A stretch of DNA of 64,000 nt from an uncultured bacterium (lineage in GTDB: Bacteria; Actinomycetota; Actinomycetes; S36-B12), in NCBI GenBank assembly GCA_963793105.1, contig CAWBZB010000006.1, forward strand, positions 146,727-210,726, in the 5' to 3' direction. The position numbers were made by a program, and so were the translations under genes. The notes beneath the pieces are model-generated. The model worked only from the letters and a program-made list of their open reading frames with translations. It had not been told where the DNA came from and searched no databases. Positions 1-64,000 of the stretch are shown here, in pieces (the stretch's first letter is position 1; the number at the start of each line of letters is the position of its first letter).

Positions 1-1
1 C

Positions 2-640
2 GAGGTGTGCCGCGCGGTCGTCGACACCGTGCAGCGCTGGGACATCCCGACGGAGTACTTCGAGGCCTTCCTGCACTCGATGACGATGGACCTGACCGTC
101 ACCGAGTACGCCACATACGACGACCTCTACGAGTACGTCTACGGATCCGCCGCAGTGATCGGGCTGCAGATGGTGCCGATCCTCGAGCCGACGGCGCCGG
201 AGGCATACGAGCGCGCGACCGACCTCGGCGTCGCCTTCCAGCTCGCGAACTTCGTCCGGGACGTCGGCGAGGACCTCGACCGCGGCCGCGTGTACCTGCC
301 GCTCGACGAACTGGCCATGTTCGGGGTCACCCGCGAGATGCTCGAGGAACGCGTGGCGACGCCGGCCATCAAGCAGGCTCTCGCCTACCAGGTCGAGCGC
401 GTGCGCGCACTCGAGGAGCGGTCCCGCCCGGGGGTGGAGATGCTGCACCCCAGCTCCCGGGACTGCATTGAGGCCGCGCGGGTCCTGTACTGCGGGATCG
501 TCGACGAGGTCGAGAAGCGGGACTACGAGGTGTTCACGACTCGGGCGACCGTCCCGATGCGTCGTCGGCTGGCCGTGGCCGGTCCGGCCTGGGTCCGAGC
601 GGTCCGCGCTCGCCGGCGGTTCGGCGACGGGGACGCCTAG
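2..640 (+). CDS. crtB: phytoene synthase (squalene/phytoene synthase family), C-terminal ~212 codons; 5' end outside window
   Basis: Frame is open to the window edge, stop TAG 638-640. YDDLYEYVYGSAAVIGLQM and AFQLANFVRDVGEDLDRGRVYLP match the conserved second Asp-rich region of CrtB-type synthases. Carotenoid cyclase genes are adjacent. Confidence 0.85.
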   Translation, partial: EVCRAVVDTVQRWDIPTEYFEAFLHSMTMDLTVTEYATYDDLYEYVYGSAAVIGLQMVPILEPTAPEAYERATDLGVAFQLANFVRDVGEDLDRGRVYLPLDELAMFGVTREMLEERVATPAIKQALAYQVERVRALEERSRPGVEMLHPSSRDCIEAARVLYCGIVDEVEKRDYEVFTTRATVPMRRRLAVAGPAWVRAVRARRRFGDGDA

Positions 641-1026
641 TCCGCGCCCTCCCGTCGCCAGATCGGTGGCCCGGCCTTCGGGGTTCGGTCCACTCCTCGC
701 CGGCCCCACAGGACCCACAGGCACAGGGAGAGCAGCACGAGGGCGAAGCCGAACAGCAGGTCCTCGACGGGCGCGAACGCCAGCCGGCCGTCCCCGATGA
801 ACGGCGGCGTCCCGGCCTCGGGCGACGTTCCTCCGATGATCGCCGCATCGTCGTAGCGGACGATGCCGAATCCGGTGAACATCCCGTTGGTGACGAACTG
901 GAAGAAGACGATGATCGCGTAGGCCGTCCAGAAGACCCGTCGACGCACCAGCCGCGTGCGGAACGCGAACAGGTCCAGCAGCACGACGAGCGCCACCGCC
1001 AGGACGCCCAGTCCGGTGTAGGTCAT
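637..1026 (-). CDS. lycopene cyclase domain-containing membrane protein (one half of a heterodimeric carotenoid cyclase)
   Basis: 129-aa polytopic ORF, ATGA-coupled to the upstream paralogue (stop 1023-1025, start 1024-1026). Hydrophobic CrtYc/CrtYd-like sequence, next to crtB. Confidence 0.75.
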   Translation of the reverse strand: MTYTGLGVLAVALVVLLDLFAFRTRLVRRRVFWTAYAIIVFFQFVTNGMFTGFGIVRYDDAAIIGGTSPEAGTPPFIGDGRLAFAPVEDLLFGFALVLLSLCLWVLWGRRGVDRTPKAGPPIWRREGAD

Positions 1027-1391
1027 CGATCCGCCTCCGGTGCTCCGGCGCCCCCACCGGGCGGCTCGTCACCCACCGTCCAATGGTCCTTGACGCTGCG
1101 CACGGCCTCCAGCGTGAGGACGGAGGCCAGCGGGATGGCGATGAAGAACAGCACCTCGTCGAGCGGCACCTCCCCCGGCAGGTAGAGCCCGAGGATGCGG
1201 TCGAGGTCGAAGTACCAGTGGCCCTGGGAGACCGCGTAGGCGTCCCAGGCGAAGAAGACCACCACCACGGGGACGATCGTGAGGAGCAGGCGCCGCCAGC
1301 GCCGCAGGACGCGGGTCCGCAGGACCACCTCCAGCCACAGGCACCCGACCATGACGAATGCGAGAATCGCGACGTAGGACAGGCGGGCCAC
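1023..1391 (-). CDS. lycopene cyclase domain-containing membrane protein (second half)
   Basis: WDAYAV..GHWYFD..PLDEVLFFIAIPL motifs. Start placed at GTG 1391; the longer ORF start at 1493 would overlap the divergent gene and encodes an Arg/Pro-rich non-protein-like N-terminus. Confidence 0.7.
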   Translation of the reverse strand: MARLSYVAILAFVMVGCLWLEVVLRTRVLRRWRRLLLTIVPVVVVFFAWDAYAVSQGHWYFDLDRILGLYLPGEVPLDEVLFFIAIPLASVLTLEAVRSVKDHWTVGDEPPGGGAGAPEADR

Positions 1392-1431
1392 CCGCCTATC
1401 CTCTCGTGCGCGGCCTCGGAGGTGACGACGG

Positions 1432-1995
1432 ATGGGAACACCGAGCGGGGGGCCACTGCGGATCGGCCTCATCGGCGGCGAGTGCACGGGCAAGTCCAGC
1501 CTCGCCGAGGCGCTGGCCGCTGCGCTTCCCGCCTGTCGGGTGGACGAGGTGCTGCGGGAGACGACGGACCGCGAGGGTCGCCCGCCGCGACAGGACCAGC
1601 AGGCGGGGATCCTCGCCCAGCAGCAGGCTCGCGAGGACGCGACCGCCCGGGAGTGTCCCCACGCGTGGCTGGTGGCCGACCCGGCCGCCCTGATGACCGC
1701 GGTCTACAGCCGCGTCTACTTCGACGACGACTCGCTGACCGCCGCGGCCTCAGACCTGGCCTCCGGCTACTCCCTGGTGGTCTGGTGCGCGGACGACCTG
1801 CCCTGGACCGCCGACGGTGCGCACCGGGACGGTCCCGACGCCCGTTCCCGTGCCGACACGGTCATCGCCGCCGTGGTTCGAGAGCACCTTGAGCCTCGCG
1901 GTATCCGGGTTCTTCGGGTCAACGGACCGCTCGAGGAGCGGGTAGCCCGCGTGAGGAGGGCGTGTCAACCCGGACGTCCCGGCGCGCCAACCTAG
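1432..1995 (+). CDS. P-loop ATPase of the AAA_28/NadR ribosylnicotinamide-kinase-like type
   Basis: Walker A GGECTGKSSL resembles the GGESSGKS loop of the NadR kinase domain. 187 aa, high GC3. Confidence 0.55.
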   Translation: MGTPSGGPLRIGLIGGECTGKSSLAEALAAALPACRVDEVLRETTDREGRPPRQDQQAGILAQQQAREDATARECPHAWLVADPAALMTAVYSRVYFDDDSLTAAASDLASGYSLVVWCADDLPWTADGAHRDGPDARSRADTVIAAVVREHLEPRGIRVLRVNGPLEERVARVRRACQPGRPGAPT

Positions 1996-1998
1996 ACT
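1993..1998 (+). promoter_or_regulatory. candidate -10 hexamer TAGACT for a leaderless kinase transcript
   Basis: TANNNT hexamer ends 7 nt before the GTG start at 2006, and no Shine-Dalgarno sequence lies between. This geometry is typical of actinobacterial leaderless mRNAs. Confidence 0.3.
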
Positions 1999-2005
1999 CG
2001 CAAGG

Positions 2006-3940
2006 GTGGAGACGTCTGATCAGGACGGCCTCGTCGGCACGACCGTCGATGGCCGGTATCGGGTGATCTCCCTGCTTGCCCGGGGCGGGATGGCCACCGT
2101 CTACCAGGCCCTGGACCTGCGCCTCGACCGGATCGTGGCCCTGAAGATCATGCATGCCCACCTGGCCCACGACCAGGCGTTCATCTCCCGGTTCCAGCGT
2201 GAGGCGAAGGCGGCGGCACGGCTCACCCACGGGCACGTCGTGGCGGTCTACGACCAGGGGTCGGACGGCAACCTGGTCTACCTGGCCATGGAGTACGTCC
2301 CCGGCCGCACCCTCCGGGACGTCCTGCGCCAGTACGGGCCGCTGACACCCGAGCAGGCCCTGGTGTTCCTCGACCCGGTGCTGGAGGCGCTCGGCGCCGC
2401 GCACGCGGCGGGCTTCGTGCACCGCGACATCAAGCCCGAGAACGTCCTGATCTCCGACGACGGCAGGGTCAAGGTGGCTGACTTCGGCCTGGCCCGGGCC
2501 GTGGAGGCCGACGGTCACAGCGTCACCCAGGGCATGATCATCGGCACGGTCGCGTACCTCTCGCCGGAGCAGGTCGAGCGCGGTGAGGCGGATGGCCGCT
2601 CCGATGTCTACGCCGCGGGCATCCTGCTCTACGAGATGATCACCGGGCAGGTGCCGCACGCGGGCGAGAGCCCGCTCAGCGTCGCCTACCAGCACGTGAA
2701 CAACGATGTCCCCCCGCCGTCGGGCGTCGTCGGGGCGATCCCGCCCGACGTCGATGCCCTCGTCGTGACGGCGACCCGACGCGACCCCTCGCTTCGGTAC
2801 CAGAACGCGATCGACTTCCTCGCCGACGTCCGTCGCGTGCGGGCCTCGCTGCCTCCCCCGCGACCGTTCGTCGACACGCAGGACACTCTCGTCGTCGACG
2901 TGGGAATGGCCTCCCAGCTGGCCGCCGGGCGGCCCGGCACGCAGTTGGGCGCGGGCGGACCGACGACCCCCCGCAGTCCCACGCCGTCCGGGGCGCCTTC
3001 ATCCCGCGCGGCCGCGGTCACCCGCCCCACGGTGTCGCCGGCGCCGTACCGCCGCAGCCGTGCACCGCTCTTCATCGTCCTGCTCGTCCTCGCCGTCCTG
3101 GCCACCGCCTTCGGCGCCTGGTACCTCGCGGCCGGGCCGGGCAAGACGGTCGAGATGCCGGACGTGGTCGGATCGACGGTCGATGAGGCCCAGTCGGCCG
3201 TCACGGCGGTCGGGCTCACCCTCGAGGTCGCCGAGAAGCAGTACAGCGAGGACGTCCCGGCCGAATCGGTGATCAGCACGGACCCGGATGCCGGCGAGGG
3301 CATCCGGGTGGACGCCACGGTGACGGCCGTCGTCTCGCAAGGCCCCGAGCGCTACGACGTTCCGGCCGTCAAGGGCCTGTCACAGGCGGCGGCCTCGGAC
3401 GCCATCGCCGCGGCCACCCTCTCCGTCGGGACGGTCAAGGAGTCCTTCGACGACAAGGCGGAGGCCGGCACCGTCATTTCGTCCGCTCCCAAGGCCGGCA
3501 GCAGCGTCAAGCCGGACACCCCGGTCGACCTCGTCGTGAGCAAGGGTCCTGCGCCCGTGCCCGTTCCGAGCGTCGAGGGTCGCAAGGTCAACGCCGCGAA
3601 GAACGCCCTGTCCGACGCGGGACTGAAGGTCGACGTTTCCCAGGAGTTCTCCGAGACGGTCAAGGACGGCGTCGTCATCTCCGTGAAGCCGAAGGCGGGC
3701 AAGATCGTCGACTCCGGGAGCCGCGTGAGCCTCGTGGTGTCCAAGGGGCCGCCCCCGGTGACCGTGCCCAACCTCGTCGACATGCCGCGCGCCAAGGCCA
3801 TCAGCACCCTGCGCGGCCTCGGGCTGAGGCCGAACGTCGTCGAAGGCGACTTCAGCCCTCTCAATCGCGTCATCAGCCAGGATCCGTCGGCGGGCAAGAA
3901 GATCCCCAAGGGCAGCACCGTGACGATCCGGATCATCTGA
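2006..3940 (+). CDS. transmembrane Ser/Thr protein kinase with four extracellular PASTA domains (PknB/PknL family)
   Basis: Hanks motifs (VALK, HRDIKPEN, DFGLA, SPEQ), Pro/Ala-rich linker, one TM helix (LFIVLLVLAVLATAFGAWYLAAG), then four ~65-aa PASTA repeats. GTG start. Confidence 0.9.
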   Translation: METSDQDGLVGTTVDGRYRVISLLARGGMATVYQALDLRLDRIVALKIMHAHLAHDQAFISRFQREAKAAARLTHGHVVAVYDQGSDGNLVYLAMEYVPGRTLRDVLRQYGPLTPEQALVFLDPVLEALGAAHAAGFVHRDIKPENVLISDDGRVKVADFGLARAVEADGHSVTQGMIIGTVAYLSPEQVERGEADGRSDVYAAGILLYEMITGQVPHAGESPLSVAYQHVNNDVPPPSGVVGAIPPDVDALVVTATRRDPSLRYQNAIDFLADVRRVRASLPPPRPFVDTQDTLVVDVGMASQLAAGRPGTQLGAGGPTTPRSPTPSGAPSSRAAAVTRPTVSPAPYRRSRAPLFIVLLVLAVLATAFGAWYLAAGPGKTVEMPDVVGSTVDEAQSAVTAVGLTLEVAEKQYSEDVPAESVISTDPDAGEGIRVDATVTAVVSQGPERYDVPAVKGLSQAAASDAIAAATLSVGTVKESFDDKAEAGTVISSAPKAGSSVKPDTPVDLVVSKGPAPVPVPSVEGRKVNAAKNALSDAGLKVDVSQEFSETVKDGVVISVKPKAGKIVDSGSRVSLVVSKGPPPVTVPNLVDMPRAKAISTLRGLGLRPNVVEGDFSPLNRVISQDPSAGKKIPKGSTVTIRII

Positions 3941-3984
3941 CTCCGGACGACCCGCCCGACCCTCGGGCAGGGCAGACTGCGGCC

Positions 3985-5508
3985 ATGACGAACACCGACC
4001 TCACCGCCCTCTCCCGTCGAGCCCTCGCCTCCTGCGGCGCCGTCCTCGACGACCCGACTGGGGCGCCCGCGCGGGTGGTGTCCCGCTCCCCCCTGACCGG
4101 CCACGACCTGTTCCCGGTCGCCGCCCTCGACGCCGCCGGCATGGATGCGGCCGTCGAGCGGGCGCACGCGGCCTTCCTCGTCTGGCGCACGGTTCCCGCA
4201 CCGGCTCGCGGCTTCCTCATCAAGGCGTTCGGCCGGCTCCTCGAGGAGCACAAGGAGGACCTCGCCGACCTGGTGCAGGTCGAGGTGGGCAAGATCCGGT
4301 CCGAGGCCCTGGGCGAGGTCCAGGAGATGATCGACATCTGCGACTTCGCCGTGGGCCTGTCACGTCAGCTCGAGGGCCGGACGATGCCGTCGGAGCGCCC
4401 CGGACACCGGCTGATGGAGACCTGGCATCCGCGCGGGGTGGTGGGCGTGATCTCCGCATTCAACTTCCCGGTCGCCGTGTGGGCATGGAACACCGCGATC
4501 GCGCTCGTCTGCGGCGACGCCGTGGTGTGGAAGCCGTCCGAGCTCACGCCGCTGACCGCCGCGGCATGCTCGGCGCTCATGGACCGGGCGATCGCCCAGC
4601 AGGGCGCTCCCGCCGACATCCACGTTCTTGCCCTGGCGGAGCGCGCTGCGGGCCCCGCGCTGGTGGACAACCCGCTCGTCGCGGTCGTCAGTGCCACCGG
4701 ATCGGAGCGGATGGGTGCGGAGGTCGGCCCCCGCGTCGCCGCGCGCTTCGGACACGCGATTCTCGAACTCGGCGGCAACAATGCCGCGATCGTGGCGCCG
4801 TCGGCCGACCTCGAGCTCGCCGTGCGCGGCATCGTGTTCGCCGCCGCGGGCACGGCCGGCCAGCGGTGCACCTCGCTTCGACGGGTCATCGCGCATGAGT
4901 CTGTCGTCGACGATCTGGTCGGGCGGGTCGCGGCGGTCTACGACCGGCTCCCCGTGGGCAGCCCGCTCGACGCCGACACCCTCGTCGGTCCCCTGGTGAG
5001 TGCGGCGGCCTTCGACCGCATGCAGGAGGCCATCGCCGAGGCCGTCGCCGACGGCGGCACCCTGATCGCCGGCGGGGAGCGCGTCACCGTCGCGGACTGC
5101 CCCGACGCCTTCTACGTCCGCCCCGCGCTCGTGCGCATGCCGGCGCAGTCGGCCGTCGTTCGCCGCGAGACCTTCGCCCCCCTGCTGTACGTCATGACCT
5201 ACCGCGACCTCGACGAAGCGATCGCCCTGCAGAACGGCGTCCCCCAGGGCCTGTCGTCCAGCATCTTCACGCTCGACCAGCGCGAGGCGGAGGCCTTCAT
5301 GTCCTCCGCCGGTTCCGACTGCGGAATCGTCAACGTGAACATCGGCACGTCGGGCGCGGAGATCGGCGGCGCGTTCGGCGGGGAGAAGTCCACCGGCGGC
5401 GGTCGCGAGTCCGGATCAGACGCCTGGCGCGGCTACATGCGACGCGCCACGAACACCGTCAACTACTCGCACGAGCTTCCGCTTGCGCAGGGAGTGAACT
5501 TCGGATGA
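3985..5508 (+). CDS. aldehyde dehydrogenase of the ALDH7 / piperideine-6-carboxylate (alpha-aminoadipic semialdehyde) dehydrogenase type
   Basis: 507 aa. FNFPVAVWAWNTAIALVCGDAVVWKPSE and ELGGNNA..GTAGQRCTS match the ALDH catalytic Glu/Cys regions and resemble antiquitin-type enzymes. Confidence 0.75.
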   Translation: MTNTDLTALSRRALASCGAVLDDPTGAPARVVSRSPLTGHDLFPVAALDAAGMDAAVERAHAAFLVWRTVPAPARGFLIKAFGRLLEEHKEDLADLVQVEVGKIRSEALGEVQEMIDICDFAVGLSRQLEGRTMPSERPGHRLMETWHPRGVVGVISAFNFPVAVWAWNTAIALVCGDAVVWKPSELTPLTAAACSALMDRAIAQQGAPADIHVLALAERAAGPALVDNPLVAVVSATGSERMGAEVGPRVAARFGHAILELGGNNAAIVAPSADLELAVRGIVFAAAGTAGQRCTSLRRVIAHESVVDDLVGRVAAVYDRLPVGSPLDADTLVGPLVSAAAFDRMQEAIAEAVADGGTLIAGGERVTVADCPDAFYVRPALVRMPAQSAVVRRETFAPLLYVMTYRDLDEAIALQNGVPQGLSSSIFTLDQREAEAFMSSAGSDCGIVNVNIGTSGAEIGGAFGGEKSTGGGRESGSDAWRGYMRRATNTVNYSHELPLAQGVNFG

Positions 5509-6074
5509 CCGCCATTGACGAGCACCTCGATCGCTTCGACGACCCGCAGCGCTCCGCCCTCGCCGGCACGATTGCCACCATCCGCGCGACCCTGCCCGGA
5601 GCCGTCGAGGTCATCGCGTACGCCATGCCGACGTTCAAGGTCGGCAGCGAGTCAGGCGTCGCCGTGGTCGGCCTGGATGGCTTCGTCCGGCACAACAGCC
5701 TCTTCCCGTACAGCGGGGGCGTGCTCACGCAGTTCGAGCAGCAGTTGGCTTCGTACGTCCAGACGAAGGGCTCGATCCACTTCGCCATCGACCGGCCGTT
5801 CCCGGCTCCCCTGCTCACGCGCATCCTCAAGACGCGCATCGCCGAGATCAACGCGACCTATCCCAGGAAGTCGGGCGAGCTGAAGGAGTTCTACGACAAC
5901 GGTTTCGTCAAGATGTCGGGGAAGGTCAGGAACGACCAGATGCACGGCTACTGGGAATGGTTCCGCCGCGACGGGTCGATCATGCGGTCGGGCTCCTTCA
6001 AGGCAGGCGCCCAGACCGGCGAGTGGACCACGTACGGCCGGGACGGCGTCCCGGTCAAGACGACCCGGTTCTGA
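5505..6074 (+). CDS. DUF1801 (YdhG-like) domain fused to C-terminal MORN/YwqK-like repeats
   Basis: N-terminal AYAMPTFKV...KGSIHFAIDRPFP is DUF1801-like. C-terminal FYDNGFVKMSGKVRNDQMHGYWEWFRRDGSIMRSGSFKAGAQTGEWTTY is MORN-variant. ATGA overlap with the upstream dehydrogenase. Confidence 0.65.
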   Translation: MTAIDEHLDRFDDPQRSALAGTIATIRATLPGAVEVIAYAMPTFKVGSESGVAVVGLDGFVRHNSLFPYSGGVLTQFEQQLASYVQTKGSIHFAIDRPFPAPLLTRILKTRIAEINATYPRKSGELKEFYDNGFVKMSGKVRNDQMHGYWEWFRRDGSIMRSGSFKAGAQTGEWTTYGRDGVPVKTTRF

Positions 6075-6076
6075 CC

Positions 6077-7243
6077 GTGCCCGTTCCCGAGTCGGCGAGC
6101 ATCGTCATCATCGGCGGCGGCGTCATGGGCACCAGCATCGCCTTCCACCTGGCGGAGGCCGGGGTCCGCGACATCCTTCTCCTCGAGCAGGCGCAGCTGG
6201 GCAGCGGGTCGACCTGCAAGGCGGCCGGCGGCGTGCGCGCCCAGTTCTCGGACCCCGTCAACATCGCCCTCGGCGTGCGCGGGCTCGACGCATTCGAGTC
6301 CTTCGCCGAGCGTCCCGGCCAGGAGATCGACCTGCGCCAGCCCGGCTACCTCTTCCTGCTCCACACCCCCGAGGAGGTCGCGGCATACGAGGCGTCGGTC
6401 GCCCTGCAGAACAGCATGGGCGTGCCCAGTCGCATGCTGACCGCGGACGAGGCGGTGGCCCTGTCCCCGGCGGTCGATCCCGACGCAGTTCTTGCCGCCG
6501 CCTTCCACCAACGCGACGGCTACTGCTCCCCCGAGTCCGTCGTGCTCGGCTACGCCACCGGAGCACGCCGATACGGAGCCACCATCCGGACCGGGGTCAC
6601 GGTCACCGGGATCCGTACCAGCGGCCACGAGGTCACCGGGGTCGAGACCGATCATGGCCTCGTCGGGACGTCGTGCGTGGTGTGCGCGGCGGGCGCCTGG
6701 TCCCGGCCGGTCGGGGCGATGGCCGGCGTGGACCTGCCGGTCGACCCGCTGCGCCGGCAGATCCTCATCAGCGAGCCGCTGCCACCGCGACTGCTGCCGC
6801 TGCTGCCCGACACGATGCCCATGACGATCGACGCGGGCACGACCTTCTACTTCCATCGCGAGGGCCCGGGCCTGCTGATGGGCATGTCCTACCAGCGCGA
6901 GACGCCAGGCTTCCGCACCGAGTACAGCGAGGCCTGGCTGCCCGACCTGATGGCCGCGATCGAGCATCGAGCACCCGCGCTCCTGGACGTCGGAATCGCG
7001 CACCGGTGGGTGGGGATGTACGAGGTGACCCCGGACCACAACGCCCTGCTCGGCGAGTCCTCGACGCTGTCGCGCTTCCTCTACGCCACGGGCTTCTCCG
7101 GGCACGGCTTCCTGCAGGGGCCGGCCGTCGGCGAGGTCGTCCGTGACCTCTATCTGGGCGTCGAGCCCTTCCTCGACGTCGCGCCGTTCAGCGCCGACCG
7201 ATTCGCTTCGGGCGCCCTGCGCGGCGAGGTCAACATCGTCTAG
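6077..7243 (+). CDS. FAD-dependent oxidoreductase (DAO / sarcosine-pipecolate oxidase-like family)
   Basis: IVIIGGGVMGTSIAFHLAEAG dinucleotide-binding fold. GTG start 2 nt after the upstream stop; the longer ORF start at 5957 overlaps the previous gene. Confidence 0.8.
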   Translation: MPVPESASIVIIGGGVMGTSIAFHLAEAGVRDILLLEQAQLGSGSTCKAAGGVRAQFSDPVNIALGVRGLDAFESFAERPGQEIDLRQPGYLFLLHTPEEVAAYEASVALQNSMGVPSRMLTADEAVALSPAVDPDAVLAAAFHQRDGYCSPESVVLGYATGARRYGATIRTGVTVTGIRTSGHEVTGVETDHGLVGTSCVVCAAGAWSRPVGAMAGVDLPVDPLRRQILISEPLPPRLLPLLPDTMPMTIDAGTTFYFHREGPGLLMGMSYQRETPGFRTEYSEAWLPDLMAAIEHRAPALLDVGIAHRWVGMYEVTPDHNALLGESSTLSRFLYATGFSGHGFLQGPAVGEVVRDLYLGVEPFLDVAPFSADRFASGALRGEVNIV

Positions 7244-7311
7244 TTCGTTGAGTGGTCGGCCGTGCACCTGCGTCGCGGCGTGCGGACGTGCTGGAGCGCC
7301 CACTCGACGGG

Positions 7312-7845
7312 TCAGAGGAGGACGCCCTCGTGCTCGAGCAGGCTCACCTTGATGTCCAGTCCGTAGCCGTAGCCCCCCAGTCCGTTCGAGGCGACCACCC
7401 GGTGGCACGGGATGAACGGCGCGACGAGGTTGGACGAGCACACGGTGCCGGCCGCGCGGGCGGCCCGCGGACGCCCGGCCCGGCGGGCCAGGCCGGCGTA
7501 GGTGTCGATGCTTCCCGCGCGGATCTGCCGCATCGCCCTCCACGCCTGCTGCTGGAAGGGGCCGCCCGGCTGGCTGACGGACACCTCCTCGAGGGCGTCC
7601 AGGTCCCCATCGGCGTATCGCGCCAGCACGTCCTTGATGAACGGGACCGTGCTGCGCGGCCGGACGTCGTACCCGATCGGGATCCGCTCCACCGCGTCCT
7701 CGAGGTCCCGGTAGGTCGACGCCACGACGGCGCCGTACTCCGACGGCCCGAGATCACCGGCGGCGTGCGGGTCCACGACCACCACGATCGGTCCTGCGGG
7801 CGTGCGGTACGTGGCGGCCAGCAGTGTCCCCGCCGGATGCGACAT
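7312..7845 (-). CDS. ogt: methylated-DNA--protein-cysteine methyltransferase
   Basis: PCHRVV active-site motif near the C-terminus. ATG 7845 lies 2 nt downstream of the aroG stop. Confidence 0.85.
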   Translation of the reverse strand: MSHPAGTLLAATYRTPAGPIVVVVDPHAAGDLGPSEYGAVVASTYRDLEDAVERIPIGYDVRPRSTVPFIKDVLARYADGDLDALEEVSVSQPGGPFQQQAWRAMRQIRAGSIDTYAGLARRAGRPRAARAAGTVCSSNLVAPFIPCHRVVASNGLGGYGYGLDIKVSLLEHEGVLL

Positions 7846-7847
7846 GA

Positions 7848-9176
7848 CTACCGCATCATGAGCATGTCGGCGACGAGGAAGGCGAGCTCCAGGCTCTGCT
7901 CGCGGTTCAGCCGCGGATCGCAGGCGGTTTCGTATCGGTCCCCGAGGTTGCCCTCGAGAACGCCGCCGGTCCCGCCCACGCACTCCGTGACGTCATCGCC
8001 GGTGAGTTCGATGTGGATGCCGCCCGGGATGGTCCCGAGGTTGCGATGGACCTCGAAGAAGCCCTCGACCTCGGTGACCACGTCGTCGAACAGCCGCGTC
8101 TTGTGTCCGGACAGCGCCTCACGGGTGTTGCCGTGCATCGGATCGCACACCCACACGACGGGTACGCCGCTGGCGTCCACCTTCTGCACGATGCTCGGCA
8201 GTACGTCGCGCACCTTCGCCGAACCCATGCGGGTGATCAGGGTCAGGCGACCCGGGATGCGGTCCGGGTTCAGCAGCTCGCACATCTGGACGACCTCGTC
8301 CGGCTCCGCCGTCGGGCCGAGCTTCACGCCGATCGGGTTGTGGATCGTCGAGGCGAAGTGCACGTGCGCCCCGTCGAGCTGGCGCGTGCGCTCACCGATC
8401 CACAGGAAGTGCCCGGAGACGTCGTACGGCAGCCCCGTCCGGGAGTCGATGCGCGTCAGCGCCCGCTCATAGTCGATCGAGAGCGCCTCGTGGGCGGCGT
8501 AGAACTCCACCCGCTGCAGCTCTTCGGGGTCGGCACCGATGGCATGCATGAACGACAGCGCCCGATCGATGTCGGCCGCCATGGCCTCGTACCGCTGACC
8601 GGCAACAGAGTCCCGCACGAAGTCCTGGTTCCACGCGTGCACCTGACGCAGGTCGGCATAGCCGCCCTGCGTGAAGGCGCGAACGAGGTTGAGCGCCGCA
8701 CTCGATGCGTTGTAGGCACGCACGAGACGCTGCGGATCCGGGCGACGGCCCTGGGGCTCGAAGGCGAGTGCGTTGACCGCGTCCCCGAAGTACGACGGCA
8801 GCTCGACTCCCCCGCGGCTCTCCAGGAGCTGCGAGCGCGGCTTGAAGTACTGGCCCGCCATGCGGCCGACCTTGATCACGGGCAGCGAGGCGGCGTAGGT
8901 GAGGATCACCGACATCTGCAGCACGGTCTTCAGCCGAGCCCGGATGGAGTCGGCGTTGTTGCCCGAGAACGTCTCGGCGCAGTCGCCGCCCATCAGGACG
9001 AAGGCGCGTCCCTGGGCTGCCTCGGACAGGCGGGTCGCGAGCACGTCGCACTCGCCGGCGAAGACGAGCGGGGGAAGGCTGGACAGCTCGTCGAGAGCCG
9101 CCTCCAGCTCGGCCCGGTCCGGCCAGGGCGGCTGCTGGGCAGCCGGCAGGTCCGGCCAGGTGATGGCGTCACGCAT
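7848..9176 (-). CDS. aroG: class II 3-deoxy-7-phosphoheptulonate (DAHP) synthase
   Basis: 442 aa. The N-terminus WPDLPAAQQPPWPD...LPPLVFAGECD and the overall sequence are typical of actinobacterial/plant type II DAHP synthases. Confidence 0.9.
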   Translation of the reverse strand: MRDAITWPDLPAAQQPPWPDRAELEAALDELSSLPPLVFAGECDVLATRLSEAAQGRAFVLMGGDCAETFSGNNADSIRARLKTVLQMSVILTYAASLPVIKVGRMAGQYFKPRSQLLESRGGVELPSYFGDAVNALAFEPQGRRPDPQRLVRAYNASSAALNLVRAFTQGGYADLRQVHAWNQDFVRDSVAGQRYEAMAADIDRALSFMHAIGADPEELQRVEFYAAHEALSIDYERALTRIDSRTGLPYDVSGHFLWIGERTRQLDGAHVHFASTIHNPIGVKLGPTAEPDEVVQMCELLNPDRIPGRLTLITRMGSAKVRDVLPSIVQKVDASGVPVVWVCDPMHGNTREALSGHKTRLFDDVVTEVEGFFEVHRNLGTIPGGIHIELTGDDVTECVGGTGGVLEGNLGDRYETACDPRLNREQSLELAFLVADMLMMR

Positions 9177-9248
9177 CCCACAAGGTTAGGGCACGGGGCG
9201 GAGTGCTCCGACCCGTGCCCTGACGCCTGCTCACCCAGCGGCGAGGTC

Positions 9249-10274
9249 CTATCCGAAGAAGGACTTCGCCTCCTCGTATCGCTCGATCGGCACGGTCTTC
9301 AGGACGCCCGTGGCCTCCTGGAGCGGGACCCGGACGATGTCGGTGCCCTGGAGGGCCACCATGGTGCCCCAGGCCTCGTCCTTGACTGCCGTGATGGCGT
9401 TCAGGCCGAACCGGGTCGCGAGGACGCGGTCGAACGCGGTCGGGCTCCCGCCGCGCTGGATGTGCCCGAGGACGGTCGTGCGCGCCTCGTGTCCGGTGCG
9501 CTCCTCGACCTGCTGGGCGATCCACTCGCCGATGCCGGACAGTTTCACGTGCCCGAACGAGTCCAGGGACTGGTCCTTCGTCACGAGCTGGCCTCCCTTG
9601 GGCAGTGCGCCCTCGGCGACGACGATGATCGGTGCGTAGCTCTGCTGGAAACGGGACTCCACCCAGCCCACGACCTCGTCGAGGTCGAACTCGACCTCGG
9701 GGATGAGGATCGCGTTCGCGCCACCGGCCATGCCGGAGTGCAGCGCGATCCAACCCGCATGCCGACCCATGACCTCGCAGATCAGGATGCGGTGATGCGA
9801 CTCCGCCGTCGTGTGCAGTCGATCGATGGCCTCGGTCGCGATGCTGACGGCAGTGTCGAAGCCGAAGGTGTAGTCGGTCCCGCTCAGGTCGTTGTCGATC
9901 GTCTTGGGCACGCCGATCACGTGGAAGCCGTGCTCGGTCAGCGTCGTGGCGACGCCGAGGGTGTCCTCGCCGCCGATGGCGATCAGCGCGTCGATACCGA
10001 GCTTCTCGAGGTTCTCCTCGGTGCGCTCGATGCCGCCGTCGATCTTCACCAGGTTGGTGCGGGAACTGCCGAGGATGGTGCCGCCACGAGGCAGGATGCC
10101 GCGCACCTGCGGAATCCCCAGTTCCATGGTCAGGCCTTCGAGCGGACCCTTCCAGCCGTCGCGGAAGCCGACGAACTCGTAGCCGTACTCCGACACGCCA
10201 CGACGGACGAGGCCGCGGATCACCGCGTTCAGGCCTGGGCAGTCTCCGCCACCGGTAAGCACTCCGACGCGCAT
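9249..10274 (-). CDS. pfkA: 6-phosphofructokinase (PFK-A family)
   Basis: MRVGVLTGGGDCPGLNAVIRG and IGGEDTLGVA, PKTIDNDL motifs. Confidence 0.9.
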   Translation of the reverse strand: MRVGVLTGGGDCPGLNAVIRGLVRRGVSEYGYEFVGFRDGWKGPLEGLTMELGIPQVRGILPRGGTILGSSRTNLVKIDGGIERTEENLEKLGIDALIAIGGEDTLGVATTLTEHGFHVIGVPKTIDNDLSGTDYTFGFDTAVSIATEAIDRLHTTAESHHRILICEVMGRHAGWIALHSGMAGGANAILIPEVEFDLDEVVGWVESRFQQSYAPIIVVAEGALPKGGQLVTKDQSLDSFGHVKLSGIGEWIAQQVEERTGHEARTTVLGHIQRGGSPTAFDRVLATRFGLNAITAVKDEAWGTMVALQGTDIVRVPLQEATGVLKTVPIERYEEAKSFFG

Positions 10275-10437
10275 GGGTCACGCACCCTTTCGTGAACGGG
10301 CTCGTGGCCCGGATCCCGCCGGGTGCGGTCCACCCGACTCGAGACTCCAAGCGTAGCCGCGGCTGCAAGCGCTGTCACGGCCAGCGAGGGTGGGCCGTGG
10401 CTCCGCGCAGGCCGGCCGCGGGAACTAGGGTCGGAGC

Positions 10438-11913
10438 ATGCCCGCCATCCTCGCGATCGACGCCGGCACGACCGGGATCACCGCCCTGGTCGTGGACGGG
10501 AACGCGACCGTTCTCGCCCGCGGCTACCAGGAGTTCCCGCAGCACTTCCCGGCCGATGGCTGGGTCGAGCACGACCTCGGTGAGATGTGGTCGGCGACGC
10601 TGGCCGCGACCAGGCAGGTGCTCGCCGCGGTCGACGTCGAGCTCGTGGCCGTCGGCATCACGAACCAGCGAGAGACCGCCTGCCTGTGGGACCGAGAGAC
10701 CCTCGGGGCACCACGCCGGGCCATCGTCTGGCAGGACCGCCGCACGGCCAGCCTGTGCGAGACCCTGCGCGAGGACGGTCACGAGCCGACGATCACCGAG
10801 CTCACCGGACTGCGGCTGGACCCGTACTTCACCGCCACGAAGCTCGCCTGGATCCGCTCGAACGACCCGCATGCGTGGAGCGGGGTCGAGTCCGGCCGCA
10901 CCGCCGTCGGCACCGTGGACTCCTACCTGGTCGCCCGCATGACCCGCGGCCTGTCCCACATCACCGACGCGACCAATGCCTCGCGGACCCTGCTCTACGA
11001 CCTGCAGACCGGCGCGTGGAGCGAGGAGCTCTGCGCCGTCTTCGGTGTCCCGATCGAGTCGCTCCCGGAGATCGTGCCGTCGTACGGATCACTCGCGCGC
11101 ACGGATCCGGACGCCTTTCTGGGCCTGGACCTGCCGATCGCCGGCATCGCGGGCGACCAGCAGGCCGCCCTCGTCGGACAGGCCGGCTTCACGGTCGGGT
11201 CCGCGAAGTGCACCTACGGGACGGGGTCGTTCCTCCTCGTGCACACGGGCGACCGGATCCGGCGCTCCGGGCACGGGCTGCTCACCACAGTGGCTCTGGC
11301 TCATCCCGACGGTCGGCGAGACTTCGCCCTCGAGGGAGCGGTGTTCGTGACCGGGGCCGCGGTGCAGTGGCTGCGGGACGGTCTGGGGATCATCGACTCC
11401 GCCAGCGAGATCGAGGCCCTCGCCGCCAGCGTGCCGGACTCCGGAGGCGTGGTGTTCGTGCCGGCCCTCACCGGCCTCGGCGCCCCCGAATGGGACCCGA
11501 CCGCGCGCGGGCTGATCATCGGCATCACCCGCGGCACGACCCGGGCACATGTGGCCCGGGCCACCCTCGACGCCATCGCGTTCCAGGTTCGCGACATCGT
11601 CGACCTGATGCGGCGCGACGGCGGGGTCACCCTCCATCGGCTCTCCATCGACGGGGGCGCGGCCGTCAACGACCTGCTGTGCCAGCTGCAGGCCGACGCC
11701 GTGCGCCTCCTCGTCGATCGTTCCGCTGAGCTGCAGACGACGGGGCTCGGGGCCGCCTTCCTCGCGGGCCTGGGCGTGGGCGTATGGCCGTCGACCGATG
11801 CGCTCGCCAGCACGCGGCGGTCGTCGGGGATGTTCGAGCCCGGACCCATCGACCAGGTGATGCACGACCGATGGCGCGAGGCGGTCGCCCGCAGCCGTCG
11901 CTGGTCGACCTAG
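10438..11913 (+). CDS. glpK: glycerol kinase (FGGY family)
   Basis: ILAIDAGTTG..., GWVEHD, NQRET, IAGDQQAAL motifs. GGAG Shine-Dalgarno sequence upstream. Confidence 0.9.
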   Translation: MPAILAIDAGTTGITALVVDGNATVLARGYQEFPQHFPADGWVEHDLGEMWSATLAATRQVLAAVDVELVAVGITNQRETACLWDRETLGAPRRAIVWQDRRTASLCETLREDGHEPTITELTGLRLDPYFTATKLAWIRSNDPHAWSGVESGRTAVGTVDSYLVARMTRGLSHITDATNASRTLLYDLQTGAWSEELCAVFGVPIESLPEIVPSYGSLARTDPDAFLGLDLPIAGIAGDQQAALVGQAGFTVGSAKCTYGTGSFLLVHTGDRIRRSGHGLLTTVALAHPDGRRDFALEGAVFVTGAAVQWLRDGLGIIDSASEIEALAASVPDSGGVVFVPALTGLGAPEWDPTARGLIIGITRGTTRAHVARATLDAIAFQVRDIVDLMRRDGGVTLHRLSIDGGAAVNDLLCQLQADAVRLLVDRSAELQTTGLGAAFLAGLGVGVWPSTDALASTRRSSGMFEPGPIDQVMHDRWREAVARSRRWST

Positions 11914-11944
11914 CCGCGCCCTCGCCCTCGCGCTCTCGCCCTCG

Positions 11945-12006
11945 CGCGAGTGGCCACTTGTTGCTGCTCTTCGGGGCCTCGGAGCAGCAACGACTGGCCA
12001 CTCGCG
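11945..12006. repeat. REP-like palindromic element, copy 1 (also a likely bidirectional terminator between glpK and plsC)
   Basis: CGCGAGTGGCCACTTGTTGCTGCTC...GAGCAGCAACGACTGGCCACTCGCG, a 25-bp stem with 2 mismatches. Its right arm shares an identical 23-mer, GCAACGACTGGCCACTCGCGAGG, with the element at 40018-40079. Confidence 0.8.
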
Positions 12007-12009
12007 AGG

Positions 12010-12741
12010 TCAGTCGTCGTCGTCAGCGGCCGGGACCATGGATCGCGAGTCGGCCGGAGAGCCCTCGGCGATCAGTTCCTTGGCCCGCGTCGCATACATG
12101 TCGACGTACTCCTGGCCGGACAGCGACATGAGCTCGTACATGACCTCGTCGGTCACCGAGCGCAGGACGAAGCGGTCGTTCTGAAGCCCGTCGTAGCGAG
12201 TGAAGTCCAGCGGGCGCCCGATGCGTACGCCCACGCGGCGCAGGCTGGGGCGCAGTTGGCCGGGGGGCTGGATCTCGTACGTGTTGATCATCGCGACGGG
12301 GATGATCGGCACGTCTGCCTCCATCGCCATCCGCGCCACCCCGGTCTTGCCCCGGTACAGGGTCCCATTGGGTGAACGCGTCCCCTCGGGGTAGATACCC
12401 AGCAGGCTCCCCTCGCCCAGGATGCGCAACCCCGTTCGCAGCGCAGCCTCCGACGCGCGTCCGCCCGACCGGTCGACCGGCACCTGGCCCACGCCGGCGA
12501 AGAAGGCCTTGGTGAAGAAGCCCTTGACTCCCGTCCCGGTGAAGTAGTCGCTCTTGGCCAGGAAGGTGATCGGGCGCGGGACGACGAGGGGCAGGAAGAA
12601 GGAGTCCGAGAAGGACAGGTGGTTGCTGGCGAGGATCGCCGCGCCCTTGCCGGGCACGTGGTCCAGTCCTTCGACCCAGGGACGGAAGAGGACGCGGAGC
12701 CACGGGCCTACGATCAGGACCTTGAGGATCCAGTAGAGCAT
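12010..12741 (-). CDS. plsC: 1-acyl-sn-glycerol-3-phosphate acyltransferase
   Basis: HX4D motif NHLSFSD and YPEGTRS acyltransferase block. ATG 12741 chosen; the upstream ORF extension is not protein-like. Confidence 0.85.
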   Translation of the reverse strand: MLYWILKVLIVGPWLRVLFRPWVEGLDHVPGKGAAILASNHLSFSDSFFLPLVVPRPITFLAKSDYFTGTGVKGFFTKAFFAGVGQVPVDRSGGRASEAALRTGLRILGEGSLLGIYPEGTRSPNGTLYRGKTGVARMAMEADVPIIPVAMINTYEIQPPGQLRPSLRRVGVRIGRPLDFTRYDGLQNDRFVLRSVTDEVMYELMSLSGQEYVDMYATRAKELIAEGSPADSRSMVPAADDDD

Positions 12742-12814
12742 CGGCGCCCCTCCCTTCGAATGGCAGACTAGTGGGCGGCCGCCCGGTGCGAGCGGTCTGG
12801 ACGGAAGGAATCCC

Positions 12815-13561
12815 ATGACGGTCATGCCCGGCGCCGAGCCGTGGTCCGCTGACGGAAACGAGATCGGCGTCCTGCTCATCCACGGGTTCACCGGATCCCC
12901 CGCGTCGATGAAGCCCTGGGGGCGGGACCTCGCCGAGGAGGGCTGGACCGTTCGCGTGCCCCGACTGCCCGGACACGGCACGAAGTGGCAGGACGCGAAT
13001 CTCACCACCTGGCATGACTGGTACGCCGAGGCCGAGCGCAACCTGCTGGACCTTCAGTCCCGCTGCCGCACGGTCTTCGTCATGGGCCTGTCCATGGGTG
13101 GCTCGCTGGCGCTGCGCATGGCGGAGCTCCACGATGACGACATCGCCGGAATCGTGCTGGTCAACCCCGCCGTCCACACCGAGCGCTGGGACCGGCATCT
13201 GCTGCCGGTCCTCCAGCGTTTCGTGGGCTCCTTCCCCGGAATCAGCAACGACATCGCCAAGCCCGATCAGGACGAGATCGCCTACGACAAGATCCCGCTG
13301 AAGGCCGCATACTCCCTCTCCGAGCTGTGGAGGGTGACCAAGGCCGACCTCGGCCAGGTCACGCAGCCCGTCCTGCTCCTGCACAGTGCCGTCGACCATG
13401 TGGTGGAGCCCTCGAACTCCGAGTTCATCCTTGCCCACATCTCGTCCGCCGACGCCACCGAGGTGGTGCTGCAGGACTCCTTCCACGTCGCCACGCTCGA
13501 TCACGACGCGCCGATCATCGTTCGCGACTCCATTGCCTTCGTCAGGCGGCTCACGGCGTGA
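12815..13561 (+). CDS. alpha/beta hydrolase (esterase / lysophospholipase-like)
   Basis: HGFTGSP oxyanion region, GLSMGG nucleophile elbow, C-terminal His region. GGAAGGAA Shine-Dalgarno sequence. Confidence 0.8.
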   Translation: MTVMPGAEPWSADGNEIGVLLIHGFTGSPASMKPWGRDLAEEGWTVRVPRLPGHGTKWQDANLTTWHDWYAEAERNLLDLQSRCRTVFVMGLSMGGSLALRMAELHDDDIAGIVLVNPAVHTERWDRHLLPVLQRFVGSFPGISNDIAKPDQDEIAYDKIPLKAAYSLSELWRVTKADLGQVTQPVLLLHSAVDHVVEPSNSEFILAHISSADATEVVLQDSFHVATLDHDAPIIVRDSIAFVRRLTA

Positions 13562-13986
13562 GCACGCGAGGCTCCGACCTCCCCGAGCACGAGCAGCGTG
13601 CCTGGGATGCGATCGTCGCCGACCTCAGCGGGCAGATCGACCTCGGCCCGCAGTTCCCCAAGGAGAATTCCCTTCCCGCGCTGGCCGCGACCGGCGACCA
13701 TCCGGACCCGCTTGAGGAGCCGGTCGACCTGGACGACGACGACGATGAAGCGGGATTCGAGCCCCCGCACCCGCCGCCACTGCCGCGACCGTCGGACACC
13801 GTCGGACGCTTCGTCTGGGCGGCCGTCGCCGCGGGGCCGATCCTGGTGATTGCGACGAACCTGCTGAACTGGGACAGCTGGCTCGCCGGGCTGGGAGTGG
13901 CCCTCACCGTCGGCGGCTTCGCGGCACTCATCGCGCGAATGAAGGACGAACGCGAGGATGACGGGGACAACGGCGCCGTCGTCTGA
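13558..13986 (+). CDS. hypothetical membrane protein (acidic N-terminal region, two C-terminal TM helices)
   Basis: GTGA overlap with the upstream stop. LPEHEQRAWDAIVADL N-terminus, then an Asp-rich stretch and two hydrophobic helices. Confidence 0.5.
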   Translation: MSTRGSDLPEHEQRAWDAIVADLSGQIDLGPQFPKENSLPALAATGDHPDPLEEPVDLDDDDDEAGFEPPHPPPLPRPSDTVGRFVWAAVAAGPILVIATNLLNWDSWLAGLGVALTVGGFAALIARMKDEREDDGDNGAVV

Positions 13987-14047
13987 GCAGGAGCCCGCGC
14001 CGGAGTGCGACCGGGCCGCGATCAGAGGGATCGCAGCGCACGCGGCA

Positions 14048-14266
14048 TCAGGCCCGCGCATGCTCCTCGTAGTAGCCAGCGAGCCAGCCGACCTCGAAGC
14101 CGAAACTGGGGTCGTTCCGCTCGGCAGTGTCCATCAGGCGGACGTGGGTCTCAGGTGAGCTGAAGTAGGACCGCGGCGGTTCCACGGCCGACTTGCGGGC
14201 CGTCGCCTGGCCGTGGAGCCGGCCGGCGCAGAACTGCTTCCACCAGTCCTCGTCGATATCGGTCAT
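14048..14266 (-). CDS. hypothetical small protein (72 aa)
   Basis: ATG start and strong GC3 bias. No recognisable domain. Confidence 0.4.
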   Translation of the reverse strand: MTDIDEDWWKQFCAGRLHGQATARKSAVEPPRSYFSSPETHVRLMDTAERNDPSFGFEVGWLAGYYEEHARA

Positions 14267-14398
14267 CGTCGCCCCTCGGTCAGTCGTGGCAAGGCGACGC
14301 TACGCTCCCGGATGCCGGTCTCCCCGGCGACACGCCCGGACAACTCGGGGCGGCCGGCCGCCCTCGTACGGCGCGGACGCCCAGGAGGGGGCCTCGGG

Positions 14399-15358
14399 CT
14401 ATCGTCCGCGGGGCTGCCGCACCAGATCGGCCGCGCCGACCAGCCCCGCTCGATTGGTCAGCTCGGCAGTCTTGACCAGCGGCGCCGGGCGGTTCTGCTG
14501 GCCGATGAGCTTGTCCGCCAGCGTCTGCCGCGCACTGGCCAGCAGCAGGTCGCCCGCGTCAGAGACCCCGCCGCCGATGACGAAGACCTCGGGATCGAGA
14601 ACGGCGGCCAGGTCTGCCAGGCCACGTCCGAGCCACGTCCCCACGATGGCGAACGCCTCCACGGCGATGGGATCGCCCGCGCGGGCCGCCTCCGTGACGT
14701 GTACGCCCTGCACACCCTCCGGCGTGCCGTCGCCGAGGGCCAGCAGCGCGCCCGCTTCCGACCGACGCTCGGCCGCCAGCGCGCGGGCCTCGCGGACGAG
14801 GGCGTTGCCGCTCGCATACTGCTCCAGGCACCCGAATCGGCCGCACCCGCAGGGTCGGCCATCCGGCACCGCGTTGATGTGGCCGATCTCCCCGGCAGCG
14901 CCGTGGGCCCCTCGGAAGAGGCCGCCGTCGATGACGATGCCGCCGCCGATTCCGGTTCCCACCGTTACCAGAGTCATCTCCGTCGTGCCCCGACCGGCAC
15001 CGAAGCGGTACTCGCCCCAGGCGGCGACATTGCCGTCGTTCTCGACGACGACGGGCAGCCCGGTGGACGCCTCCAGGAGCTGACGCACCGGCACCTGCGA
15101 CCAGCGCAGGTTCGGAGCGAAGTACACCCGTGAACGCTCGGCGTCCACCAGGCCCGCGACCCCGAGTCCGACACCCTCGAGCGGTTCGTCGGTTCCGGCT
15201 ACCAGCTCGTTGACCACCTCAGAGACCAGGTCGAGGACGTCGTTCGCGTCGTGCCGAGGAGTGGGCCGTCGGGCCGTGGAGACGATCTCTCCAGCCTCGG
15301 TCACCGTGCCCGCCAGGATCTTCGTTCCACCGATGTCGACGCCGATGCTCAGTCCCAC
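14399..15358 (-). CDS. glk: ROK-family glucokinase
   Basis: GVDIGGTK ATP-binding N-terminus and the ROK zinc motif CGCGRFGCLEQYASG. GTG 15358 chosen; the 430-aa ORF extension is Arg/Pro-rich junk. Confidence 0.85.
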   Translation of the reverse strand: MGLSIGVDIGGTKILAGTVTEAGEIVSTARRPTPRHDANDVLDLVSEVVNELVAGTDEPLEGVGLGVAGLVDAERSRVYFAPNLRWSQVPVRQLLEASTGLPVVVENDGNVAAWGEYRFGAGRGTTEMTLVTVGTGIGGGIVIDGGLFRGAHGAAGEIGHINAVPDGRPCGCGRFGCLEQYASGNALVREARALAAERRSEAGALLALGDGTPEGVQGVHVTEAARAGDPIAVEAFAIVGTWLGRGLADLAAVLDPEVFVIGGGVSDAGDLLLASARQTLADKLIGQQNRPAPLVKTAELTNRAGLVGAADLVRQPRGR

Positions 15359-15368
15359 GGCGCACAGC

Positions 15369-15782
15369 CTAGTCGCCGGCCGACGGACCTTCCTGCTCCC
15401 CGCGAATCGGGATCCAGGCGATCGGCGCCGCCTCGCGGGCACCCTCCTCGTCCGAGCCCTGCGCGAACGTCGCGGTGAGATCCCCGGAGTCCCCGACCAG
15501 CACCAGGGTCCGGCAGACCACGCACTGCGGGTGCTCGGCGGGGTCCTCGTGCTCGGCATGCGGAGCCATGACCTTCTCCGTCGCCCAGTCGACCATGCGT
15601 TGGGCGCCGGCCACCAGCAGTGTCCAGTCCATGCCGGCGCCGGAATCCTGACCCGTCTCGGGACCGTCACCTTCCGCGTCTGCATCCGCACCCGGCTCGT
15701 CGACGGGCTCGGCCGATGGTTCCGCGATCTCGCCGTCCTCTCCGGAGTACCACCAGGGCCGGTTCTCGCCGTCGCCGATCAT
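15369..15782 (-). CDS. acidic hypothetical protein with a CxxC motif (DUF5304-like)
   Basis: ATGA-coupled to the ArsA-like gene. Asp/Glu-rich, contains HPQCVVCRT. Confidence 0.5.
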   Translation of the reverse strand: MIGDGENRPWWYSGEDGEIAEPSAEPVDEPGADADAEGDGPETGQDSGAGMDWTLLVAGAQRMVDWATEKVMAPHAEHEDPAEHPQCVVCRTLVLVGDSGDLTATFAQGSDEEGAREAAPIAWIPIRGEQEGPSAGD

Positions 15783-16843
15783 GACGCGACCTCGGGCTGG
15801 CGCCACATCGCCGGGTCGGGCGCGAACCGGATCGCCAGGCCCTTCTGCGTGCGCGTCGCCTCCACGGCCCGGCACCGGCGCAGCACCGGTGGCAGGTCGA
15901 TCCACCGAGTGGCCCCGTCGAACTGCACCACGAGCTGGTCGGCCTGCCGTCCGACGCGAGCCTCGGTTCGGGCCGGACCCGCGAGCGGCACGTCCAACCT
16001 GAAATCCTCGTCCCCCACCGTGACGACCAGCTGCTCGGCGTCGAGGACGTGCACCCGGCCGATCGGCCCCATCGCCGACCGGCCCTTGGGCACGGGCCTG
16101 ATCCTGGCCGTTGAGGTCCAGACCTCCACTCCGTCGGCCGCGGCGGACATGGCGTGCAGGGCATCCTCGGCCCCTCGCCTGACCGCTTTCGGCCAACCGT
16201 CGGACTTGCGCGGGTACTTGTTGACGATGATCCCGTCGACGCCGACACCCAGCAGGGCGACCGCTCCGAGCGCGCGAGCCGTTCGCCGCACTGCCCCTTC
16301 GTCCGGCGTGGTGACCAGGCGCACGGTGGTAGCCGGATGCTGCAGCATCTTCGCCCAGCCGAGCACGACCAGCCGGAGTGCGGACAGGGACTCGAAGACG
16401 GTCTCGCCGCCAGTCGGTCCCGACGTGCGCCACATCGCCAGCCGCGGCGTCATCACGGCGTCGAGAAGCCGAGTGGCAGCAGCGGGCACATCGACGATGC
16501 TGCGCGCCGCCGATAGCGGACCGGCATCGACGACCACCACATCACTGCTCGCATCCGACAGCGCCTGGCTCATCCGCTGCAGGGCCGAGAGTGCGGTGAC
16601 CGCGGGCCAGGAGTACCACGCGGGAACGATGAGCGGGTCGGCGCCGAGCTCGGCGCCCAGTCGGCCCAGACTCGCCGTCAGCAGGGACACGACCGCGGCA
16701 TCCGGCTCGTCGGTCGCCCCCGCGTCGACGGCCGAGACCCTCAGGCCCTCGGCTTCCAGCGCGGCCGCCGTGGCCGCGCAGAGGGTCGTCGTTCCCGCCC
16801 CTCCTACCCCGCTAAGCAGGATCAGACGAGCGCGATTCGACAC
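15779..16843 (-). CDS. ArsA/GET3-like ATPase family protein
   Basis: Deviant P-loop LLSGVGGAGTTT at the N-terminus, 354 aa. The start may lie slightly downstream, because GTG 16843 overlaps the upstream gene by 32 nt. Confidence 0.7.
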   Translation of the reverse strand: MSNRARLILLSGVGGAGTTTLCAATAAALEAEGLRVSAVDAGATDEPDAAVVSLLTASLGRLGAELGADPLIVPAWYSWPAVTALSALQRMSQALSDASSDVVVVDAGPLSAARSIVDVPAAATRLLDAVMTPRLAMWRTSGPTGGETVFESLSALRLVVLGWAKMLQHPATTVRLVTTPDEGAVRRTARALGAVALLGVGVDGIIVNKYPRKSDGWPKAVRRGAEDALHAMSAAADGVEVWTSTARIRPVPKGRSAMGPIGRVHVLDAEQLVVTVGDEDFRLDVPLAGPARTEARVGRQADQLVVQFDGATRWIDLPPVLRRCRAVEATRTQKGLAIRFAPDPAMWRQPEVAS

Positions 16844-17267
16844 GCTTCTTCAACCCCTTGAGAGCGGTATCGACGATGACCTTCTCGGCCTTGCGCTTGA
16901 TCATCCCGATCATCGGGATCTTGACATCGACCGCGAGCCGGTAGTTGACCGTGGTCGTGCCATCCCCGTTGTCCTTCAGCACGTAGCTGCCGTCCATCGC
17001 CGTCAGCATGTCGCCCTTCGTCAGGGTCCACGACACCTTGCTGTCGCCCTCCCAGTCGTACTCGAGCTCGTAGTCGTCCTTGATCGCCCCGGAGGACAGG
17101 CTGAAGTGGGCGTCGGCGGGTCGATCATCGTCCTCGTAGACGCTCAGCACCTTCACGGAGGTGATGCCATCGCTCCACTCCGGGTAGGCGGGCAGGTCCG
17201 CGATGACGGCCATGATGACGGCGGGGCTGGCGGTGATGTCGATGCTGGACTCGGTCTGGTCGGCCAT
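16812..17267 (-). CDS. SRPBCC (polyketide cyclase/dehydrase-like) protein, TB16.3/Rv2185c-like
   Basis: 151 aa with the ITASPAVIMAVIADLPAYPEW N-terminus typical of this family. Syntenic position. Confidence 0.75.
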   Translation of the reverse strand: MADQTESSIDITASPAVIMAVIADLPAYPEWSDGITSVKVLSVYEDDDRPADAHFSLSSGAIKDDYELEYDWEGDSKVSWTLTKGDMLTAMDGSYVLKDNGDGTTTVNYRLAVDVKIPMIGMIKRKAEKVIVDTALKGLKKRVESRSSDPA

Positions 17268-17276
17268 GCCGACAGG

Positions 17277-18644
17277 CTATCGCTCGATCGGCGCCGCTGG
17301 ATCTGATCCGGTCCGCGAACCGGCGGTGATCTCCTCGACCGCCTCCAGCGCCGCGTCGGCGAACGCAGCGGTCTCGGCGTCCGTCACGGCGAGGCTGAGG
17401 GCCATGAAGCCCCGCTGGGCCAGGTAGAAGCCCCGCTCGAGCAGCCCGAGGAAGAGCAGCTCTCGCAGTCGAGGATCAGCGGCCTCGAGGTCCGCGGTGC
17501 TGAGCACCGGTCCCGGCACCGGGTGCAGGGCCAGGATGGAGCCACGGCCGGTGGCCGTCCACCCGGAGCCCCGGAGTCCGGCATTGAGTCGGGCCCGCAG
17601 CCGTTCACCCCGGTCGTTGAGGTCGGACAGTCCCTGGTCCGTGAGCACCTCGGTCAATCCGGCCAGTCCGGCTGCCAGGGACAGGACGTTGTTGTTGAAG
17701 GTGCCGGCATGCGGCAGTGCTCCTGGGACACTCGGGTCGAACAAGGACATCACGTCGGCCCGACCGCCGAAGGCTCCGAAGGACAGTCCCCCGCCGAGGT
17801 ACTTGCCCAGCGTCAGGAGATCCGGGCTCAACCCGAGGTCGTGGGCCAGCCCGCGAAACCCCAGTCGCGACGTCATCACCTCGTCGACGATGAGGAGTGC
17901 ACCCACCTCATGAGCCGCCTCCTGGAGTGCATGCAGGAAGGCGGGGGTGCCGGGGATGCAGCCGCCCGAGCCGAGCATCGGCTCCACGAGCACCGCGGCC
18001 AGCCCTGCACCTGCAGCCGCGATCATCCGGCGGGCGGCGTCGGCATCGTTGTACGGGACCACGACCGTCTCGTACGGCGCGTTGACGGGCGACCCTCCTC
18101 CTCCGAAATACAGCAGGCCGCCGTGGTAGCCGCCGAGCATGACGGCGATGGCCGATCTCCCCGTGTAGACGCGCGCCAGCGCGACCGCCATGAGGTTCGC
18201 CTCTGTTCCCGAGTTCGTGAAGCGCACGAGGTCCAGCGACGGGAAGCGATCGACGATGGCGCGGGCGAGCCTGGGCTCGTAGGTGTTGTGGGCGCCGAAG
18301 CTGAGCCCGTCGGCAAGCGCCGAGGTGATGGCTGCCCGGATCCTGGGATCGTCATGGCCGTACAGCCCCGCGGTGTACTCGCCCAGGAGATCCACGTACT
18401 CGTTGCCGTCCACGTCGACAATGCGGGAGCCGTGCGCACGCGCCACGCGAAGGGGGAAGGGCGCGTGGTAGATGACCGATCGCGTGTTCCCACCGGGCAG
18501 GACGGACCGCGCCTCCCGGTCCAGCTGCGCGCTGCCGGGGTGCGCACGCGCATAGGAGGTCCGGGCCGCATCGACCCGGGCGTCAAGGGAGCTGCCGGAC
18601 GTCGTACTCGTCACGCGCCGATCGTACGGCCGGCAGGACGGCAA
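17277..18644 (-). CDS. class-III PLP-dependent aminotransferase (glutamate-1-semialdehyde aminomutase-like)
   Basis: LPGGNTRS, VDVDGNEYVDLLGEYTAGLYGH, LIVDEVMTSR motifs. The start could be TTG 18644 or GTG 18614. Confidence 0.8.
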   Translation of the reverse strand: MPSCRPYDRRVTSTTSGSSLDARVDAARTSYARAHPGSAQLDREARSVLPGGNTRSVIYHAPFPLRVARAHGSRIVDVDGNEYVDLLGEYTAGLYGHDDPRIRAAITSALADGLSFGAHNTYEPRLARAIVDRFPSLDLVRFTNSGTEANLMAVALARVYTGRSAIAVMLGGYHGGLLYFGGGGSPVNAPYETVVVPYNDADAARRMIAAAGAGLAAVLVEPMLGSGGCIPGTPAFLHALQEAAHEVGALLIVDEVMTSRLGFRGLAHDLGLSPDLLTLGKYLGGGLSFGAFGGRADVMSLFDPSVPGALPHAGTFNNNVLSLAAGLAGLTEVLTDQGLSDLNDRGERLRARLNAGLRGSGWTATGRGSILALHPVPGPVLSTADLEAADPRLRELLFLGLLERGFYLAQRGFMALSLAVTDAETAAFADAALEAVEEITAGSRTGSDPAAPIER

Positions 18645-18680
18645 CAGTCAGGGCCGGAGCTCAGAGGTCAACGTCGGAGC

Positions 18681-19460
18681 CTAAAGGTCAAGGACGAAGG
18701 GCCGTTCCCGCCCGTGGAAGTGGCCGACATTCACGCATTCCGTGCGACCCACCCGAGTGCGCGCGACAAGCGGTTGATGCACATGGCCGAACAGGTGGTA
18801 CCGGGGTTGCACGTCTCGGACGTACTCCAGTAGCGACCGGCTGCCGATCTCGAACCGCCGTGCCACGACGTCGTAGGTCAGCTCGGGCACGGCAGGAGGG
18901 ATGTGACTGAACAGCACGTCCACGGGACCCAGCGCCTCGACCTTGGCGTCGAAGGCGGACTCGGTGAGCTCGTAGGGGGTGCGCATCGGACTCACGAGTC
19001 CGCCGCCGACGAACCCCCACCGCATCCCGCCGACCTCGACGATCCCGCCGTCGACGACGGTGTGTCCCTCCCGCAGGTGGTCCGGCCAGAGGGCCGGGAT
19101 GTCGACGTTGCCGTAGGTGAGCAGGGCGGGCGAAGGCATCGCATCGAAGAGCTCCTCGTACTGCGCCCTGACCATCGCCTGCATGAGCGCCCATTTCTCG
19201 TCGGGCTCGGTCACCCCGAGCCTCGCCCAGGCCGCCGCGCTCAGCTCGCGGGCCGCGGCGAAGCGGTTCGCCGTGCGGGCCTCGATGTAGGCGCGTGCAT
19301 GCTCCTCACCGAAGAGGTCGGCGAAGATGCCCCGACCCGGGTCGTCGTAGTCGAGGAAGAGGATCAGATCGCCGAGGCAGACGAACACGTCGGAGCCGTC
19401 CGCAGCACCCGCGAGGGCCAGCGAGGCACCATGGACGTCGCTCGCGACATGAAGGCGCAT
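18681..19460 (-). CDS. metallophosphoesterase
   Basis: SDVHG, CLGDL, YGNVD, GHVH metal-binding motifs. Confidence 0.8.
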   Translation of the reverse strand: MRLHVASDVHGASLALAGAADGSDVFVCLGDLILFLDYDDPGRGIFADLFGEEHARAYIEARTANRFAAARELSAAAWARLGVTEPDEKWALMQAMVRAQYEELFDAMPSPALLTYGNVDIPALWPDHLREGHTVVDGGIVEVGGMRWGFVGGGLVSPMRTPYELTESAFDAKVEALGPVDVLFSHIPPAVPELTYDVVARRFEIGSRSLLEYVRDVQPRYHLFGHVHQPLVARTRVGRTECVNVGHFHGRERPFVLDL

Positions 19461-19466
19461 CCGGGC

Positions 19467-19859
19467 CTAGATCCCCGACTCGAACTCGTCCTTGAGCGCC
19501 CACACTGCCTGCTTCCACAGCATCGCGTGGCGGCGCCGCAGGCTGTCCAGCTCCCGGCGGCCGCGGGGCGAGTCGGGGATCTGTCGCGGCACGGAGCGTG
19601 AACCCGGAGTCGTGGGATCGGCCGTCAGGCGGTATCGGACGAGGACCCCGGCCTCCTGCTGGACCAGGCGGACCTCGGTCGTGCCGACCAGCGGCCCCGA
19701 GACCGACCAGTCCATGCCCTCGACCCCTCGGTCGACCAGCACGCTCACGCGAAGCCCGGGCCACCACCTGGCCCACCTGCCGCTTTCGGACACCGCCGCC
19801 GCAAGTGTCGCTCGCGACACCAGGATCACCGTTTCGTCGAGGATGGTCACGGCGCTCAC
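19467..19859 (-). CDS. hypothetical protein, SRPBCC-like
   Basis: 130 aa from GTG 19859. Weak resemblance to polyketide cyclase/dehydrase-fold proteins; coding bias is good. Confidence 0.45.
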   Translation of the reverse strand: MSAVTILDETVILVSRATLAAAVSESGRWARWWPGLRVSVLVDRGVEGMDWSVSGPLVGTTEVRLVQQEAGVLVRYRLTADPTTPGSRSVPRQIPDSPRGRRELDSLRRRHAMLWKQAVWALKDEFESGI

Positions 19860-19945
19860 GCGCCCAGAATGCCACGGGTGCCGAGAGCGAGACGGACACG
19901 GGGATCCGGTCGCCAAGCGGGGCGTTCTCATCTACGGTGAAAGGT

Positions 19946-21739
19946 ATGAGAACCGAATTCTCCGTGCCCCCCGTCGTGCCCACCCCGACCTCCGGAAGCC
20001 TTGTCGACCACGTCGTCGACAACGCGCGGAAGACGCCCGACCACGTCGCCCTCTCGATTCCCCGAGGGGACGCCTGGGTAGGCGTGACGTCCGCGCAGTT
20101 CCTGGAGGAGGTCAAGGCCGTCGCCAAGGGCATCGTGGCCAACGGCGTGGAGCCCGGCGAGCGCATCGGCGTGATGAGCCGTACGAGGTACGAGTGGACC
20201 CTGGTCGACTACGCGATCTGGTACGCGGGAGCCGTCAGCGTGCCCGTCTACGAGACGTCCTCAGCGGAGCAGATCCAGTGGATGCTCAGCGACTCCGGAT
20301 CCGTGGCCGTCTTCCTCGAGAGCGAGAAGAACAAGCGCACCTTCGATGAGGTCGCCGTGCACATCCCCACGACCACTCGCGTCTGGGTCTTCGAGGACGG
20401 TGTCATCGACGAGCTGAAGGCAGACGGGCGCGAGGTCTCCGACGAGACCCTGGAGGAACGCCGCGCCACCCTGAACCCGGACTCCGTCGCCACGATCATC
20501 TACACCTCCGGAACCACCGGGCGGCCCAAGGGCTGCACGCTCACCCACCGGAACTTCATGTTCGAGGTGGACAACGTCGTCAACGGGCTGCCCGACGTCT
20601 TCCTTGCGCCCGGCTCGTCGACCCTGCTCTTCCTGCCGATCGCCCACGTCTTCGGTCGCGCGATCGAACTCGGCTGCATCCGGGCCGGCGTACGACTCGG
20701 CCATGCCGCCGACATCAAGCAGCTCCTCCCCGGACTGGCGTCGTTCCAGCCCACGTTCCTCCTCGCCGTGCCGCGCGTGTTCGAGAAGATCTACAACTCT
20801 GCGCAGCAGAAGGCCGTCGCCGATGGCAAGGGGAAGATCTTCGACACCGCCGCCAACACCGCCATCGAGTACAGCAAGGCACTCGACGCGGGCGGCCCCG
20901 GACTCCTGCTGAAGCTCAAGCACGGCCTGTTCGACCGCCTCGTGTACGGCAAGCTCCGTCACGCCATGGGCGGTCAGATGCGGTGGGCAGTCTCCGGCGG
21001 CGCTCCGCTGGGATCTCGCCTCGGGCACTTCTTCCGCGGCATCAACGTCACGATCCTCGAGGGCTACGGGCTCACCGAGACCTCCGCCGCGACCACCGTG
21101 AACCGGCCGAGCGCACTACGCATCGGCAGCGTGGGCCAGCCCCTGCCCGGCGCCAAGGTCAAGGTGGCCGAGGACGGCGAGCTCCTGCTGGGCGGCGACC
21201 AGATCTTCGTCGGCTACTGGAACAACCCGACGGCAACCGCTGAGGCCATCGAGCCGGACGGCTGGTTCCACTCGGGCGACATCGGCGAGATCGACGACGA
21301 CGGGTTCGTCAAGATCACCGGCCGGAAGAAGGAGCTCCTCGTCACGGCGGCCGGCAAGAACGTGGCACCCGCCGTGCTGGAGGACCGCCTGCGCGCCAAC
21401 TGGCTGGTCAGCCAGTGCATGGTCGTCGGCGATGCCAAGCCGTTCATCGCGGCGCTGGTCACCATCGACCCCGAGTCGTTCCCGGCCTGGGCCAAGCAGA
21501 ACGAGAAGGGCGACGCCACCGTCGCCGACCTGGTCGACGATCCGGACCTGGTCGCGGCGATCCAGGCCGCGGTCGACGACGCCAACAAGGCGGTCTCGCA
21601 CGCGGAGGCGATCAAGAAGTTCAAGATTCTCAAGGTCGACTGGACCGAGGAAGGTGGCCAGATCACCCCGTCGCTGAAGCTCAAGCGCCAGGTGGTCATG
21701 CAGGAGTTCGGGGCCGACGTGGAGTCGCTGTACTCCTAG
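19946..21739 (+). CDS. long-chain-fatty-acid--CoA ligase (AMP-forming), FadD15-like
   Basis: IYTSGTTGRPKG AMP-binding motif, GYGLTET, GDIGEIDDDGF, ITPSLKLKR. ATG 19946 preceded by GAAAGG. Confidence 0.9.
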   Translation: MRTEFSVPPVVPTPTSGSLVDHVVDNARKTPDHVALSIPRGDAWVGVTSAQFLEEVKAVAKGIVANGVEPGERIGVMSRTRYEWTLVDYAIWYAGAVSVPVYETSSAEQIQWMLSDSGSVAVFLESEKNKRTFDEVAVHIPTTTRVWVFEDGVIDELKADGREVSDETLEERRATLNPDSVATIIYTSGTTGRPKGCTLTHRNFMFEVDNVVNGLPDVFLAPGSSTLLFLPIAHVFGRAIELGCIRAGVRLGHAADIKQLLPGLASFQPTFLLAVPRVFEKIYNSAQQKAVADGKGKIFDTAANTAIEYSKALDAGGPGLLLKLKHGLFDRLVYGKLRHAMGGQMRWAVSGGAPLGSRLGHFFRGINVTILEGYGLTETSAATTVNRPSALRIGSVGQPLPGAKVKVAEDGELLLGGDQIFVGYWNNPTATAEAIEPDGWFHSGDIGEIDDDGFVKITGRKKELLVTAAGKNVAPAVLEDRLRANWLVSQCMVVGDAKPFIAALVTIDPESFPAWAKQNEKGDATVADLVDDPDLVAAIQAAVDDANKAVSHAEAIKKFKILKVDWTEEGGQITPSLKLKRQVVMQEFGADVESLYS

Positions 21740-22100
21740 CGCGGAGCGTCGTCGGCCAGGGCGTCACTAGGCAGAGGCACGTCGAGTTCACGGCTCGCGC
21801 TCCGGCGGATCAGCGGTTCGACCTCGGCGACGTTTCGGGCGAGATCTTCCTGCTCCTCGGCCGCCTTGCCGTACGGGTTGTTGATACGGGACCGCACGCG
21901 ATCGAGCAGCGATTCAGTGAGACACCGATCGAGACCACCTGCTCGAACCTGTCGTAGAACGGGCCTTGATTCCGCGCCGTCCTCGAGACGGCGATCGTGG
22001 CGGGGTCGGGTTCACGAGTGACGCAGGTGGAACGCCGGTCGAATGCACCTCGATGGCGCGGGAGAAGCGGTCAGATCACCGGCATTTCCGCTCCGAGATG

Positions 22101-22131
22101 ACCGCTTGTCCCCGTTAGCGGGACAAACGGT
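22101..22131 (-). terminator. hairpin downstream of the NlpC/P60 gene
   Basis: ACCGCTTGTCCCCG-TTAG-CGGGACAAACGGT, about 12 bp with one mismatch and one bulge, 40 nt beyond the stop at 22171. No clear U-tract. Confidence 0.35.
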
Positions 22132-22170
22132 CAGGGTCGGGTGCAGGGGTGACCGGCTCGGTCAGCGCAC

Positions 22171-23284
22171 CTAGCCGACGACTCGGCCGATACCGCTGAA
22201 GTAGTTCTTGTACCAGGGGCCGAGGATGTCGGACACCAGGACGCCGCTGCTCGGGTTCGCGGCGTGCACCATCTTGCCGTTGCCGATGTACAGGCCCACG
22301 TGGTGGACGCCGCCACCGAAGTAGAACACCAGGTCGCCGGGCTGTGCCTCGCTCAGCGGGATGCGCCGGGTGCTGCTGTACTGCGAGTAGCTGTAGTGCG
22401 GCAGTGACACGCCGGACTGGCGCCAGGCGGTCATGGTCAGACCGGAGCAGTCGAAGGAGTCAGGACCTGCCGCGGCGGCCACGTAGCGGTCGCCCACCTG
22501 GGCCAGGGCGTAGGAGACGGCCGCGGCGGCACGGCTGCCGCCGGTGTAGCCACCGCCAGCGCTCGACGGGCCGGATCCGCTGACGCTCGAGGACGAACTG
22601 GAGTTGAGTGCGGCCGAAGCGGCGCGAGCCGCGGCGAGACCGGCCTGGCGCTCCTCCTCGGCGAGGGCCGCGAGGCGGCGGCGCTCCTCTGCCTCGAGAC
22701 CGGCGAGGATGCCCTCGGCGTCATCGAGCTGCTGAGCCGCGTCCTGCTTCGCGTCCGACATCTCGTCGCGGTACTTCTGCGCGATGGCTTCCTTGTCCTT
22801 GACCGCGGCCTCGCTCTGCGCGAGGCGCAGGCGGGCGGTCTGGGTGCGACGCAGGGACGACGCCTGGGAGTTGGCCACCTGGTTGAGCGCGGCCGCCTGG
22901 GCGAGGAACTCGGTCGGGTCGTCTGCCAGGAGGACCTGAAGGGAGGTGTCGATGCCCCCGCTGGTGTACGTGGCGCGGGCCAGGTCGTCGACCGACGAGA
23001 GGATCACCTGGAGCTGCGAGCGCTCGCGCGACACCTTCTTCTTCAGTCCGGCGAGCGTCGCCTGGACGTCTCCGAGCTGGTTGCGCGCCGAGTTGTACCG
23101 CTCCGTGGCTGCCTCGGCCTTGGCCTGCAGCGTGCGAACCTGATCGCGGACCTGCTCGATGTCACGGCCGGGGCGCGGCTGACGCATTGGGGATGATGGC
23201 GACACCTGTCAGGAACAGTGCTGCCGATGCGAGGCCGATGAGGGCGGTCTGCGTCCGGCCGGGCCGTCTGAAACGGGAGTGCAC
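22171..23284 (-). CDS. secreted NlpC/P60 peptidoglycan endopeptidase with N-terminal coiled coil (RipC-like); signal peptide is out of frame (break near 23170-23173)
   Basis: C-terminal DCSGLT...GDLVFY...HHVGLYIG NlpC/P60 catalytic motifs. A long Ala/Gln/Glu coiled coil precedes them. The upstream frame (GTG 23284, SD GAAAGGA) encodes the signal peptide RFRRPGRTQTALIGLASAALFLTGVAIIPNASA and stops at 23162. The uninterrupted ORF is 22171-23205. Confidence 0.8.
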
Positions 23285-23287
23285 GCC

Positions 23288-23445
23288 GATCCTTTCGCCT
23301 ACGTCTGGTCCATCACATGCGGTCCACCTATGACAACGCCCGCGGGTCGCGCGGGCGTCGCATCTGCGTCCGTCCAAGGTAACAGATTGGTGACGACGCG
23401 CCTCCCCGTGTCCCGTAACCGGACGATCGCCACCCTGCTCGCCGT
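23288..23445 (-). promoter_or_regulatory. structured 5' leader of the NlpC/P60 gene; possible ydaO-type (c-di-AMP) riboswitch
   Basis: Two pseudo-symmetric halves on the minus strand: GCGAUC-hairpin-ACGGGGAGG and CCAAUC-long hairpin (GACGCCCGCG/CGCGGGCGUU)-UAGGUGGACC. The 3' CAGCUAAC-type element is not evident. Confidence 0.3.
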
Positions 23446-23492
23446 GTGACGCGCACACCCGGACGGACGTTCCGGAACGTGTCGCGCGTCAC
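23446..23492 (-). terminator. GC-rich hairpin after the 85-aa Cys-rich ORF
   Basis: GTGACGCGCACAC / GTGTCGCGCGTCAC arms (13 bp, one bulge) enclose a GTTCCGGAAC palindrome, 44 nt downstream of the stop at 23536. Confidence 0.4.
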
Positions 23493-23535
23493 GTCCGGGC
23501 GTCGCCGGCCGCCTTCACGGGTCGAGGCGAGGGGG

Positions 23536-23793
23536 TCAACTCGCCTGGGATCGGGGCACCAGGCGGAGCGGCGGCACCAGCCCGGAGTCGGCCAGCACGG
23601 CGAGGGCGGCCGCGTGCTCGTCCTCCACGTCCCGGACGGTCGAAAGGGACGAAAGTGGGATAACCGGCAAATCGCTCGGGTCGCGGGTGCCGCCCCCGGT
23701 CGCGGCTCCCTCCGGCGCCCCCAGCAGGACGGAGACCACGCAGTCGTCGCAGGCGAGGCCGGCAACCGCACATGAACCACAGTCGATGATCAT
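23536..23793 (-). CDS. small Cys-rich hypothetical protein (85 aa)
   Basis: MIIDCGSCAVAGLACDDCVV has four Cys in 14 residues (CxxC-x6-CxxC). ATG start, good GC3. Confidence 0.55.
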   Translation of the reverse strand: MIIDCGSCAVAGLACDDCVVSVLLGAPEGAATGGGTRDPSDLPVIPLSSLSTVRDVEDEHAAALAVLADSGLVPPLRLVPRSQAS

Positions 23794-23871
23794 GCCGACA
23801 CGCTAGGTCGACGGTCTGACAGTCGCGCGCCGGCCGGGCTCGGCACCGGCCTCGTGACGCCCCCGCGGCGC

Positions 23872-24150
23872 TCAGGGCCCGCCGTCGCCCGGACCCTCGG
23901 AGGACGGCCCCCCGAATTCCGGGCGGGCAACGATCTCTATCCGGTCCGCGGCCCCGCACCAGCGGCAGGCCACGGCCTCGAGGGTCTCCTTGAGGACCTC
24001 GGTCTCCTCGATGGCCGGCTCGCCGGCCATCGACGCGTGCCAGTACTCGCGGACCCGGGTGGTGCGGGTCACGTCGAAGCGCGTGAGGTTGCCGCAGTGG
24101 GCACAGCGCCAGCGGGACCGCTCGTCGGGGATCACAGGGGTGTCAGCCAC
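23872..24150 (-). CDS. zinc-ribbon hypothetical protein (92 aa)
   Basis: CAHC...CRWC pairs about 45 residues apart. GTG start, divergent from the exonuclease gene. Confidence 0.6.
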   Translation of the reverse strand: MADTPVIPDERSRWRCAHCGNLTRFDVTRTTRVREYWHASMAGEPAIEETEVLKETLEAVACRWCGAADRIEIVARPEFGGPSSEGPGDGGP

Positions 24151-24200
24151 GGTGGGACTCTATCCATCGAGCCGACGGGCTCGGTCGCGCCTACCCGCCG

Positions 24201-24223
24201 TTGTCAGGGCCCTCCCCTAGCGT
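24201..24223 (+). promoter_or_regulatory. RecA-NDp / PafBC-type DNA-damage promoter
   Basis: TTGTCAGGG-N8-TAGCGT fits the mycobacterial consensus tTGTCRgtg-N8-TAnnnT. The -10 ends 6 nt before ATG 24230, implying a leaderless mRNA. Confidence 0.5.
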
Positions 24224-24229
24224 CGAGGA

Positions 24230-26056
24230 ATGACCCACTCCCCGGCGGGCGTTCCCGGTGCCGGAACCCAGATCAGCTTCACCGAGCTGGGCACCCCGCT
24301 GGCCGAGGTCACCTTCATGATCGTCGATCTCGAGACCACGGGCGGGGCGCCGGTCGACGCCGGCATCACCGAGATCGGCGCCCTCAAGGTGCGCGGCGGC
24401 GTCGTCATCGGCGAATTCCAGACGCTGGTCAACCCGGGCGAGTCGATTCCGCCGTTCGTCGCCTCCCTCACCGGCATCACCGACGCGTTCGTGGCGACCG
24501 CGCCCACCCTGGCCGCCGTGCTGCCCACCTTCCTGGAGTTCGCCCGGGGCACCGTCCTGGTCGCCCACAACGCCCCCTATGACGTCGGGTTCCTCAAGGG
24601 CGCATGCGCGAAACTGGGCCATGACTGGCCCGACCCTCCCGTCGTCGACACCGCGCGACTGGCCCGCGTCGCCCTGCATCGCGACGAGGTCCGCAACTGC
24701 AAGCTGTCCACCCTGGCCGCCCACTTCCGGGCAACGGTGACGCCGACGCACCGGGCCTTCGACGACGCCCGCGCCACCGCCGACGTGCTGCACGGCCTGA
24801 TCGAACGCGCCGGCGACCTCGGGGTGAGCACGCTGGAGGATCTCCAGGCCTTCTCGTCGCGGGTGAGCGCCGCCCAACGGACCAAGCGCCACCTGGCCCA
24901 CGGACTCCCGGACGCACCCGGGGTCTACGTCTTCCAGGACTCCCAGGGCACGGCCCTCTACGTGGGCACCTCGCGCCGCATCCGCACGCGGGTGCGCAGC
25001 TACTTCACGGCCTCCGAGCAGCGCCGCCGGATGGCGGAGATGATCCGGCTCGCCGACCGGGTCGTCCCCATCGTCTGCTCCACAGTCCTGGAGGCCCGCG
25101 TCCGCGAACTGCGGCTGATCGCCGCCGAGCAGCCGCGATACAACCAACGGTCGACCCGGCCCGAGAAGCAGAGCTGGCTGAAGCTCACCGACGAGTCGGC
25201 CCCTCGACTGACCATCACCCGGGAGGTGGCCGACGATGAGCCCCGGGGGGCTCGCTACCTCGGACCCTTCACCTCGCGCTCAGCGGCAGAGGCGACGGCG
25301 GAGGCACTCCTCCTCGCGCACCCGATCCGCACCTGCACCACCCGGATCGCCCAGCGACCCCGGCAGACCGTCCCAGGCTGCGCCCTGGCCGAGCTCGGCA
25401 AGTGCCTGGCGCCGTGCACCAACCAGGGCGACCGCGACGAGTACGCGGAACGGGTCGCCGGCGTGCGGTCGGCGATGTCGGGCGATGTCCGCGCGGTCGT
25501 GGCCGAGGTCGAGCTGCGCATGGGGCGGCTGTCGGACGAGGAGCGCTACGAGGAGGCGGCGGTCTGGCGCGAGCGACTCGGCCATCTCGTCGGGGCGAGC
25601 CTTCGGGCGCACCGACTGGGCATGCTCTCCCGCTGTGCCGAACTGGTGGCCGCCCGACCGACGAGCGATCGGGCCTGGGAGATCCACGTCATCCGACATG
25701 GCCGTCTGGCGGCCGCCGGCCTGGCCGCCTCCGGCACCGACCCCCGGCCGATCGTCGACGCCCTCAGGTCCGCGGCGGAACACGTCCCTGCGCCGATCGG
25801 CCCCGTACCCTCGGGCCTGACGGAGGAGGCGCTGGAGCTCGTGGCCTGGCTCGACTCGGACGGCGTACGGCTCGTGCACGTCGATCAGGCACTGGCCCTG
25901 CCCATCGACTGCGGTGGCTCGTTGGTGACGCGACTCGGGGAGGTGCGCCGCGAGCTCCAGCGGTCCAGGTTCGCCGAGGACCACGCGGCCATCGGCGGCG
26001 GTCGGCCCCGAGGGCCCGTGGACGCGCGCGCGGTGACCCGGATGCTCAGCGCCTGA
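24230..26056 (+). CDS. DEDDh 3'-5' exonuclease (DnaQ-like) fused to a GIY-YIG/UvrC-like nuclease domain (Rv2191-like)
   Basis: N-terminal FMIVDLETTG...VAHNAPYDVGFL...HRAFDDA exonuclease motifs, then PGVYVFQD..ALYVGTS..RTRVRSYF GIY-YIG motifs. 608 aa. Confidence 0.85.
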   Translation: MTHSPAGVPGAGTQISFTELGTPLAEVTFMIVDLETTGGAPVDAGITEIGALKVRGGVVIGEFQTLVNPGESIPPFVASLTGITDAFVATAPTLAAVLPTFLEFARGTVLVAHNAPYDVGFLKGACAKLGHDWPDPPVVDTARLARVALHRDEVRNCKLSTLAAHFRATVTPTHRAFDDARATADVLHGLIERAGDLGVSTLEDLQAFSSRVSAAQRTKRHLAHGLPDAPGVYVFQDSQGTALYVGTSRRIRTRVRSYFTASEQRRRMAEMIRLADRVVPIVCSTVLEARVRELRLIAAEQPRYNQRSTRPEKQSWLKLTDESAPRLTITREVADDEPRGARYLGPFTSRSAAEATAEALLLAHPIRTCTTRIAQRPRQTVPGCALAELGKCLAPCTNQGDRDEYAERVAGVRSAMSGDVRAVVAEVELRMGRLSDEERYEEAAVWRERLGHLVGASLRAHRLGMLSRCAELVAARPTSDRAWEIHVIRHGRLAAAGLAASGTDPRPIVDALRSAAEHVPAPIGPVPSGLTEEALELVAWLDSDGVRLVHVDQALALPIDCGGSLVTRLGEVRRELQRSRFAEDHAAIGGGRPRGPVDARAVTRMLSA

Positions 26057-27170
26057 GGCTGACCGTCACCGCGATCCAGTCGTGGAGCACCTCGAGCGCT
26101 CGACCGGTCTGGAGCACCTCGCGCACCCCCGGGAGCTGGTCGGCGATCCGTTCCGCCAGGGGCCGTGCGTCGACGGGGTCCCCGTGGGCGGCGGCGACCG
26201 CCGCTCGATAGGCGACCATCGCCGCGGCCGCGTTCACGGCGACGGCATCCCGGATCGCCGCCACCCGCTCGGCATCGGGTCCCGTGGGCGCACCGAGTCC
26301 CAGGCTCGCGACGAGCAGCTCGGCATTCCGGCCACTGTCGCCACCCCGCAGGAGCTCCCGCTCGGTCCGGGCGATGCCCAGCTCCACCGTGTCGAGCACG
26401 GCCTGCGTCACCGTCGTCGCGGTCGCGTCCCAGACCCGAGTCGGCGCCTCGGTCGAGATCTCATCCAGGCCGTCCTCGCCCCGAACGACGAGGGCCTTCA
26501 CGCCTCGCCGGTGGAGAACCTGCGCCATGACCGGGGCCAGGTCGAGATTCGCGCTGCCGATGAGGGCGGCCTCGGCCCCCCCGGGGTTGGTCAGCGGTCC
26601 GAGGATGTTGAAGACCGTCGGCACGCCCAGCTCGCGACGAGTGGGCCCGGCATGCCGCATCGCGGGATGGTGGACCTGGGCGAAGCAGAACCCGATGCCG
26701 GCCCGCCGCAAGCTCGCCACCACCGCGTCGGGTTCGAGATCGATGACCACTCCCAGCCGCTCCAGAACATCCGCGGTCCCGGTGGCCGACGAGGCCGCGC
26801 GGTTGCCGTGCTTCACGACCGGGGCCCCCGCGGCCGCGCAGACGAGGGCAGCCATGGTCGAGATGTTGACCAGGTGGGCCTGGTCACCACCCGTCCCCAC
26901 CACGTCCAGGCACACCGGGTGACCCTCAGCCCCGAAGTCGAGGAGCCTGGCGTGCTCGAGCATGACTCCGGCGAGGGCGTCCACCTCAGACGCGGTCTCC
27001 CCCTTGGCGCGCAGGGCGACGACGAAAGCGGCGATCTGCGCGGAGGAGGCGGAGCCCGCGAGGATCTCCTCCATGGCCCAGCGGGCAGCTGCCGGCTCGA
27101 GATCCGTTCCGGCCACGAGGCCGGCAAGCACGGACGGCCACGCGGGCAGGCCGTCAGCGGAAGCGGTCAC
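26046..27170 (-). CDS. trpD: anthranilate phosphoribosyltransferase
   Basis: DVVGTGGD, VVKHGNRA, GPLTNP motifs. Confidence 0.9.
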   Translation of the reverse strand: MTASADGLPAWPSVLAGLVAGTDLEPAAARWAMEEILAGSASSAQIAAFVVALRAKGETASEVDALAGVMLEHARLLDFGAEGHPVCLDVVGTGGDQAHLVNISTMAALVCAAAGAPVVKHGNRAASSATGTADVLERLGVVIDLEPDAVVASLRRAGIGFCFAQVHHPAMRHAGPTRRELGVPTVFNILGPLTNPGGAEAALIGSANLDLAPVMAQVLHRRGVKALVVRGEDGLDEISTEAPTRVWDATATTVTQAVLDTVELGIARTERELLRGGDSGRNAELLVASLGLGAPTGPDAERVAAIRDAVAVNAAAAMVAYRAAVAAAHGDPVDARPLAERIADQLPGVREVLQTGRALEVLHDWIAVTVSLRR

Positions 27171-27173
27171 AGG

Positions 27174-27587
27174 TCAGGTGGACGTGGCCACGGCGGCCCG
27201 ACGACGCAGCACCTTCGCGACGGTCTGCGCCAGCACGATGGCATCGATCGGGTGGGCGGCCACCGCATCGGCGCGCGACCAGGTCGCCAGCCAGGCGTCC
27301 TGCGGCCGTCCGACGATGACGAGGATCGGCGGGCACCGGTAGATCTCGTCCTTCAACTGGCGGCAGATTCCCATTCCACCCGCGGGCGTCGCCTCGCCGT
27401 CCAGGATGAGGAGGTCGAACCTGCCCTTGTCCGCCTGGGAGATGACCGCAGGCTCGGTGGCGCACTCGACGTACTCCAGGGCCGGAAGGTCGGCGGCGGG
27501 GCGGCGGCCCAGGGCCGTCATCACCTGCTGCCGGGTGGTGCGATCGTCGCTGTAGACGAGCACCTTCATGGTCGACTCGGGAGTCAT
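27174..27587 (-). CDS. stand-alone receiver (CheY-like) domain protein, atypical
   Basis: KVLVYSDD...FDLLILDG fit receiver beta1/beta3, but the Thr/Ser and Lys positions appear substituted. The start (ATG 27587 or 27569) is uncertain. Confidence 0.55.
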   Translation of the reverse strand: MTPESTMKVLVYSDDRTTRQQVMTALGRRPAADLPALEYVECATEPAVISQADKGRFDLLILDGEATPAGGMGICRQLKDEIYRCPPILVIVGRPQDAWLATWSRADAVAAHPIDAIVLAQTVAKVLRRRAAVATST

Positions 27588-27733
27588 GTCGGGGGTCTCT
27601 GCGTGCGCCACGCGCCAAACTCTAGCCATCTGGCCCGCCGTACCGGGAACCGCCCGCGCCCATGAGGAGATAAAGAGGCGGGTGTTCGGGGGGTCTCGGT
27701 GAAACCGGCCGCCGGATCTGCCAGACTCCCCCC

Positions 27734-28339
27734 GTGGCGAATGCAACGACGACCCCCCAGGCCTACGCCCACGCGCCGGCGAACCGCCCCAACATGGTGG
27801 CGATCGGCACCATCGTGTGGCTCTCCAGCGAGCTCATGTTCTTCGCGGCCCTGTTCGCGATGTACTTCACGCTCCGCGCCGTCAACCCCGAGTTGTGGGC
27901 GCAGGAGACCGAGCTGCTGAACATCCCCTTCGCGAGCATCAACACCACGGTGCTGGTCCTGTCCAGCGTGACCTGCCAGCTCGGCGTCTTCGCCGCCGAG
28001 CGCGGTGACGTCCGGGGGCTGCGCCGGTGGTTCATCATCACCTTCCTTATGGGCGCGTTCTTCATCGCCGGGCAGGTGACCGAGTACGTCGCGCTCGTCC
28101 ACGAGGGCCTGACGCTGTCGTCGAACGCCTACGGTTCGGCCTTCTACCTCACGACCGGGTTCCACGGCCTGCACGTCACGGGCGGCCTCATCGCCTTCCT
28201 GTTCGTGCTCGCGACCACCTACGTCTCCAAGCGCTTCACCCATGACCAGGCGACCCGAGCCATCGTCACGTCGTACTACTGGCACTTCGTCGACGTGGTG
28301 TGGATCGCCCTGTTCTTCATGATCTACATCCTCAAGTAG
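27734..28339 (+). CDS. ctaE: cytochrome c oxidase (aa3) subunit III
   Basis: Polytopic 201-aa protein. [15 protein letters not shown] and [10 protein letters not shown] are signature CoxIII motifs. Confidence 0.9.
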
Positions 28340-28392
28340 CACCCCGCACGCCCACAGCAGACGGCAACACACGGCAGAGAGGTCCGGCGAGA

Positions 28393-29184
28393 GTGAAGTT
28401 CCTGGCCGCACGTCGGCGAAGCCCCCTCATGGCATCCGCGCTCCTGATCGGAGCCCTGGCCGTCGTAGGAGGCGGCTACGCGGCGGTCGCCGGCGTTCAA
28501 CCGGCCGAGGCCGCCATGTCCGTCGGCACCGAGACCCAGGTCGAGGCCGGGCGCCAGCTCTATCTCGAGGGCTGCTCCTCCTGCCACGGCCTCGAGGCGC
28601 AGGGCACCGCGAACGGACCGACCCTGATCGGGGTGGGTGCGGCGGCAGTGCACTTCCAGGTGGCTACCGGACGCATGCCACTGGCCGCTCCGGGCGCCCA
28701 GGCCCCGGCCAAGGAGAACATCTACTCCGACGAGGACATCGCGGCGATGGCGGCCTACATCGCCAGCCTCGCCCCCGGCCCCGCCATTCCGACCGCCGAG
28801 CAGCTCGACTACGCCGACGCGGACGTGGCATACGGCGGGGAGCTCTTCCGGATCAACTGCTCCCAGTGCCACCAGGCCGCGGGGCAGGGCGGGGCGCTGA
28901 CCAACGGCAAGTACGCGCCGAGCCTCATGGCGGCCACCCCGCAGGAGATCTACGAGGCGATGCTGACCGGCCCCCAGAACATGCCCGTGTTCAGCGACGC
29001 CCAGCTGCCGACCGAGGACAAGCAGGCCATCATCGGCTACGTCCGCGCCCTCCAGGACCTGCCGAACCCCGGTGGCCTGAGCCTGGGCCGCTTCGGGCCC
29101 GTCACCGAGGGAGTCTTCCTCGTCACCGCATTGTTCGCCGCGCTGATCGCCGCGGCCGTCTGGATCGGAATCAAGTCGCGATGA
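28393..29184 (+). CDS. qcrC: cytochrome bc1 complex dihaem cytochrome c subunit
   Basis: Two CxxCH motifs (CSSCH, CSQCH), N-terminal signal/TM and C-terminal TM anchor. GTG 28393 preceded by GAGAGG. Confidence 0.9.
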   Translation: MKFLAARRRSPLMASALLIGALAVVGGGYAAVAGVQPAEAAMSVGTETQVEAGRQLYLEGCSSCHGLEAQGTANGPTLIGVGAAAVHFQVATGRMPLAAPGAQAPAKENIYSDEDIAAMAAYIASLAPGPAIPTAEQLDYADADVAYGGELFRINCSQCHQAAGQGGALTNGKYAPSLMAATPQEIYEAMLTGPQNMPVFSDAQLPTEDKQAIIGYVRALQDLPNPGGLSLGRFGPVTEGVFLVTALFAALIAAAVWIGIKSR

Positions 29185-30252
29185 CCGACATCTCGCCCCG
29201 CGCGGGCCACGACGACAGCGCCAGCTCCCACGAGGTCGAGACGAGGCCGGGGTACCTCCCGGTTGCCGACGTCGCGCACACGCCACGGGCGACCGACACC
29301 GATCCGAAGGCCGCCCGCCGCGCCGAGCGCCAGGTCGCGTCGATGTTCCTGCTGTCGATGCTCTTCGCGGTCGCTGTTCGTGGTCGCCTACATCGGCATC
29401 GACAAGACCACGATCATCTACATCCCCGTGTTCGGGGAGGTGGGGGCCAGCCAGATCGCCCTGGGCCTGACCATGGGGGCGTCGATCCTCCTCATCGGGA
29501 CCGGCGCCATCCAGTGGGCGAAGAAGCTCATGCCCGACGTCGAGGTCGTCGACCAGCGGCACGATCAGGCATCGCCGCAGTCCGACACGGATGAGTCGGT
29601 TGCCAACTACGAGCGGGGCAAGGACGAGTCCGGCTTCGCCCGGTTCGGCATGATCCGCCGCACACTGATCGGCGCGCTGGTGCTGTTCCCGATCCCCCTC
29701 GTCGTGCTGCTGAGGGACCTCTGGGTGCCCACGGCGGCAGAGGAGGGCAAGTCGCCTGCCGACATCCTGTCGACGACGCTCTGGCACGAGAACCTGCGCA
29801 TCGTGTCGGACGGCACCTACGCGCCGGTTCGCCCTGAGGACCTGCCCGTCGGGGGACTCATCTCGGCCGTGCCGGAGGATCTGCTCGAGGTCGAGGAGGA
29901 AGAGGGCAACCTGAACGCCCGCGGCAAGGCCGCCATCATCCTCGTGCGCATGGCGCCCGAGGAGATCCGGTCCCAGCAGGGCGAAGGCTGGGACTACCAG
30001 GGGATCGTGGCGTACTCGAAGATCTGCACCCATGTGGGCTGCCCCATCGCCCTGTACGAGCAGCGCACGCATCACCTCCTGTGCCCGTGCCACCAGTCCA
30101 CCTTCGACCTCGCCGACAGCGGCAACGTCGTGTTCGGCCCCGCCGCCCGTCGCATGCCGCAGCTGCCGATCGGCGTGGACGAGGAGGGCTTCCTCGTGGC
30201 GAGATCCGACTTCGCCGAACCAATCGGACCGAGCTTCTGGGAGCGCGGATGA
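29181..30252 (+). CDS. qcrA: cytochrome bc1 Rieske iron-sulfur subunit; reading frame broken near 29370-29378
   Basis: Rieske motifs CTHVGCP and CPCHQS are in the 29263 frame. The authentic N-terminus (ATG 29181, ATGA-coupled to qcrC: MTDISPRAGHDD...KAARRAERQVASMFLLSMLFAVA) is in the preceding frame, and removing one base joins them. Confidence 0.85.
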
Positions 30253-31994
30253 CCACCACCAGCCCGATCGAGAAGGCCGGCGGCGCCACGGCCACGTATG
30301 TAGACCAGCGCATCGGGAGCAACAAGTTCCTGAAGCGGAACCTCGGCAAGGTCTTCCCTGAGCACTGGTCGTTCATGCTCGGCGAGATCGCCCTGTACAG
30401 CTTCATCGTCGTGCTGCTGACCGGCGTCTTCCTCACGCTGTTCTACAAGCCGTCGATGATCGAGGTGATCTACGACGGCTCGTACGTCCCGCTCAAGGGC
30501 GTCAAGATGTCCGAGGCGTACGCCTCGTCACTCGACATCTCCTTCGACATCCGCGGCGGACTGCTGCTGCGGCAGATGCACCACTGGTCCGCCCTGATCT
30601 TCGTCGCGGCCATGGCCGTGCACATGTTCCGCGTCTTCTTCACCGGGGCCTTCCGCAAGCCACGCGAGTTCAACTGGCTGATCGGCGTCGTCCTCACCAC
30701 GCTGGGGCTGCTGGCGGGCTTCTCCGGCTACTCGCTGCCCGACGACCTGCTCTCGGGAACGGGACTGCAGATCGCCCGCGGCATCATGCAGGCGGTGCCT
30801 GTGGTCGGGACGTGGGCGGCGTTCCTGCTCTTCGGAGGGGAATTCCCGGGAACCGACTTCATCTCCCGGCTCTACGGCGTGCACATCCTGCTGATCCCGG
30901 GCATCATCCTTGCCCTGGTGACGGTCCACCTCATGCTCGTGTGGACGCAGAAGCACACGCAGTTCCCCGGCCCGGGTCGCACGAACGACAACGTCGTGGG
31001 CTACCCGCTGCTGCCGATCTACATGGCCAAGGCGGGCGGCTTCTTCTTCGTGGTCTTCGGCATCATCGCCCTCGTCGGCGGCCTCGTGACCATCAACCCG
31101 ATCTGGATATTCGGTCCCTACACACCAGACCAAGTGACCGCCGGCTCCCAGCCGGACTGGTACATCGGTTTCCTCGACGGCGCTCTGCGGGTGATGCCCA
31201 ACTGGGAGAGCGTGATCTTCGGCTGGACCATCTCGTGGAACATCCTGATACCGGCGATGATCCTGCCCGGGATCATGTTCACCGTCCTGGGCCTCTACCC
31301 CTTCATCGAGAGCTGGGTCACCGGGGACAAGGGCGAGCACAACCTGCTGGAGCGTCCGCGCAACGCCCCCACCCGTACCGCATTCGGCATGATGGCGATC
31401 TCGTTCTACGCACTGCTGTGGGTCGGCGGCGCCAACGACATCATCGCGGTTGCCTTCGACCTGTCCATCAACTCGATCATCTGGTTCCTGCGGGTCACCT
31501 TGTTCGTCGTCCCGCCGATCGTGTTCGTCGTGACCAGGCGCACCTGTCTGGGGCTGCAGCGACGTGACCGCGAGAAACTCCTCCACGGCTACGAGTCCGG
31601 CCGGGTCCTGCGCCTGCCCCACGGCGAGTTCATCGAGGTGCACCAGCCCCTGTCGGAGAAGGATCTGGCCGTCATCACGTCCAAGACCGACCATGTGCCG
31701 CTGCCGGCTCCCGAGAAGACGGACGCCGACGGGGTGCGCAACAAGCACTACCGGTGGCAGGCACTGCGTCACAAGCTCAGCTCGTTCTTCTACGCGGACA
31801 ACATCACCAAGCCGTCCGCTGCCGAGATCGAGGCGGGCCAGGCGCACGTGACCCACGAGGCGCAGCTCGAGGCGCCGCTCCACGACTACGAGGATGCGGA
31901 CCAGATCCGGCCGTTCCACGGTGGTGTCCTGCACCATCCGGGCGAGCCCGAGACCAACGCCGAGCAGGTGGAGCAGCAGCGCTCGCAGCACTGA
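30249..31994 (+). CDS. qcrB: cytochrome bc1 cytochrome b subunit
   Basis: ATGA-coupled to qcrA. FPEHWSFMLGEIALYSF, RQMHHWSA, YGVHILLIP cytochrome b motifs. Confidence 0.9.
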   Translation: MTTTSPIEKAGGATATYVDQRIGSNKFLKRNLGKVFPEHWSFMLGEIALYSFIVVLLTGVFLTLFYKPSMIEVIYDGSYVPLKGVKMSEAYASSLDISFDIRGGLLLRQMHHWSALIFVAAMAVHMFRVFFTGAFRKPREFNWLIGVVLTTLGLLAGFSGYSLPDDLLSGTGLQIARGIMQAVPVVGTWAAFLLFGGEFPGTDFISRLYGVHILLIPGIILALVTVHLMLVWTQKHTQFPGPGRTNDNVVGYPLLPIYMAKAGGFFFVVFGIIALVGGLVTINPIWIFGPYTPDQVTAGSQPDWYIGFLDGALRVMPNWESVIFGWTISWNILIPAMILPGIMFTVLGLYPFIESWVTGDKGEHNLLERPRNAPTRTAFGMMAISFYALLWVGGANDIIAVAFDLSINSIIWFLRVTLFVVPPIVFVVTRRTCLGLQRRDREKLLHGYESGRVLRLPHGEFIEVHQPLSEKDLAVITSKTDHVPLPAPEKTDADGVRNKHYRWQALRHKLSSFFYADNITKPSAAEIEAGQAHVTHEAQLEAPLHDYEDADQIRPFHGGVLHHPGEPETNAEQVEQQRSQH

Positions 31995-32002
31995 CGTCCC
32001 GC

Positions 32003-32039
32003 ACGAAGGCCCGGAACCCAGGTGGTTGCGGGCCTTCGT
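32003..32039. terminator. bidirectional hairpin between convergent qcrB and GNAT genes
   Basis: ACGAAGGCCCG ... CGGGCCTTCGT, a perfect 11-bp stem extended by AACC/GGTT. Confidence 0.6.
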
Positions 32040-32044
32040 CGTTC

Positions 32045-32626
32045 TCAGGCTCGGGCGGGGCGGCGCATCCACCAGGTCCGGGGACCGCCCGGGAGGTGCA
32101 CCTGGGTGGCCTCCGTGAAGCCACGGCGCCCGTAGAAGGCGCGATTCTGCTCAGTCGAGGTCTCCAGGCAGCAGTCGACACCGTCTTCGTCCGCGCGCTC
32201 CAGGCCGGGAGCCAGCACCTGGGTGGCCCCGCCTCTGCCCGCGCTGCCTGGCCGCGAGGCGAGGACGCCCAGGTACCAGAACTCCCTCTCGGGGGCGACC
32301 GCATCGAGGGCCGCGTCATAGGCCGCCAGGCGGGCCTCGACGGCCTCGCCGACGAGCTCGTGCAGCGGCGTCCACGCGGAGGCCCGCACCACGGGATCCG
32401 GTCCCCCGGGTGGGTCCCACATCGCCACCGATGCCGCATCTCCCAGCACCCACACGGTGCCACCGAGGACTCGCTGATCGAACAGGGCCCCGGCGAACAC
32501 CGGCGCCAGTGACGCGTAGTCGGGACCCAGCAGGTACCTCCACGCGGGGTCCCCATCGAAGGCGGCAACCACCGTGCTCAGCACTGCGGGCCGGTCTGCC
32601 GGGACGGCCCGGCGAACCGGGTCCAT
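32045..32626 (-). CDS. GNAT family N-acetyltransferase
   Basis: 193 aa. RPGSAGRGGATQVL (acetyl-CoA loop-like) and NRAFYGRRGF motifs. Confidence 0.75.
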   Translation of the reverse strand: MDPVRRAVPADRPAVLSTVVAAFDGDPAWRYLLGPDYASLAPVFAGALFDQRVLGGTVWVLGDAASVAMWDPPGGPDPVVRASAWTPLHELVGEAVEARLAAYDAALDAVAPEREFWYLGVLASRPGSAGRGGATQVLAPGLERADEDGVDCCLETSTEQNRAFYGRRGFTEATQVHLPGGPRTWWMRRPARA

Positions 32627-32627
32627 G

Positions 32628-33926
32628 TCAGCGACGGAAGGATGCCTGCGAAGCCTGAGTGGCGCCGTCAGCCGGTTCAGCGTCGGCTCCCGGGTCGCCG
32701 GTGACGGTCGTCGCGTCCGTGGGCTCAGGGGGCTCGACAGGGGCCGCCACGGTCATGGCCGGGCCCGTCTTGGATCCTTCGAGCCACGCATCCCAGTCCT
32801 CGTTCCAGACCGTGATGCCGTTGCCGAGGTTCTGCACGGCATCGGTGCCCTTGACGATAACCACGTCGCCGACATTCGTCTGGTCGTAGAGCCACTGGGC
32901 GTTCGACGTGCTCATCCCGACGCAGCCGTGACTCACGTTCGCGGAGCCCTGCGACCCGACCGACCATGGCGCGGCGTGCAGGAACTCGCCGGAGTACGTC
33001 ACGCGCATCGCGTACTCGACCTCGAGGTTGTAGTACTCGGGATCGTCCGGATCCGTGCCGCCCGTGGCGGCGTCCATGACCCGGGTGCGCTCCTTGCTCA
33101 CGATCACCTTGACCCCGGATCGGGTCTCGAAGCCGTCCTTGCCCGATGTGACCGGGAAGGTGGCGATCCGCTCGCCGTCTCGGATCACCTTCGCCTGGAA
33201 CTTCTGCGCGTCGACCTTGGTGATCATCGACGGGCCGATCGAGAAGGTGGCCTCGGTGTTCTTCGCGCCGTAGATCCGCTTGGCCCCCTCGACGCCCTTG
33301 TAGTTCATGGCGACCGTGACGTCGATGTTGCCGGGCCAGTACTCCTTGGGCCGGAACTGCACCTGCGTGGCGCTGTTCCAGTGCCAGGCGCCCTCGAGCG
33401 GCGTGGGCGTATAGACCACCAGGGCCTTCTCGACTGCCTTCTTCTTCGTGATCTCCTGATTGAACGTCAGGGTGATCGGCATCCCGACGCCGACGGTCGC
33501 ATCGGCGCGGGGGGAGATCGTGCTCGAGAAGAAGCCCTTCGGCTCGAGCGTCTCGAAAGCGTCCGTTCGCGTCGTGGGATTGCCGCGCTGGTCGATCGCC
33601 GTGGCCTCCACGGTGTACACGGAGCCGAAGGCGAGCGTGGATCGCTTGGCGGTCCAGGTCGTGCCGTCCTCGGAGATCTCCCCCTTCAGCGGGCCCTTGG
33701 GTCCCATCACCGTCACGTTGGCCAGCTGGCCATCGGTGGCCGTCACGGTGATCCGCTGGCCGGGGTCGATCTTCTTCTCTCCGGACGGCTGGGCGCTGAT
33801 CGTGGCCCGCGACTCATCGTCCGGCACGACGGTCTGGAACTGGACGGTGGCGGCAGGCGAGCAGGCGCTGACGGCCAGGACGACTGCGCCCATGCCAAGG
33901 GCAAGCCTACGGGCCGGCACAACCAC
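32628..33926 (-). CDS. L,D-transpeptidase lipoprotein (Ig-like domains plus YkuD catalytic domain)
   Basis: SHGCVGMS active site. GTG 33926 (SD GGGAGA) gives the signal sequence VVVPARRLALGMGAVVLAVSAC with a lipobox. Confidence 0.85.
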   Translation of the reverse strand: MVVPARRLALGMGAVVLAVSACSPAATVQFQTVVPDDESRATISAQPSGEKKIDPGQRITVTATDGQLANVTVMGPKGPLKGEISEDGTTWTAKRSTLAFGSVYTVEATAIDQRGNPTTRTDAFETLEPKGFFSSTISPRADATVGVGMPITLTFNQEITKKKAVEKALVVYTPTPLEGAWHWNSATQVQFRPKEYWPGNIDVTVAMNYKGVEGAKRIYGAKNTEATFSIGPSMITKVDAQKFQAKVIRDGERIATFPVTSGKDGFETRSGVKVIVSKERTRVMDAATGGTDPDDPEYYNLEVEYAMRVTYSGEFLHAAPWSVGSQGSANVSHGCVGMSTSNAQWLYDQTNVGDVVIVKGTDAVQNLGNGITVWNEDWDAWLEGSKTGPAMTVAAPVEPPEPTDATTVTGDPGADAEPADGATQASQASFRR

Positions 33927-34021
33927 GATCAGTCTCCCTGGCAAGCGATGGACGTCGATCCATCGTAACCGGCGGAGGCGTCCCCGGCGCAATCCGAGCC
34001 GCAGCGGGCGTGGCTGTTCTC

Positions 34022-34417
34022 CTACTGCGCGAAGTCGCCGCGGTAGTACTCGAACATCCACCCGATGATCGCGAGCATGAGCAGCGTCACGCCGAGCACG
34101 GTCATCCACACCGCGAAGATCAGGCCCAGCACGACCACGAAGGTGCTGAAGCCCACGACCAGTGGCCACCAGGAATGCGGGCTGAAGAACCCGTACTCCG
34201 GGTCCGCCTCGTCGATGTCGGCGTCCATGCGGTCCTCGGGCCTCGGGTACACCCGCTTGGCCGTGTAGAGGACGTAGAACGCCACGAGGAAGGCAAGGCC
34301 GCCGCACAGGGCAAGCGCCGTCGTGCCGATCGGATCGCGGGAGAAGTACCAGTAGATGCCGGAGATCAGGATGAAGAAGGCTGCCGCCAGCGAGAAGATC
34401 AGGCCCTCGACCTTCAT
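34022..34417 (-). CDS. ctaF: cytochrome c oxidase subunit IV (actinobacterial CtaF)
   Basis: 131-aa, 4-TM protein, ATGA-coupled to ctaD (stop 34414-34416, start 34415-34417). Confidence 0.8.
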
Positions 34418-36135
34418 GCCTGACCTCCCTCGACCGGAGTCGACGCGGTGGCGGCCACCGGATGGACTCCCGGCGGCGCCAGTTCCGGATGATGAAGGTC
34501 GAACGCCGGACGCTCCGAGCGGATCTTGGGCAGCGACACGAAGTTGTGGCGCGGAGGCGGGCAGGAGGTCGCCCACTCCAGCGATCCTCCCCAGCCCCAG
34601 GGATCGTCGACGCCCACCTGGGGTGCGGTCCGCCACGTCTTCAGCACGTTCCAGATGAAGAAGAGGGTGGAGACGCCCAGCATGGCCGCGCCGACCGTCG
34701 AGATCTGGTTGAACAACTCGAAGTCATCCGCCGGCAGGTAGTCGCCGTAGCGCCGGGGCATGCCCTGGACGCCCAGCCAGTGCTGGATGAGGAAGGTGAC
34801 CTGGAAGCCGATGAACAGCAGCCAGAAGTGGATCTTGCCCAGGCGCTCGTCCAGCATCTTGCCGGTCATCTTCGGCCACCAGAAGTACAGCCCGGCGAAG
34901 AACATGAACACGACGGTGCCGAACACCGTGTAGTGGAAGTGCGCCACGACGAAGTAGCTGTCCGAGACGTGGAAGTCCAGGGGCGGGGCCGACAGGATGA
35001 TGCCGGTCAGTCCGCCGAACAGGAACGTGATCAGGAAGCCCATCGTCCACAGCATCGGGGTGTCGAAGGAGACAGAGCCCTTCCACATGGTCCCGATCCA
35101 GTTGAAGAACTTCACTCCTGTCGGCACGGCGATCAGCATGGTCATGATCGCGAAGTAGGGCAGATAGACCGACCCTGTCACGTACAGGTGGTGCGCCCAC
35201 ACCGCCATCGAGAGGGCACCGATCGCGAGCGTGGCGAAGACCAGGCCCTTGTACCCGAAGATGGGCTTGCGCGAGAACACCGGGATGACCTCGCTGGCGA
35301 TCCCGAAGAACGGGAGCGCGAGGATGTACACCTCGGGATGCCCGAAGAACCAGAACAGGTGCTGCCACAGCATGGGGCCGCCGTTCTCCGGGGAGAACAC
35401 CAGCGCGCCGTAGTTCCGGTCGATGAAGGCCAGGGCCAGGGCGGCTGCGAGCACCGGGAAGCACAGCAGGACGAGGACGCTGGTGACGAAGATGGTCCAC
35501 GTGAAGATCGGCATCCGGAACATGGTCATGCCGGGGGCTCGCATGCAGAAGATCGTGGTGATGAAGTTGACCGCGCCCAGGATCGTGCCGAGGCCGCCCA
35601 TCGCCAGGCCGAGCAGCCACAGGTCGCCGCCCACCTCCGGCGAGTAGACCGCGTTGCTCAGCGGGGCGTAGGCGAACCACCCGAAGGCCGCCGCGCCGCC
35701 GGGGGTGAGGAAGCCCAGTGCCGCGGTGATGCCGCCGAAGAAGAACAGCCAGAAGCCGAGCATGTTGAGCCGCGGGAAGGCCACGTCGGGCGCGCCGATC
35801 TGGAGCGGCATGATCACGTTCCCGAAGCCGACGAACAGCGGGGTCGCGAACAGGAACAGCATGATCGTGCCGTGCATGGTGAACAGCTGGTTGTACTGCT
35901 CCAGGGAGACGAACTGCATGCCCGGGACGGCGAGCTCGGCGCGGATGGCCAGGGCCATCAACCCGGCCACGAAGAACCAGAAGGTCGCAAGGCCGAGGTA
36001 GAGGTACCCGATGAGCTTGTGGTCGGTCGACGTGACCCAGTTGACGATGGCGGAACCGAGGTTGCGCTTCTTCGCTGGGACGGCGGACGCCGGCGTCGGC
36101 TCCGACGGAACGACGCGGTCACTCAGAATCGTCAT
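34414..36135 (-). CDS. ctaD: cytochrome c oxidase subunit I
   Basis: 573 aa. [18 protein letters not shown] and VAHFHY haem/CuB ligand motifs. Confidence 0.95.
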
Positions 36136-36998
36136 GTCGTCCTCTCATCCGGCATCTGGCCGTCATTGTTGCTCATCCCCGTGTCGAGCACGCCGCTCTG
36201 GCCACGGGCCTTGAGGTCCGCGATGTACTGGTCGAACTCCGCTCGTTCGACCACCTTGACGTTGAACAGCATGCGGGCGTGATCGACGCCGCACAGCTCA
36301 GCGCACTTCCCCGCGTAGGTGCCGACCTTGTCCGGGGTCAGTTCGAAGACGTTCGTCTTGCCCGGGATCACGTCCATCTTGAAGAGGAAGGCCGGAACCC
36401 AGAACGAGTGGATCACGTCAGGCGACGTGAGCTCGAACCGGATCTTCTCGTCGACGGGCAGCACGAGGAGGCCCGGCTCGTTCGGGGTGCCGACGGCGTA
36501 GGCGCCCTCGTCGAGGTAGTTGAAGCCCCAGTTCCACCGGAACCCGACCACGTTCACGGTCTGGTCCTGGTCGTTGCTGACCGCGAGGATCTCGCTCTGG
36601 TCCCTCGCGGTGAACCAGAACAGGCCGAGGATCATGATCAGCGGGACGATCGTGTACAGCAGCTCGATGGGGATGTTGTACTTCGTCTGCTCGGGCACGT
36701 CGTCCTTGTGGCGCCGCCGGTAGGCGATCGCCGCCCACAGCATCAGGCCCCACGTGACGATGCCGACCGCCCAGGCTGCGATCCAGGACCCCTGCCAGAG
36801 GTTCTGGATGATCGCGCCCTCCTTCGTGGCGGGATCGGGCAGATCCAGGAAGAACGCCTCGTTGGCGGTGCAGCCGGACGCGGTCAGCACCACGGCCAGG
36901 GCCCCGAGGCCGATGGCGGCGGAGCGCACCCGACGGTGCGCCCTGCCCTGCTGGTTGCGCGGTGCATCCGTGGATCGCACCTGGCTCGACTGCCGCAC
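36132..36998 (-). CDS. ctaC: cytochrome c oxidase subunit II
   Basis: CuA motif HSFWVP...[12 protein letters not shown]. Lipoprotein-like N-terminus (LTASGC). GTG 36998 with AGGAAGG Shine-Dalgarno sequence. Confidence 0.9.
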
Positions 36999-37105
36999 GG
37001 ATCGCCTTCCTACGTCGGTGGAATGCTCGGCAGACTAGCGCACCGGACGGGGGGAATGTGGGCGGCCCCACGAGGCGGAATGCACGAGTTCCGGGTCCCG
37101 GTAGC

Positions 37106-38300
37106 GTGTCGTTCGTGACCATCGGCCCTCAGGACTCGACTCTTCCTGAGCCGGCGCCGCACCCACCGGCCGGCTACCTCGACGCCGTCGGCGGCCAACC
37201 ACTGCTTCCGGCGGCGATTTCCGCCTGGCAGGCGGCTGCTGAACGGGCCTGGAGCGACCCGGCCCGGCTCCACCACGTCGGCCGCCGGACCGGCATGATC
37301 CTCGACGCGGCGCGCGCGAGCGTCGCCCTCGAGGCTCGGCATCCGACCACGCGACGTCTTCTTCACGTCGTCGGGACCGACCGCCGTCGCGGTAGCCGTC
37401 CAGGGCATCCTCCGCAGAGGCGGTGGCGCTGAGCCTGGCTCGCAGCGGGCCGTTGCGAGCGCCGTCGAGAGCATGGCGGTGCTCGGACCGCTGGAGCAGT
37501 GGGCCGCCGAGGTCGACCTCGTGCCCGTGGACCCGCGGGGCCGTCTGGACGTGGAGAGGTTCCGGGCCGCCCTCGCCCGCCCGGCCGCGCTCGCCTGCGT
37601 GCAGGCGGCCAATGCCGAGGTCGGCACGCGCCAGCCGCTCGCGCAGGCGGCCGAGGTCGCGCACTCCCACGGCGTCCCTCTCCTGGTGCACGCGGTTCAG
37701 GCCATCGGACATGATCCCGTCCCCGGGGACTGGGATCTGCTGGCCGCCTCGGCCCGGGACTGGGGCGGGCCGGCCGGCGTAGGAATCCTCGCCGTGCGGC
37801 CAGACGTGCGCTGGGTTCCTGACGAGACTGCCGACCGGGGCTGGGTGGGCGGCTTCCCGGACGTGCCCGGGGCGGCCGCCGCCGCCTCGGCCCTGGAGTA
37901 CCTCGGCACGTCGGTCGAGGCCGAGAACGAGCGGCTGCGGGGCCTGGTGGACCGGATCCGCCGGGCACTCCTCGACCTGGGGCACGGGATCACCGTCGCC
38001 GGCGACCCCGTCGACCGACTCCCCCACATCGTCACGTTCACGTGCGACGGGGTCACGGGTGAGGCGCTGGTCGGGGAGCTGGACCGCGCCGGCATCAGCG
38101 TTGCCAGCGGATCGGCCTGCACGTCGGACGTCCGCATGCCCAGCCATGTGCTGGCCGCCATGGGCCTCGCAGCCGACGCGAGCGTCCGTGTCTCGCTGCC
38201 CTACGGATGCTCGACACGGACGGTCGAGTCCTTCCTGTCGGCGCTTCCGCCCGCGCTCGAGGCGCTGAGGTCAGGGCCCGCCACCCAGGCACGGCGCTAG
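37106..38300 (+). CDS. class-V aminotransferase / cysteine desulfurase-like protein; frame broken near 37331-37340 and PLP-lysine position substituted
   Basis: N-terminal YLDAVGGQPLLPAA...RLHHVGRR...ILDAARASVA is in one frame. IRPRDVFFTSSGPTAVAVAVQG...SGSACTS continues in the next. The SxHK PLP motif reads SARD. Confidence 0.7.
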
Positions 38301-38942
38301 GTCCAGCGCCGTCCTCAAACGCGACAGGTACTCCCGGCGGGGGATCTCGACGGCCCCGAGCGAGGCGAGGTGGTCCGTTCGCCACTGCACGTCGAGCAGC
38401 CGGGCGCCGCCACACGAGGACAGGGCCGCCACCAGGGTCGCCAGGCCCGCCTTGGAGGCGTCCGTCTCACGGTGGAACATCGACTCGCCCGCGAACAGGC
38501 CGCCGATCTCGATGCCGTACAGGCCGCCGACCAGCTCCTCGTCACGCCAGACCTCGACCGAGTGGGCCCAGCCCATCCGGTGGAGTTCGACGTAGGTCCG
38601 GACGAACTCGTCGGTGATCCATCCCGACTCGCGGCCCTCATCAGCACACTCACGCATGACCCGTGCAAAGGCGCGGTCGATGCTGTAGGTGAACCTGCGC
38701 ATCGACTTCCGCAGTGACCGGCTCACGCGCAGCCCGTCCAGGGGGAGGACCCCCCGGGGGTCGGGCGACCACCATGCGAGTTCGCCCGTCTGCAGGTGCA
38801 TGGGGAACAACCCGCGCCGGTACGCGGCGAAGACCGTGGGCACCGTGAGGTCGGCGCCGATGGCGACGATGTCCTGGCCGGGTTCGGCCTCCGCGGGGTC
38901 AGGAAGCATCCACGTGCAGGGGCCTGGCTCCTCGAGGGCCAT
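38271..38942 (-). CDS. aat: leucyl/phenylalanyl-tRNA--protein transferase
   Basis: AYRRGLFPM, WWSPDPR and GGLYGIEIGGLFAGESMF motifs. ATG 38942 preceded by GGGAGG. Confidence 0.85.
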   Translation of the reverse strand: MALEEPGPCTWMLPDPAEAEPGQDIVAIGADLTVPTVFAAYRRGLFPMHLQTGELAWWSPDPRGVLPLDGLRVSRSLRKSMRRFTYSIDRAFARVMRECADEGRESGWITDEFVRTYVELHRMGWAHSVEVWRDEELVGGLYGIEIGGLFAGESMFHRETDASKAGLATLVAALSSCGGARLLDVQWRTDHLASLGAVEIPRREYLSRLRTALDLAPCLGGGP

Positions 38943-38983
38943 CCTCCCGGGTGCTCCCGTCCGGCCTGAGTCGTCGACGCCGC

Positions 38984-39970
38984 TCAGGGGCGCGGGCAGG
39001 ACACGTGCGGCTCGACGTCGGCGGCCGCATCGTCGCCGTAGGTGCTGGCCATGCGGTCCAGGAAGTGCTTGCGGGCCAGTTCGTACTCCTGCGTGCCGAT
39101 CGTCTCGATCACGTAGGTGGCCAGCAGCGCACCCAGCTGCGCCGAGCGCTCGTCCGAGAGACCCCACGCCTGGCCGCTGAGGTACCCGGCGCGGAAGGCA
39201 TCCCCGACGCCGGTGGGATCAGCTCGGCGATCCTCCTCCGCCACGGTGACCGTCACGGGGGGCTCGCCGCGGCGCTCGACCCGTGCGCCGTCAGGCCCCA
39301 GCGTGGTGATCCGGACCTCGACCAGTGCGGCGATCTCTTCGACGCCCCAGCCGGTCTTGTGCTGGATGAGTGCGGACTCGTACTCGTTGGTGAAGAGGTA
39401 GGTCGCCCCTTCGATCAGAGGCTTGATCTCCTCGCCCTCCATCCGGGCGAGCTGCTGCGAGGGGTCTGCCGCGAAGGGATAGCCGCGGAACCGGCACTCC
39501 TCAGTGTGGCGGAGCATCGCCTCAGGGTCGTTCGCGCCGATCAGCACGACGTCAGCACGCCCCACCCGGTCCACGACGGGGCGCAACTCGATATTGCGCG
39601 CCTCGGACATGGCGCCCGGGTAGAAGGAGGCGATCTGGTTCTGCTCGGCGTCGGTCGTGCAGACGAAGCGCGCCGTGTGGCGTGACTCGGAGATGTGCAC
39701 GCCACTGGTGTCGACGTTGTGCCGCTGCAGCCAGGACTCGTAGTCGGCGAAGTCAGGTCCCACCGCGCCGACGAGGACGGGACGCAGTCCGAGGCAGCCC
39801 ATTCCGAAGGCGATGTTCGGAGCGACCCCGCCCCGCCTGACCTCCAGTTCCTCGACCAGGAAGGACAGCGAGACCTTGTCGAGCTTGTCCGCGACGAGTG
39901 AGTCGGAGAACCGGCCCGGGAAGGTCATGAGGTGATCGGTCGCGATGGACCCGGTGATAAGGACAGCCAC
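38984..39970 (-). CDS. PfkB-family kinase (adenosine kinase AdoK/CbhK-like)
   Basis: GGVAPNIAFG N-terminal motif and DPTGVGDAF C-terminal PfkB motif. 328 aa. Confidence 0.8.
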   Translation of the reverse strand: MAVLITGSIATDHLMTFPGRFSDSLVADKLDKVSLSFLVEELEVRRGGVAPNIAFGMGCLGLRPVLVGAVGPDFADYESWLQRHNVDTSGVHISESRHTARFVCTTDAEQNQIASFYPGAMSEARNIELRPVVDRVGRADVVLIGANDPEAMLRHTEECRFRGYPFAADPSQQLARMEGEEIKPLIEGATYLFTNEYESALIQHKTGWGVEEIAALVEVRITTLGPDGARVERRGEPPVTVTVAEEDRRADPTGVGDAFRAGYLSGQAWGLSDERSAQLGALLATYVIETIGTQEYELARKHFLDRMASTYGDDAAADVEPHVSCPRP

Positions 39971-40017
39971 GGGCGCTCACCCTACCCCTGCAATTCGCGC
40001 GCCCCCTCCCCCAACGC

Positions 40018-40079
40018 CGCGAGTGGCCAGTCGTTGCGGTTCCGGGGACCCGGAACACCGCAACGACTGGCCACTCGCG
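40018..40079. repeat. REP-like palindromic element, copy 2 (hairpin downstream of erpA)
   Basis: CGCGAGTGGCCAGTCGTTGCGG-TTCCGGG-GA-CCCGGAA-CA-CCGCAACGACTGGCCACTCGCG, a 22-bp perfect stem plus a 7-bp apical stem. Shares a 23-nt identical arm with 11945-12006. Confidence 0.8.
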
Positions 40080-40107
40080 AGGAAGGAAGAGAGGGAAAGC
40101 GGGGGTA

Positions 40108-40470
40108 CTAGTGGAACGAGTCCCCGCAGGCGCAGGATCCCGTGGCGTTCGGGTTGTCGATCGTGAAGCCCTGCTTCTCGATGGTGTCCACGAAGTCGAT
40201 CGTGGCGCCGCTGAGGTACGGGGCGCTCATGCGGTCGGTGACCACGCCCACGCCGCCGAAGTCCTTGAGCACGTCGCCGTCCAGGCTGCGGTCATCGAAG
40301 AAGAGCTGGTACCGCAGGCCGGAGCAGCCGCCGGGCTGCACCGCGACTCGCAGGGCGAGGTCGTCACGCCCTTCGGACTCCAGCAGGGCCTTGACCTTCG
40401 ATGCGGCGACCTCGGTGAGGAGGATGCCGTCGGTCACGGGGGCTTCGGTCGTGGTGGTCTCTGCCGACAT
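40108..40470 (-). CDS. erpA: HesB/IscA-family iron-sulfur cluster insertion protein
   Basis: 120 aa. GCSGL...and C-terminal CACGDSF cluster-ligand motif. Confidence 0.85.
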   Translation of the reverse strand: MSAETTTTEAPVTDGILLTEVAASKVKALLESEGRDDLALRVAVQPGGCSGLRYQLFFDDRSLDGDVLKDFGGVGVVTDRMSAPYLSGATIDFVDTIEKQGFTIDNPNATGSCACGDSFH

Positions 40471-40636
40471 GGCGCTGTCCCTTTCGACGCTCCCGCGAGG
40501 GAGGTGGTGGTCTCGACAGCCGGAAACCCGTCAGGTCACGCGGCTATTCCCCACCGTCTCATATCCCGGGCGGACGCGCGAACAGGGTGGCGCCGGCGGC
40601 GTCGCACGCGGCGTCCGGGGATGAGACAATCCCCGG

Positions 40637-41827
40637 ATGGGCAACACCTTCACCGAGCCCCAGCCGACTCCGCTCGCACTCCTGCTGCTGGGGCACGAGT
40701 CCGATCCCGACAGCGAACGCGGCGTCGACTGCCCCGGCGACCTGCCGGCCCCCTCCGATCCGGGCCTGGTCGAACGAGCCACGGCGGCCAAGGCGGCCCT
40801 GGGAGACCGGGTCTTCGTGCTCGGTCACCACTATCAGCGCGATGAGGTCATCGCGTTCGCCGACGTGACCGGGGACTCGTTCAAGCTCGCCCAGCAGGCG
40901 GCCGCCCACCCGGAGGCCGAGTTCATCGTCTTCGCTGGCGTCCACTTCATGGCCGAGAGCGCCGATATCCTCACGGCCGCCACTCAGCAGGTCATCCTTC
41001 CGGACCTCGCAGCGGGCTGCTCCATGGCCGACATGGCCGAGATCGGCCAGGTCGAGGACTGCTGGGCCGTGCTGGAGGAGGCTGGCGTTGCCGACGTGAC
41101 CGTCCCGATCACCTACATGAACTCCACGGCGGCGATCAAGGCATTCACCGGGCGGCATGGCGGCTCGGTCTGCACGTCGAGCAACGCCGAGCGGAGCCTG
41201 GAGTGGGCGTTCGAGCAGGGCGAGAAGGTGCTGTTCCTGCCCGACCAGCACCTCGGTCGCAACACCGCTGTCCGCGACCTCGGCATGAGCCTGGACGACT
41301 GCGTCGTGTTCAACCCGAACCGGCCGAACGGCGGCCTGACCCGCGAGCAGCTCAGGGATGCCCGCGTGATCCTGTGGAAGGGCCACTGCTCGGTGCATGG
41401 TCGTTTCACGCCCGAGTGCGTCGACGAGGTGCGGGAGCGGGTGCCGGGCATCAACGTCATCGTGCACCCGGAGTGCACCTACGAGGTGGTCGAGAAGGCC
41501 GACGCAGTCGGCTCCACCGAGAAGATCATCGCCACCATCACGGCGGCGGAGCCGGGTTCAGCATGGGCCGTGGGCACCGAGCTCAATCTCGTGAAGCGCC
41601 TCGCCCTGGCGAATCCCGACAAGGAGATCGTCTATCTCGACCGCACGGTCTGCTACTGCTCCACCATGAACCGGATCGACCTGCCGCACCTGGTCTGGGC
41701 CCTGGAGTCGCTCGCGGCGGGCACCGTCGTCAATCGCATCGAGGTCGATCCCGACACCGCCGACTGGGCTCGGGTGGCCCTCGACCGGATGCTCGCCCTG
41801 CCCGGCGGCGTGGCCACCAAGGACTGA
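40637..41827 (+). CDS. nadA: quinolinate synthase
   Basis: VLGHHYQRDEV, GVHFMAESADIL, VHPEC motifs. 396-aa long-form NadA. Confidence 0.9.
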   Translation: MGNTFTEPQPTPLALLLLGHESDPDSERGVDCPGDLPAPSDPGLVERATAAKAALGDRVFVLGHHYQRDEVIAFADVTGDSFKLAQQAAAHPEAEFIVFAGVHFMAESADILTAATQQVILPDLAAGCSMADMAEIGQVEDCWAVLEEAGVADVTVPITYMNSTAAIKAFTGRHGGSVCTSSNAERSLEWAFEQGEKVLFLPDQHLGRNTAVRDLGMSLDDCVVFNPNRPNGGLTREQLRDARVILWKGHCSVHGRFTPECVDEVRERVPGINVIVHPECTYEVVEKADAVGSTEKIIATITAAEPGSAWAVGTELNLVKRLALANPDKEIVYLDRTVCYCSTMNRIDLPHLVWALESLAAGTVVNRIEVDPDTADWARVALDRMLALPGGVATKD

Positions 41828-41845
41828 GACCGCTGCCGAAGCGGG

Positions 41846-42424
41846 CTACAGCCCCGGCGCGCCCCAGACCGCGAACCACCGGGTCATGTCAGGCTCGATC
41901 GGCAGTTCCTGCGTGACGAGGTCGCGCACCCTCAGCTCGAGGACGTTGTCGCGCCGCTGATCGGCGGACTCCTCCTCCGGCGCGAACGGGTAGAACGTCC
42001 CCCGCTTGTACAGGTAGACCATCGCCAGGGAGCGATCATCAGGGTCACGGAAGGACACCAGTGAGCAGAGCAGCTGGGGCCCGAAGCCGGCCTCGACCAG
42101 CGAGGTGTTCACGGCGTGCAGGTCCGTGACCACCGACGGCAGGTCGACCGGGTCGCTCTCGACCACTAGCCACGTGAAGCCGAACTCATCGCCCGTGACG
42201 CTGACCGGCGGACCGCCGTCCGCGTCGAGGAGCCGGCGCACCTCGGACTCGAGATCGGCGAAGGCACGACCTTCGGGCGCACGGAAGGCCACCGAGCCGC
42301 GTCCCGTCGGGAGCATGTCCAGGCTGACCTGCAGGGTGATGGCCGCAGAGGGCAGCGCGAACAGGGCGTCAAGGTTCGGGCCGACAGCCTTCCGCCGGCC
42401 CAGCACCGCGTCGAGGAACCCCAC
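41846..42424 (-). CDS. conserved hypothetical protein, PspA-associated (PspAB-like)
   Basis: 192 aa. The N-terminus MGFLDAVLGRRK...LFALPSAAITLQ recalls proteins found next to actinobacterial pspA (from memory). Lies 3 nt downstream of htpX. Confidence 0.5.
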   Translation of the reverse strand: MGFLDAVLGRRKAVGPNLDALFALPSAAITLQVSLDMLPTGRGSVAFRAPEGRAFADLESEVRRLLDADGGPPVSVTGDEFGFTWLVVESDPVDLPSVVTDLHAVNTSLVEAGFGPQLLCSLVSFRDPDDRSLAMVYLYKRGTFYPFAPEEESADQRRDNVLELRVRDLVTQELPIEPDMTRWFAVWGAPGL

Positions 42425-42427
42425 CCG

Positions 42428-43330
42428 CTACCGCTCCCCGAGCTGAGCGGAGATCTGGGCGAGCTGCGCGAGCCGCTTCTCCAATGGCGGGTGCGTCGCC
42501 ATGATCGACTCGAGGCTGAAGCCGCGCTGGCCGGAGACCGCCGGGGCGAACGCGAACGAGCTGACCGGCTCCATCTGGCGCAGGTCCCGGTTCGGGATCG
42601 ACGCGATCTCGCCCGAGATCTTCTGCAGAGCACTGGCGAGGGACGAGGGCTTGCCCGTGAGGAGTGCGGCGCCGCGGTCGGCCCCGAGCTCCCGGTACCG
42701 CGACAGCGCCCGCATGAGGATGTACGACAGGACGTAGACGACGACGCTGACAACGGTGACCACGAGGACCATCACGGCGACGTTGTTGTCGCGATTGCGC
42801 CCGATCGATCCCCACATCGCGCTGCGCGCCATGAAACCAGCCAGGATCGCCGTGAACGACGCGACCGCCATCACCGTCACGTCGCGGTGGGCGACGTGGG
42901 AGAGCTCGTGCGCCAGCACCCCCTCCAACTCCTCCTGGTCCAGCCGCTTCAGCAGTCCGGTCGTGACGACGACGACGGATCGGTTCGGCGAGCGTCCCGT
43001 CGCGAAGGCGTTGGGCACGTCGCTGTCAGCGATGCCCACTCGCGGCTTCTTCATGTCGGCCATCGCGCAGACCCGGTCCACGATGCCGTGCAGCTGTGGC
43101 GCCTGCTCGGGCGTCACGACGACCGCGCGCATTGCCGACATGGCAAGGCTGTCGGAGAACCACCACTGGCCGAAGATCAACGCCCCACTGATCACCAGGA
43201 CGAAGATCGCGTTGACCCCGAAGGAGATCAGCACCGCGGCCAGGACGACGTAGAGCAGGCCGATGCCGAACAGGGTCCCGGCCATCCGGGCCGAGAGGCC
43301 CCGGTCACTCCCATACCGGGTACGAGCCAT
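42428..43330 (-). CDS. htpX: zinc metalloprotease HtpX (peptidase M48)
   Basis: HELSHVAHRD zinc motif, four TM segments. Confidence 0.9.
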   Translation of the reverse strand: MARTRYGSDRGLSARMAGTLFGIGLLYVVLAAVLISFGVNAIFVLVISGALIFGQWWFSDSLAMSAMRAVVVTPEQAPQLHGIVDRVCAMADMKKPRVGIADSDVPNAFATGRSPNRSVVVVTTGLLKRLDQEELEGVLAHELSHVAHRDVTVMAVASFTAILAGFMARSAMWGSIGRNRDNNVAVMVLVVTVVSVVVYVLSYILMRALSRYRELGADRGAALLTGKPSSLASALQKISGEIASIPNRDLRQMEPVSSFAFAPAVSGQRGFSLESIMATHPPLEKRLAQLAQISAQLGER

Positions 43331-43337
43331 CTGCGAC

Positions 43338-44066
43338 CTAGCCCTCGAGCTCCGGCTTCGGGCCTCCCGGCCCGAGCTCCCGCTTCAGGGCCTCGAGCTG
43401 CGCGTTCACGTCGTTCTCGCTCGCCATGCGCTCGAGTTCGACGGTGATGTTGTCCTTGCCCATGCTGGTGACATCGGCCAGGGCTCCGGACGCCACGAGC
43501 TCGTCGATCGCACCCGCGCGCGCCTGCATCTGGGCCGTCTTGTCCTCGGCCCGCTGGACCGCGAGGCCCACGTCGCCGAGCTCGTCCGAGATGCCGGCGA
43601 AGGCCTCGTTGATCTTCGTCTGCGCCTCGGCAGCCGAGTACGTGGCCTTGATGGTCTCCTTCTTCGTACGGAAGGTCTCGACCTTGGCCTGGAGCTGCTG
43701 GGCGGCTGCCGTCAACTTCTCCTCCTGCTCCTGCAGAGTGGCCAGTTGCATCTGGAGGTCGGCGATCTGCTGATGCAGCCCGCTGCGCCGCGTCAGCGCC
43801 TCCCGGGCCAGGTCCTCACGCCCGCCCGCGAGGGCGGCCCGCGCCTGCTCCTCCAGCTTGGACTCCTGCTGCCCCAGCCCTTGGATCTGCAGTTCCAGTC
43901 GCTTGCGGCTCGTGGCCACGTCGGCGACGCCCCGTCGCACCTTCTGGAGCAGTTCGAGCTGCTTCTCGTACGAGTAGTCGAGCGTCTCGCGCGGGTCCTC
44001 CGCGCGGTCGAGGGCCTTGTTGGCCTTCGACTTGAAGATCAGGGTGAAGCGCTGCCACAGGCCCAT
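43338..44066 (-). CDS. pspA: PspA/IM30 family protein
   Basis: MGLWQRFTLIFKSKANKALDRAEDP N-terminus and continuous coiled coil. ATG 44066 with GAAGGGGA Shine-Dalgarno sequence. Confidence 0.85.
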   Translation of the reverse strand: MGLWQRFTLIFKSKANKALDRAEDPRETLDYSYEKQLELLQKVRRGVADVATSRKRLELQIQGLGQQESKLEEQARAALAGGREDLAREALTRRSGLHQQIADLQMQLATLQEQEEKLTAAAQQLQAKVETFRTKKETIKATYSAAEAQTKINEAFAGISDELGDVGLAVQRAEDKTAQMQARAGAIDELVASGALADVTSMGKDNITVELERMASENDVNAQLEALKRELGPGGPKPELEG

Positions 44067-44146
44067 CGGGGTCCCCTTCGTCGTCCGGCACGTCACTCCA
44101 GCCTAGGCGGGTGCGCATCCGGACGCACCGACTAGGCTCGTGAATC

Positions 44147-44743
44147 ATGTTCGGACGAAAGCAGCCCCCCGCGGAGGACGAGACTCCCGCGACCTCCACC
44201 GACGCGCACGACCCCAACGCGCCGAAGGGCCGGCCCACGCCCTCGCGCCGGGAGGCCGAGGCCGCGCGCAAGCAGCAACTGAAGATCCCCAAGGATCCGA
44301 AGGCGGCCAAGAAGGCGGTGCGCGAACGCGAACGCGAGGATCGCGCCCGCTCGCGCGCCGGGATGATGGCGGGAGACGAGCGCTATCTGCCCGCCCGAGA
44401 CAAGGGCCCCGGCCGTGCCTTCGCCCGAGACTTCGTCGACTCGAGGTTCACGGTCGCCGAGTTCTTCATCTTCGTGGCCATCGCGGTCCTGGTGCTCGGC
44501 TTCGTCCGCAACCCGGCGATCCAGTCCTTCGTGTCGATCGCGTTCTTCGCCTTCACGGCCGTGATCGCGGTCGACACCATCGTCCTGCTGGTGCTGCTGA
44601 ACCGACGCGCGAAGGTGGCGGTGCCGAACCCGGTCGACCGCAAGGGCCTCACCCTCTACGCAGTGCTCCGCACCCTGCAGCTGCGCCGTCTTCGGCTCCC
44701 CCCGCCCCGCGTCCGCCGCGGCGGCGCCCCGATCGTCAAGTAG
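44147..44743 (+). CDS. DUF3043 membrane protein (Rv2206-like)
   Basis: Lys/Arg/Glu-rich N-terminus (PKGRPTPSRREAEAARK), then two TM helices. Confidence 0.7.
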   Translation: MFGRKQPPAEDETPATSTDAHDPNAPKGRPTPSRREAEAARKQQLKIPKDPKAAKKAVREREREDRARSRAGMMAGDERYLPARDKGPGRAFARDFVDSRFTVAEFFIFVAIAVLVLGFVRNPAIQSFVSIAFFAFTAVIAVDTIVLLVLLNRRAKVAVPNPVDRKGLTLYAVLRTLQLRRLRLPPPRVRRGGAPIVK

Positions 44744-44808
44744 CGCCGCACCGGACGGGAGCACCCGTCGCCGCGCCCAACCACACGGAACCAGGTGAGA
44801 GGTGTGAC

Positions 44809-45810
44809 ATGGAGTACCGGCATCTAGGACGCAGTGGGCTGAAGGTCAGCGAGATCACCTTCGGCAACTGGGTCACCCACGGCTCGCAGGTGGACGACCG
44901 CACCGCGCACGCCACCATCCACGCGGCGCTCGACGCGGGGATCACCACCTTCGACACTGCCGACGTCTACGCCGGCACGAAGGCCGAAGCGGTCATGGGG
45001 CACGCGCTGCAGGACCAGCGCCGCGAGGGCCTGGAGATCTTCACCAAGGTGTACTGGCCGACCGGGCCGGGCATGAACGACCGGGGCCTGTCCCGCAAGC
45101 ACATCATGGAGTCCTGCCATGCGTCGCTGCGAAGGCTCCGCACCGACTACGTCGACCTCTACCAGGCTCATCGATTCGACTACGAGACCCCGCTCGAGGA
45201 GACCCTTCGGGCCTTCGATGACCTCGTGAGGCAGGGCAAGGTCCTGTACGTCGGGGTCTCGGAGTGGACGGCGCCGCAGATCCGCGAGGCGGTGCGGATC
45301 GCCGACGAGATGGGATTCGATCGCATCGTCTCGAACCAGCCGCAGTACTCGATGCTGTGGCGCGTGATCGAGTCGGAGGTGGTGCCCACCAGCGAGGAGC
45401 TGGGCGTCGGTCAGATCGTCTGGTCCCCGATCGCCCAGGGGGTGCTGACCGGGAAGTACCTGCCGGGCGAGGCACCGCCTGCCGACACCCGGGCTACCGC
45501 CTCCGACGAAGGCGCGAACATGATCTCGCGCTGGCTGCGCGACGACGTGCTCACCGCCGTCCAGCGCCTCGTGCCGGTTGCCAGCGACCTCGGCCTCACC
45601 CCGGCCCAACTGGCCGTGGCGTGGGTCCTCTCGAATCCCAATGTGTCGTCGGCGATCGTCGGTGCGTCGCGGCCCGCCCAGCTCGACGAGAACGTCAAGG
45701 CCTCCGGAGTCGTGCTGCCCGCCGACGTGCGTGCTCTGATCGACGAGACCCTCGGAGACGTCGTCACCCGCGACCCGGCGCTCACGACCTCCCCCAACCC
45801 CCGCGCCTAG
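44809..45810 (+). CDS. aldo/keto reductase (Kv-beta-like)
   Basis: MEYRHLGRSGLKVSEITFGNW, FDTADVY, DLYQAHRFD, LYVGVSEW motifs. AGGTGAGAGG Shine-Dalgarno sequence. Confidence 0.85.
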   Translation: MEYRHLGRSGLKVSEITFGNWVTHGSQVDDRTAHATIHAALDAGITTFDTADVYAGTKAEAVMGHALQDQRREGLEIFTKVYWPTGPGMNDRGLSRKHIMESCHASLRRLRTDYVDLYQAHRFDYETPLEETLRAFDDLVRQGKVLYVGVSEWTAPQIREAVRIADEMGFDRIVSNQPQYSMLWRVIESEVVPTSEELGVGQIVWSPIAQGVLTGKYLPGEAPPADTRATASDEGANMISRWLRDDVLTAVQRLVPVASDLGLTPAQLAVAWVLSNPNVSSAIVGASRPAQLDENVKASGVVLPADVRALIDETLGDVVTRDPALTTSPNPRA

Positions 45811-45836
45811 CACCCCGACACACGAAGGAGGCCGCC

Positions 45837-46043
45837 GTGGCATGGATGTGGCGGTTCGAGACAGTGACCGGTGCGACGCCCGCCGGTCAGCCCGAGCTCT
45901 CCCAGGAGTTCCCGACCCAGGCCGACGCGGAGACGTGGATCGGCGAGACCTGGCGGGAGCTCCTTGAGGGCGCGGTCGACCAGGTCACCCTGCTCGAGGA
46001 CGAGCGGGTCGCCTACGGCCCGATGAGCCTGCATCCGGAGTAG
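45837..46043 (+). CDS. small hypothetical protein (68 aa)
   Basis: GTG start 5 nt after a strong GAAGGAGG Shine-Dalgarno sequence. Acidic, no known motif. Confidence 0.5.
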   Translation: MAWMWRFETVTGATPAGQPELSQEFPTQADAETWIGETWRELLEGAVDQVTLLEDERVAYGPMSLHPE

Positions 46044-46054
46044 CCGCCGGAGGC

Positions 46055-47434
46055 CTACTGCGCTGCGGCCCGCCGCACCGCGTCGATGCTCATCCGCACA
46101 TCGTCCTCATCGGTCCTCCAGTTGCTCACGGACACGCGCATGACGTCGCGGCCCTGCCATCGCGACCCCGACATCCAGGTCGTGCCGTCGGCCAGCAGCC
46201 GGCGGGTGACCTCGCGCGTCCGCTCGTCCGACTCGAACGCCACGGACACCTGGGAGTAGACCACCCGGTTCAGGATCTCGGCCCCGGGGATCTCGGCGAT
46301 CCCCGCGGCCAGCGACTGCGCGTGCGTGACGTACCGGTCGATGAGGTCAGCCACCCCCTGCCGCCCCATCGACTTGAGCGCCGCCCAGACGGGCACGCCA
46401 CGGGCGCGTCGCGAGAACTCGGGCACCGTCTCGTAGGGGTCGGCGTGGTCGTCGGCACGGAGCATGTAGGCCGCCTGCACGCCGAGGGCGCGGCGCAGGG
46501 CCAGCGGATCGCGGACGATGGCCACCCCGCAGTCGTACGGCGTGTTGAGGGACTTGTGCGCGTCCGTGGCCCAGGAGTCCGCACGATCGAGCCCCGCGAC
46601 GAGGTGGCGTTGACGGGGGGATGCGGCCGCCCAGAGCCCGAAGGCGCCGTCGACATGCACCCAGCCGCCCTTCTCGTGGACGAGGTCCGCGCAGACGCCG
46701 ATGTCGTCGAAGGCGCCTGAGTGGAGGTTGCCCGCCTGCAACGCCACGAGCAGCGGCCCGTCCACACCGTCGAGCACCTCGGCGAGTGCATCGACCCGGA
46801 TGCGGCCCTGGTCATCGACGTCGACGAGGGTCGGCCGACCGAGCCCGAGGTAGCGCAGCGCGAGGTCGATGGTGGCGTGCCGGTCCGCGCCCGCGAGCAC
46901 CGTGACGCGCGGGGCTCCCGTCAGCCCCTCGCCATCGAGGTCCCAGCCGGCCGTGCTCAGCACGCTCTGCCGGCCGGCCGCCAACCCGGTGAAGTTCGCC
47001 ATGGTGCCGCCGGTGACGAACGCGACCTGCGCGGCCTCCGGCAGTCCGAGCACGTCCAGCAGCCAGCCCGCAGCGGCCTGCTCCGCCCCGACGACGCCGG
47101 GCGTCGCCAAGCGCAGCGGGGCGTTCTGGTCCCACGCGCTCACCAGCCAGTCCGCGCCCAGGGCCGCCGGCAGGGTGCCGCCGACCACCCATCCGAAGAA
47201 CCGGCCCGAACCCATGGACATGAGGGCCGGCTCGACGACACGGGCCAGGAGGTCGACCACGTCCGCCGGGTCGGCTGCGCCATCGGGGAGGGGGCCGCCA
47301 AGGGCCGCCGCCACGGAATCCGCGTCCCCGTCCGGCGGGATGGGCCGGTCGGGCACGCCATCAAGCCACTCCCGAGCGTGCATGACCGCCCGCGCGAGGA
47401 CCGCGTCATAGGTGCCGGGGTCGCCGCGCATCAC
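46055..47434 (-). CDS. PLP-dependent (group II) amino-acid decarboxylase family protein
   Basis: WATDAHKSLNTPYDCG contains the PLP-lysine motif. 459 aa. Confidence 0.8.
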   Translation of the reverse strand: MMRGDPGTYDAVLARAVMHAREWLDGVPDRPIPPDGDADSVAAALGGPLPDGAADPADVVDLLARVVEPALMSMGSGRFFGWVVGGTLPAALGADWLVSAWDQNAPLRLATPGVVGAEQAAAGWLLDVLGLPEAAQVAFVTGGTMANFTGLAAGRQSVLSTAGWDLDGEGLTGAPRVTVLAGADRHATIDLALRYLGLGRPTLVDVDDQGRIRVDALAEVLDGVDGPLLVALQAGNLHSGAFDDIGVCADLVHEKGGWVHVDGAFGLWAAASPRQRHLVAGLDRADSWATDAHKSLNTPYDCGVAIVRDPLALRRALGVQAAYMLRADDHADPYETVPEFSRRARGVPVWAALKSMGRQGVADLIDRYVTHAQSLAAGIAEIPGAEILNRVVYSQVSVAFESDERTREVTRRLLADGTTWMSGSRWQGRDVMRVSVSNWRTDEDDVRMSIDAVRRAAAQ

Positions 47435-47479
47435 GCAAGTATGGCCCGCTGGTCGGTCATCCGGTCAGCCTTTGACACC

Positions 47480-47720
47480 GCCCCGGCAGGCGTGGTCGGA
47501 TGCGACCACACAACTGAATCCACTCGTTCGACGTCCAGGGGAAGTCCGGTGCGATCCCGGCGCTGTCCCGCAACCGTGTTCCCCCGCGTGGGGGTGAGTC
47601 GGAGCACCTGGCGAACGCGAGCGGCTCCATCCGTCGAGGTAGCGGGACGGGAGCTCGGGTCTCCACCCGACCGTCCCCGCGTGCGTGCAGCACCGGGGAT
47701 TCGTGGTCACTGGGGATGCG
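47480..47720 (+). promoter_or_regulatory. cobalamin (AdoCbl) riboswitch with expression platform
   Basis: Core AGGGGAAGUCCGGUGCGAUCCCGGCGCUGUCCCGCAACCGUG (47538-47578) and B12-box-like GAGUCGGAGCACCUGGCG (47596-47613). A downstream GC-rich hairpin GCGGGACGG...CCGUCCCCGC and a CCUCC anti-SD-like tract precede GAGGAA-ATG. Confidence 0.8.
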
Positions 47721-47757
47721 GCGCCTCCGATCCGGCACCGCTCAACCCGAGGAACAC

Positions 47758-48834
47758 ATGACCCCCCTCATCGGCCTTCGCCGTCTCCTGGTGGCTGCAG
47801 TCGCCGCCACCACTGTCCTCGCCACGATCGGCCTGGCCCCCACGGCCACGGCCGCCCCGAGCGCCACCACCGGCCTGTACGGCGCCGGCGACCCGACCTA
47901 CGACGGCGTCTACCGCCAGTCGCTGGCGATCGCCGGGCTCGTGGCGACCGGCAACCGACCGGCGGGCGCTGCCATCACCTGGCTGCTCGACCAGCAGTGC
48001 GCCAACGGTTCGTTCCAGGCCTACCGGGCCGACCTGTCCGTCCCCTGCGCGGCCAGCGACCCCGTCAACTTCACCGGGCCGGACACGAACTCGACCGCGA
48101 CTGCGCTCATCGCTCTCACCGCCCTGGACGCCGACGTCACGACGCGCAGGCCCGTCGCCAAGCGAATCGCCGCGGGCGCGAGGAGCGCTGCGGCGTGGCT
48201 GCTGCGCAGCCAGAACGCCGACGGCGGGTGGCCGTGGTCCCCCACGGGCGCGTCGGACGCCAACTCGACCGGACTCGTCCTGGCCGCGGTTGTCAGCCGC
48301 TCCGGGGACCGCACGACCCCCGCGTACGCCAAGGCGCGCGGGTTCCTCGGTCGCCTCGCCGCCTCGTGCGCCCGCGGCGCAGGCCTGCCCTACCAGGCCG
48401 GCGGGAAGATCGACGGGTCGGCGACCGCTCAGGGACTCGTCGGACTCGCCGGACCGGTCCCGGTCGACGGACCCCGACGCCTGGCCGCCAAGGCTCCATG
48501 CGCCGACGGCGCCCAGGCCAAGGCGTCGAGCTACCTGGCCTCGCAGCTCCGGGCGCAGGGCTTCCTGACCTCGGCATTCGGCACCGGCGCGGACTACACG
48601 AGCACCGGCTGGGCCGTCCTCGGCCTGGTGTCCGCCCGTCAGGGACGCACCGCGGTCACGAAGGCCACTGCGGCCCTCAAGGCTGCCGCACCCGCCGAGA
48701 CCCGAAACGATGACGGTCCCGTCCCCGGGGACCTCGGCCTGCTCCTGCTCGTCGCCGAGGCCACCGGCTCGAAGCCGACCGCCTTCGGCGGCGTCAACCT
48801 CGTGACCACGCTCGCCACCAGCATCCGCAGGTAG
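47758..48834 (+). CDS. secreted prenyltransferase/squalene-oxidase-repeat (alpha/alpha-barrel) protein
   Basis: Signal peptide MTPLIGLRRLLVAAVAATTVLATIGLAPTATA. QW-like repeats WLLDQQCANGSF and WLLRSQNADGGWPW. First gene after the B12 riboswitch. Confidence 0.75.
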   Translation: MTPLIGLRRLLVAAVAATTVLATIGLAPTATAAPSATTGLYGAGDPTYDGVYRQSLAIAGLVATGNRPAGAAITWLLDQQCANGSFQAYRADLSVPCAASDPVNFTGPDTNSTATALIALTALDADVTTRRPVAKRIAAGARSAAAWLLRSQNADGGWPWSPTGASDANSTGLVLAAVVSRSGDRTTPAYAKARGFLGRLAASCARGAGLPYQAGGKIDGSATAQGLVGLAGPVPVDGPRRLAAKAPCADGAQAKASSYLASQLRAQGFLTSAFGTGADYTSTGWAVLGLVSARQGRTAVTKATAALKAAAPAETRNDDGPVPGDLGLLLLVAEATGSKPTAFGGVNLVTTLATSIRR

Positions 48835-48838
48835 CGCC

Positions 48839-49573
48839 ATGGCTCACCGCCCGATCGCCATGCTCGTCGCCGCCGCGGCGGCCAGCGGGCTGGCGATCGG
48901 CGCGCTGACGTTCGCGGCGGCGGTGCCCGCCCACGCCTCGGCCTACCGGTACTGGACCTACTGGCAGGCCGAGGGCGACTCCTGGGCGTTCGCGACCCAG
49001 GGTCCGGCGACGTCGCTCCCGGTCGACGGAGCCGTCGAGGGCTGGCGGTTCGCGGTGACCACGCAGTCCGGCGCCGCAACCGACGCCCCGCGCGTCCTGC
49101 CCGACTTCGACGAGACCTGCGGGACCACACCTCCGGAGGCGGGGAGCAAGCGCATCGCCCTCGTCATCGACTTCGGGCCAGCAGCGATCGCCCCCGCGAA
49201 CCAGGTCCCACCCGCGACGAAGATCTCGTGCGTCATCGCACCGGAGAACGCGTCGAGCCTGGACGTGCTGCAGTCCACGACCACCATCCGGGCGGAGAGC
49301 GGGCTGATCTGCGCGCTGGATGCCTATCCGCAGGGGGAATGCGCCCCCGTACTGGGCGATGACGAGGTCGCCGCGCTCCAGGCGGCCGCCTCGGCCAACG
49401 ACGAGCCGGCCGAGGACGACGCCGTTGAGGCGGCGGGACCCGCACTCGCCCCGGAACCCACCGACGCCGGATCCCCGACCGCCACCATCGTCGTGGCCGC
49501 CCTGCTCCTCGGCGCCGCGGCCCTCAGCGTGGCACTGGGACGGCGACGGGGCCGACGGGACAGCCATGGGTGA
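48839..49573 (+). CDS. secreted, C-terminally anchored protein (SCO2322-like; possible DUF4430/transcobalamin-C-like domain)
   Basis: Signal peptide ...AVPAHASA. YWTYWQAEGDSWAFATQGPATSLPVDGAVEGWRF. Acidic linker, C-terminal TM helix plus RRRGRRD tail. Lies 4 nt after the previous gene. Confidence 0.6.
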   Translation: MAHRPIAMLVAAAAASGLAIGALTFAAAVPAHASAYRYWTYWQAEGDSWAFATQGPATSLPVDGAVEGWRFAVTTQSGAATDAPRVLPDFDETCGTTPPEAGSKRIALVIDFGPAAIAPANQVPPATKISCVIAPENASSLDVLQSTTTIRAESGLICALDAYPQGECAPVLGDDEVAALQAAASANDEPAEDDAVEAAGPALAPEPTDAGSPTATIVVAALLLGAAALSVALGRRRGRRDSHG

Positions 49574-50681
49574 CGCGCGCTGGCTCCACCCGGGCGCCTG
49601 GTGGCTGTGGGCGCTCGGGCTGGCCGCGGGCGCCAGCCGGACCACCAATCCGCTCGTCCTCCTGCTCCTGATCGCCGCCGCCGCGGTCGTGGTCGACGCT
49701 CGTCGCCCCGACGCCCCATGGGGGCGTTCGTTCGCCATGTTCGTCAAGCTCGGCGTTCTCGTCGTCATCATCAGGGTCCTGGTCCAGATCGTGCTCGGCA
49801 CGCCGCTCGGGCCGACCGTCCTGGTGAGCCTGCCGGGAGTGACGCTTCCGGACTGGCTGGCCGGGCTGCGCATCGGCGGCGACGTCACGGCCGAGTCCCT
49901 GCTCCCTGCCCTGTACGACGGACTCCGCCTGGCCACGATCCTCATCTGCGTCGGAGCGGCCAACTCGCTGGCGTCCCCCACGCGCCTGCTGAAGTCGGTG
50001 CCCGCGGTGCTGTACGAGCTGGGCGTGAGCGTGGTCGTCGCCCTCACCTTCACCCCGCAGCTCGTCGGCGACGTCGCGCGGCTGCGCTCTGCGCGCCGTC
50101 TGCGCGGCCGCCCGACGAGCGGACCGCGGGCGATCGCCGGTGCCGCCGTCCCCGTGCTCGAGGGCGCCCTGGAGCGCAGCGTCACCCTGGCCGCCGCGAT
50201 GGACTCCCGGGGGTACGGCCGTCGTGGCTCGACGACCCGAACCCAGGCGCGGACGAGCGCCGCCCTGCTGCTGGCCGGGCTCGTGGCCGCCGCGGTGGGC
50301 AGCTACGGACTCGTGGCAGCGGACGCGCCCGCGCTCCTGGGGTTGCCGATGCTCATCCTCGGGGTGGCGGCCGCGGTGTCCGGCACGGTGCTGGCCGGTC
50401 GGAACAGCGCCCGCACGCGATACCGGCCCGATCCATGGGCGCTCCCCGAGTGGGCGGTGGCCGGCGCCGGAGTGAGCGTCGCGCTGCTGCTCGCCGCCGC
50501 GACGTGGTCGGGTGTCACCGGGCTGCAGACTCCCGTGTCGCCGCCCGCGTGGCCGACGCTCCCGCTGGTCGGCGTCCTCGCCGCGCTGCTCGCCGTCACG
50601 CCGACGTTCACCGCTCCACCCCTCCCGGTAGGCGCCGCGCCGCTCCACCGGTCCCGCCGACTCGCGGAGGCCGCCGCATGA
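49566..50681 (+). CDS. ecfT: ECF transporter transmembrane (T) component (EcfT/CbiQ family)
   Basis: Polytopic 371-aa protein with the Arg-rich coupling region ARLRSARRLRG. Overlaps the upstream gene by 8 nt and the ATPase gene by ATGA. Confidence 0.75.
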   Translation: MGDARWLHPGAWWLWALGLAAGASRTTNPLVLLLLIAAAAVVVDARRPDAPWGRSFAMFVKLGVLVVIIRVLVQIVLGTPLGPTVLVSLPGVTLPDWLAGLRIGGDVTAESLLPALYDGLRLATILICVGAANSLASPTRLLKSVPAVLYELGVSVVVALTFTPQLVGDVARLRSARRLRGRPTSGPRAIAGAAVPVLEGALERSVTLAAAMDSRGYGRRGSTTRTQARTSAALLLAGLVAAAVGSYGLVAADAPALLGLPMLILGVAAAVSGTVLAGRNSARTRYRPDPWALPEWAVAGAGVSVALLLAAATWSGVTGLQTPVSPPAWPTLPLVGVLAALLAVTPTFTAPPLPVGAAPLHRSRRLAEAAA

Positions 50682-52297
50682 TCGTCTTCGACCACGTCAC
50701 CATCACCTACCCGGGTCATGCCGCCCCGGTCCTCGCCGACGTGTCGCTGCGGATCCCCGAGGGTGAGCTGGTCCTCGTCGTAGGTCGTACCGGCACCGGC
50801 AAGACCACTCTGCTGCGTGCCATCAACGGGCTGGTCCCGCACTTCACGGGAGGGACGCTGTCCGGGCGAGTGATCGTCGACGGTCGCGACACCGCCCATC
50901 ACCCGCCGCGCGAGTTGGCAGACGTCGTCGGGGTCGTCCCGCAGGATCCGATGAGCGGCTTCGTCACGGACACTGTCGAGGACGAGCTGGCGTACGGGAT
51001 GGAGTGCCTGGGCCTGGCACCCGACGTGATGCGCCGCCGAGTCGAGGAGACCCTCGACCTGCTGGGCCTGAACGAGCTGCGGTCGCGGGCGCTGTCCACG
51101 CTCTCCGGCGGCCAGCGCCAGCGGGTCGCGATCGGCGCCGTCCTCACGTCGCACCCGCGGGTCCTGGTACTCGACGAGCCGACATCCGCCCTCGATCCCG
51201 GGGCGGCCGAGGAGGTCCTGTCGGCGCTCCAGCGCCTCGTCCACGACCTCGGGGTCACCGTGGTCATGGCGGAGCATCGACTTGAGCGCGTGGTCCAGTA
51301 CGCCGACCAGGTGATCGTGGTGCCGGGGGCGGGGCAGCCGCTGGTGTCCGGCCTGCCGGTCGACATCATGCGCAGCGCGCCGATCGCGCCACCCGTGGTC
51401 GAGCTCGGCAGGCTCGCCGGCTGGCAGCCGCTGCCCCTGTCGGTACGAGACGCCCGACGCGCCGCCGGCCCCCTGCGGGACCTGCTCGTCGGTCAGGTCC
51501 CGCACCTGAGGGCCGTGCCGACCGACCGCCAGCCGCTCGTCGAGACCGCCGGCGTATCGGTCCGCTACGGCTCCCAGGTGGCGCTGAGGCGACTGGACCT
51601 GAAGGTCGGCGTCGGTGAGATCGTCGCGCTGATGGGCCGCAACGGCGCAGGCAAGTCCACGCTGCTCAACGCGATGGTCGGGATCGGCCCGGACGTGGAC
51701 GGCGCCATCCGCGTCGGCGGTCGGGACCCCGGAACGCTGAACGGTCCGGAGCTGCTCCGGCAGGTCGGACTGGTGCCCCAGGACCCCGGCGACCTGCTCG
51801 AGGCCACGTCCGTCGCCGAGGAGTGCCGCGCCGCCGACCGCGACGCCGCCTGCGACGCCGGGACGACACGGGCGCTGGTGGCCCTGATGGCGCCCGAGGT
51901 CGAGGACGGCACCCACCCGCGTGACCTGTCGGAGGGCCAGCGCCTGCTCCTGGCACTCTGCGTGGTGCTGGCCGCTCGCCCGCCCCTTCTCCTGCTGGAC
52001 GAGCCCACCCGTGGGCTGGACTACCCCACCAAGGCCCGACTGGCCAGGATCCTCGTCGACCTCGCGGGGGCAGGGCACGCGGTGGTGCTGGCCACGCACG
52101 ACGTCGAGCTGGTGGCTGACGTGGCCGACCGGGTCGTCATCCTCGCCGAGGGAGAGGTCGTCGCCGACGGGCCGACCCTGGACGTGGTCACCTCCTCTCC
52201 GATGTTCGCACCCCAGGTGGCGAAGATCCTCGCCCCCCAGACCTGGCTGACCGTGGACCAGGTGGCCGGGGCGCTGGCCGGCGAGGTAGCCGGATGA
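50678..52297 (+). CDS. ECF/ABC transporter ATPase with two fused ATP-binding cassettes
   Basis: Two Walker A sites (GRTGTGKTT, GRNGAGKST), two signatures (LSGGQRQR, LSEGQRL), two Walker B sites (VLVLDEP, LLLLDEP). Confidence 0.9.
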   Translation: MIVFDHVTITYPGHAAPVLADVSLRIPEGELVLVVGRTGTGKTTLLRAINGLVPHFTGGTLSGRVIVDGRDTAHHPPRELADVVGVVPQDPMSGFVTDTVEDELAYGMECLGLAPDVMRRRVEETLDLLGLNELRSRALSTLSGGQRQRVAIGAVLTSHPRVLVLDEPTSALDPGAAEEVLSALQRLVHDLGVTVVMAEHRLERVVQYADQVIVVPGAGQPLVSGLPVDIMRSAPIAPPVVELGRLAGWQPLPLSVRDARRAAGPLRDLLVGQVPHLRAVPTDRQPLVETAGVSVRYGSQVALRRLDLKVGVGEIVALMGRNGAGKSTLLNAMVGIGPDVDGAIRVGGRDPGTLNGPELLRQVGLVPQDPGDLLEATSVAEECRAADRDAACDAGTTRALVALMAPEVEDGTHPRDLSEGQRLLLALCVVLAARPPLLLLDEPTRGLDYPTKARLARILVDLAGAGHAVVLATHDVELVADVADRVVILAEGEVVADGPTLDVVTSSPMFAPQVAKILAPQTWLTVDQVAGALAGEVAG

Positions 52298-53196
52298 CGG
52301 CCCGGGCAGTGCGGCTCGGCCCGACCTCGAGACTCGCGATCGGGCTGGTGACCTTCGTGGGCGTCATCGCCTTCGCCTGGCCGCTGCTCGCCGATCCCGC
52401 CTCGTCAGCCGTCGCGCATGCCGGCGACGCCCCGATCCTGTTCGCGATCGTCACTCCGCTGCTCCTGCTGGTGGTGCTCGCGCAGGTCAGCGACGGCGGT
52501 ATGGACGCCAAGTCGATCGCGATGCTCGGCGTGCTCTCTGCGGTCATCTGCGCGCTGCGTCCGCTGGGCGGCGGCGCGGTCGGGGTCGAGCCCATCTGGG
52601 CGGTGCTCATCCTCGGCGGTCGGGCGCTGGGACCCGGCTTCGGCTTCTCGCTCGGGGCGATCTCGCTCTTCGCATCCGCACTCATCACCGGCGGAGTCGG
52701 CCCGTGGCTGCCCTTCCAGATGCTCGCCGCCGCCTGGGTCGGACTCGGCGCCGGCCTGCTTCCGCGCACCTCGGGGCGACGGGAGGTGGTGATGCTGGCC
52801 GGCTACGCGGCGGTCGCCTCGCTGGCCTACGGATTCCTGATGAACCTGTGGTTCTGGCCGTTCGCGGCGGGGCTGCCGGAGTCGCTCGCCTTCGAGGCAG
52901 GGGCGCCACTGGCCGACAACCTCGCGTCCTGGCTGCGGTTCTGCCTGGTGACGTCGCTCGGCTACGACGTCCCGCGGGCGGTCATCGCCGTGGTGCTCAT
53001 CCTCATCGCCGGACGGCCGGTGCTGCTTGCCCTGCGACGGATGTCACGTCGAGCGGCCTTCGAGGCCCCGATCACCTTCACGCCGCGGGGCGGACCGTCA
53101 TACTTGGCGCCATCCGGAACGAACGGCGACCCCGGTCCGGCCGGGCACGACGCACAGGAGAGCCGTGACCGACCCACTCCCACCCTTCCTGGGTGA
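52294..53196 (+). CDS. ECF transporter substrate-specific (S) component-like membrane protein
   Basis: ATGA-coupled. Six or more hydrophobic helices, Gly/Ala-rich, with a soluble C-terminal tail of about 60 aa. Confidence 0.6.
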   Translation: MTARAVRLGPTSRLAIGLVTFVGVIAFAWPLLADPASSAVAHAGDAPILFAIVTPLLLLVVLAQVSDGGMDAKSIAMLGVLSAVICALRPLGGGAVGVEPIWAVLILGGRALGPGFGFSLGAISLFASALITGGVGPWLPFQMLAAAWVGLGAGLLPRTSGRREVVMLAGYAAVASLAYGFLMNLWFWPFAAGLPESLAFEAGAPLADNLASWLRFCLVTSLGYDVPRAVIAVVLILIAGRPVLLALRRMSRRAAFEAPITFTPRGGPSYLAPSGTNGDPGPAGHDAQESRDRPTPTLPG

Positions 53197-53918
53197 TGTC
53201 ATCGGGCGGATCGTCGCTCCGCCCGAGCCCCAGGAGCCCGACTCATGTCCCGCCTGACGTCACCGGCGCGCTCGCCGACCTGCTGGGCTGGTGGTACGCG
53301 CTGGCCGCCCCCGCGCAGCCCCGCCCCGCCGCCATCGCGGTCGACGTGGACGCCCTGGACGTCGACTCGGCGCTGCGAGCCGGGATCGCTGCTGCGGACC
53401 ACGCCGTCGATGCCGGCCAGTCGATCCTGGTTCCGCGCGTCACCGCCCGCGACGACGTCCTCGCGCGCACCGTCATCTCCCTCCTGAGCCGCAAGGAGGC
53501 GTCCCGGATCCTGCCCCAGCCGACCGGCATGACCGACCGCGAGTGGATGACCGAGTGCGCCGCCGTGCGGGACCGGGCGGCGTCCGTCGCCGAGCATCGC
53601 GGGGCTCCGGTCGACCTGCTCGCCGCCCTCTCCGCATCCGGGATGGCAGCGGTCGTGGGCACGCTCCTGGCCGGGGCGGCACGCCGCACCCCCTGCCTGA
53701 TCGACGGAACCGACGAACTGGCCGCCGCCCTCGTGGCCGATCGCCTGTGCTTCCGCGCGAAGGGCTGGTGGCGGTCGGCCTCGGACTCCCCCGACCCCGG
53801 ACGCACCGCGGCCATCGACCGCATGGATCTGACCGCCGGCCTGCCGCTCCTGCTCACGGACGATCGCGGCCGCGGAGCCGCCGCCACCCTCGCCCTGCTC
53901 GACCTGCTCACCGAGTAG
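53193..53918 (+). CDS. short, divergent CobT-like (nicotinate-nucleotide--DMB phosphoribosyltransferase family) protein
   Basis: LLAGAARRTPCLIDGTDELAAALVA and the terminal DDRGRGAAATLALLDLL align by eye with the CobT C-terminal half. Only 241 aa. An alternative N-terminus (GTG 53165, VTDPLPPFLGDVIGRIVAPPEP) lies in another frame. Confidence 0.5.
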   Translation: MMSSGGSSLRPSPRSPTHVPPDVTGALADLLGWWYALAAPAQPRPAAIAVDVDALDVDSALRAGIAAADHAVDAGQSILVPRVTARDDVLARTVISLLSRKEASRILPQPTGMTDREWMTECAAVRDRAASVAEHRGAPVDLLAALSASGMAAVVGTLLAGAARRTPCLIDGTDELAAALVADRLCFRAKGWWRSASDSPDPGRTAAIDRMDLTAGLPLLLTDDRGRGAAATLALLDLLTE

Positions 53919-53922
53919 CGCG

Positions 53923-54193
53923 CTACTCGCCGAACTTGCGCATCTCCTCCTGGATCCGCTGCTCCGAAGGCATCTTCTCCCGTCGGCCCGAACGCCCCCC
54001 ACGCCACGAACGCCAGGGCGATGCCCATTCCGAAGATCGCCCAGAACGGCCAGAAGTAGCCGCCCTCGGTGAACGCCCAGACAGCGATGAGGACCAGCCA
54101 CACGATGACGAAGATGCCCAGCAGCCGCCAGAAGCCGGCCTGGTCCTTGAGCCGCTTCTCCGCGGCCCGATGCAGTGCCTCGTTGTCGCTCAT
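53923..54193 (-). CDS. 2TM-domain small membrane protein; frame broken near 53985-53990
   Basis: MSDNEALHRAAEKRLKDQAGFWRLLGIFVIVWLVLIAVWAF...FWPFWAIFGMGIALAFVAWGAFG, then the natural C-terminus RREKMPSEQRIQEEMRKFGE-stop (TAG 53923-53925) is one base out of frame. The 316-aa ORF continuation is an artefact. Confidence 0.55.
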
Positions 54194-54267
54194 ACGTCAA
54201 CGGTAGGCGTCGATCGCGGTCGCATGCATGTCCTGCGCAGATGCTTCCGGGGCGAACCGCGGGTCGC

Positions 54268-55384
54268 TCAGCGGGTGCTGGGCTCCACGAACGGCGGCTT
54301 GACCACGCGGAACCTCGAGGCCCGACCCCGCACGTCCACGACCACCTCGTCGCCGACGGCGACGGACGTGTCGAGAAGGCCGAGCCCGACGCCCTGCTTG
54401 AGCGTCGGGGAGAAGGTGCCGGAGGTCACCTCGCCGACGACCTCCCCGCCGAGCGGGTCGGCGTCGCCGGGTCGCCGCACCTGCATGTGCGGCCGAGGGA
54501 TGCCACGGTCCAGGGCCAGCAGCCCGCGCAGGCGCCGTGACGGTCCCGCCTCGCGCTGCGCGACAAGGGCGTCCCGGCCCACGAACTCGGGCTTGCCCCA
54601 GCCGACCGCCCAGCCCAGCATCGCCTCGACAGGGGTGATCGACGGGCTGATGTCCTGACCGTGCAGCGGATAGCCCATCTCGGTGCGGAGGGTGTCTCGA
54701 GCCCCGAGGCCGGCCGGCACGGCGCCGAGGGGCGCGCCCGCCTCGAGCAGTGCGTCCCACAGATCGCCCAGCACCGCCGCCGGCGCGACGAGCTCGTAGC
54801 CGTGCTCGCCGGTGTATCCCGTGCGGCAGACGATCAGCGGCTCGCCGGCGAACTGGGCTGACGCCATGGCCATGTAGTCATGGTCCGCGGGCAGCCCCAT
54901 CGCGCGGATCAGCTCCTCGCTGCGGGGTCCCTGGACGGCGATGATGCCGTGGTCCTCATGGTGGTCGTCGACCATCACCCCCTCCGGCGCTCGGTCGCGC
55001 AGATCGGCCACCACCGCTGCGGCATTCGCGGCGTTCGGGATCATGAAGACCTCGTCGTCGCTCCATCGGTAGACGATGAGGTCGTCGACGACGCCGCCGT
55101 CGTCGTTGCACAGCATCGAGTACTGCGCATGCCCGTCGGCGATCCGGTCCAGGTCGTTGGCGAGCACCCTGTTGAGGAAGCGCCACCGCTCCCGGACCGT
55201 GGATGCGTACCTTGCCCATGTGCGACACGTCGAACAGGCCGACCGCCGTGCGCACCGCCGTGTGCTCCGCGACGACGCCGGCGTACTCGATGGGCATGTC
55301 CCAGCCGCCGAAGTCAGCCGTCTTGGCACCCGCCGCGGCATGCCGCGAGTGGAGGGGGGTCTGCTTCAGAGGGGTCTCGTTCAC
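54268..55384 (-). CDS. gcvT: glycine cleavage system aminomethyltransferase (T protein); frame broken near 55180
   Basis: N-terminal 68 codons ([12 protein letters not shown]...[10 protein letters not shown]...[20 protein letters not shown]) are in one frame. [23 protein letters not shown]... continues in the next, and skipping base 55180 joins them. Confidence 0.85.
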
Positions 55385-55445
55385 GAGCCGACCGTAGTGC
55401 GTGGAGCGCCCTGCCCGAGGCCGACGTGACGATTACAGTGCTGCC

Positions 55446-56960
55446 ATGACCCACACACCGACCGCCAAGATCGTCCTCGCCGACACCAAGCCCGCCTCGA
55501 TGGTCACCGATGCCCTGGTCGTGGCCGTTGCCCCCGCTCGCGGCAAGAAGGTCGAGATCCTCTCGCCCGGGCTGACCGCAGCGGCCCGTGCCCGGCTCGC
55601 CGACTCGTTCGCCGCGCTCGGCGCGCGAGGCAAGGCCGGCGAGGTCACGCGGATGCCCGGCGGGGCGGGCATCAAGGCCCCCGTCGTGGTCGGGGTCGGA
55701 CTCGGCGACGCCGCCAAGCAGGCTGACCCCGAGTCCGTGCGCCGGTCGGTCGGCGATGCCGTGCGCAGCCTGGCCGGGACGCGCCGGATCGCGCTGGCAC
55801 TCCCCCTTGCCGACGACGAGGACCTGCTGACGGTGTCCGTCGCCGCTCTGCTCGCCGCCTACGACTTCGTGGCCTTCCGGCACGCGTCGAAGAAGGACCG
55901 CAAGTCGCCCGTGCAGACCGTCACCGTGCTGCTACCCGCCGCGCCGACGGCGCAGCAGAAGCAGGCGGTGAAGGATGTGTCTGCCGTCGTCAGCTCGGTG
56001 AACTTCACGCGCGACCTCGTCAACACCCCGCCCAACCACCTGCCGCCATCGGTGCTCGCGGAAGCTGCCCGCGCCGCCGTGGCCGACCTGCCGGTCGAGG
56101 TGACGATCTGGGACGAGCTCGACCTCATCCGCGAGGGCTGCGGCGGCATCCTGGCCGTCGGGCAGGGCTCGGCGAACCCGCCCCGGCTGACCAGGCTCGA
56201 GTACGCACCTGAGGGTGCCCGCGCGCACCTCGCGATCGTGGGCAAGGGCATCACCTTCGACACCGGCGGCATCTCCCTCAAGCCGCCCGCCAACATGGAT
56301 GAGATGAAGTCCGACATGGCCGGCGCCGCCGCGGTCATCGGGACGGTCCGGGCAGTCGCGATGATGGGCCTGCCCGTCCGGGTCACCGGCTGGGTGCCGT
56401 CCGCCGAGAACATGCCGAGCGGGACGGCTCAGCGGCCCGGCGACGTCATCAGGATGTACGGCGGGAAGACCGTGGAGGTGCTCAACACCGACGCCGAGGG
56501 CCGGCTGATCCTGGCGGACGCCCTCGGGATGGCTGCGGAGGACAAGCCGGACCTCCTCATCGACGTGGCCACGCTGACCGGAGCCGCGGTCGTCGCCCTC
56601 GGGCTTCGCACGGCCGGGGTCATGGGCAACGACGACGAGGCCCGCGCGGCCGTCTGCGCCGCCGCCGACGCCGCTGGCGAGGCGATGTGGCCGATGCCGC
56701 TGCCCGACGACCTGCGCACCGGGCTCGACTCCGGCACGGCCGACATCGCCAATATCGGCGACCGGAACGGCGGGATGCTCTCGGCGGGGGTCTTCCTCCG
56801 CGAGTTCGTCCCCGCTGGTCAGCCCTGGGTCCACGTGGACATCGCAGGACCGTCCTTCAACGCGAAGGCCGCCTACGGCTACACGCCGAAGGGCGGGACC
56901 GGCTCCGCGGTGCGCACGTTCGTGCAGGTGGCCGCCGAGATGTCACAGGGCGGAGAGTGA
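55446..56960 (+). CDS. pepA: leucyl aminopeptidase (M17)
   Basis: VGKGITFDTGGISLKP, NTDAEGRL, DIATLTGA-type motifs. Confidence 0.9.
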   Translation: MTHTPTAKIVLADTKPASMVTDALVVAVAPARGKKVEILSPGLTAAARARLADSFAALGARGKAGEVTRMPGGAGIKAPVVVGVGLGDAAKQADPESVRRSVGDAVRSLAGTRRIALALPLADDEDLLTVSVAALLAAYDFVAFRHASKKDRKSPVQTVTVLLPAAPTAQQKQAVKDVSAVVSSVNFTRDLVNTPPNHLPPSVLAEAARAAVADLPVEVTIWDELDLIREGCGGILAVGQGSANPPRLTRLEYAPEGARAHLAIVGKGITFDTGGISLKPPANMDEMKSDMAGAAAVIGTVRAVAMMGLPVRVTGWVPSAENMPSGTAQRPGDVIRMYGGKTVEVLNTDAEGRLILADALGMAAEDKPDLLIDVATLTGAAVVALGLRTAGVMGNDDEARAAVCAAADAAGEAMWPMPLPDDLRTGLDSGTADIANIGDRNGGMLSAGVFLREFVPAGQPWVHVDIAGPSFNAKAAYGYTPKGGTGSAVRTFVQVAAEMSQGGE

Positions 56961-57068
56961 TCGCACCGGCCGTCACAGGGGGGCATGTACTCCTCGGCCG
57001 CGACGGTGGGAGGATGTGACCTCACCTCACGTGACGATGACGCATCCCCGAGACTGGAGTGGGCGACA

Positions 57069-58436
57069 GTGGCCAATGCAGACCTGGTAATCCTCGGTGG
57101 CGGCAGCGGCGGCTACGCCTGCGCCCTGAGGGCGTCCGAGCTCGGGATGTCCGTCATCCTGATCGACAAGGGGAAGCTGGGCGGCACGTGCCTGCACAAC
57201 GGCTGCATCCCCACCAAGGCGCTGCTGCATGCGGCCGAGGTCGCCGACAGCGCGAAGGAGAGCGACGCCTTCGGGGTGCGGGCCACCTTCGACGGGATCG
57301 ACATGCCGAAGGTGAACGAGTACCGCGACGGCGTGGTGAGCCGGCTCTACAAGGGCCTGCAGGGGTTGATCAAGAGCCGCAACGTCACGTTCGTGGAGGG
57401 TGCCGGACGGCTGGTCTCCCCCGACACCGTCGAGGTCAACGGCGAGCAGTACACCGGCAAGAACGTGGTCCTGGCCACCGGCTCGTACGCCCGGAGCCTC
57501 CCGGGCCTGGACATCGGCGGGCGCATCATGACGTCCGACCAGGCACTGAATCTCGACTACGTGCCCAAGAGCGTGATCGTCCTTGGCGGCGGGGTCATCG
57601 GCGTGGAGTTCGCCAGCGTCTGGAAGTCGTTCGGGGCCGACGTGACGATCGTCGAGGCCCTCCCCCACCTGGTCCCCAACGAGGACGAGGCATGCTCGAA
57701 GGCGCTCGAGCGCGCCTTCCGCAAGCGCAAGATCGACTTCAGCCTCGGGGTCCGCTTCGCCAGTGCCACGCAGGATGACGCGGGCGTGCACGTGACGCTC
57801 GAGGACGGCAAGCAGCTGGACGCCGAGCTCCTCCTCGTGGCCGTCGGTCGGGGACCGAACGCGTCCGGCATGGGGTTCGAGGAGCAGGGCGTCGCGATGG
57901 AGCGGGGCTGGGTCCTCGTCGACGAGCGCCTGCGCACAAACGTCGCGGGGGTCTTCGCCGTCGGCGACATCACGCCCGGCCTGCAGTTGGCCCACCGCGG
58001 CTTCCAGCACGGGATCTTCGTCGCCGAGGAGCTCGCTGGCCTCAACCCCGCGGTCATCGCGGACATCAACATCCCCCGCGTGACGTACTGCGAGCCCGAG
58101 GTGGCCAGTGTCGGCCTCACCGAGGCGCAGGCGCGCGAGCAGCACGGCAACAATGTGGCCGTGTACGAGTACAACCTCGGCGGCAACGGCAAGAGCCAGA
58201 TCCTGGCGACGACCGGCTTCGTCAAGCTGGTCCAGGTCACCGACGGACCGGTCATCGGGGTCCACATGGTCGGCTCGCGGATCGGTGAGCAGATCGGCGA
58301 GGCGCAGCTCATCGTGAACTGGGAGGCCCATCCGGAGGATGTGGCCACGTTGATCCACGCCCATCCCACGCAGAACGAGGCGTTGGGCGAGGCGCACCTC
58401 GCACTCGCCGGCAAGCCCCTCCACGCGCACGCCTGA
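57069..58436 (+). CDS. lpdA: dihydrolipoyl dehydrogenase
   Basis: [11 protein letters not shown], redox-active [14 protein letters not shown]-terminal HAHPT. GTG 57069. Confidence 0.9.
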
Positions 58437-58467
58437 CGCACCACGGATTCGAAGGAGCACGTCACCG

Positions 58468-60219
58468 ATGTCGGTCACCGTCACGATGCCCGCACTGGGC
58501 GAGAGCGTCACCGAGGGAACGGTCACCCGCTGGCTGAAGGCGGTCGGCGACACCATCGTCGCCGATGAGCCGCTGCTGGAGGTGTCCACGGACAAGGTCG
58601 ACACCGAGATCCCGGCCCCCGCGTCCGGCGTGCTGCTGTCCATCACCGTCGGTGAGGACGAGACCGTCGAGGTCGGCGCCGAGCTGGCCGTCATCGGCGA
58701 GGCGAGCGAGTCCGGTTCGCCGACTCCCGCAGCCCCGGAACCCGCCGCCGAGGCGCCCGCACCGGCCGCACCTGCTCCCCCCGTCCCGACGCCCGCTGCC
58801 GAGACGCCCGCCCCTGCCCCAGCGCCGACCCCTGAACCGGCTGCTGCGGCGTCGGGGGGTGGCGGGGACTCCACCTCGGTCCTCATGCCGGCGCTTGGCG
58901 AGAGCGTCACCGAGGGCACCGTCACCCGATGGCTGAAGGCCGTCGGCGACCCGGTGGCGGTGGACGAACCACTCCTGGAGGTGTCCACCGACAAGGTCGA
59001 CACCGAGATCCCGGCCCCCACGGCGGGAATCCTGCTGTCGATCACCGTCGGTGAGGACCAGACCGTCGAGGTCGGCGCCGAGCTCGGCCGGATCGGCGCG
59101 GCGTCGACGGGAGGGGCGAGCACGGCGAGCGCGGCACCGGCGTCGCCGGCAACCGCTGCCCCCGCAGCCGCACCCGCAGCACCGGCGCCCGCACCCGCGG
59201 CCCCGGCTCCCGCGGCCCCGGCTCCCGCGGCAGCATCGGCGCCCTCGACGACCGCGCCCGCCTCGAACGCAGACGCCTACGTGACCCCGCTGGTCCGCCG
59301 ACTGGCGGCGCAGCACGGCGTGGACCTGTCGACCGTGGCCGGAACCGGCGTCGGTGGCCGGGTCCGCAAGTCCGACGTCCTCGAGGCCGCGATGAAGAAG
59401 AAGGAGGCCGAGGCTGCGGCGGCCGCGCCCGCTGCCCCGGCGTCGACGACCGCGCCGGCCGCGAAGGCCCCGGCCCCTGCTCCCGCGGCGTCGCCGCTGC
59501 GCGGTCGGACCGAGAAGCTGACCCGGCTGCGCAAGGTGATCGCCGAGCGCATGGTGGAGTCGCTGCATGTCTCGGCCCAGCTGACCACGGTCGTCGAGGT
59601 CGACGTCACCCGGATCGCCTCCCTCCGCGGGAGGGTCAAGCGTGACTTCGAGGCCCGCGAGGGCGTCAAGCTGTCCTTCCTGCCGTTCTTCTGCAAGGCG
59701 GCCGTGGAGGCCCTCAAGCAGTTCCCGCAGGTCAACGCCACCATCAACATGGCCGAGGGCACGATCACCTACTTCGACGCCGAGCACCTGGGGATCGCCG
59801 TCGACAGCGAGCGCGGACTGCTGGTGCCCGTCGTCCGAGATGCCGGCGACCTGAACATCGCGGGCCTGTCCCGGCGGATCGCCGACCTGGCCGACCGCAC
59901 CCGCACCAACAAGCTCTCCCCGGACGAGCTCAGCGGCGGCACCTTCACGGTCACCAACACCGGCAGCCGCGGCGCCCTGTTCGACACCCCGATCATCAAC
60001 CAGCCGCAGGTCGCCATCCTCGGCACCGGCGCGGTCGTCAAGCGCCCGATCGTGGTGACCGACGAGAACGGGCAGGACGGCATCGCCATCCGCTCGATGG
60101 TCTACCTCGCCCTGACCTACGACCACCGCCTCGTCGACGGCGCCGACGCCGCCCGCTTCCTGACCACCATCAAGTCCCGCCTGGAGGACGCCGCGTTCGA
60201 GGCCGAGCTCGGCCTCTAG
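58468..60219 (+). CDS. sucB: 2-oxoacid dehydrogenase E2 (dihydrolipoyllysine-residue succinyl/acyltransferase) with two lipoyl domains
   Basis: Two copies of [18 protein letters not shown]...[14 protein letters not shown], Ala/Pro linkers, a PSBD ([16 protein letters not shown]) and the catalytic DHRLVDG. Confidence 0.9.
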
Positions 60220-60242
60220 CCTGTCCCACCTCGCCTGCCCCA

Positions 60243-60303
60243 CCGAGACCTGCAGCAACCGGTGCCACAGCACGCCGGTGGTCCCGGTTGGGACAGGTCT
60301 CGG
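60243..60303 (+). terminator. long imperfect hairpin after sucB
   Basis: CCGAGACCTG...CAGGTCTCGG outer stem with an inner CAACCGG/CCGGTTG stem, 24 nt after the stop. Confidence 0.45.
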
Positions 60304-60350
60304 CGAGTGGTGAAGGTGCGTGCGGGCGCGCGACACGAGAGGGTGTCCAC

Positions 60351-61313
60351 ATGAGAGTCGCAGTCACCGGAGCATCCGGTCTGATCGGGTCCGCACTCGT
60401 ACCGCACCTTCGGTCGGTCGGGCACGAGGTCGTCCGCCTGGTCCGCCGTCCGGCCGGGTCGCCCGACGAGATCACCTGGGATCCGAAGGCCGGCACGGTC
60501 GATCTCGACGCCCTGCAGGGAGTCGACGGCGTCGTCCATCTCGCCGGGGCCGGCGTCGGCGACCATCGATGGACCGACGCGTACAAGCGGGAGATCCTCG
60601 ATAGCCGTGTCGACGGCACCCGGACGATCGCCCAGGCCGTCCGGGCGCTCGACCCGAAGCCGCGCGTCCTGGTCTCCGCCTCCGCCATCGGCTGGTACGG
60701 AGACACCGGCGATCGCGAGGTGGACGAGACCGCCCCCGCCGGCACGGGTTTCCTGGCCGACGTCGTGCGGGCGTGGGAGGCTGCCGCCGAGCCGGCCGCG
60801 GCCGCCGGCATCCGGGTCGTGCATCCGCGCACCGGTCTCGTCGTCGAGGCCCCCGACAGCACCCTGGGACCGCTGGTCTCCGTCCTGAGGCTGGGCGCCG
60901 GCGGCCGCACGTCCGGCATCGGCGGTGCGTTCGGGCCGCTGGTCCCCGCGGCGCGGCTCAACCTTGCCGGCCGACTGGGCTCGGGCAAGCAGTACTGGTC
61001 GTGGATCTCGCTGCGAGACGAGGTCTGCGCCCTGCAGTTCCTGCTGGAACAGGATCACCTGAGCGGCCCCGTCAATCTCACCGGGCCCACGCCCGTCACC
61101 AATGCCGACGTCGCCGACGCCCTCGCGGAGCAGATCGGCCGGCGCTGGCTTCCACCCATCCCCGCCATCGCGGTCAAGGCCCTGCTGGGCGAGTTCTCGT
61201 CCGAGATCCTCGGCAGCGCGCGGGTGCTTCCTCGCGTCCTGGAGCAGTCCGGTTTCGCGTTCCAGGACCCCACCATCGAGTCAGCCATCCGCACCGCACT
61301 CGCCGAGGGGTAG
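60351..61313 (+). CDS. TIGR01777/YfcH-type NAD-dependent epimerase family protein (SDR fold plus DUF1731)
   Basis: MRVAVTGASGLIGSAL Rossmann motif and GSGKQYWSWISLRD. ATG 60351 preceded by GAGAGGG. Confidence 0.8.
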   Translation: MRVAVTGASGLIGSALVPHLRSVGHEVVRLVRRPAGSPDEITWDPKAGTVDLDALQGVDGVVHLAGAGVGDHRWTDAYKREILDSRVDGTRTIAQAVRALDPKPRVLVSASAIGWYGDTGDREVDETAPAGTGFLADVVRAWEAAAEPAAAAGIRVVHPRTGLVVEAPDSTLGPLVSVLRLGAGGRTSGIGGAFGPLVPAARLNLAGRLGSGKQYWSWISLRDEVCALQFLLEQDHLSGPVNLTGPTPVTNADVADALAEQIGRRWLPPIPAIAVKALLGEFSSEILGSARVLPRVLEQSGFAFQDPTIESAIRTALAEG

Positions 61314-61316
61314 CCG

Positions 61317-62579
61317 GTGCCGCAGGAGCATGACGTCATCGTCGTCGGGGCCGGCCTGGCGGGTCTCGCAGCGGCGCGGCAGCTCTCCATCCACGGGGTC
61401 GACGTCGTCGTCCTCGAGGCCGGTGACGACGTCGGCGGCCGGGTGCGCACCGACCGAGTCGACGGACTGCTGCTGGACCGCGGCTTCCAGCTGTACAACC
61501 CCGCCTACCCCGAGGCCGCGCGGGTCCTCGACCACGAGGCGCTCGAACTGAAGGCGTTCATCCCGGGCGTCGTCGCCCAGACCGACCGGGGACCGACGCG
61601 CCTCGCCGACCCGCGGCGACAGCCACGATGGGCGAGCGATGCCCTGTCCAGCCGATCGGGTCGACTCGCCGGGAAGCTGCGTTTCGCCGCCTACGCCTGG
61701 GGGACGGCTCGGCAGTCACCGCAGGAGCGCAGCGACCGCCCGGACATGCCGGCGGAGGTGGCCCTGCTGTCGGCTGGCGTCGACCCTGCCTTCCTCGAGA
61801 CCGTCGTCCGGCCCTTCCTCAGCGGTGTCTTCCTCGAGGACCGGCTGGCCACCTCCCGGCGGTTCCTGGACCTCGTGCTGACCAGCTTCATCCACGGGGT
61901 GCCGGCGGTGCCCGCCCGGGGCATGCAGGCCATCCCCGAGCAGCTGCGGGACGCCCTCCCCGAGGGTTCCGTCCGATGCGGGGTGCGGGTGGAGTCGGTG
62001 ATGGACGGCCGCGTGAGCACCGATGCCGGTGAGCTGGTCGCCCGCTCGGTCATCGTGGCGACGGACGGACCGGCCGCCGCGCGTCTGCTGCCCGGGCTGC
62101 ACGTACCCGAGGGCCGCGACGTGACCACCTGGTACTTCCTGGCTGACGGGGACCCGGCGCTGCTGACGGCCGGGGCGCCGGTGGTGGTCGTCGATGGCCG
62201 CGGTCGCGGTCCCCTGGTCAACGCGGTCGTCATGACGCACGCGGCGCCCAGCTACGCCTCCGGCGGGCGCACCCTGGTCGCCGCGTCGGCGCTGGGTCTC
62301 CACGACGACGCCGCGGCGACCCTGGCGGCGCGCAACCACCTCGCCCAGCTGTACGGCGTCGGCACCCGCGGCTGGGAGCACGTGGCGACGTACCCGGTCC
62401 GCTACGCCCTGCCGGCGATGCTGCCGCCCCTGGACATCCGCAAGCCGGTGTCGTTGGGTGAGTGGCTCTTCGTCGCCGGGGACCATCGCGACACGGCATC
62501 GATCCAGGGGGCCATGGTGAGCGGCCGCCGCGCTGCCGACGCCGCGCTCGCCCATCTCGGCATCACCCCCATCCGTTGA
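61317..62579 (+). CDS. FAD-dependent oxidoreductase (amine oxidase / phytoene desaturase-like)
   Basis: DVIVVGAGLAGLAAA...VLEAGDDVGGRV dinucleotide-binding motifs. GTG start 3 nt after the previous stop. Confidence 0.75.
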   Translation: MPQEHDVIVVGAGLAGLAAARQLSIHGVDVVVLEAGDDVGGRVRTDRVDGLLLDRGFQLYNPAYPEAARVLDHEALELKAFIPGVVAQTDRGPTRLADPRRQPRWASDALSSRSGRLAGKLRFAAYAWGTARQSPQERSDRPDMPAEVALLSAGVDPAFLETVVRPFLSGVFLEDRLATSRRFLDLVLTSFIHGVPAVPARGMQAIPEQLRDALPEGSVRCGVRVESVMDGRVSTDAGELVARSVIVATDGPAAARLLPGLHVPEGRDVTTWYFLADGDPALLTAGAPVVVVDGRGRGPLVNAVVMTHAAPSYASGGRTLVAASALGLHDDAAATLAARNHLAQLYGVGTRGWEHVATYPVRYALPAMLPPLDIRKPVSLGEWLFVAGDHRDTASIQGAMVSGRRAADAALAHLGITPIR

Positions 62580-62643
62580 CTGGTCGACGCCGCACCTTGT
62601 CAGGGCGATGCACCGGTGCGGGACCGACCACTCAACGAGGGGT

Positions 62644-62649
62644 TAGGGT
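62644..62649 (+). promoter_or_regulatory. candidate -10 hexamer TAGGGT for a leaderless lipB transcript
   Basis: TANNNT ends 6 nt before GTG 62656. No Shine-Dalgarno sequence. Confidence 0.3.
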
Positions 62650-62655
62650 CGTCAC

Positions 62656-63321
62656 GTGACCTCGTCCACAGCGCCGGACTCGACGACTTTCGTCGTGGAG
62701 CGGCTGGGCTTCGGCCCGCACGCGGTCGACTACCAGACCGCCTGGGACCTCCAGCGCCGGCTCCACGCGGAGATCGCCGCCGGACACCGCCCCGACACCG
62801 TCCTGCTGCTGGAGCACCAACCCGTGTACACCGCGGGCCGACGGACGGAGCCCTTCGAGCGACCGTTCGACGGCACCCCGGTCGTCGACGTCGACCGCGG
62901 CGGCAAGATCACCTGGCACGGCCCCGGGCAACTGGTGGGGTATCCCCTGCTGCGCCTGCCGAACCCGATGGACGTGGTGGCCCACGTGCGCCGCATCGAG
63001 TCGATGCTGATCGAGGTGTGCGCTGAGCTGGGCGTCACGGCGGGCCAGGTGAAGGGACGCAGCGGGGTCTGGGTGGCGGCCGACGACCGCGGCCCCGAGC
63101 GCAAGGTGGCCGCGATCGGCATCCGCGTCAGCGAGGGCGTCACGATGCACGGCTTCGCGCTGAACTGCGACAACGACCTCGCCTGGTTCGACCGGATCAT
63201 CCCGTGCGGCATCGCCGATGCGGAGGTCACGACCCTCACCCGCGAGGTGGGCCGAAAGGTGACCGTGGCGGATGCGCTGCCGATCGTCGAGGGACGCCTT
63301 GGGATGATGCTGACGTGGTAG
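62656..63321 (+). CDS. lipB: lipoyl(octanoyl) transferase
   Basis: [42 protein letters not shown] motifs. Confidence 0.9.
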
Positions 63322-64000
63322 ATCCCGACGGCAGACGACTGCTGCGCATCGAGGCCCGCAATGCCGAGGTCCCGATCGAGCGCAAGCCCGACTGGATCCG
63401 GACGCGGTTGAAGACCGGCCCGGAGTTCGCGCAGATCCAGGCGCTCGTGAAGTCGGAGGGCCTGCACACGGTGTGCCAGGAGGCCGGCTGCCCGAACATC
63501 TATGAGTGCTGGGAGGACCGCGAGGCCACCTTCCTCATCGGCGGGGAGCAGTGCACCCGACGCTGTGACTTCTGCCAGATCGACACCGGCAAGCCGGCGC
63601 CGCTGGACCGCGACGAGCCACGGCGCGTCGCCGAGTCCGTGCGCACCATGGGCCTGCGATATGCCACGGTCACCGGAGTGGCACGTGACGACCTGCCCGA
63701 CGAGGGGGCGTGGCTGTACGCGCAGACCGTGCGCGAGATCCACGACCTCAACCCCGGCACCGGCGTCGAGGTCCTCATCCCGGACTTCTCCGGCAATCCC
63801 GACCTCCTCGGAGAGGTGTTCGCCGCCGCGCCCGAGGTCCTCGCCCACAATCTCGAGACGGTGCCCCGGATCTTCAAGCGGATCCGGCCGGCCTTCAGGT
63901 ACGAGCGCAGTCTGGACGTCATCACGCAGGCGCGGGCGGCGGGGCTGGTGACCAAGAGCAATCTGATCCTGGGCATGGGCGAGGAGATCGAGGAGGTCCA
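63315..64000 (+). CDS. lipA: lipoyl synthase, N-terminal ~228 codons (3' end outside window)
   Basis: GTG 63315 overlaps the lipB stop. [12 protein letters not shown] auxiliary-cluster motif and radical-SAM CTRRCDFC. Frame is open to the window end. Confidence 0.9.

Follow-up and report, generated by a model that had tools for sequence, protein, structure and literature searches.

An operon found in actinobacterial DNA probably encodes a dedicated (group I) ECF importer whose substrates are corrinoids, namely cobalamin, cobinamide and/or other cobamides, and which is repressed through a cobalamin riboswitch. It lies in a stretch of 64,000 nucleotides, hereafter the window, and consists of six closely packed genes on the + strand downstream of the riboswitch: g1, g2, the genes of the T-component EcfT, of a double ATPase and of an S-component, and g6. 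Comparative genomics supports a role of this operon in corrinoid uptake, and it is reasonable to propose that the exported products of g1 and g2 capture corrinoids at the cell surface.

Organization of the operon

The first gene, g1 (47758-48834, +), encodes an exported, soluble and non-catalytic protein of 358 aa with an alpha/alpha-toroid fold, and g2 (48839-49573, +, 244 aa) encodes a protein of the SCO2322 family made of an exported beta-rich domain, a linker and a C-terminal membrane anchor. They are followed by the genes for EcfT, a T-component of the CbiQ family (49566-50681, +, 371 aa; Pfam CbiQ), for the fused double ATPase EcfA-EcfA' (50678-52297, +, 539 aa; two ABC_tran domains), and for a dedicated S-component, the substrate-binding membrane subunit (52294-53196, +; Pfam ECF_trnsprt PF12822). 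The last gene, g6 (53193-53918, +; Pfam DBI_PRT), encodes a truncated CobT-like paralogue. A gap of 4 nt separates g1 from g2, g2 overlaps the EcfT gene by 8 nt, ATGA overlaps are found at the EcfT/ATPase and ATPase/S-component junctions, and the start of g6 overlaps the stop codon of the S-component gene (GTGA). This arrangement is not due to chance, because the identical gene order was found again together with the riboswitch in dozens of genomes.

An earlier note on this DNA had described the operon, and every element of that description was found in its place. The packing that it reported (4-nt gap, 8-nt and ATGA overlaps) can be read from the coordinates and the sequence, and the peptides that it quoted, WLLDQQCANGSF and WLLRSQNADGGWPW in g1 and YWTYWQAEGDSW...LPVDGAVEGWRF in g2, are all present. 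It had also assigned signal peptides to the first two proteins, and both indeed start with a hydrophobic N-terminus ending in A-x-A (...APTATA-APS in g1 and AHA-SA in g2, the hyphen marking the end of the signal).

A cobalamin riboswitch precedes the operon and related loci

An Rfam scan of the window placed an AdoCbl-type cobalamin riboswitch aptamer at 47512-47658 (+), as a full-length match to model RF01482, a member of the cobalamin riboswitch clan CL00101 (50.8 bits for a gathering score of 50, E 2.2e-6). The aptamer lies 5' of g1 on the same strand at a distance of 100 nt, and its conserved 36-nt core spans 47542-47577. The leader, or expression platform, that follows (47659-47757, +) carries a GAGGAA Shine-Dalgarno sequence at 47749-47754, ahead of the ATG at 47758. 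Neither promoter-like or terminator-like sites nor an intrinsic terminator were detected in 47300-54300, and the lack of an intrinsic terminator there suggests that the riboswitch acts at translation initiation. The MFE fold of 47500-47775 was no better than those of shuffled sequences (z -1.45) and is uninformative on the expression platform.

In related loci, the Rfam gathering score was passed in 26 of the 32 scanned, with models RF01482, RF01689 or RF00174. Of the related actinobacterial loci, 68 reach far enough upstream to be eligible, and in 66 of them the aptamer core motif was present at most 600 nt ahead of the first gene. The other two are L029, where the core motif stands upstream of a broken g1, and L048, where the riboswitch match is sub-threshold (24.7 bits, E 7e-4); a cobalamin riboswitch or riboswitch-like element is found directly upstream in all 68. 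Elsewhere in about 1 Mb of locus DNA the core motif was absent, apart from this L029 site. The question raised in the earlier note, whether orthologous clusters always carry a cobalamin riboswitch, can thus be answered with essentially always. B12 riboswitches commonly regulate cobalt uptake and also control lower-ligand salvage genes, so that regulation alone leaves the substrate unfixed, which weighs against a firm assignment to corrinoids.

The transport components form a dedicated ECF system

EcfT matches PF02361 (CbiQ) with 34.5 bits (cutoff 25, E 2.1e-8), and phmmer matched it to EcfT chains of solved ECF complexes (5d3m_D, 4hzu_T, 4huq_T). The double ATPase, with its two ABC_tran domains (Pfam, E 2.5e-55), matches the NCBIfam models ECF_ATPase_1 (TIGR04520, E 1e-85) and ECF_ATPase_2 (TIGR04521, E 1e-82) with scores below both equivalog cutoffs, which is what a fusion protein should give, and the cbiO subfamily model TIGR01166 with 234 bits for a cutoff of 211.8. 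The S-component matches PF12822 (ECF_trnsprt) with 34.3 bits (cutoff 30.7), as do 19 of its 27 orthologues. The T-component, the two ABC ATPase domains and the S-component are encoded in the same operon, which places the system in group I. The Rfam riboswitch and these Pfam and NCBIfam matches bear out the claim, made in the earlier note, of a B12-regulated dedicated ECF system.

Neither the S-component of the window nor any of the 27 orthologues matched CbiM at E<=1, and no CbiN was found in the operon. By its profile matches, the S-component is a generic PF12822 member and not a CbiM/NikM protein, a family whose presence would have spoken against corrinoids according to the earlier note. Sources name this protein 'ECF transporter S component', and the name given by JGI is non-discriminating because it is generic KEGG wording. 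When all PDB sequences were searched by phmmer and with a 27-sequence profile (E<=10), no S-component was retrieved, CbrT (6FNP) included. The candidate identity with CbrT was rejected for this lack of sequence similarity, and by the same searches the subfamily has no solved relative.

The placement of EcfT in the 'CbiQ cobalt transport protein' family, the match of the ATPase to cbiO subfamily models and the common control of cobalt uptake by B12 riboswitches could also be read as a sign that cobalt ions are imported to feed de novo B12 synthesis, in the manner of riboswitch-controlled CbiMNQO systems. We consider this highly unlikely in view of the PF12822-type S-component and the missing CbiN, of neighbours that are the salvage genes cobU/T/S and not chelatase or corrin-ring genes, and of the occurrence of the system in Nanopelagicales, which lack de novo synthesis.

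Conservation of the locus and linkage to cobamide salvage genes

The order g1-g2-EcfT-ATPase-S is conserved across Actinomycetota, and the layout occurs in hundreds of species. No fewer than 560 species-level genomes carry a g2 relative; clustered at 50% identity, the g2 family falls into 1483 groups, and more than 7000 relatives of the S-component were found. The constant partner is g2, not g1: g2 is present in every locus while g1, present in about two thirds, is missing from 22, indicating that g1 cannot be essential and that the two do not form an obligate two-part module. Six loci keep the riboswitch, g1 and g2 beside cobU-cobT-cobS with no adjacent ECF genes. The riboswitch-ECF system also occurs in Nanopelagicales, which have no de novo B12 synthesis and in which some strains salvage cobinamide (PMC12817590).

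In most loci, the cobU-cobT-cobS salvage genes follow the S-component gene. A gene fusing an MBL-fold (metallo-beta-lactamase) domain to CobU starts less than 700 nt past the S-component gene in 45 of the 58 loci with enough downstream DNA, and in 38 of 50 loci cobS is found no more than 4 kb away. Whereas the CobU-CobT-CobS enzymes are encoded immediately downstream in most relatives, only the CobT-like paralogue is adjacent in the window. The g6 product matches Pfam DBI_PRT (E 1.5e-26) over profile positions 133-312 of 329, so that the DMB phosphoribosyltransferase fold is represented only by its C-terminal two thirds. A paralogue of this type ends the cobU-cobT-cobS cluster in related loci, and it is translationally coupled to the S-component gene in the window and in six other loci (L001, L002, L021, L023, L030 and L046).

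This coupling, together with full-length cobT and cobS nearby in many loci, raises the alternative that not the corrin but a precursor of the lower ligand (DMB, alpha-ribazole or a related base) is imported, as by the Listeria S-component CblT; in Firmicutes, cblT is likewise under B12 riboswitch control. Two sizeable extracytoplasmic proteins, one of them a toroid with a large central cavity, nevertheless suit a large ligand better. The commonest gene directly downstream is moreover cobU (cobinamide kinase/guanylyltransferase), which points to cobinamide salvage, and neither an alpha-ribazole kinase nor a CblT-specific match in NCBIfam or Pfam was seen. We therefore regard import of a lower-ligand precursor as unlikely and retain import of corrinoids as the preferred reading.

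The g1 protein is a toroid related to the SCO2321 family

The g1 protein matches the NCBIfam model of the SCO2321 family membrane protein (NF053823) with E 9.8e-55 and 186 bits, below the cutoff of 300 and over positions 3-352 of 405 only. The C-terminal (anchor) part of SCO2321-type proteins is missing from the clade of g1, and none of 45 g1 family members has a C-terminal hydrophobic anchor. By sequence, g1 would thus be a clear relative of the SCO2321 family and not a full-length equivalog. Its Pfam match is SQHop_cyclase_C (26.8 bits). The AF2 model is all-helical (pLDDT 87.8), and its Foldseek matches are drimenyl diphosphate synthase, squalene-hopene cyclase and complement TED domains (E 1e-6 to 1e-3). 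The model and its matches support an alpha/alpha toroid as the fold of g1, in agreement with the alpha6/alpha6 barrel suggested in the earlier note. The DxDD motif of class II terpene cyclases and the CxEQ motif of thioester (TED) proteins were both found in 0 of 45 family members. Sharing the cyclase/TED fold without the catalytic motifs, g1 belongs to the toroid superfamily as a non-catalytic member, in keeping with a role in binding.

The specific likeness to the cobalamin-binding alpha domain found no support. No match to Pfam PF01122 (Cobalamin_bind) was obtained, chains of transcobalamin, intrinsic factor or haptocorrin were absent from the 50 best Foldseek matches and from a g1 profile search of the PDB, and hhalign against transcobalamin gave a probability of 1.5% (E 0.035) over one toroid repeat. 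The g1 protein is no nearer to transcobalamin than to other toroids, terpene cyclases included, and has only the general alpha/alpha-toroid fold class in common with it.

The g2 protein is an anchored beta-rich protein with no detectable relation to DUF4430

The g2 protein belongs to the NCBIfam SCO2322 family (NF040672; 155.6 bits for a cutoff of 85, profile positions 1-140 of 144), and its precomputed Pfam accession is PF28005.1. The exported domain (about residues 34-172) is beta-rich, with an aromatic-rich YRYWTYW strand. Invariant residues are R37, Y38, W39, W49, W69, F71, C94, C131, C158 and C168; the four cysteines and the aromatic cluster are as expected of an extracytoplasmic binding or docking domain. 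The AF2 model has a pLDDT of 86, with values of at least 90 at 133 of 244 residues and of 56-60 in the flexible linker (about residues 175-210), which is rich in Ala, Pro, Glu and Asp and joins the beta-rich domain to the anchor. The C-terminal anchor that the earlier note had described corresponds to a hydrophobic (TM) segment at 210-236 followed by RRRGRR, and such an anchor is found in 43 of 45 family members.

A resemblance of g2 to DUF4430 had also been claimed. Human transcobalamin (TCN2), whose sequence was validated by Pfam (Cobalamin_bind 394 bits), served as positive control and matches PF14478 (DUF4430) at 24.9 bits; with the same HMM, 0 of 45 g2 family members matched, even at E<=10. 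Foldseek of the g2 model against the PDB gave nothing at E<=0.001, and none of its 28 matches to E 10 was a transcobalamin, intrinsic factor or haptocorrin chain. A g2 profile search of the PDB gave nothing relevant, and hhalign of g2 against TCN2 gave a probability of 0.1%. By these searches g2 is not detectably a DUF4430 or transcobalamin beta domain, and this identity was rejected.

By eye, the N-terminal YRYWTYW...DGAVEGWRF of g2 looks like the C-terminal half of DUF4430, and its second half like the N-terminal half; the predicted order of secondary structures (beta-beta-alpha-hairpin, then three strands) is compatible with a circularly permuted DUF4430. A permutation was rejected at the sequence level. 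When residues 99-172 were moved ahead of 34-78, 0 of 32 permuted members matched PF14478 (E<=10), and hhalign of permuted g2 against the TCN2 beta domain gave a probability of 0.7%. Thus, of the split transcobalamin/intrinsic-factor fold advanced in the earlier note, the toroid of g1 stands and the beta half falls; the note itself had named missing similarity to DUF4430 as grounds for giving the idea up for gene 2.

Two further proteins deserve mention. P0359 (730 aa) contains both g1 and g2 domains and was dismissed as evidence for a natural fusion, being most likely a frameshift or gene-calling artefact since it keeps the internal signal peptide of g2 after an Arg-rich, junk-like linker. In P0363, the g2 domain is preceded by an unrelated N-terminal region.

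In group I ECF transporters, CbiN, NikK and NikL are established as extracytoplasmic or membrane accessory components, reportedly through the work of Rodionov in 2006 and later studies of CbiMNQO. By analogy, g2, with or without g1, could be a structural or gating accessory of the same corrinoid importer that docks on the S-component to load or stabilise it. Its membrane anchor, its position directly before EcfT with an 8-nt overlap, its invariance beside an optional g1 and its dissimilarity to known B12 binders are all in line with such a role. The six loci in which riboswitch, g1 and g2 occur away from ECF genes are better explained by self-standing capture, and the long flexible linker suggests a tethered, reaching domain, making a purely accessory role rather unlikely. 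A bolder reading, put forward tentatively, is that the SCO2322-family domain could be a hitherto unrecognised corrinoid-binding module (a new fold or a circularly permuted, highly diverged beta-grasp) acting as a membrane-tethered, extracytoplasmic ECF substrate receptor, sometimes with g1. Many Actinomycetota, among them the Nanopelagicales that dominate in freshwater, would then acquire B12/cobinamide mainly by this route.

A model for corrinoid uptake

In the model that we propose, low intracellular (adenosyl)cobalamin would leave the leader RNA in a state permitting expression of the whole unit. The S-component would bind the corrinoid in the membrane, and its toppling and the release of the substrate into the cytoplasm would be powered by EcfT and the fused double ATPase. 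Outside the membrane, g2, tethered by its C-terminal helix and found in every locus, would act as the core accessory subunit, and g1 as an optional, soluble, non-catalytic toroid partner. We infer that the substrate is a corrinoid and that both proteins bind it; most likely they would trap scarce corrinoid in the cell envelope and hand it to the S-component. Incomplete corrinoids, once imported, would be completed by the CobU-CobT-CobS nucleotide-loop enzymes.

Several observations support corrinoids as substrate: the identified ECF parts lie behind a riboswitch that passes the gathering score and whose core recurs in nearly all eligible loci; cobU and cobS adjoin, and riboswitch-g1-g2 persists beside cobU-cobT-cobS even away from ECF genes; Nanopelagicales possess the system; and the S-component is not CbiM/NikM. 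Surface toroid and beta proteins of ECF operons were also predicted to scavenge B12 elsewhere (PMC1796856; bioRxiv 10.1101/864751), and S. coelicolor has two membrane proteins of the TCDB family 'Cobalamin Precursor (B12-P)' (PMC3924187). On the other side, a literature search found no binding or transport experiment on any member, and one on SCO2321-SCO2325 returned nothing relevant. The lack of detectable similarity of g2 to known B12-binding domains and of the S-component to CbrT, the equal distance of g1 from transcobalamin and terpene cyclases, and the 22 loci without g1 also weigh against corrinoids, as does the link of the studied L. sakei analogue to heme rather than B12.

B12 acquisition by thick-walled Gram-positives, Actinomycetota especially, is poorly known: reviews name only BacA as a B12 uptake route, for mycobacteria, and a 2026 survey attributes the difficulty of predicting B12 uptake from genomes to weak annotation of transporters. 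The operon is widespread and occurs in abundant freshwater plankton unable to make B12 (PMC12817590). If g1 and g2 bind corrinoids, this would demonstrate that ECF transporters can rely on extracytoplasmic receptors to take up a vitamin; it would also add a new domain to the known B12 binders and supply a better marker for predicting cobamide salvagers in soils and lakes from their genomes.

Comparison with known systems

Like CbiN, NikK and NikL of group I Co/Ni transporters, which show that ECF systems can employ accessory components, g1 and g2 are additional proteins, membrane-anchored or extracytoplasmic, whose genes lie within a dedicated ECF operon. The Co/Ni components differ in that their sequences are unrelated, that metal ions are the substrates and that the S-component is of the CbiM/NikM type, which the present operon lacks. 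The B12-binding surface lipoproteins BtuG and BtuH of Bacteroides (Wexler et al. 2018) are likewise riboswitch-controlled capture proteins feeding a B12 transporter, but their folds are different, they are lipid-anchored, their partner is TonB-dependent and sits in the outer membrane, and their hosts are Gram-negative. Transcobalamin, intrinsic factor and haptocorrin share with g1 and g2 the outline of a toroid plus a small beta-containing domain, an extracellular location and a B12-uptake context. Here, however, the parts lie on two polypeptides, one of them membrane-anchored, g1 gave no match to Pfam Cobalamin_bind, and in no test did g2 match DUF4430.

The CbrTUV system of Rodionov et al. 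2009 is said to be TCDB family 3.A.1.32, and we take SCO2323-2325 to be the ECF genes beside SCO2321 and SCO2322 in S. coelicolor. That family is, like the present system, an actinobacterial, B12-associated and dedicated ECF system, and the NCBIfam names SCO2321 and SCO2322 put the accessory genes in the very genome in which it is listed; the classification does not cover g1 and g2. We propose that the window operon is the actinobacterial system that is filed in transporter classifications as the 'cobalamin precursor' ECF family. ECF-CbrT of Lactobacillus delbrueckii (Santos et al. 2018, PMC5997447; 6FNP) is also an ECF importer, with a genomic context that points to cobalamin and cobinamide, and achieves corrinoid uptake without a BtuF-type binding protein. 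CbrT, however, is a group II S-component on a shared general ECF module, whereas the window operon has its own EcfT and fused double ATPase, and the two S-components have no detectable sequence similarity. ECF-CbrT has no characterised accessory protein, and the adjacent cbrS gene has received only a name.

The closest parallels come from Firmicutes. Surface transcobalamin-like SLBB (DUF4430) and alpha/alpha-toroid proteins were predicted in their CbiO/CbiQ (ECF) operons (Burroughs et al. 2007, PMC1796856), and the lsa1836-1840 ECF operon of Lactobacillus sakei, with separate alpha-like and beta-like proteins (Lsa1839/Lsa1840), was studied experimentally (bioRxiv 10.1101/864751). The statement in the earlier note that no characterised example was known is therefore outdated. 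Since the L. sakei operon is similarly laid out and was tied experimentally to heme content, import of a different tetrapyrrole, for example heme, which was the proposal made for Lsa1836-1840, was considered for the window operon. It appears extremely unlikely, given the universal control by cobalamin riboswitches, the linkage to cobamide salvage genes and the unrelatedness of g2 to the L. sakei beta-like protein type; for the window operon we hold to corrinoids. In these Firmicutes systems, L. sakei included, as here, genes for exported or cell-anchored proteins stand at the head of an ECF operon or accompany it, one of the products is a toroid resembling prenyltransferases and terpene cyclases, and the predicted role is scavenging of B12 or its precursors; in L. 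sakei, too, the two domains are on separate proteins. The present system differs in its second protein, of the SCO2322/PF28005 type, for which HMM, profile and fold comparisons detected no similarity to SLBB/DUF4430, in having the non-toroid protein as the constant partner and the toroid as the optional one, and in its hosts, as Actinomycetota are not listed for the transcobalamin-like clade in the 2007 survey (PMC1796856). The idea of surface helpers for ECF transporters is thus not new, and we read the window locus as an uncharacterised actinobacterial variant of the kind known from Firmicutes, L. sakei among them.

Organization of the riboswitch-controlled operon

An AdoCbl-type cobalamin riboswitch aptamer lies on the + strand at 47512-47658 (Rfam 50.8 bits for a gathering score of 50, E 2.2e-6); no other Rfam family passes its gathering score in the 64-kb window. 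Downstream of the aptamer, six reading frames follow on the same strand, almost unspaced. The first of these, g1 (47758-48834), encodes an exported protein, begins about 100 bases after the aptamer end and is preceded by a ribosome-binding site, GAGGAA (47749-47754). After a 4-nt gap comes g2 (48839-49573), which the EcfT gene (49566-50681; CbiQ match) overlaps by 8 nt. The genes for a fused double ATPase (50678-52297), which matches ECF ATPase models and contains two ABC_tran domains, and for the S-component (52294-53196; PF12822) each start in an ATGA overlap, and the sixth gene (53193-53918), translationally coupled to the S-component gene, in a GTGA overlap. Families were assigned with Pfam and NCBIfam. 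The riboswitch, the gene packing, the two signal peptides and the g2 anchor had been described in an earlier note made from the sequence, and our analysis confirms them as written; all the peptides quoted there were found in the window proteins.

The product of the sixth gene matches DBI_PRT (CobT) at positions 133-312 of 329 only, the N-terminal third being absent, and is thus a truncated CobT-like paralogue. Such a paralogue is also present in two of the related loci fetched from other genomes, L005 (about 15600-16260) and L001 (12420-13064), and in many relatives it ends a cobU-cobT-cobS cluster, beside a full-length cobT. It might play a role in lower-ligand handling or cobamide remodelling.

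Since no terminator-like site was found within the operon unit and the fold prediction of the leader RNA was uninformative, we infer that riboswitch control is translational. Low AdoCbl would de-repress the operon.

Upstream of the operon, genes for an HtpX-like protease, a PspA-like protein and a small membrane protein (42428-44743) are syntenic with locus L040 (10270-12765), where they adjoin a g1-g2 unit, indicating a conserved core-genome neighbourhood and not a mobile element.

Conservation of the operon across genomes

In a scan using one genome per species, at least 560 genomes encode a g2 relative, and almost all the records that name a lineage belong to Actinomycetota. The family forms 1483 clusters at 50% identity in the representative library. 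The usual order in the 80 loci fetched is g1-g2-EcfT-ATPase-S. Directly upstream of the first gene, 26 of the 32 loci scanned have a cobalamin riboswitch at gathering level (Rfam AdoCbl, AdoCbl-II or Cobalamin). A 36-nt aptamer-core motif occurs within 600 nt upstream in 66/68 loci with enough upstream DNA, and the roughly 1 Mb of locus DNA contains no off-target copy. Of the two exceptions, L029 carries the motif in front of a broken g1, and L048 gives a riboswitch match below threshold (24.7 bits, E 7e-4). The riboswitch is therefore essentially universal at orthologous operons.

The best-scoring of the three Rfam cobalamin models differs by locus upstream of g1 or g2: AdoCbl (RF01482) in the closest relatives of the window, AdoCbl-II (RF01689) in several MAGs, including all the loci without ECF genes, and Cobalamin (RF00174) in a Terrabacter/Intrasporangium group without g1. 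This suggests a turnover of riboswitch class, or a different ligand selectivity, at one locus.

The gene content also varies. In 22 loci, among them those of Terrabacter, Intrasporangium, Humibacillus, Actinoallomurus and Marmoricola, g1 is absent and the riboswitch-g2-EcfT-ATPase-S arrangement is kept, so that g2 is the constant partner and g1 is optional. Six loci (L040, with the unit at 6726-8945, L041, L044, L050, L058 and L079) have riboswitch-g1-g2 and no ECF genes in the fetched DNA, indicating that the exported pair can be a self-standing B12-regulated unit.

Neighbouring genes belong to cobamide salvage. In 45 of the 58 loci with enough downstream DNA, less than 700 nt separate the S-component stop from the start of a gene encoding a fusion of a metallo-beta-lactamase (MBL) fold and CobU; cobT, cobS and the CobT-like paralogue come next. 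The cobU-cobT-cobS genes also lie within a few kilobases of the ECF-less loci. Only the CobT-like gene is kept after the S-component in the window and in L001, L002, L021, L023, L030 and L046. The fusion, which joins Lactamase_B_2 to cobinamide kinase/guanylyltransferase (for example L005, 12244-13647; about 45 loci), has no earlier description that we know of.

g1 is predicted to be a secreted toroid

g1 has an N-terminal signal sequence ending in A-x-A. It matches the NCBIfam 'SCO2321 family membrane protein' model with an E value of 1e-54 and a score under the cutoff, the last 50 model positions being unmatched; the C-terminal anchor is missing from the g1 clade. The AlphaFold2 model (45 homologues as input, pLDDT 88) is confident and all-helical, and its Foldseek matches in the PDB are alpha/alpha toroids (E 1e-6 to 1e-3, TM about 0.5), among them drimenyl diphosphate synthase, squalene-hopene cyclase, ent-copalyl diphosphate synthase, the TED domains of complement C3/C4 and prenyltransferase beta subunits. 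The toroid fold that had been proposed from sequence repeats is thus borne out. Neither the class II cyclase proton-donor motif DxDD nor the thioester motif CxEQ occurs in any of the 45 family members, and together with the structural matches this marks g1 as a secreted, non-catalytic toroid.

The proposed likeness to the cobalamin-binding alpha domain did not hold. g1 has no Pfam match to Cobalamin_bind, transcobalamin, intrinsic-factor and haptocorrin chains are absent both from its best 50 structural matches and from the profile search, and the hhalign probability against transcobalamin is 1.5%, for an alignment covering one toroid repeat. g1 and transcobalamin have a fold class in common, nothing more specific.

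An Arg-Arg pair is present in the signal-peptide n-region of 28/45 family members (GLRRLLV in the window, 47758-47850), and the full S/T-R-R-x-F-L consensus is matched by none of the 45. From these signal peptides, Tat export of a folded g1 toroid is possible.

g2 is an anchored beta-rich protein with no detectable likeness to transcobalamin

g2 is a bona fide member of the NCBIfam 'SCO2322 family' (155.6 bits, cutoff 85), with PF28005.1 as its precomputed Pfam accession. A signal sequence ending in A-x-A precedes a conserved domain (about residues 34-172) of seven strands and two short helices, in which four cysteines and an aromatic cluster (R37 Y38 W39 W49 W69 F71) are invariant. An Ala/Pro/Glu/Asp-rich linker of lower model confidence then leads to a hydrophobic transmembrane helix followed by RRRGRR; the anchor is present in 43/45 family members.

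A conserved G-[ST]-P motif lies directly N-terminal to the anchor helix, and with the poly-Arg tail (49430-49573, residues about 198-244) it recalls a sorting signal, but without LPXTG/LAXTG. Weak Gram_pos_anchor matches were obtained in 6/45 members, and some relatives are labelled 'LPXTG' or 'MYXO-CTERM' by the sources. Two library proteins are built differently: in P0363 (431 aa) the g2 domain (residues 285-426) follows an unrelated N-terminal region and there is no anchor, and P0359 (730 aa) resembles a g1-g2 fusion, probably a frameshift or gene-calling artefact because the g2 signal peptide is retained internally.

The earlier note had likened g2 to DUF4430 (PF14478), the two proteins together resembling a split transcobalamin/intrinsic-factor fold. 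No member of the g2 family matches DUF4430 even at E<=10; as a positive control, human transcobalamin-2, its sequence validated by a 394-bit Cobalamin_bind match, does so at 24.9 bits. Foldseek with the g2 model (pLDDT 86) returned nothing from the PDB at E<=0.001, and none of the 28 matches up to E 10 is a transcobalamin, intrinsic-factor or haptocorrin chain. The family profile retrieved nothing relevant from PDB sequences, and hhalign against transcobalamin gave a probability of 0.1%. As the halves of g2 resemble by eye those of DUF4430 in swapped order, circular permutation was also tested: 32 permuted sequences gave no DUF4430 match, and hhalign gave 0.7%. Thus the likeness of g2 to DUF4430 finds no support in HMM, profile or structure comparison, and by the standard that the earlier note itself set for refutation the specific fold claim falls for g2. 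A tentative reading, rather less probable than not, makes g2 a corrinoid-binding domain, new or permuted, that serves the ECF transporter as extracytoplasmic receptor.

Substrate and proposed mechanism

The S-component does not belong to the CbiM/NikM metal family: no orthologue among 27 matches CbiM/NikM, and 19/27 match the generic PF12822 and no other model. Sequence comparison with solved S-components, the B12-specific CbrT among them, detected no relative. The system is also found in Nanopelagicales, which do not synthesize B12 and of which some strains make cobalamin from cobinamide (PMC12817590). Together with the riboswitch and the linkage to salvage genes, this favours corrinoid import over cobalt import, and the operon probably imports a corrinoid.

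Whether g1 or g2 binds corrinoid directly is an evenly balanced matter. Chief among the alternatives, g2 may bind no ligand itself and serve, in the manner of CbiN, as an accessory for docking or gating. In the capture mechanism that we propose, a dedicated ECF importer would be built from EcfT, the double ATPase and the S-component. g2, on the flexible linker that tethers it, and g1 where present would work in the cell envelope, most likely binding scarce corrinoids and handing them over to the S-component. The enzymes CobU, CobT and CobS would complete any cobinamide taken up. The corrinoid-capture function suggested in the earlier note is reasonable and strengthened, the transcobalamin homology of g2 being the part that is not supported.

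Comparison with known systems

NCBIfam and Pfam already have names for both helper families, and classification of the transporter exists by prediction; we found no paper on the function of the SCO2321/SCO2322 families. We take the ABC family TC 3.A.1.32 to be the CbrTUV system of Rodionov et al. 2009, which presumably corresponds to the genes adjoining SCO2321/SCO2322. In a Saier-lab census this 'Cobalamin Precursor (B12-P)' family is listed with two membrane proteins in S. coelicolor (PMC3924187). ECF-CbrT is the only B12 ECF transporter proven biochemically; in the L. delbrueckii nrdJ-cbrS-cbrT-pduO cluster, cbrT adjoins the uncharacterised cbrS (PMC5997447), which could be a Firmicute counterpart of an accessory protein.

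The claim that surface helpers of this kind lack precedent was wrong. Burroughs, Balaji, Iyer and Aravind 2007 defined a transcobalamin-like SLBB beta-grasp clade (PMC1796856). In bacteria, according to these authors, its proteins are exported or attached to the wall and are often joined to an alpha/alpha toroid, and their genes share operons with those for CbiO-like ATPases and CbiQ-like membrane proteins in hosts without B12 synthesis; they predicted B12 scavenging and recorded the clade from low-GC Gram-positives, planctomycetes and some archaea. In the L. sakei lsa1836-1840 ECF operon described by Verplaetse et al., the beta-like Lsa1839 and the alpha-like Lsa1840 are separate, literally a split transcobalamin, and the operon is tied by experiment to heme uptake (bioRxiv 10.1101/864751). 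The window system shares with these systems its logic and a toroid partner. It differs from them in phylum, in its beta-rich domain, which is a different and unplaced one, and in that the non-toroid protein, g2, is the invariant component. The concept of surface helpers in ECF operons is thus not new, and the window operon is an uncharacterised actinobacterial form of it.
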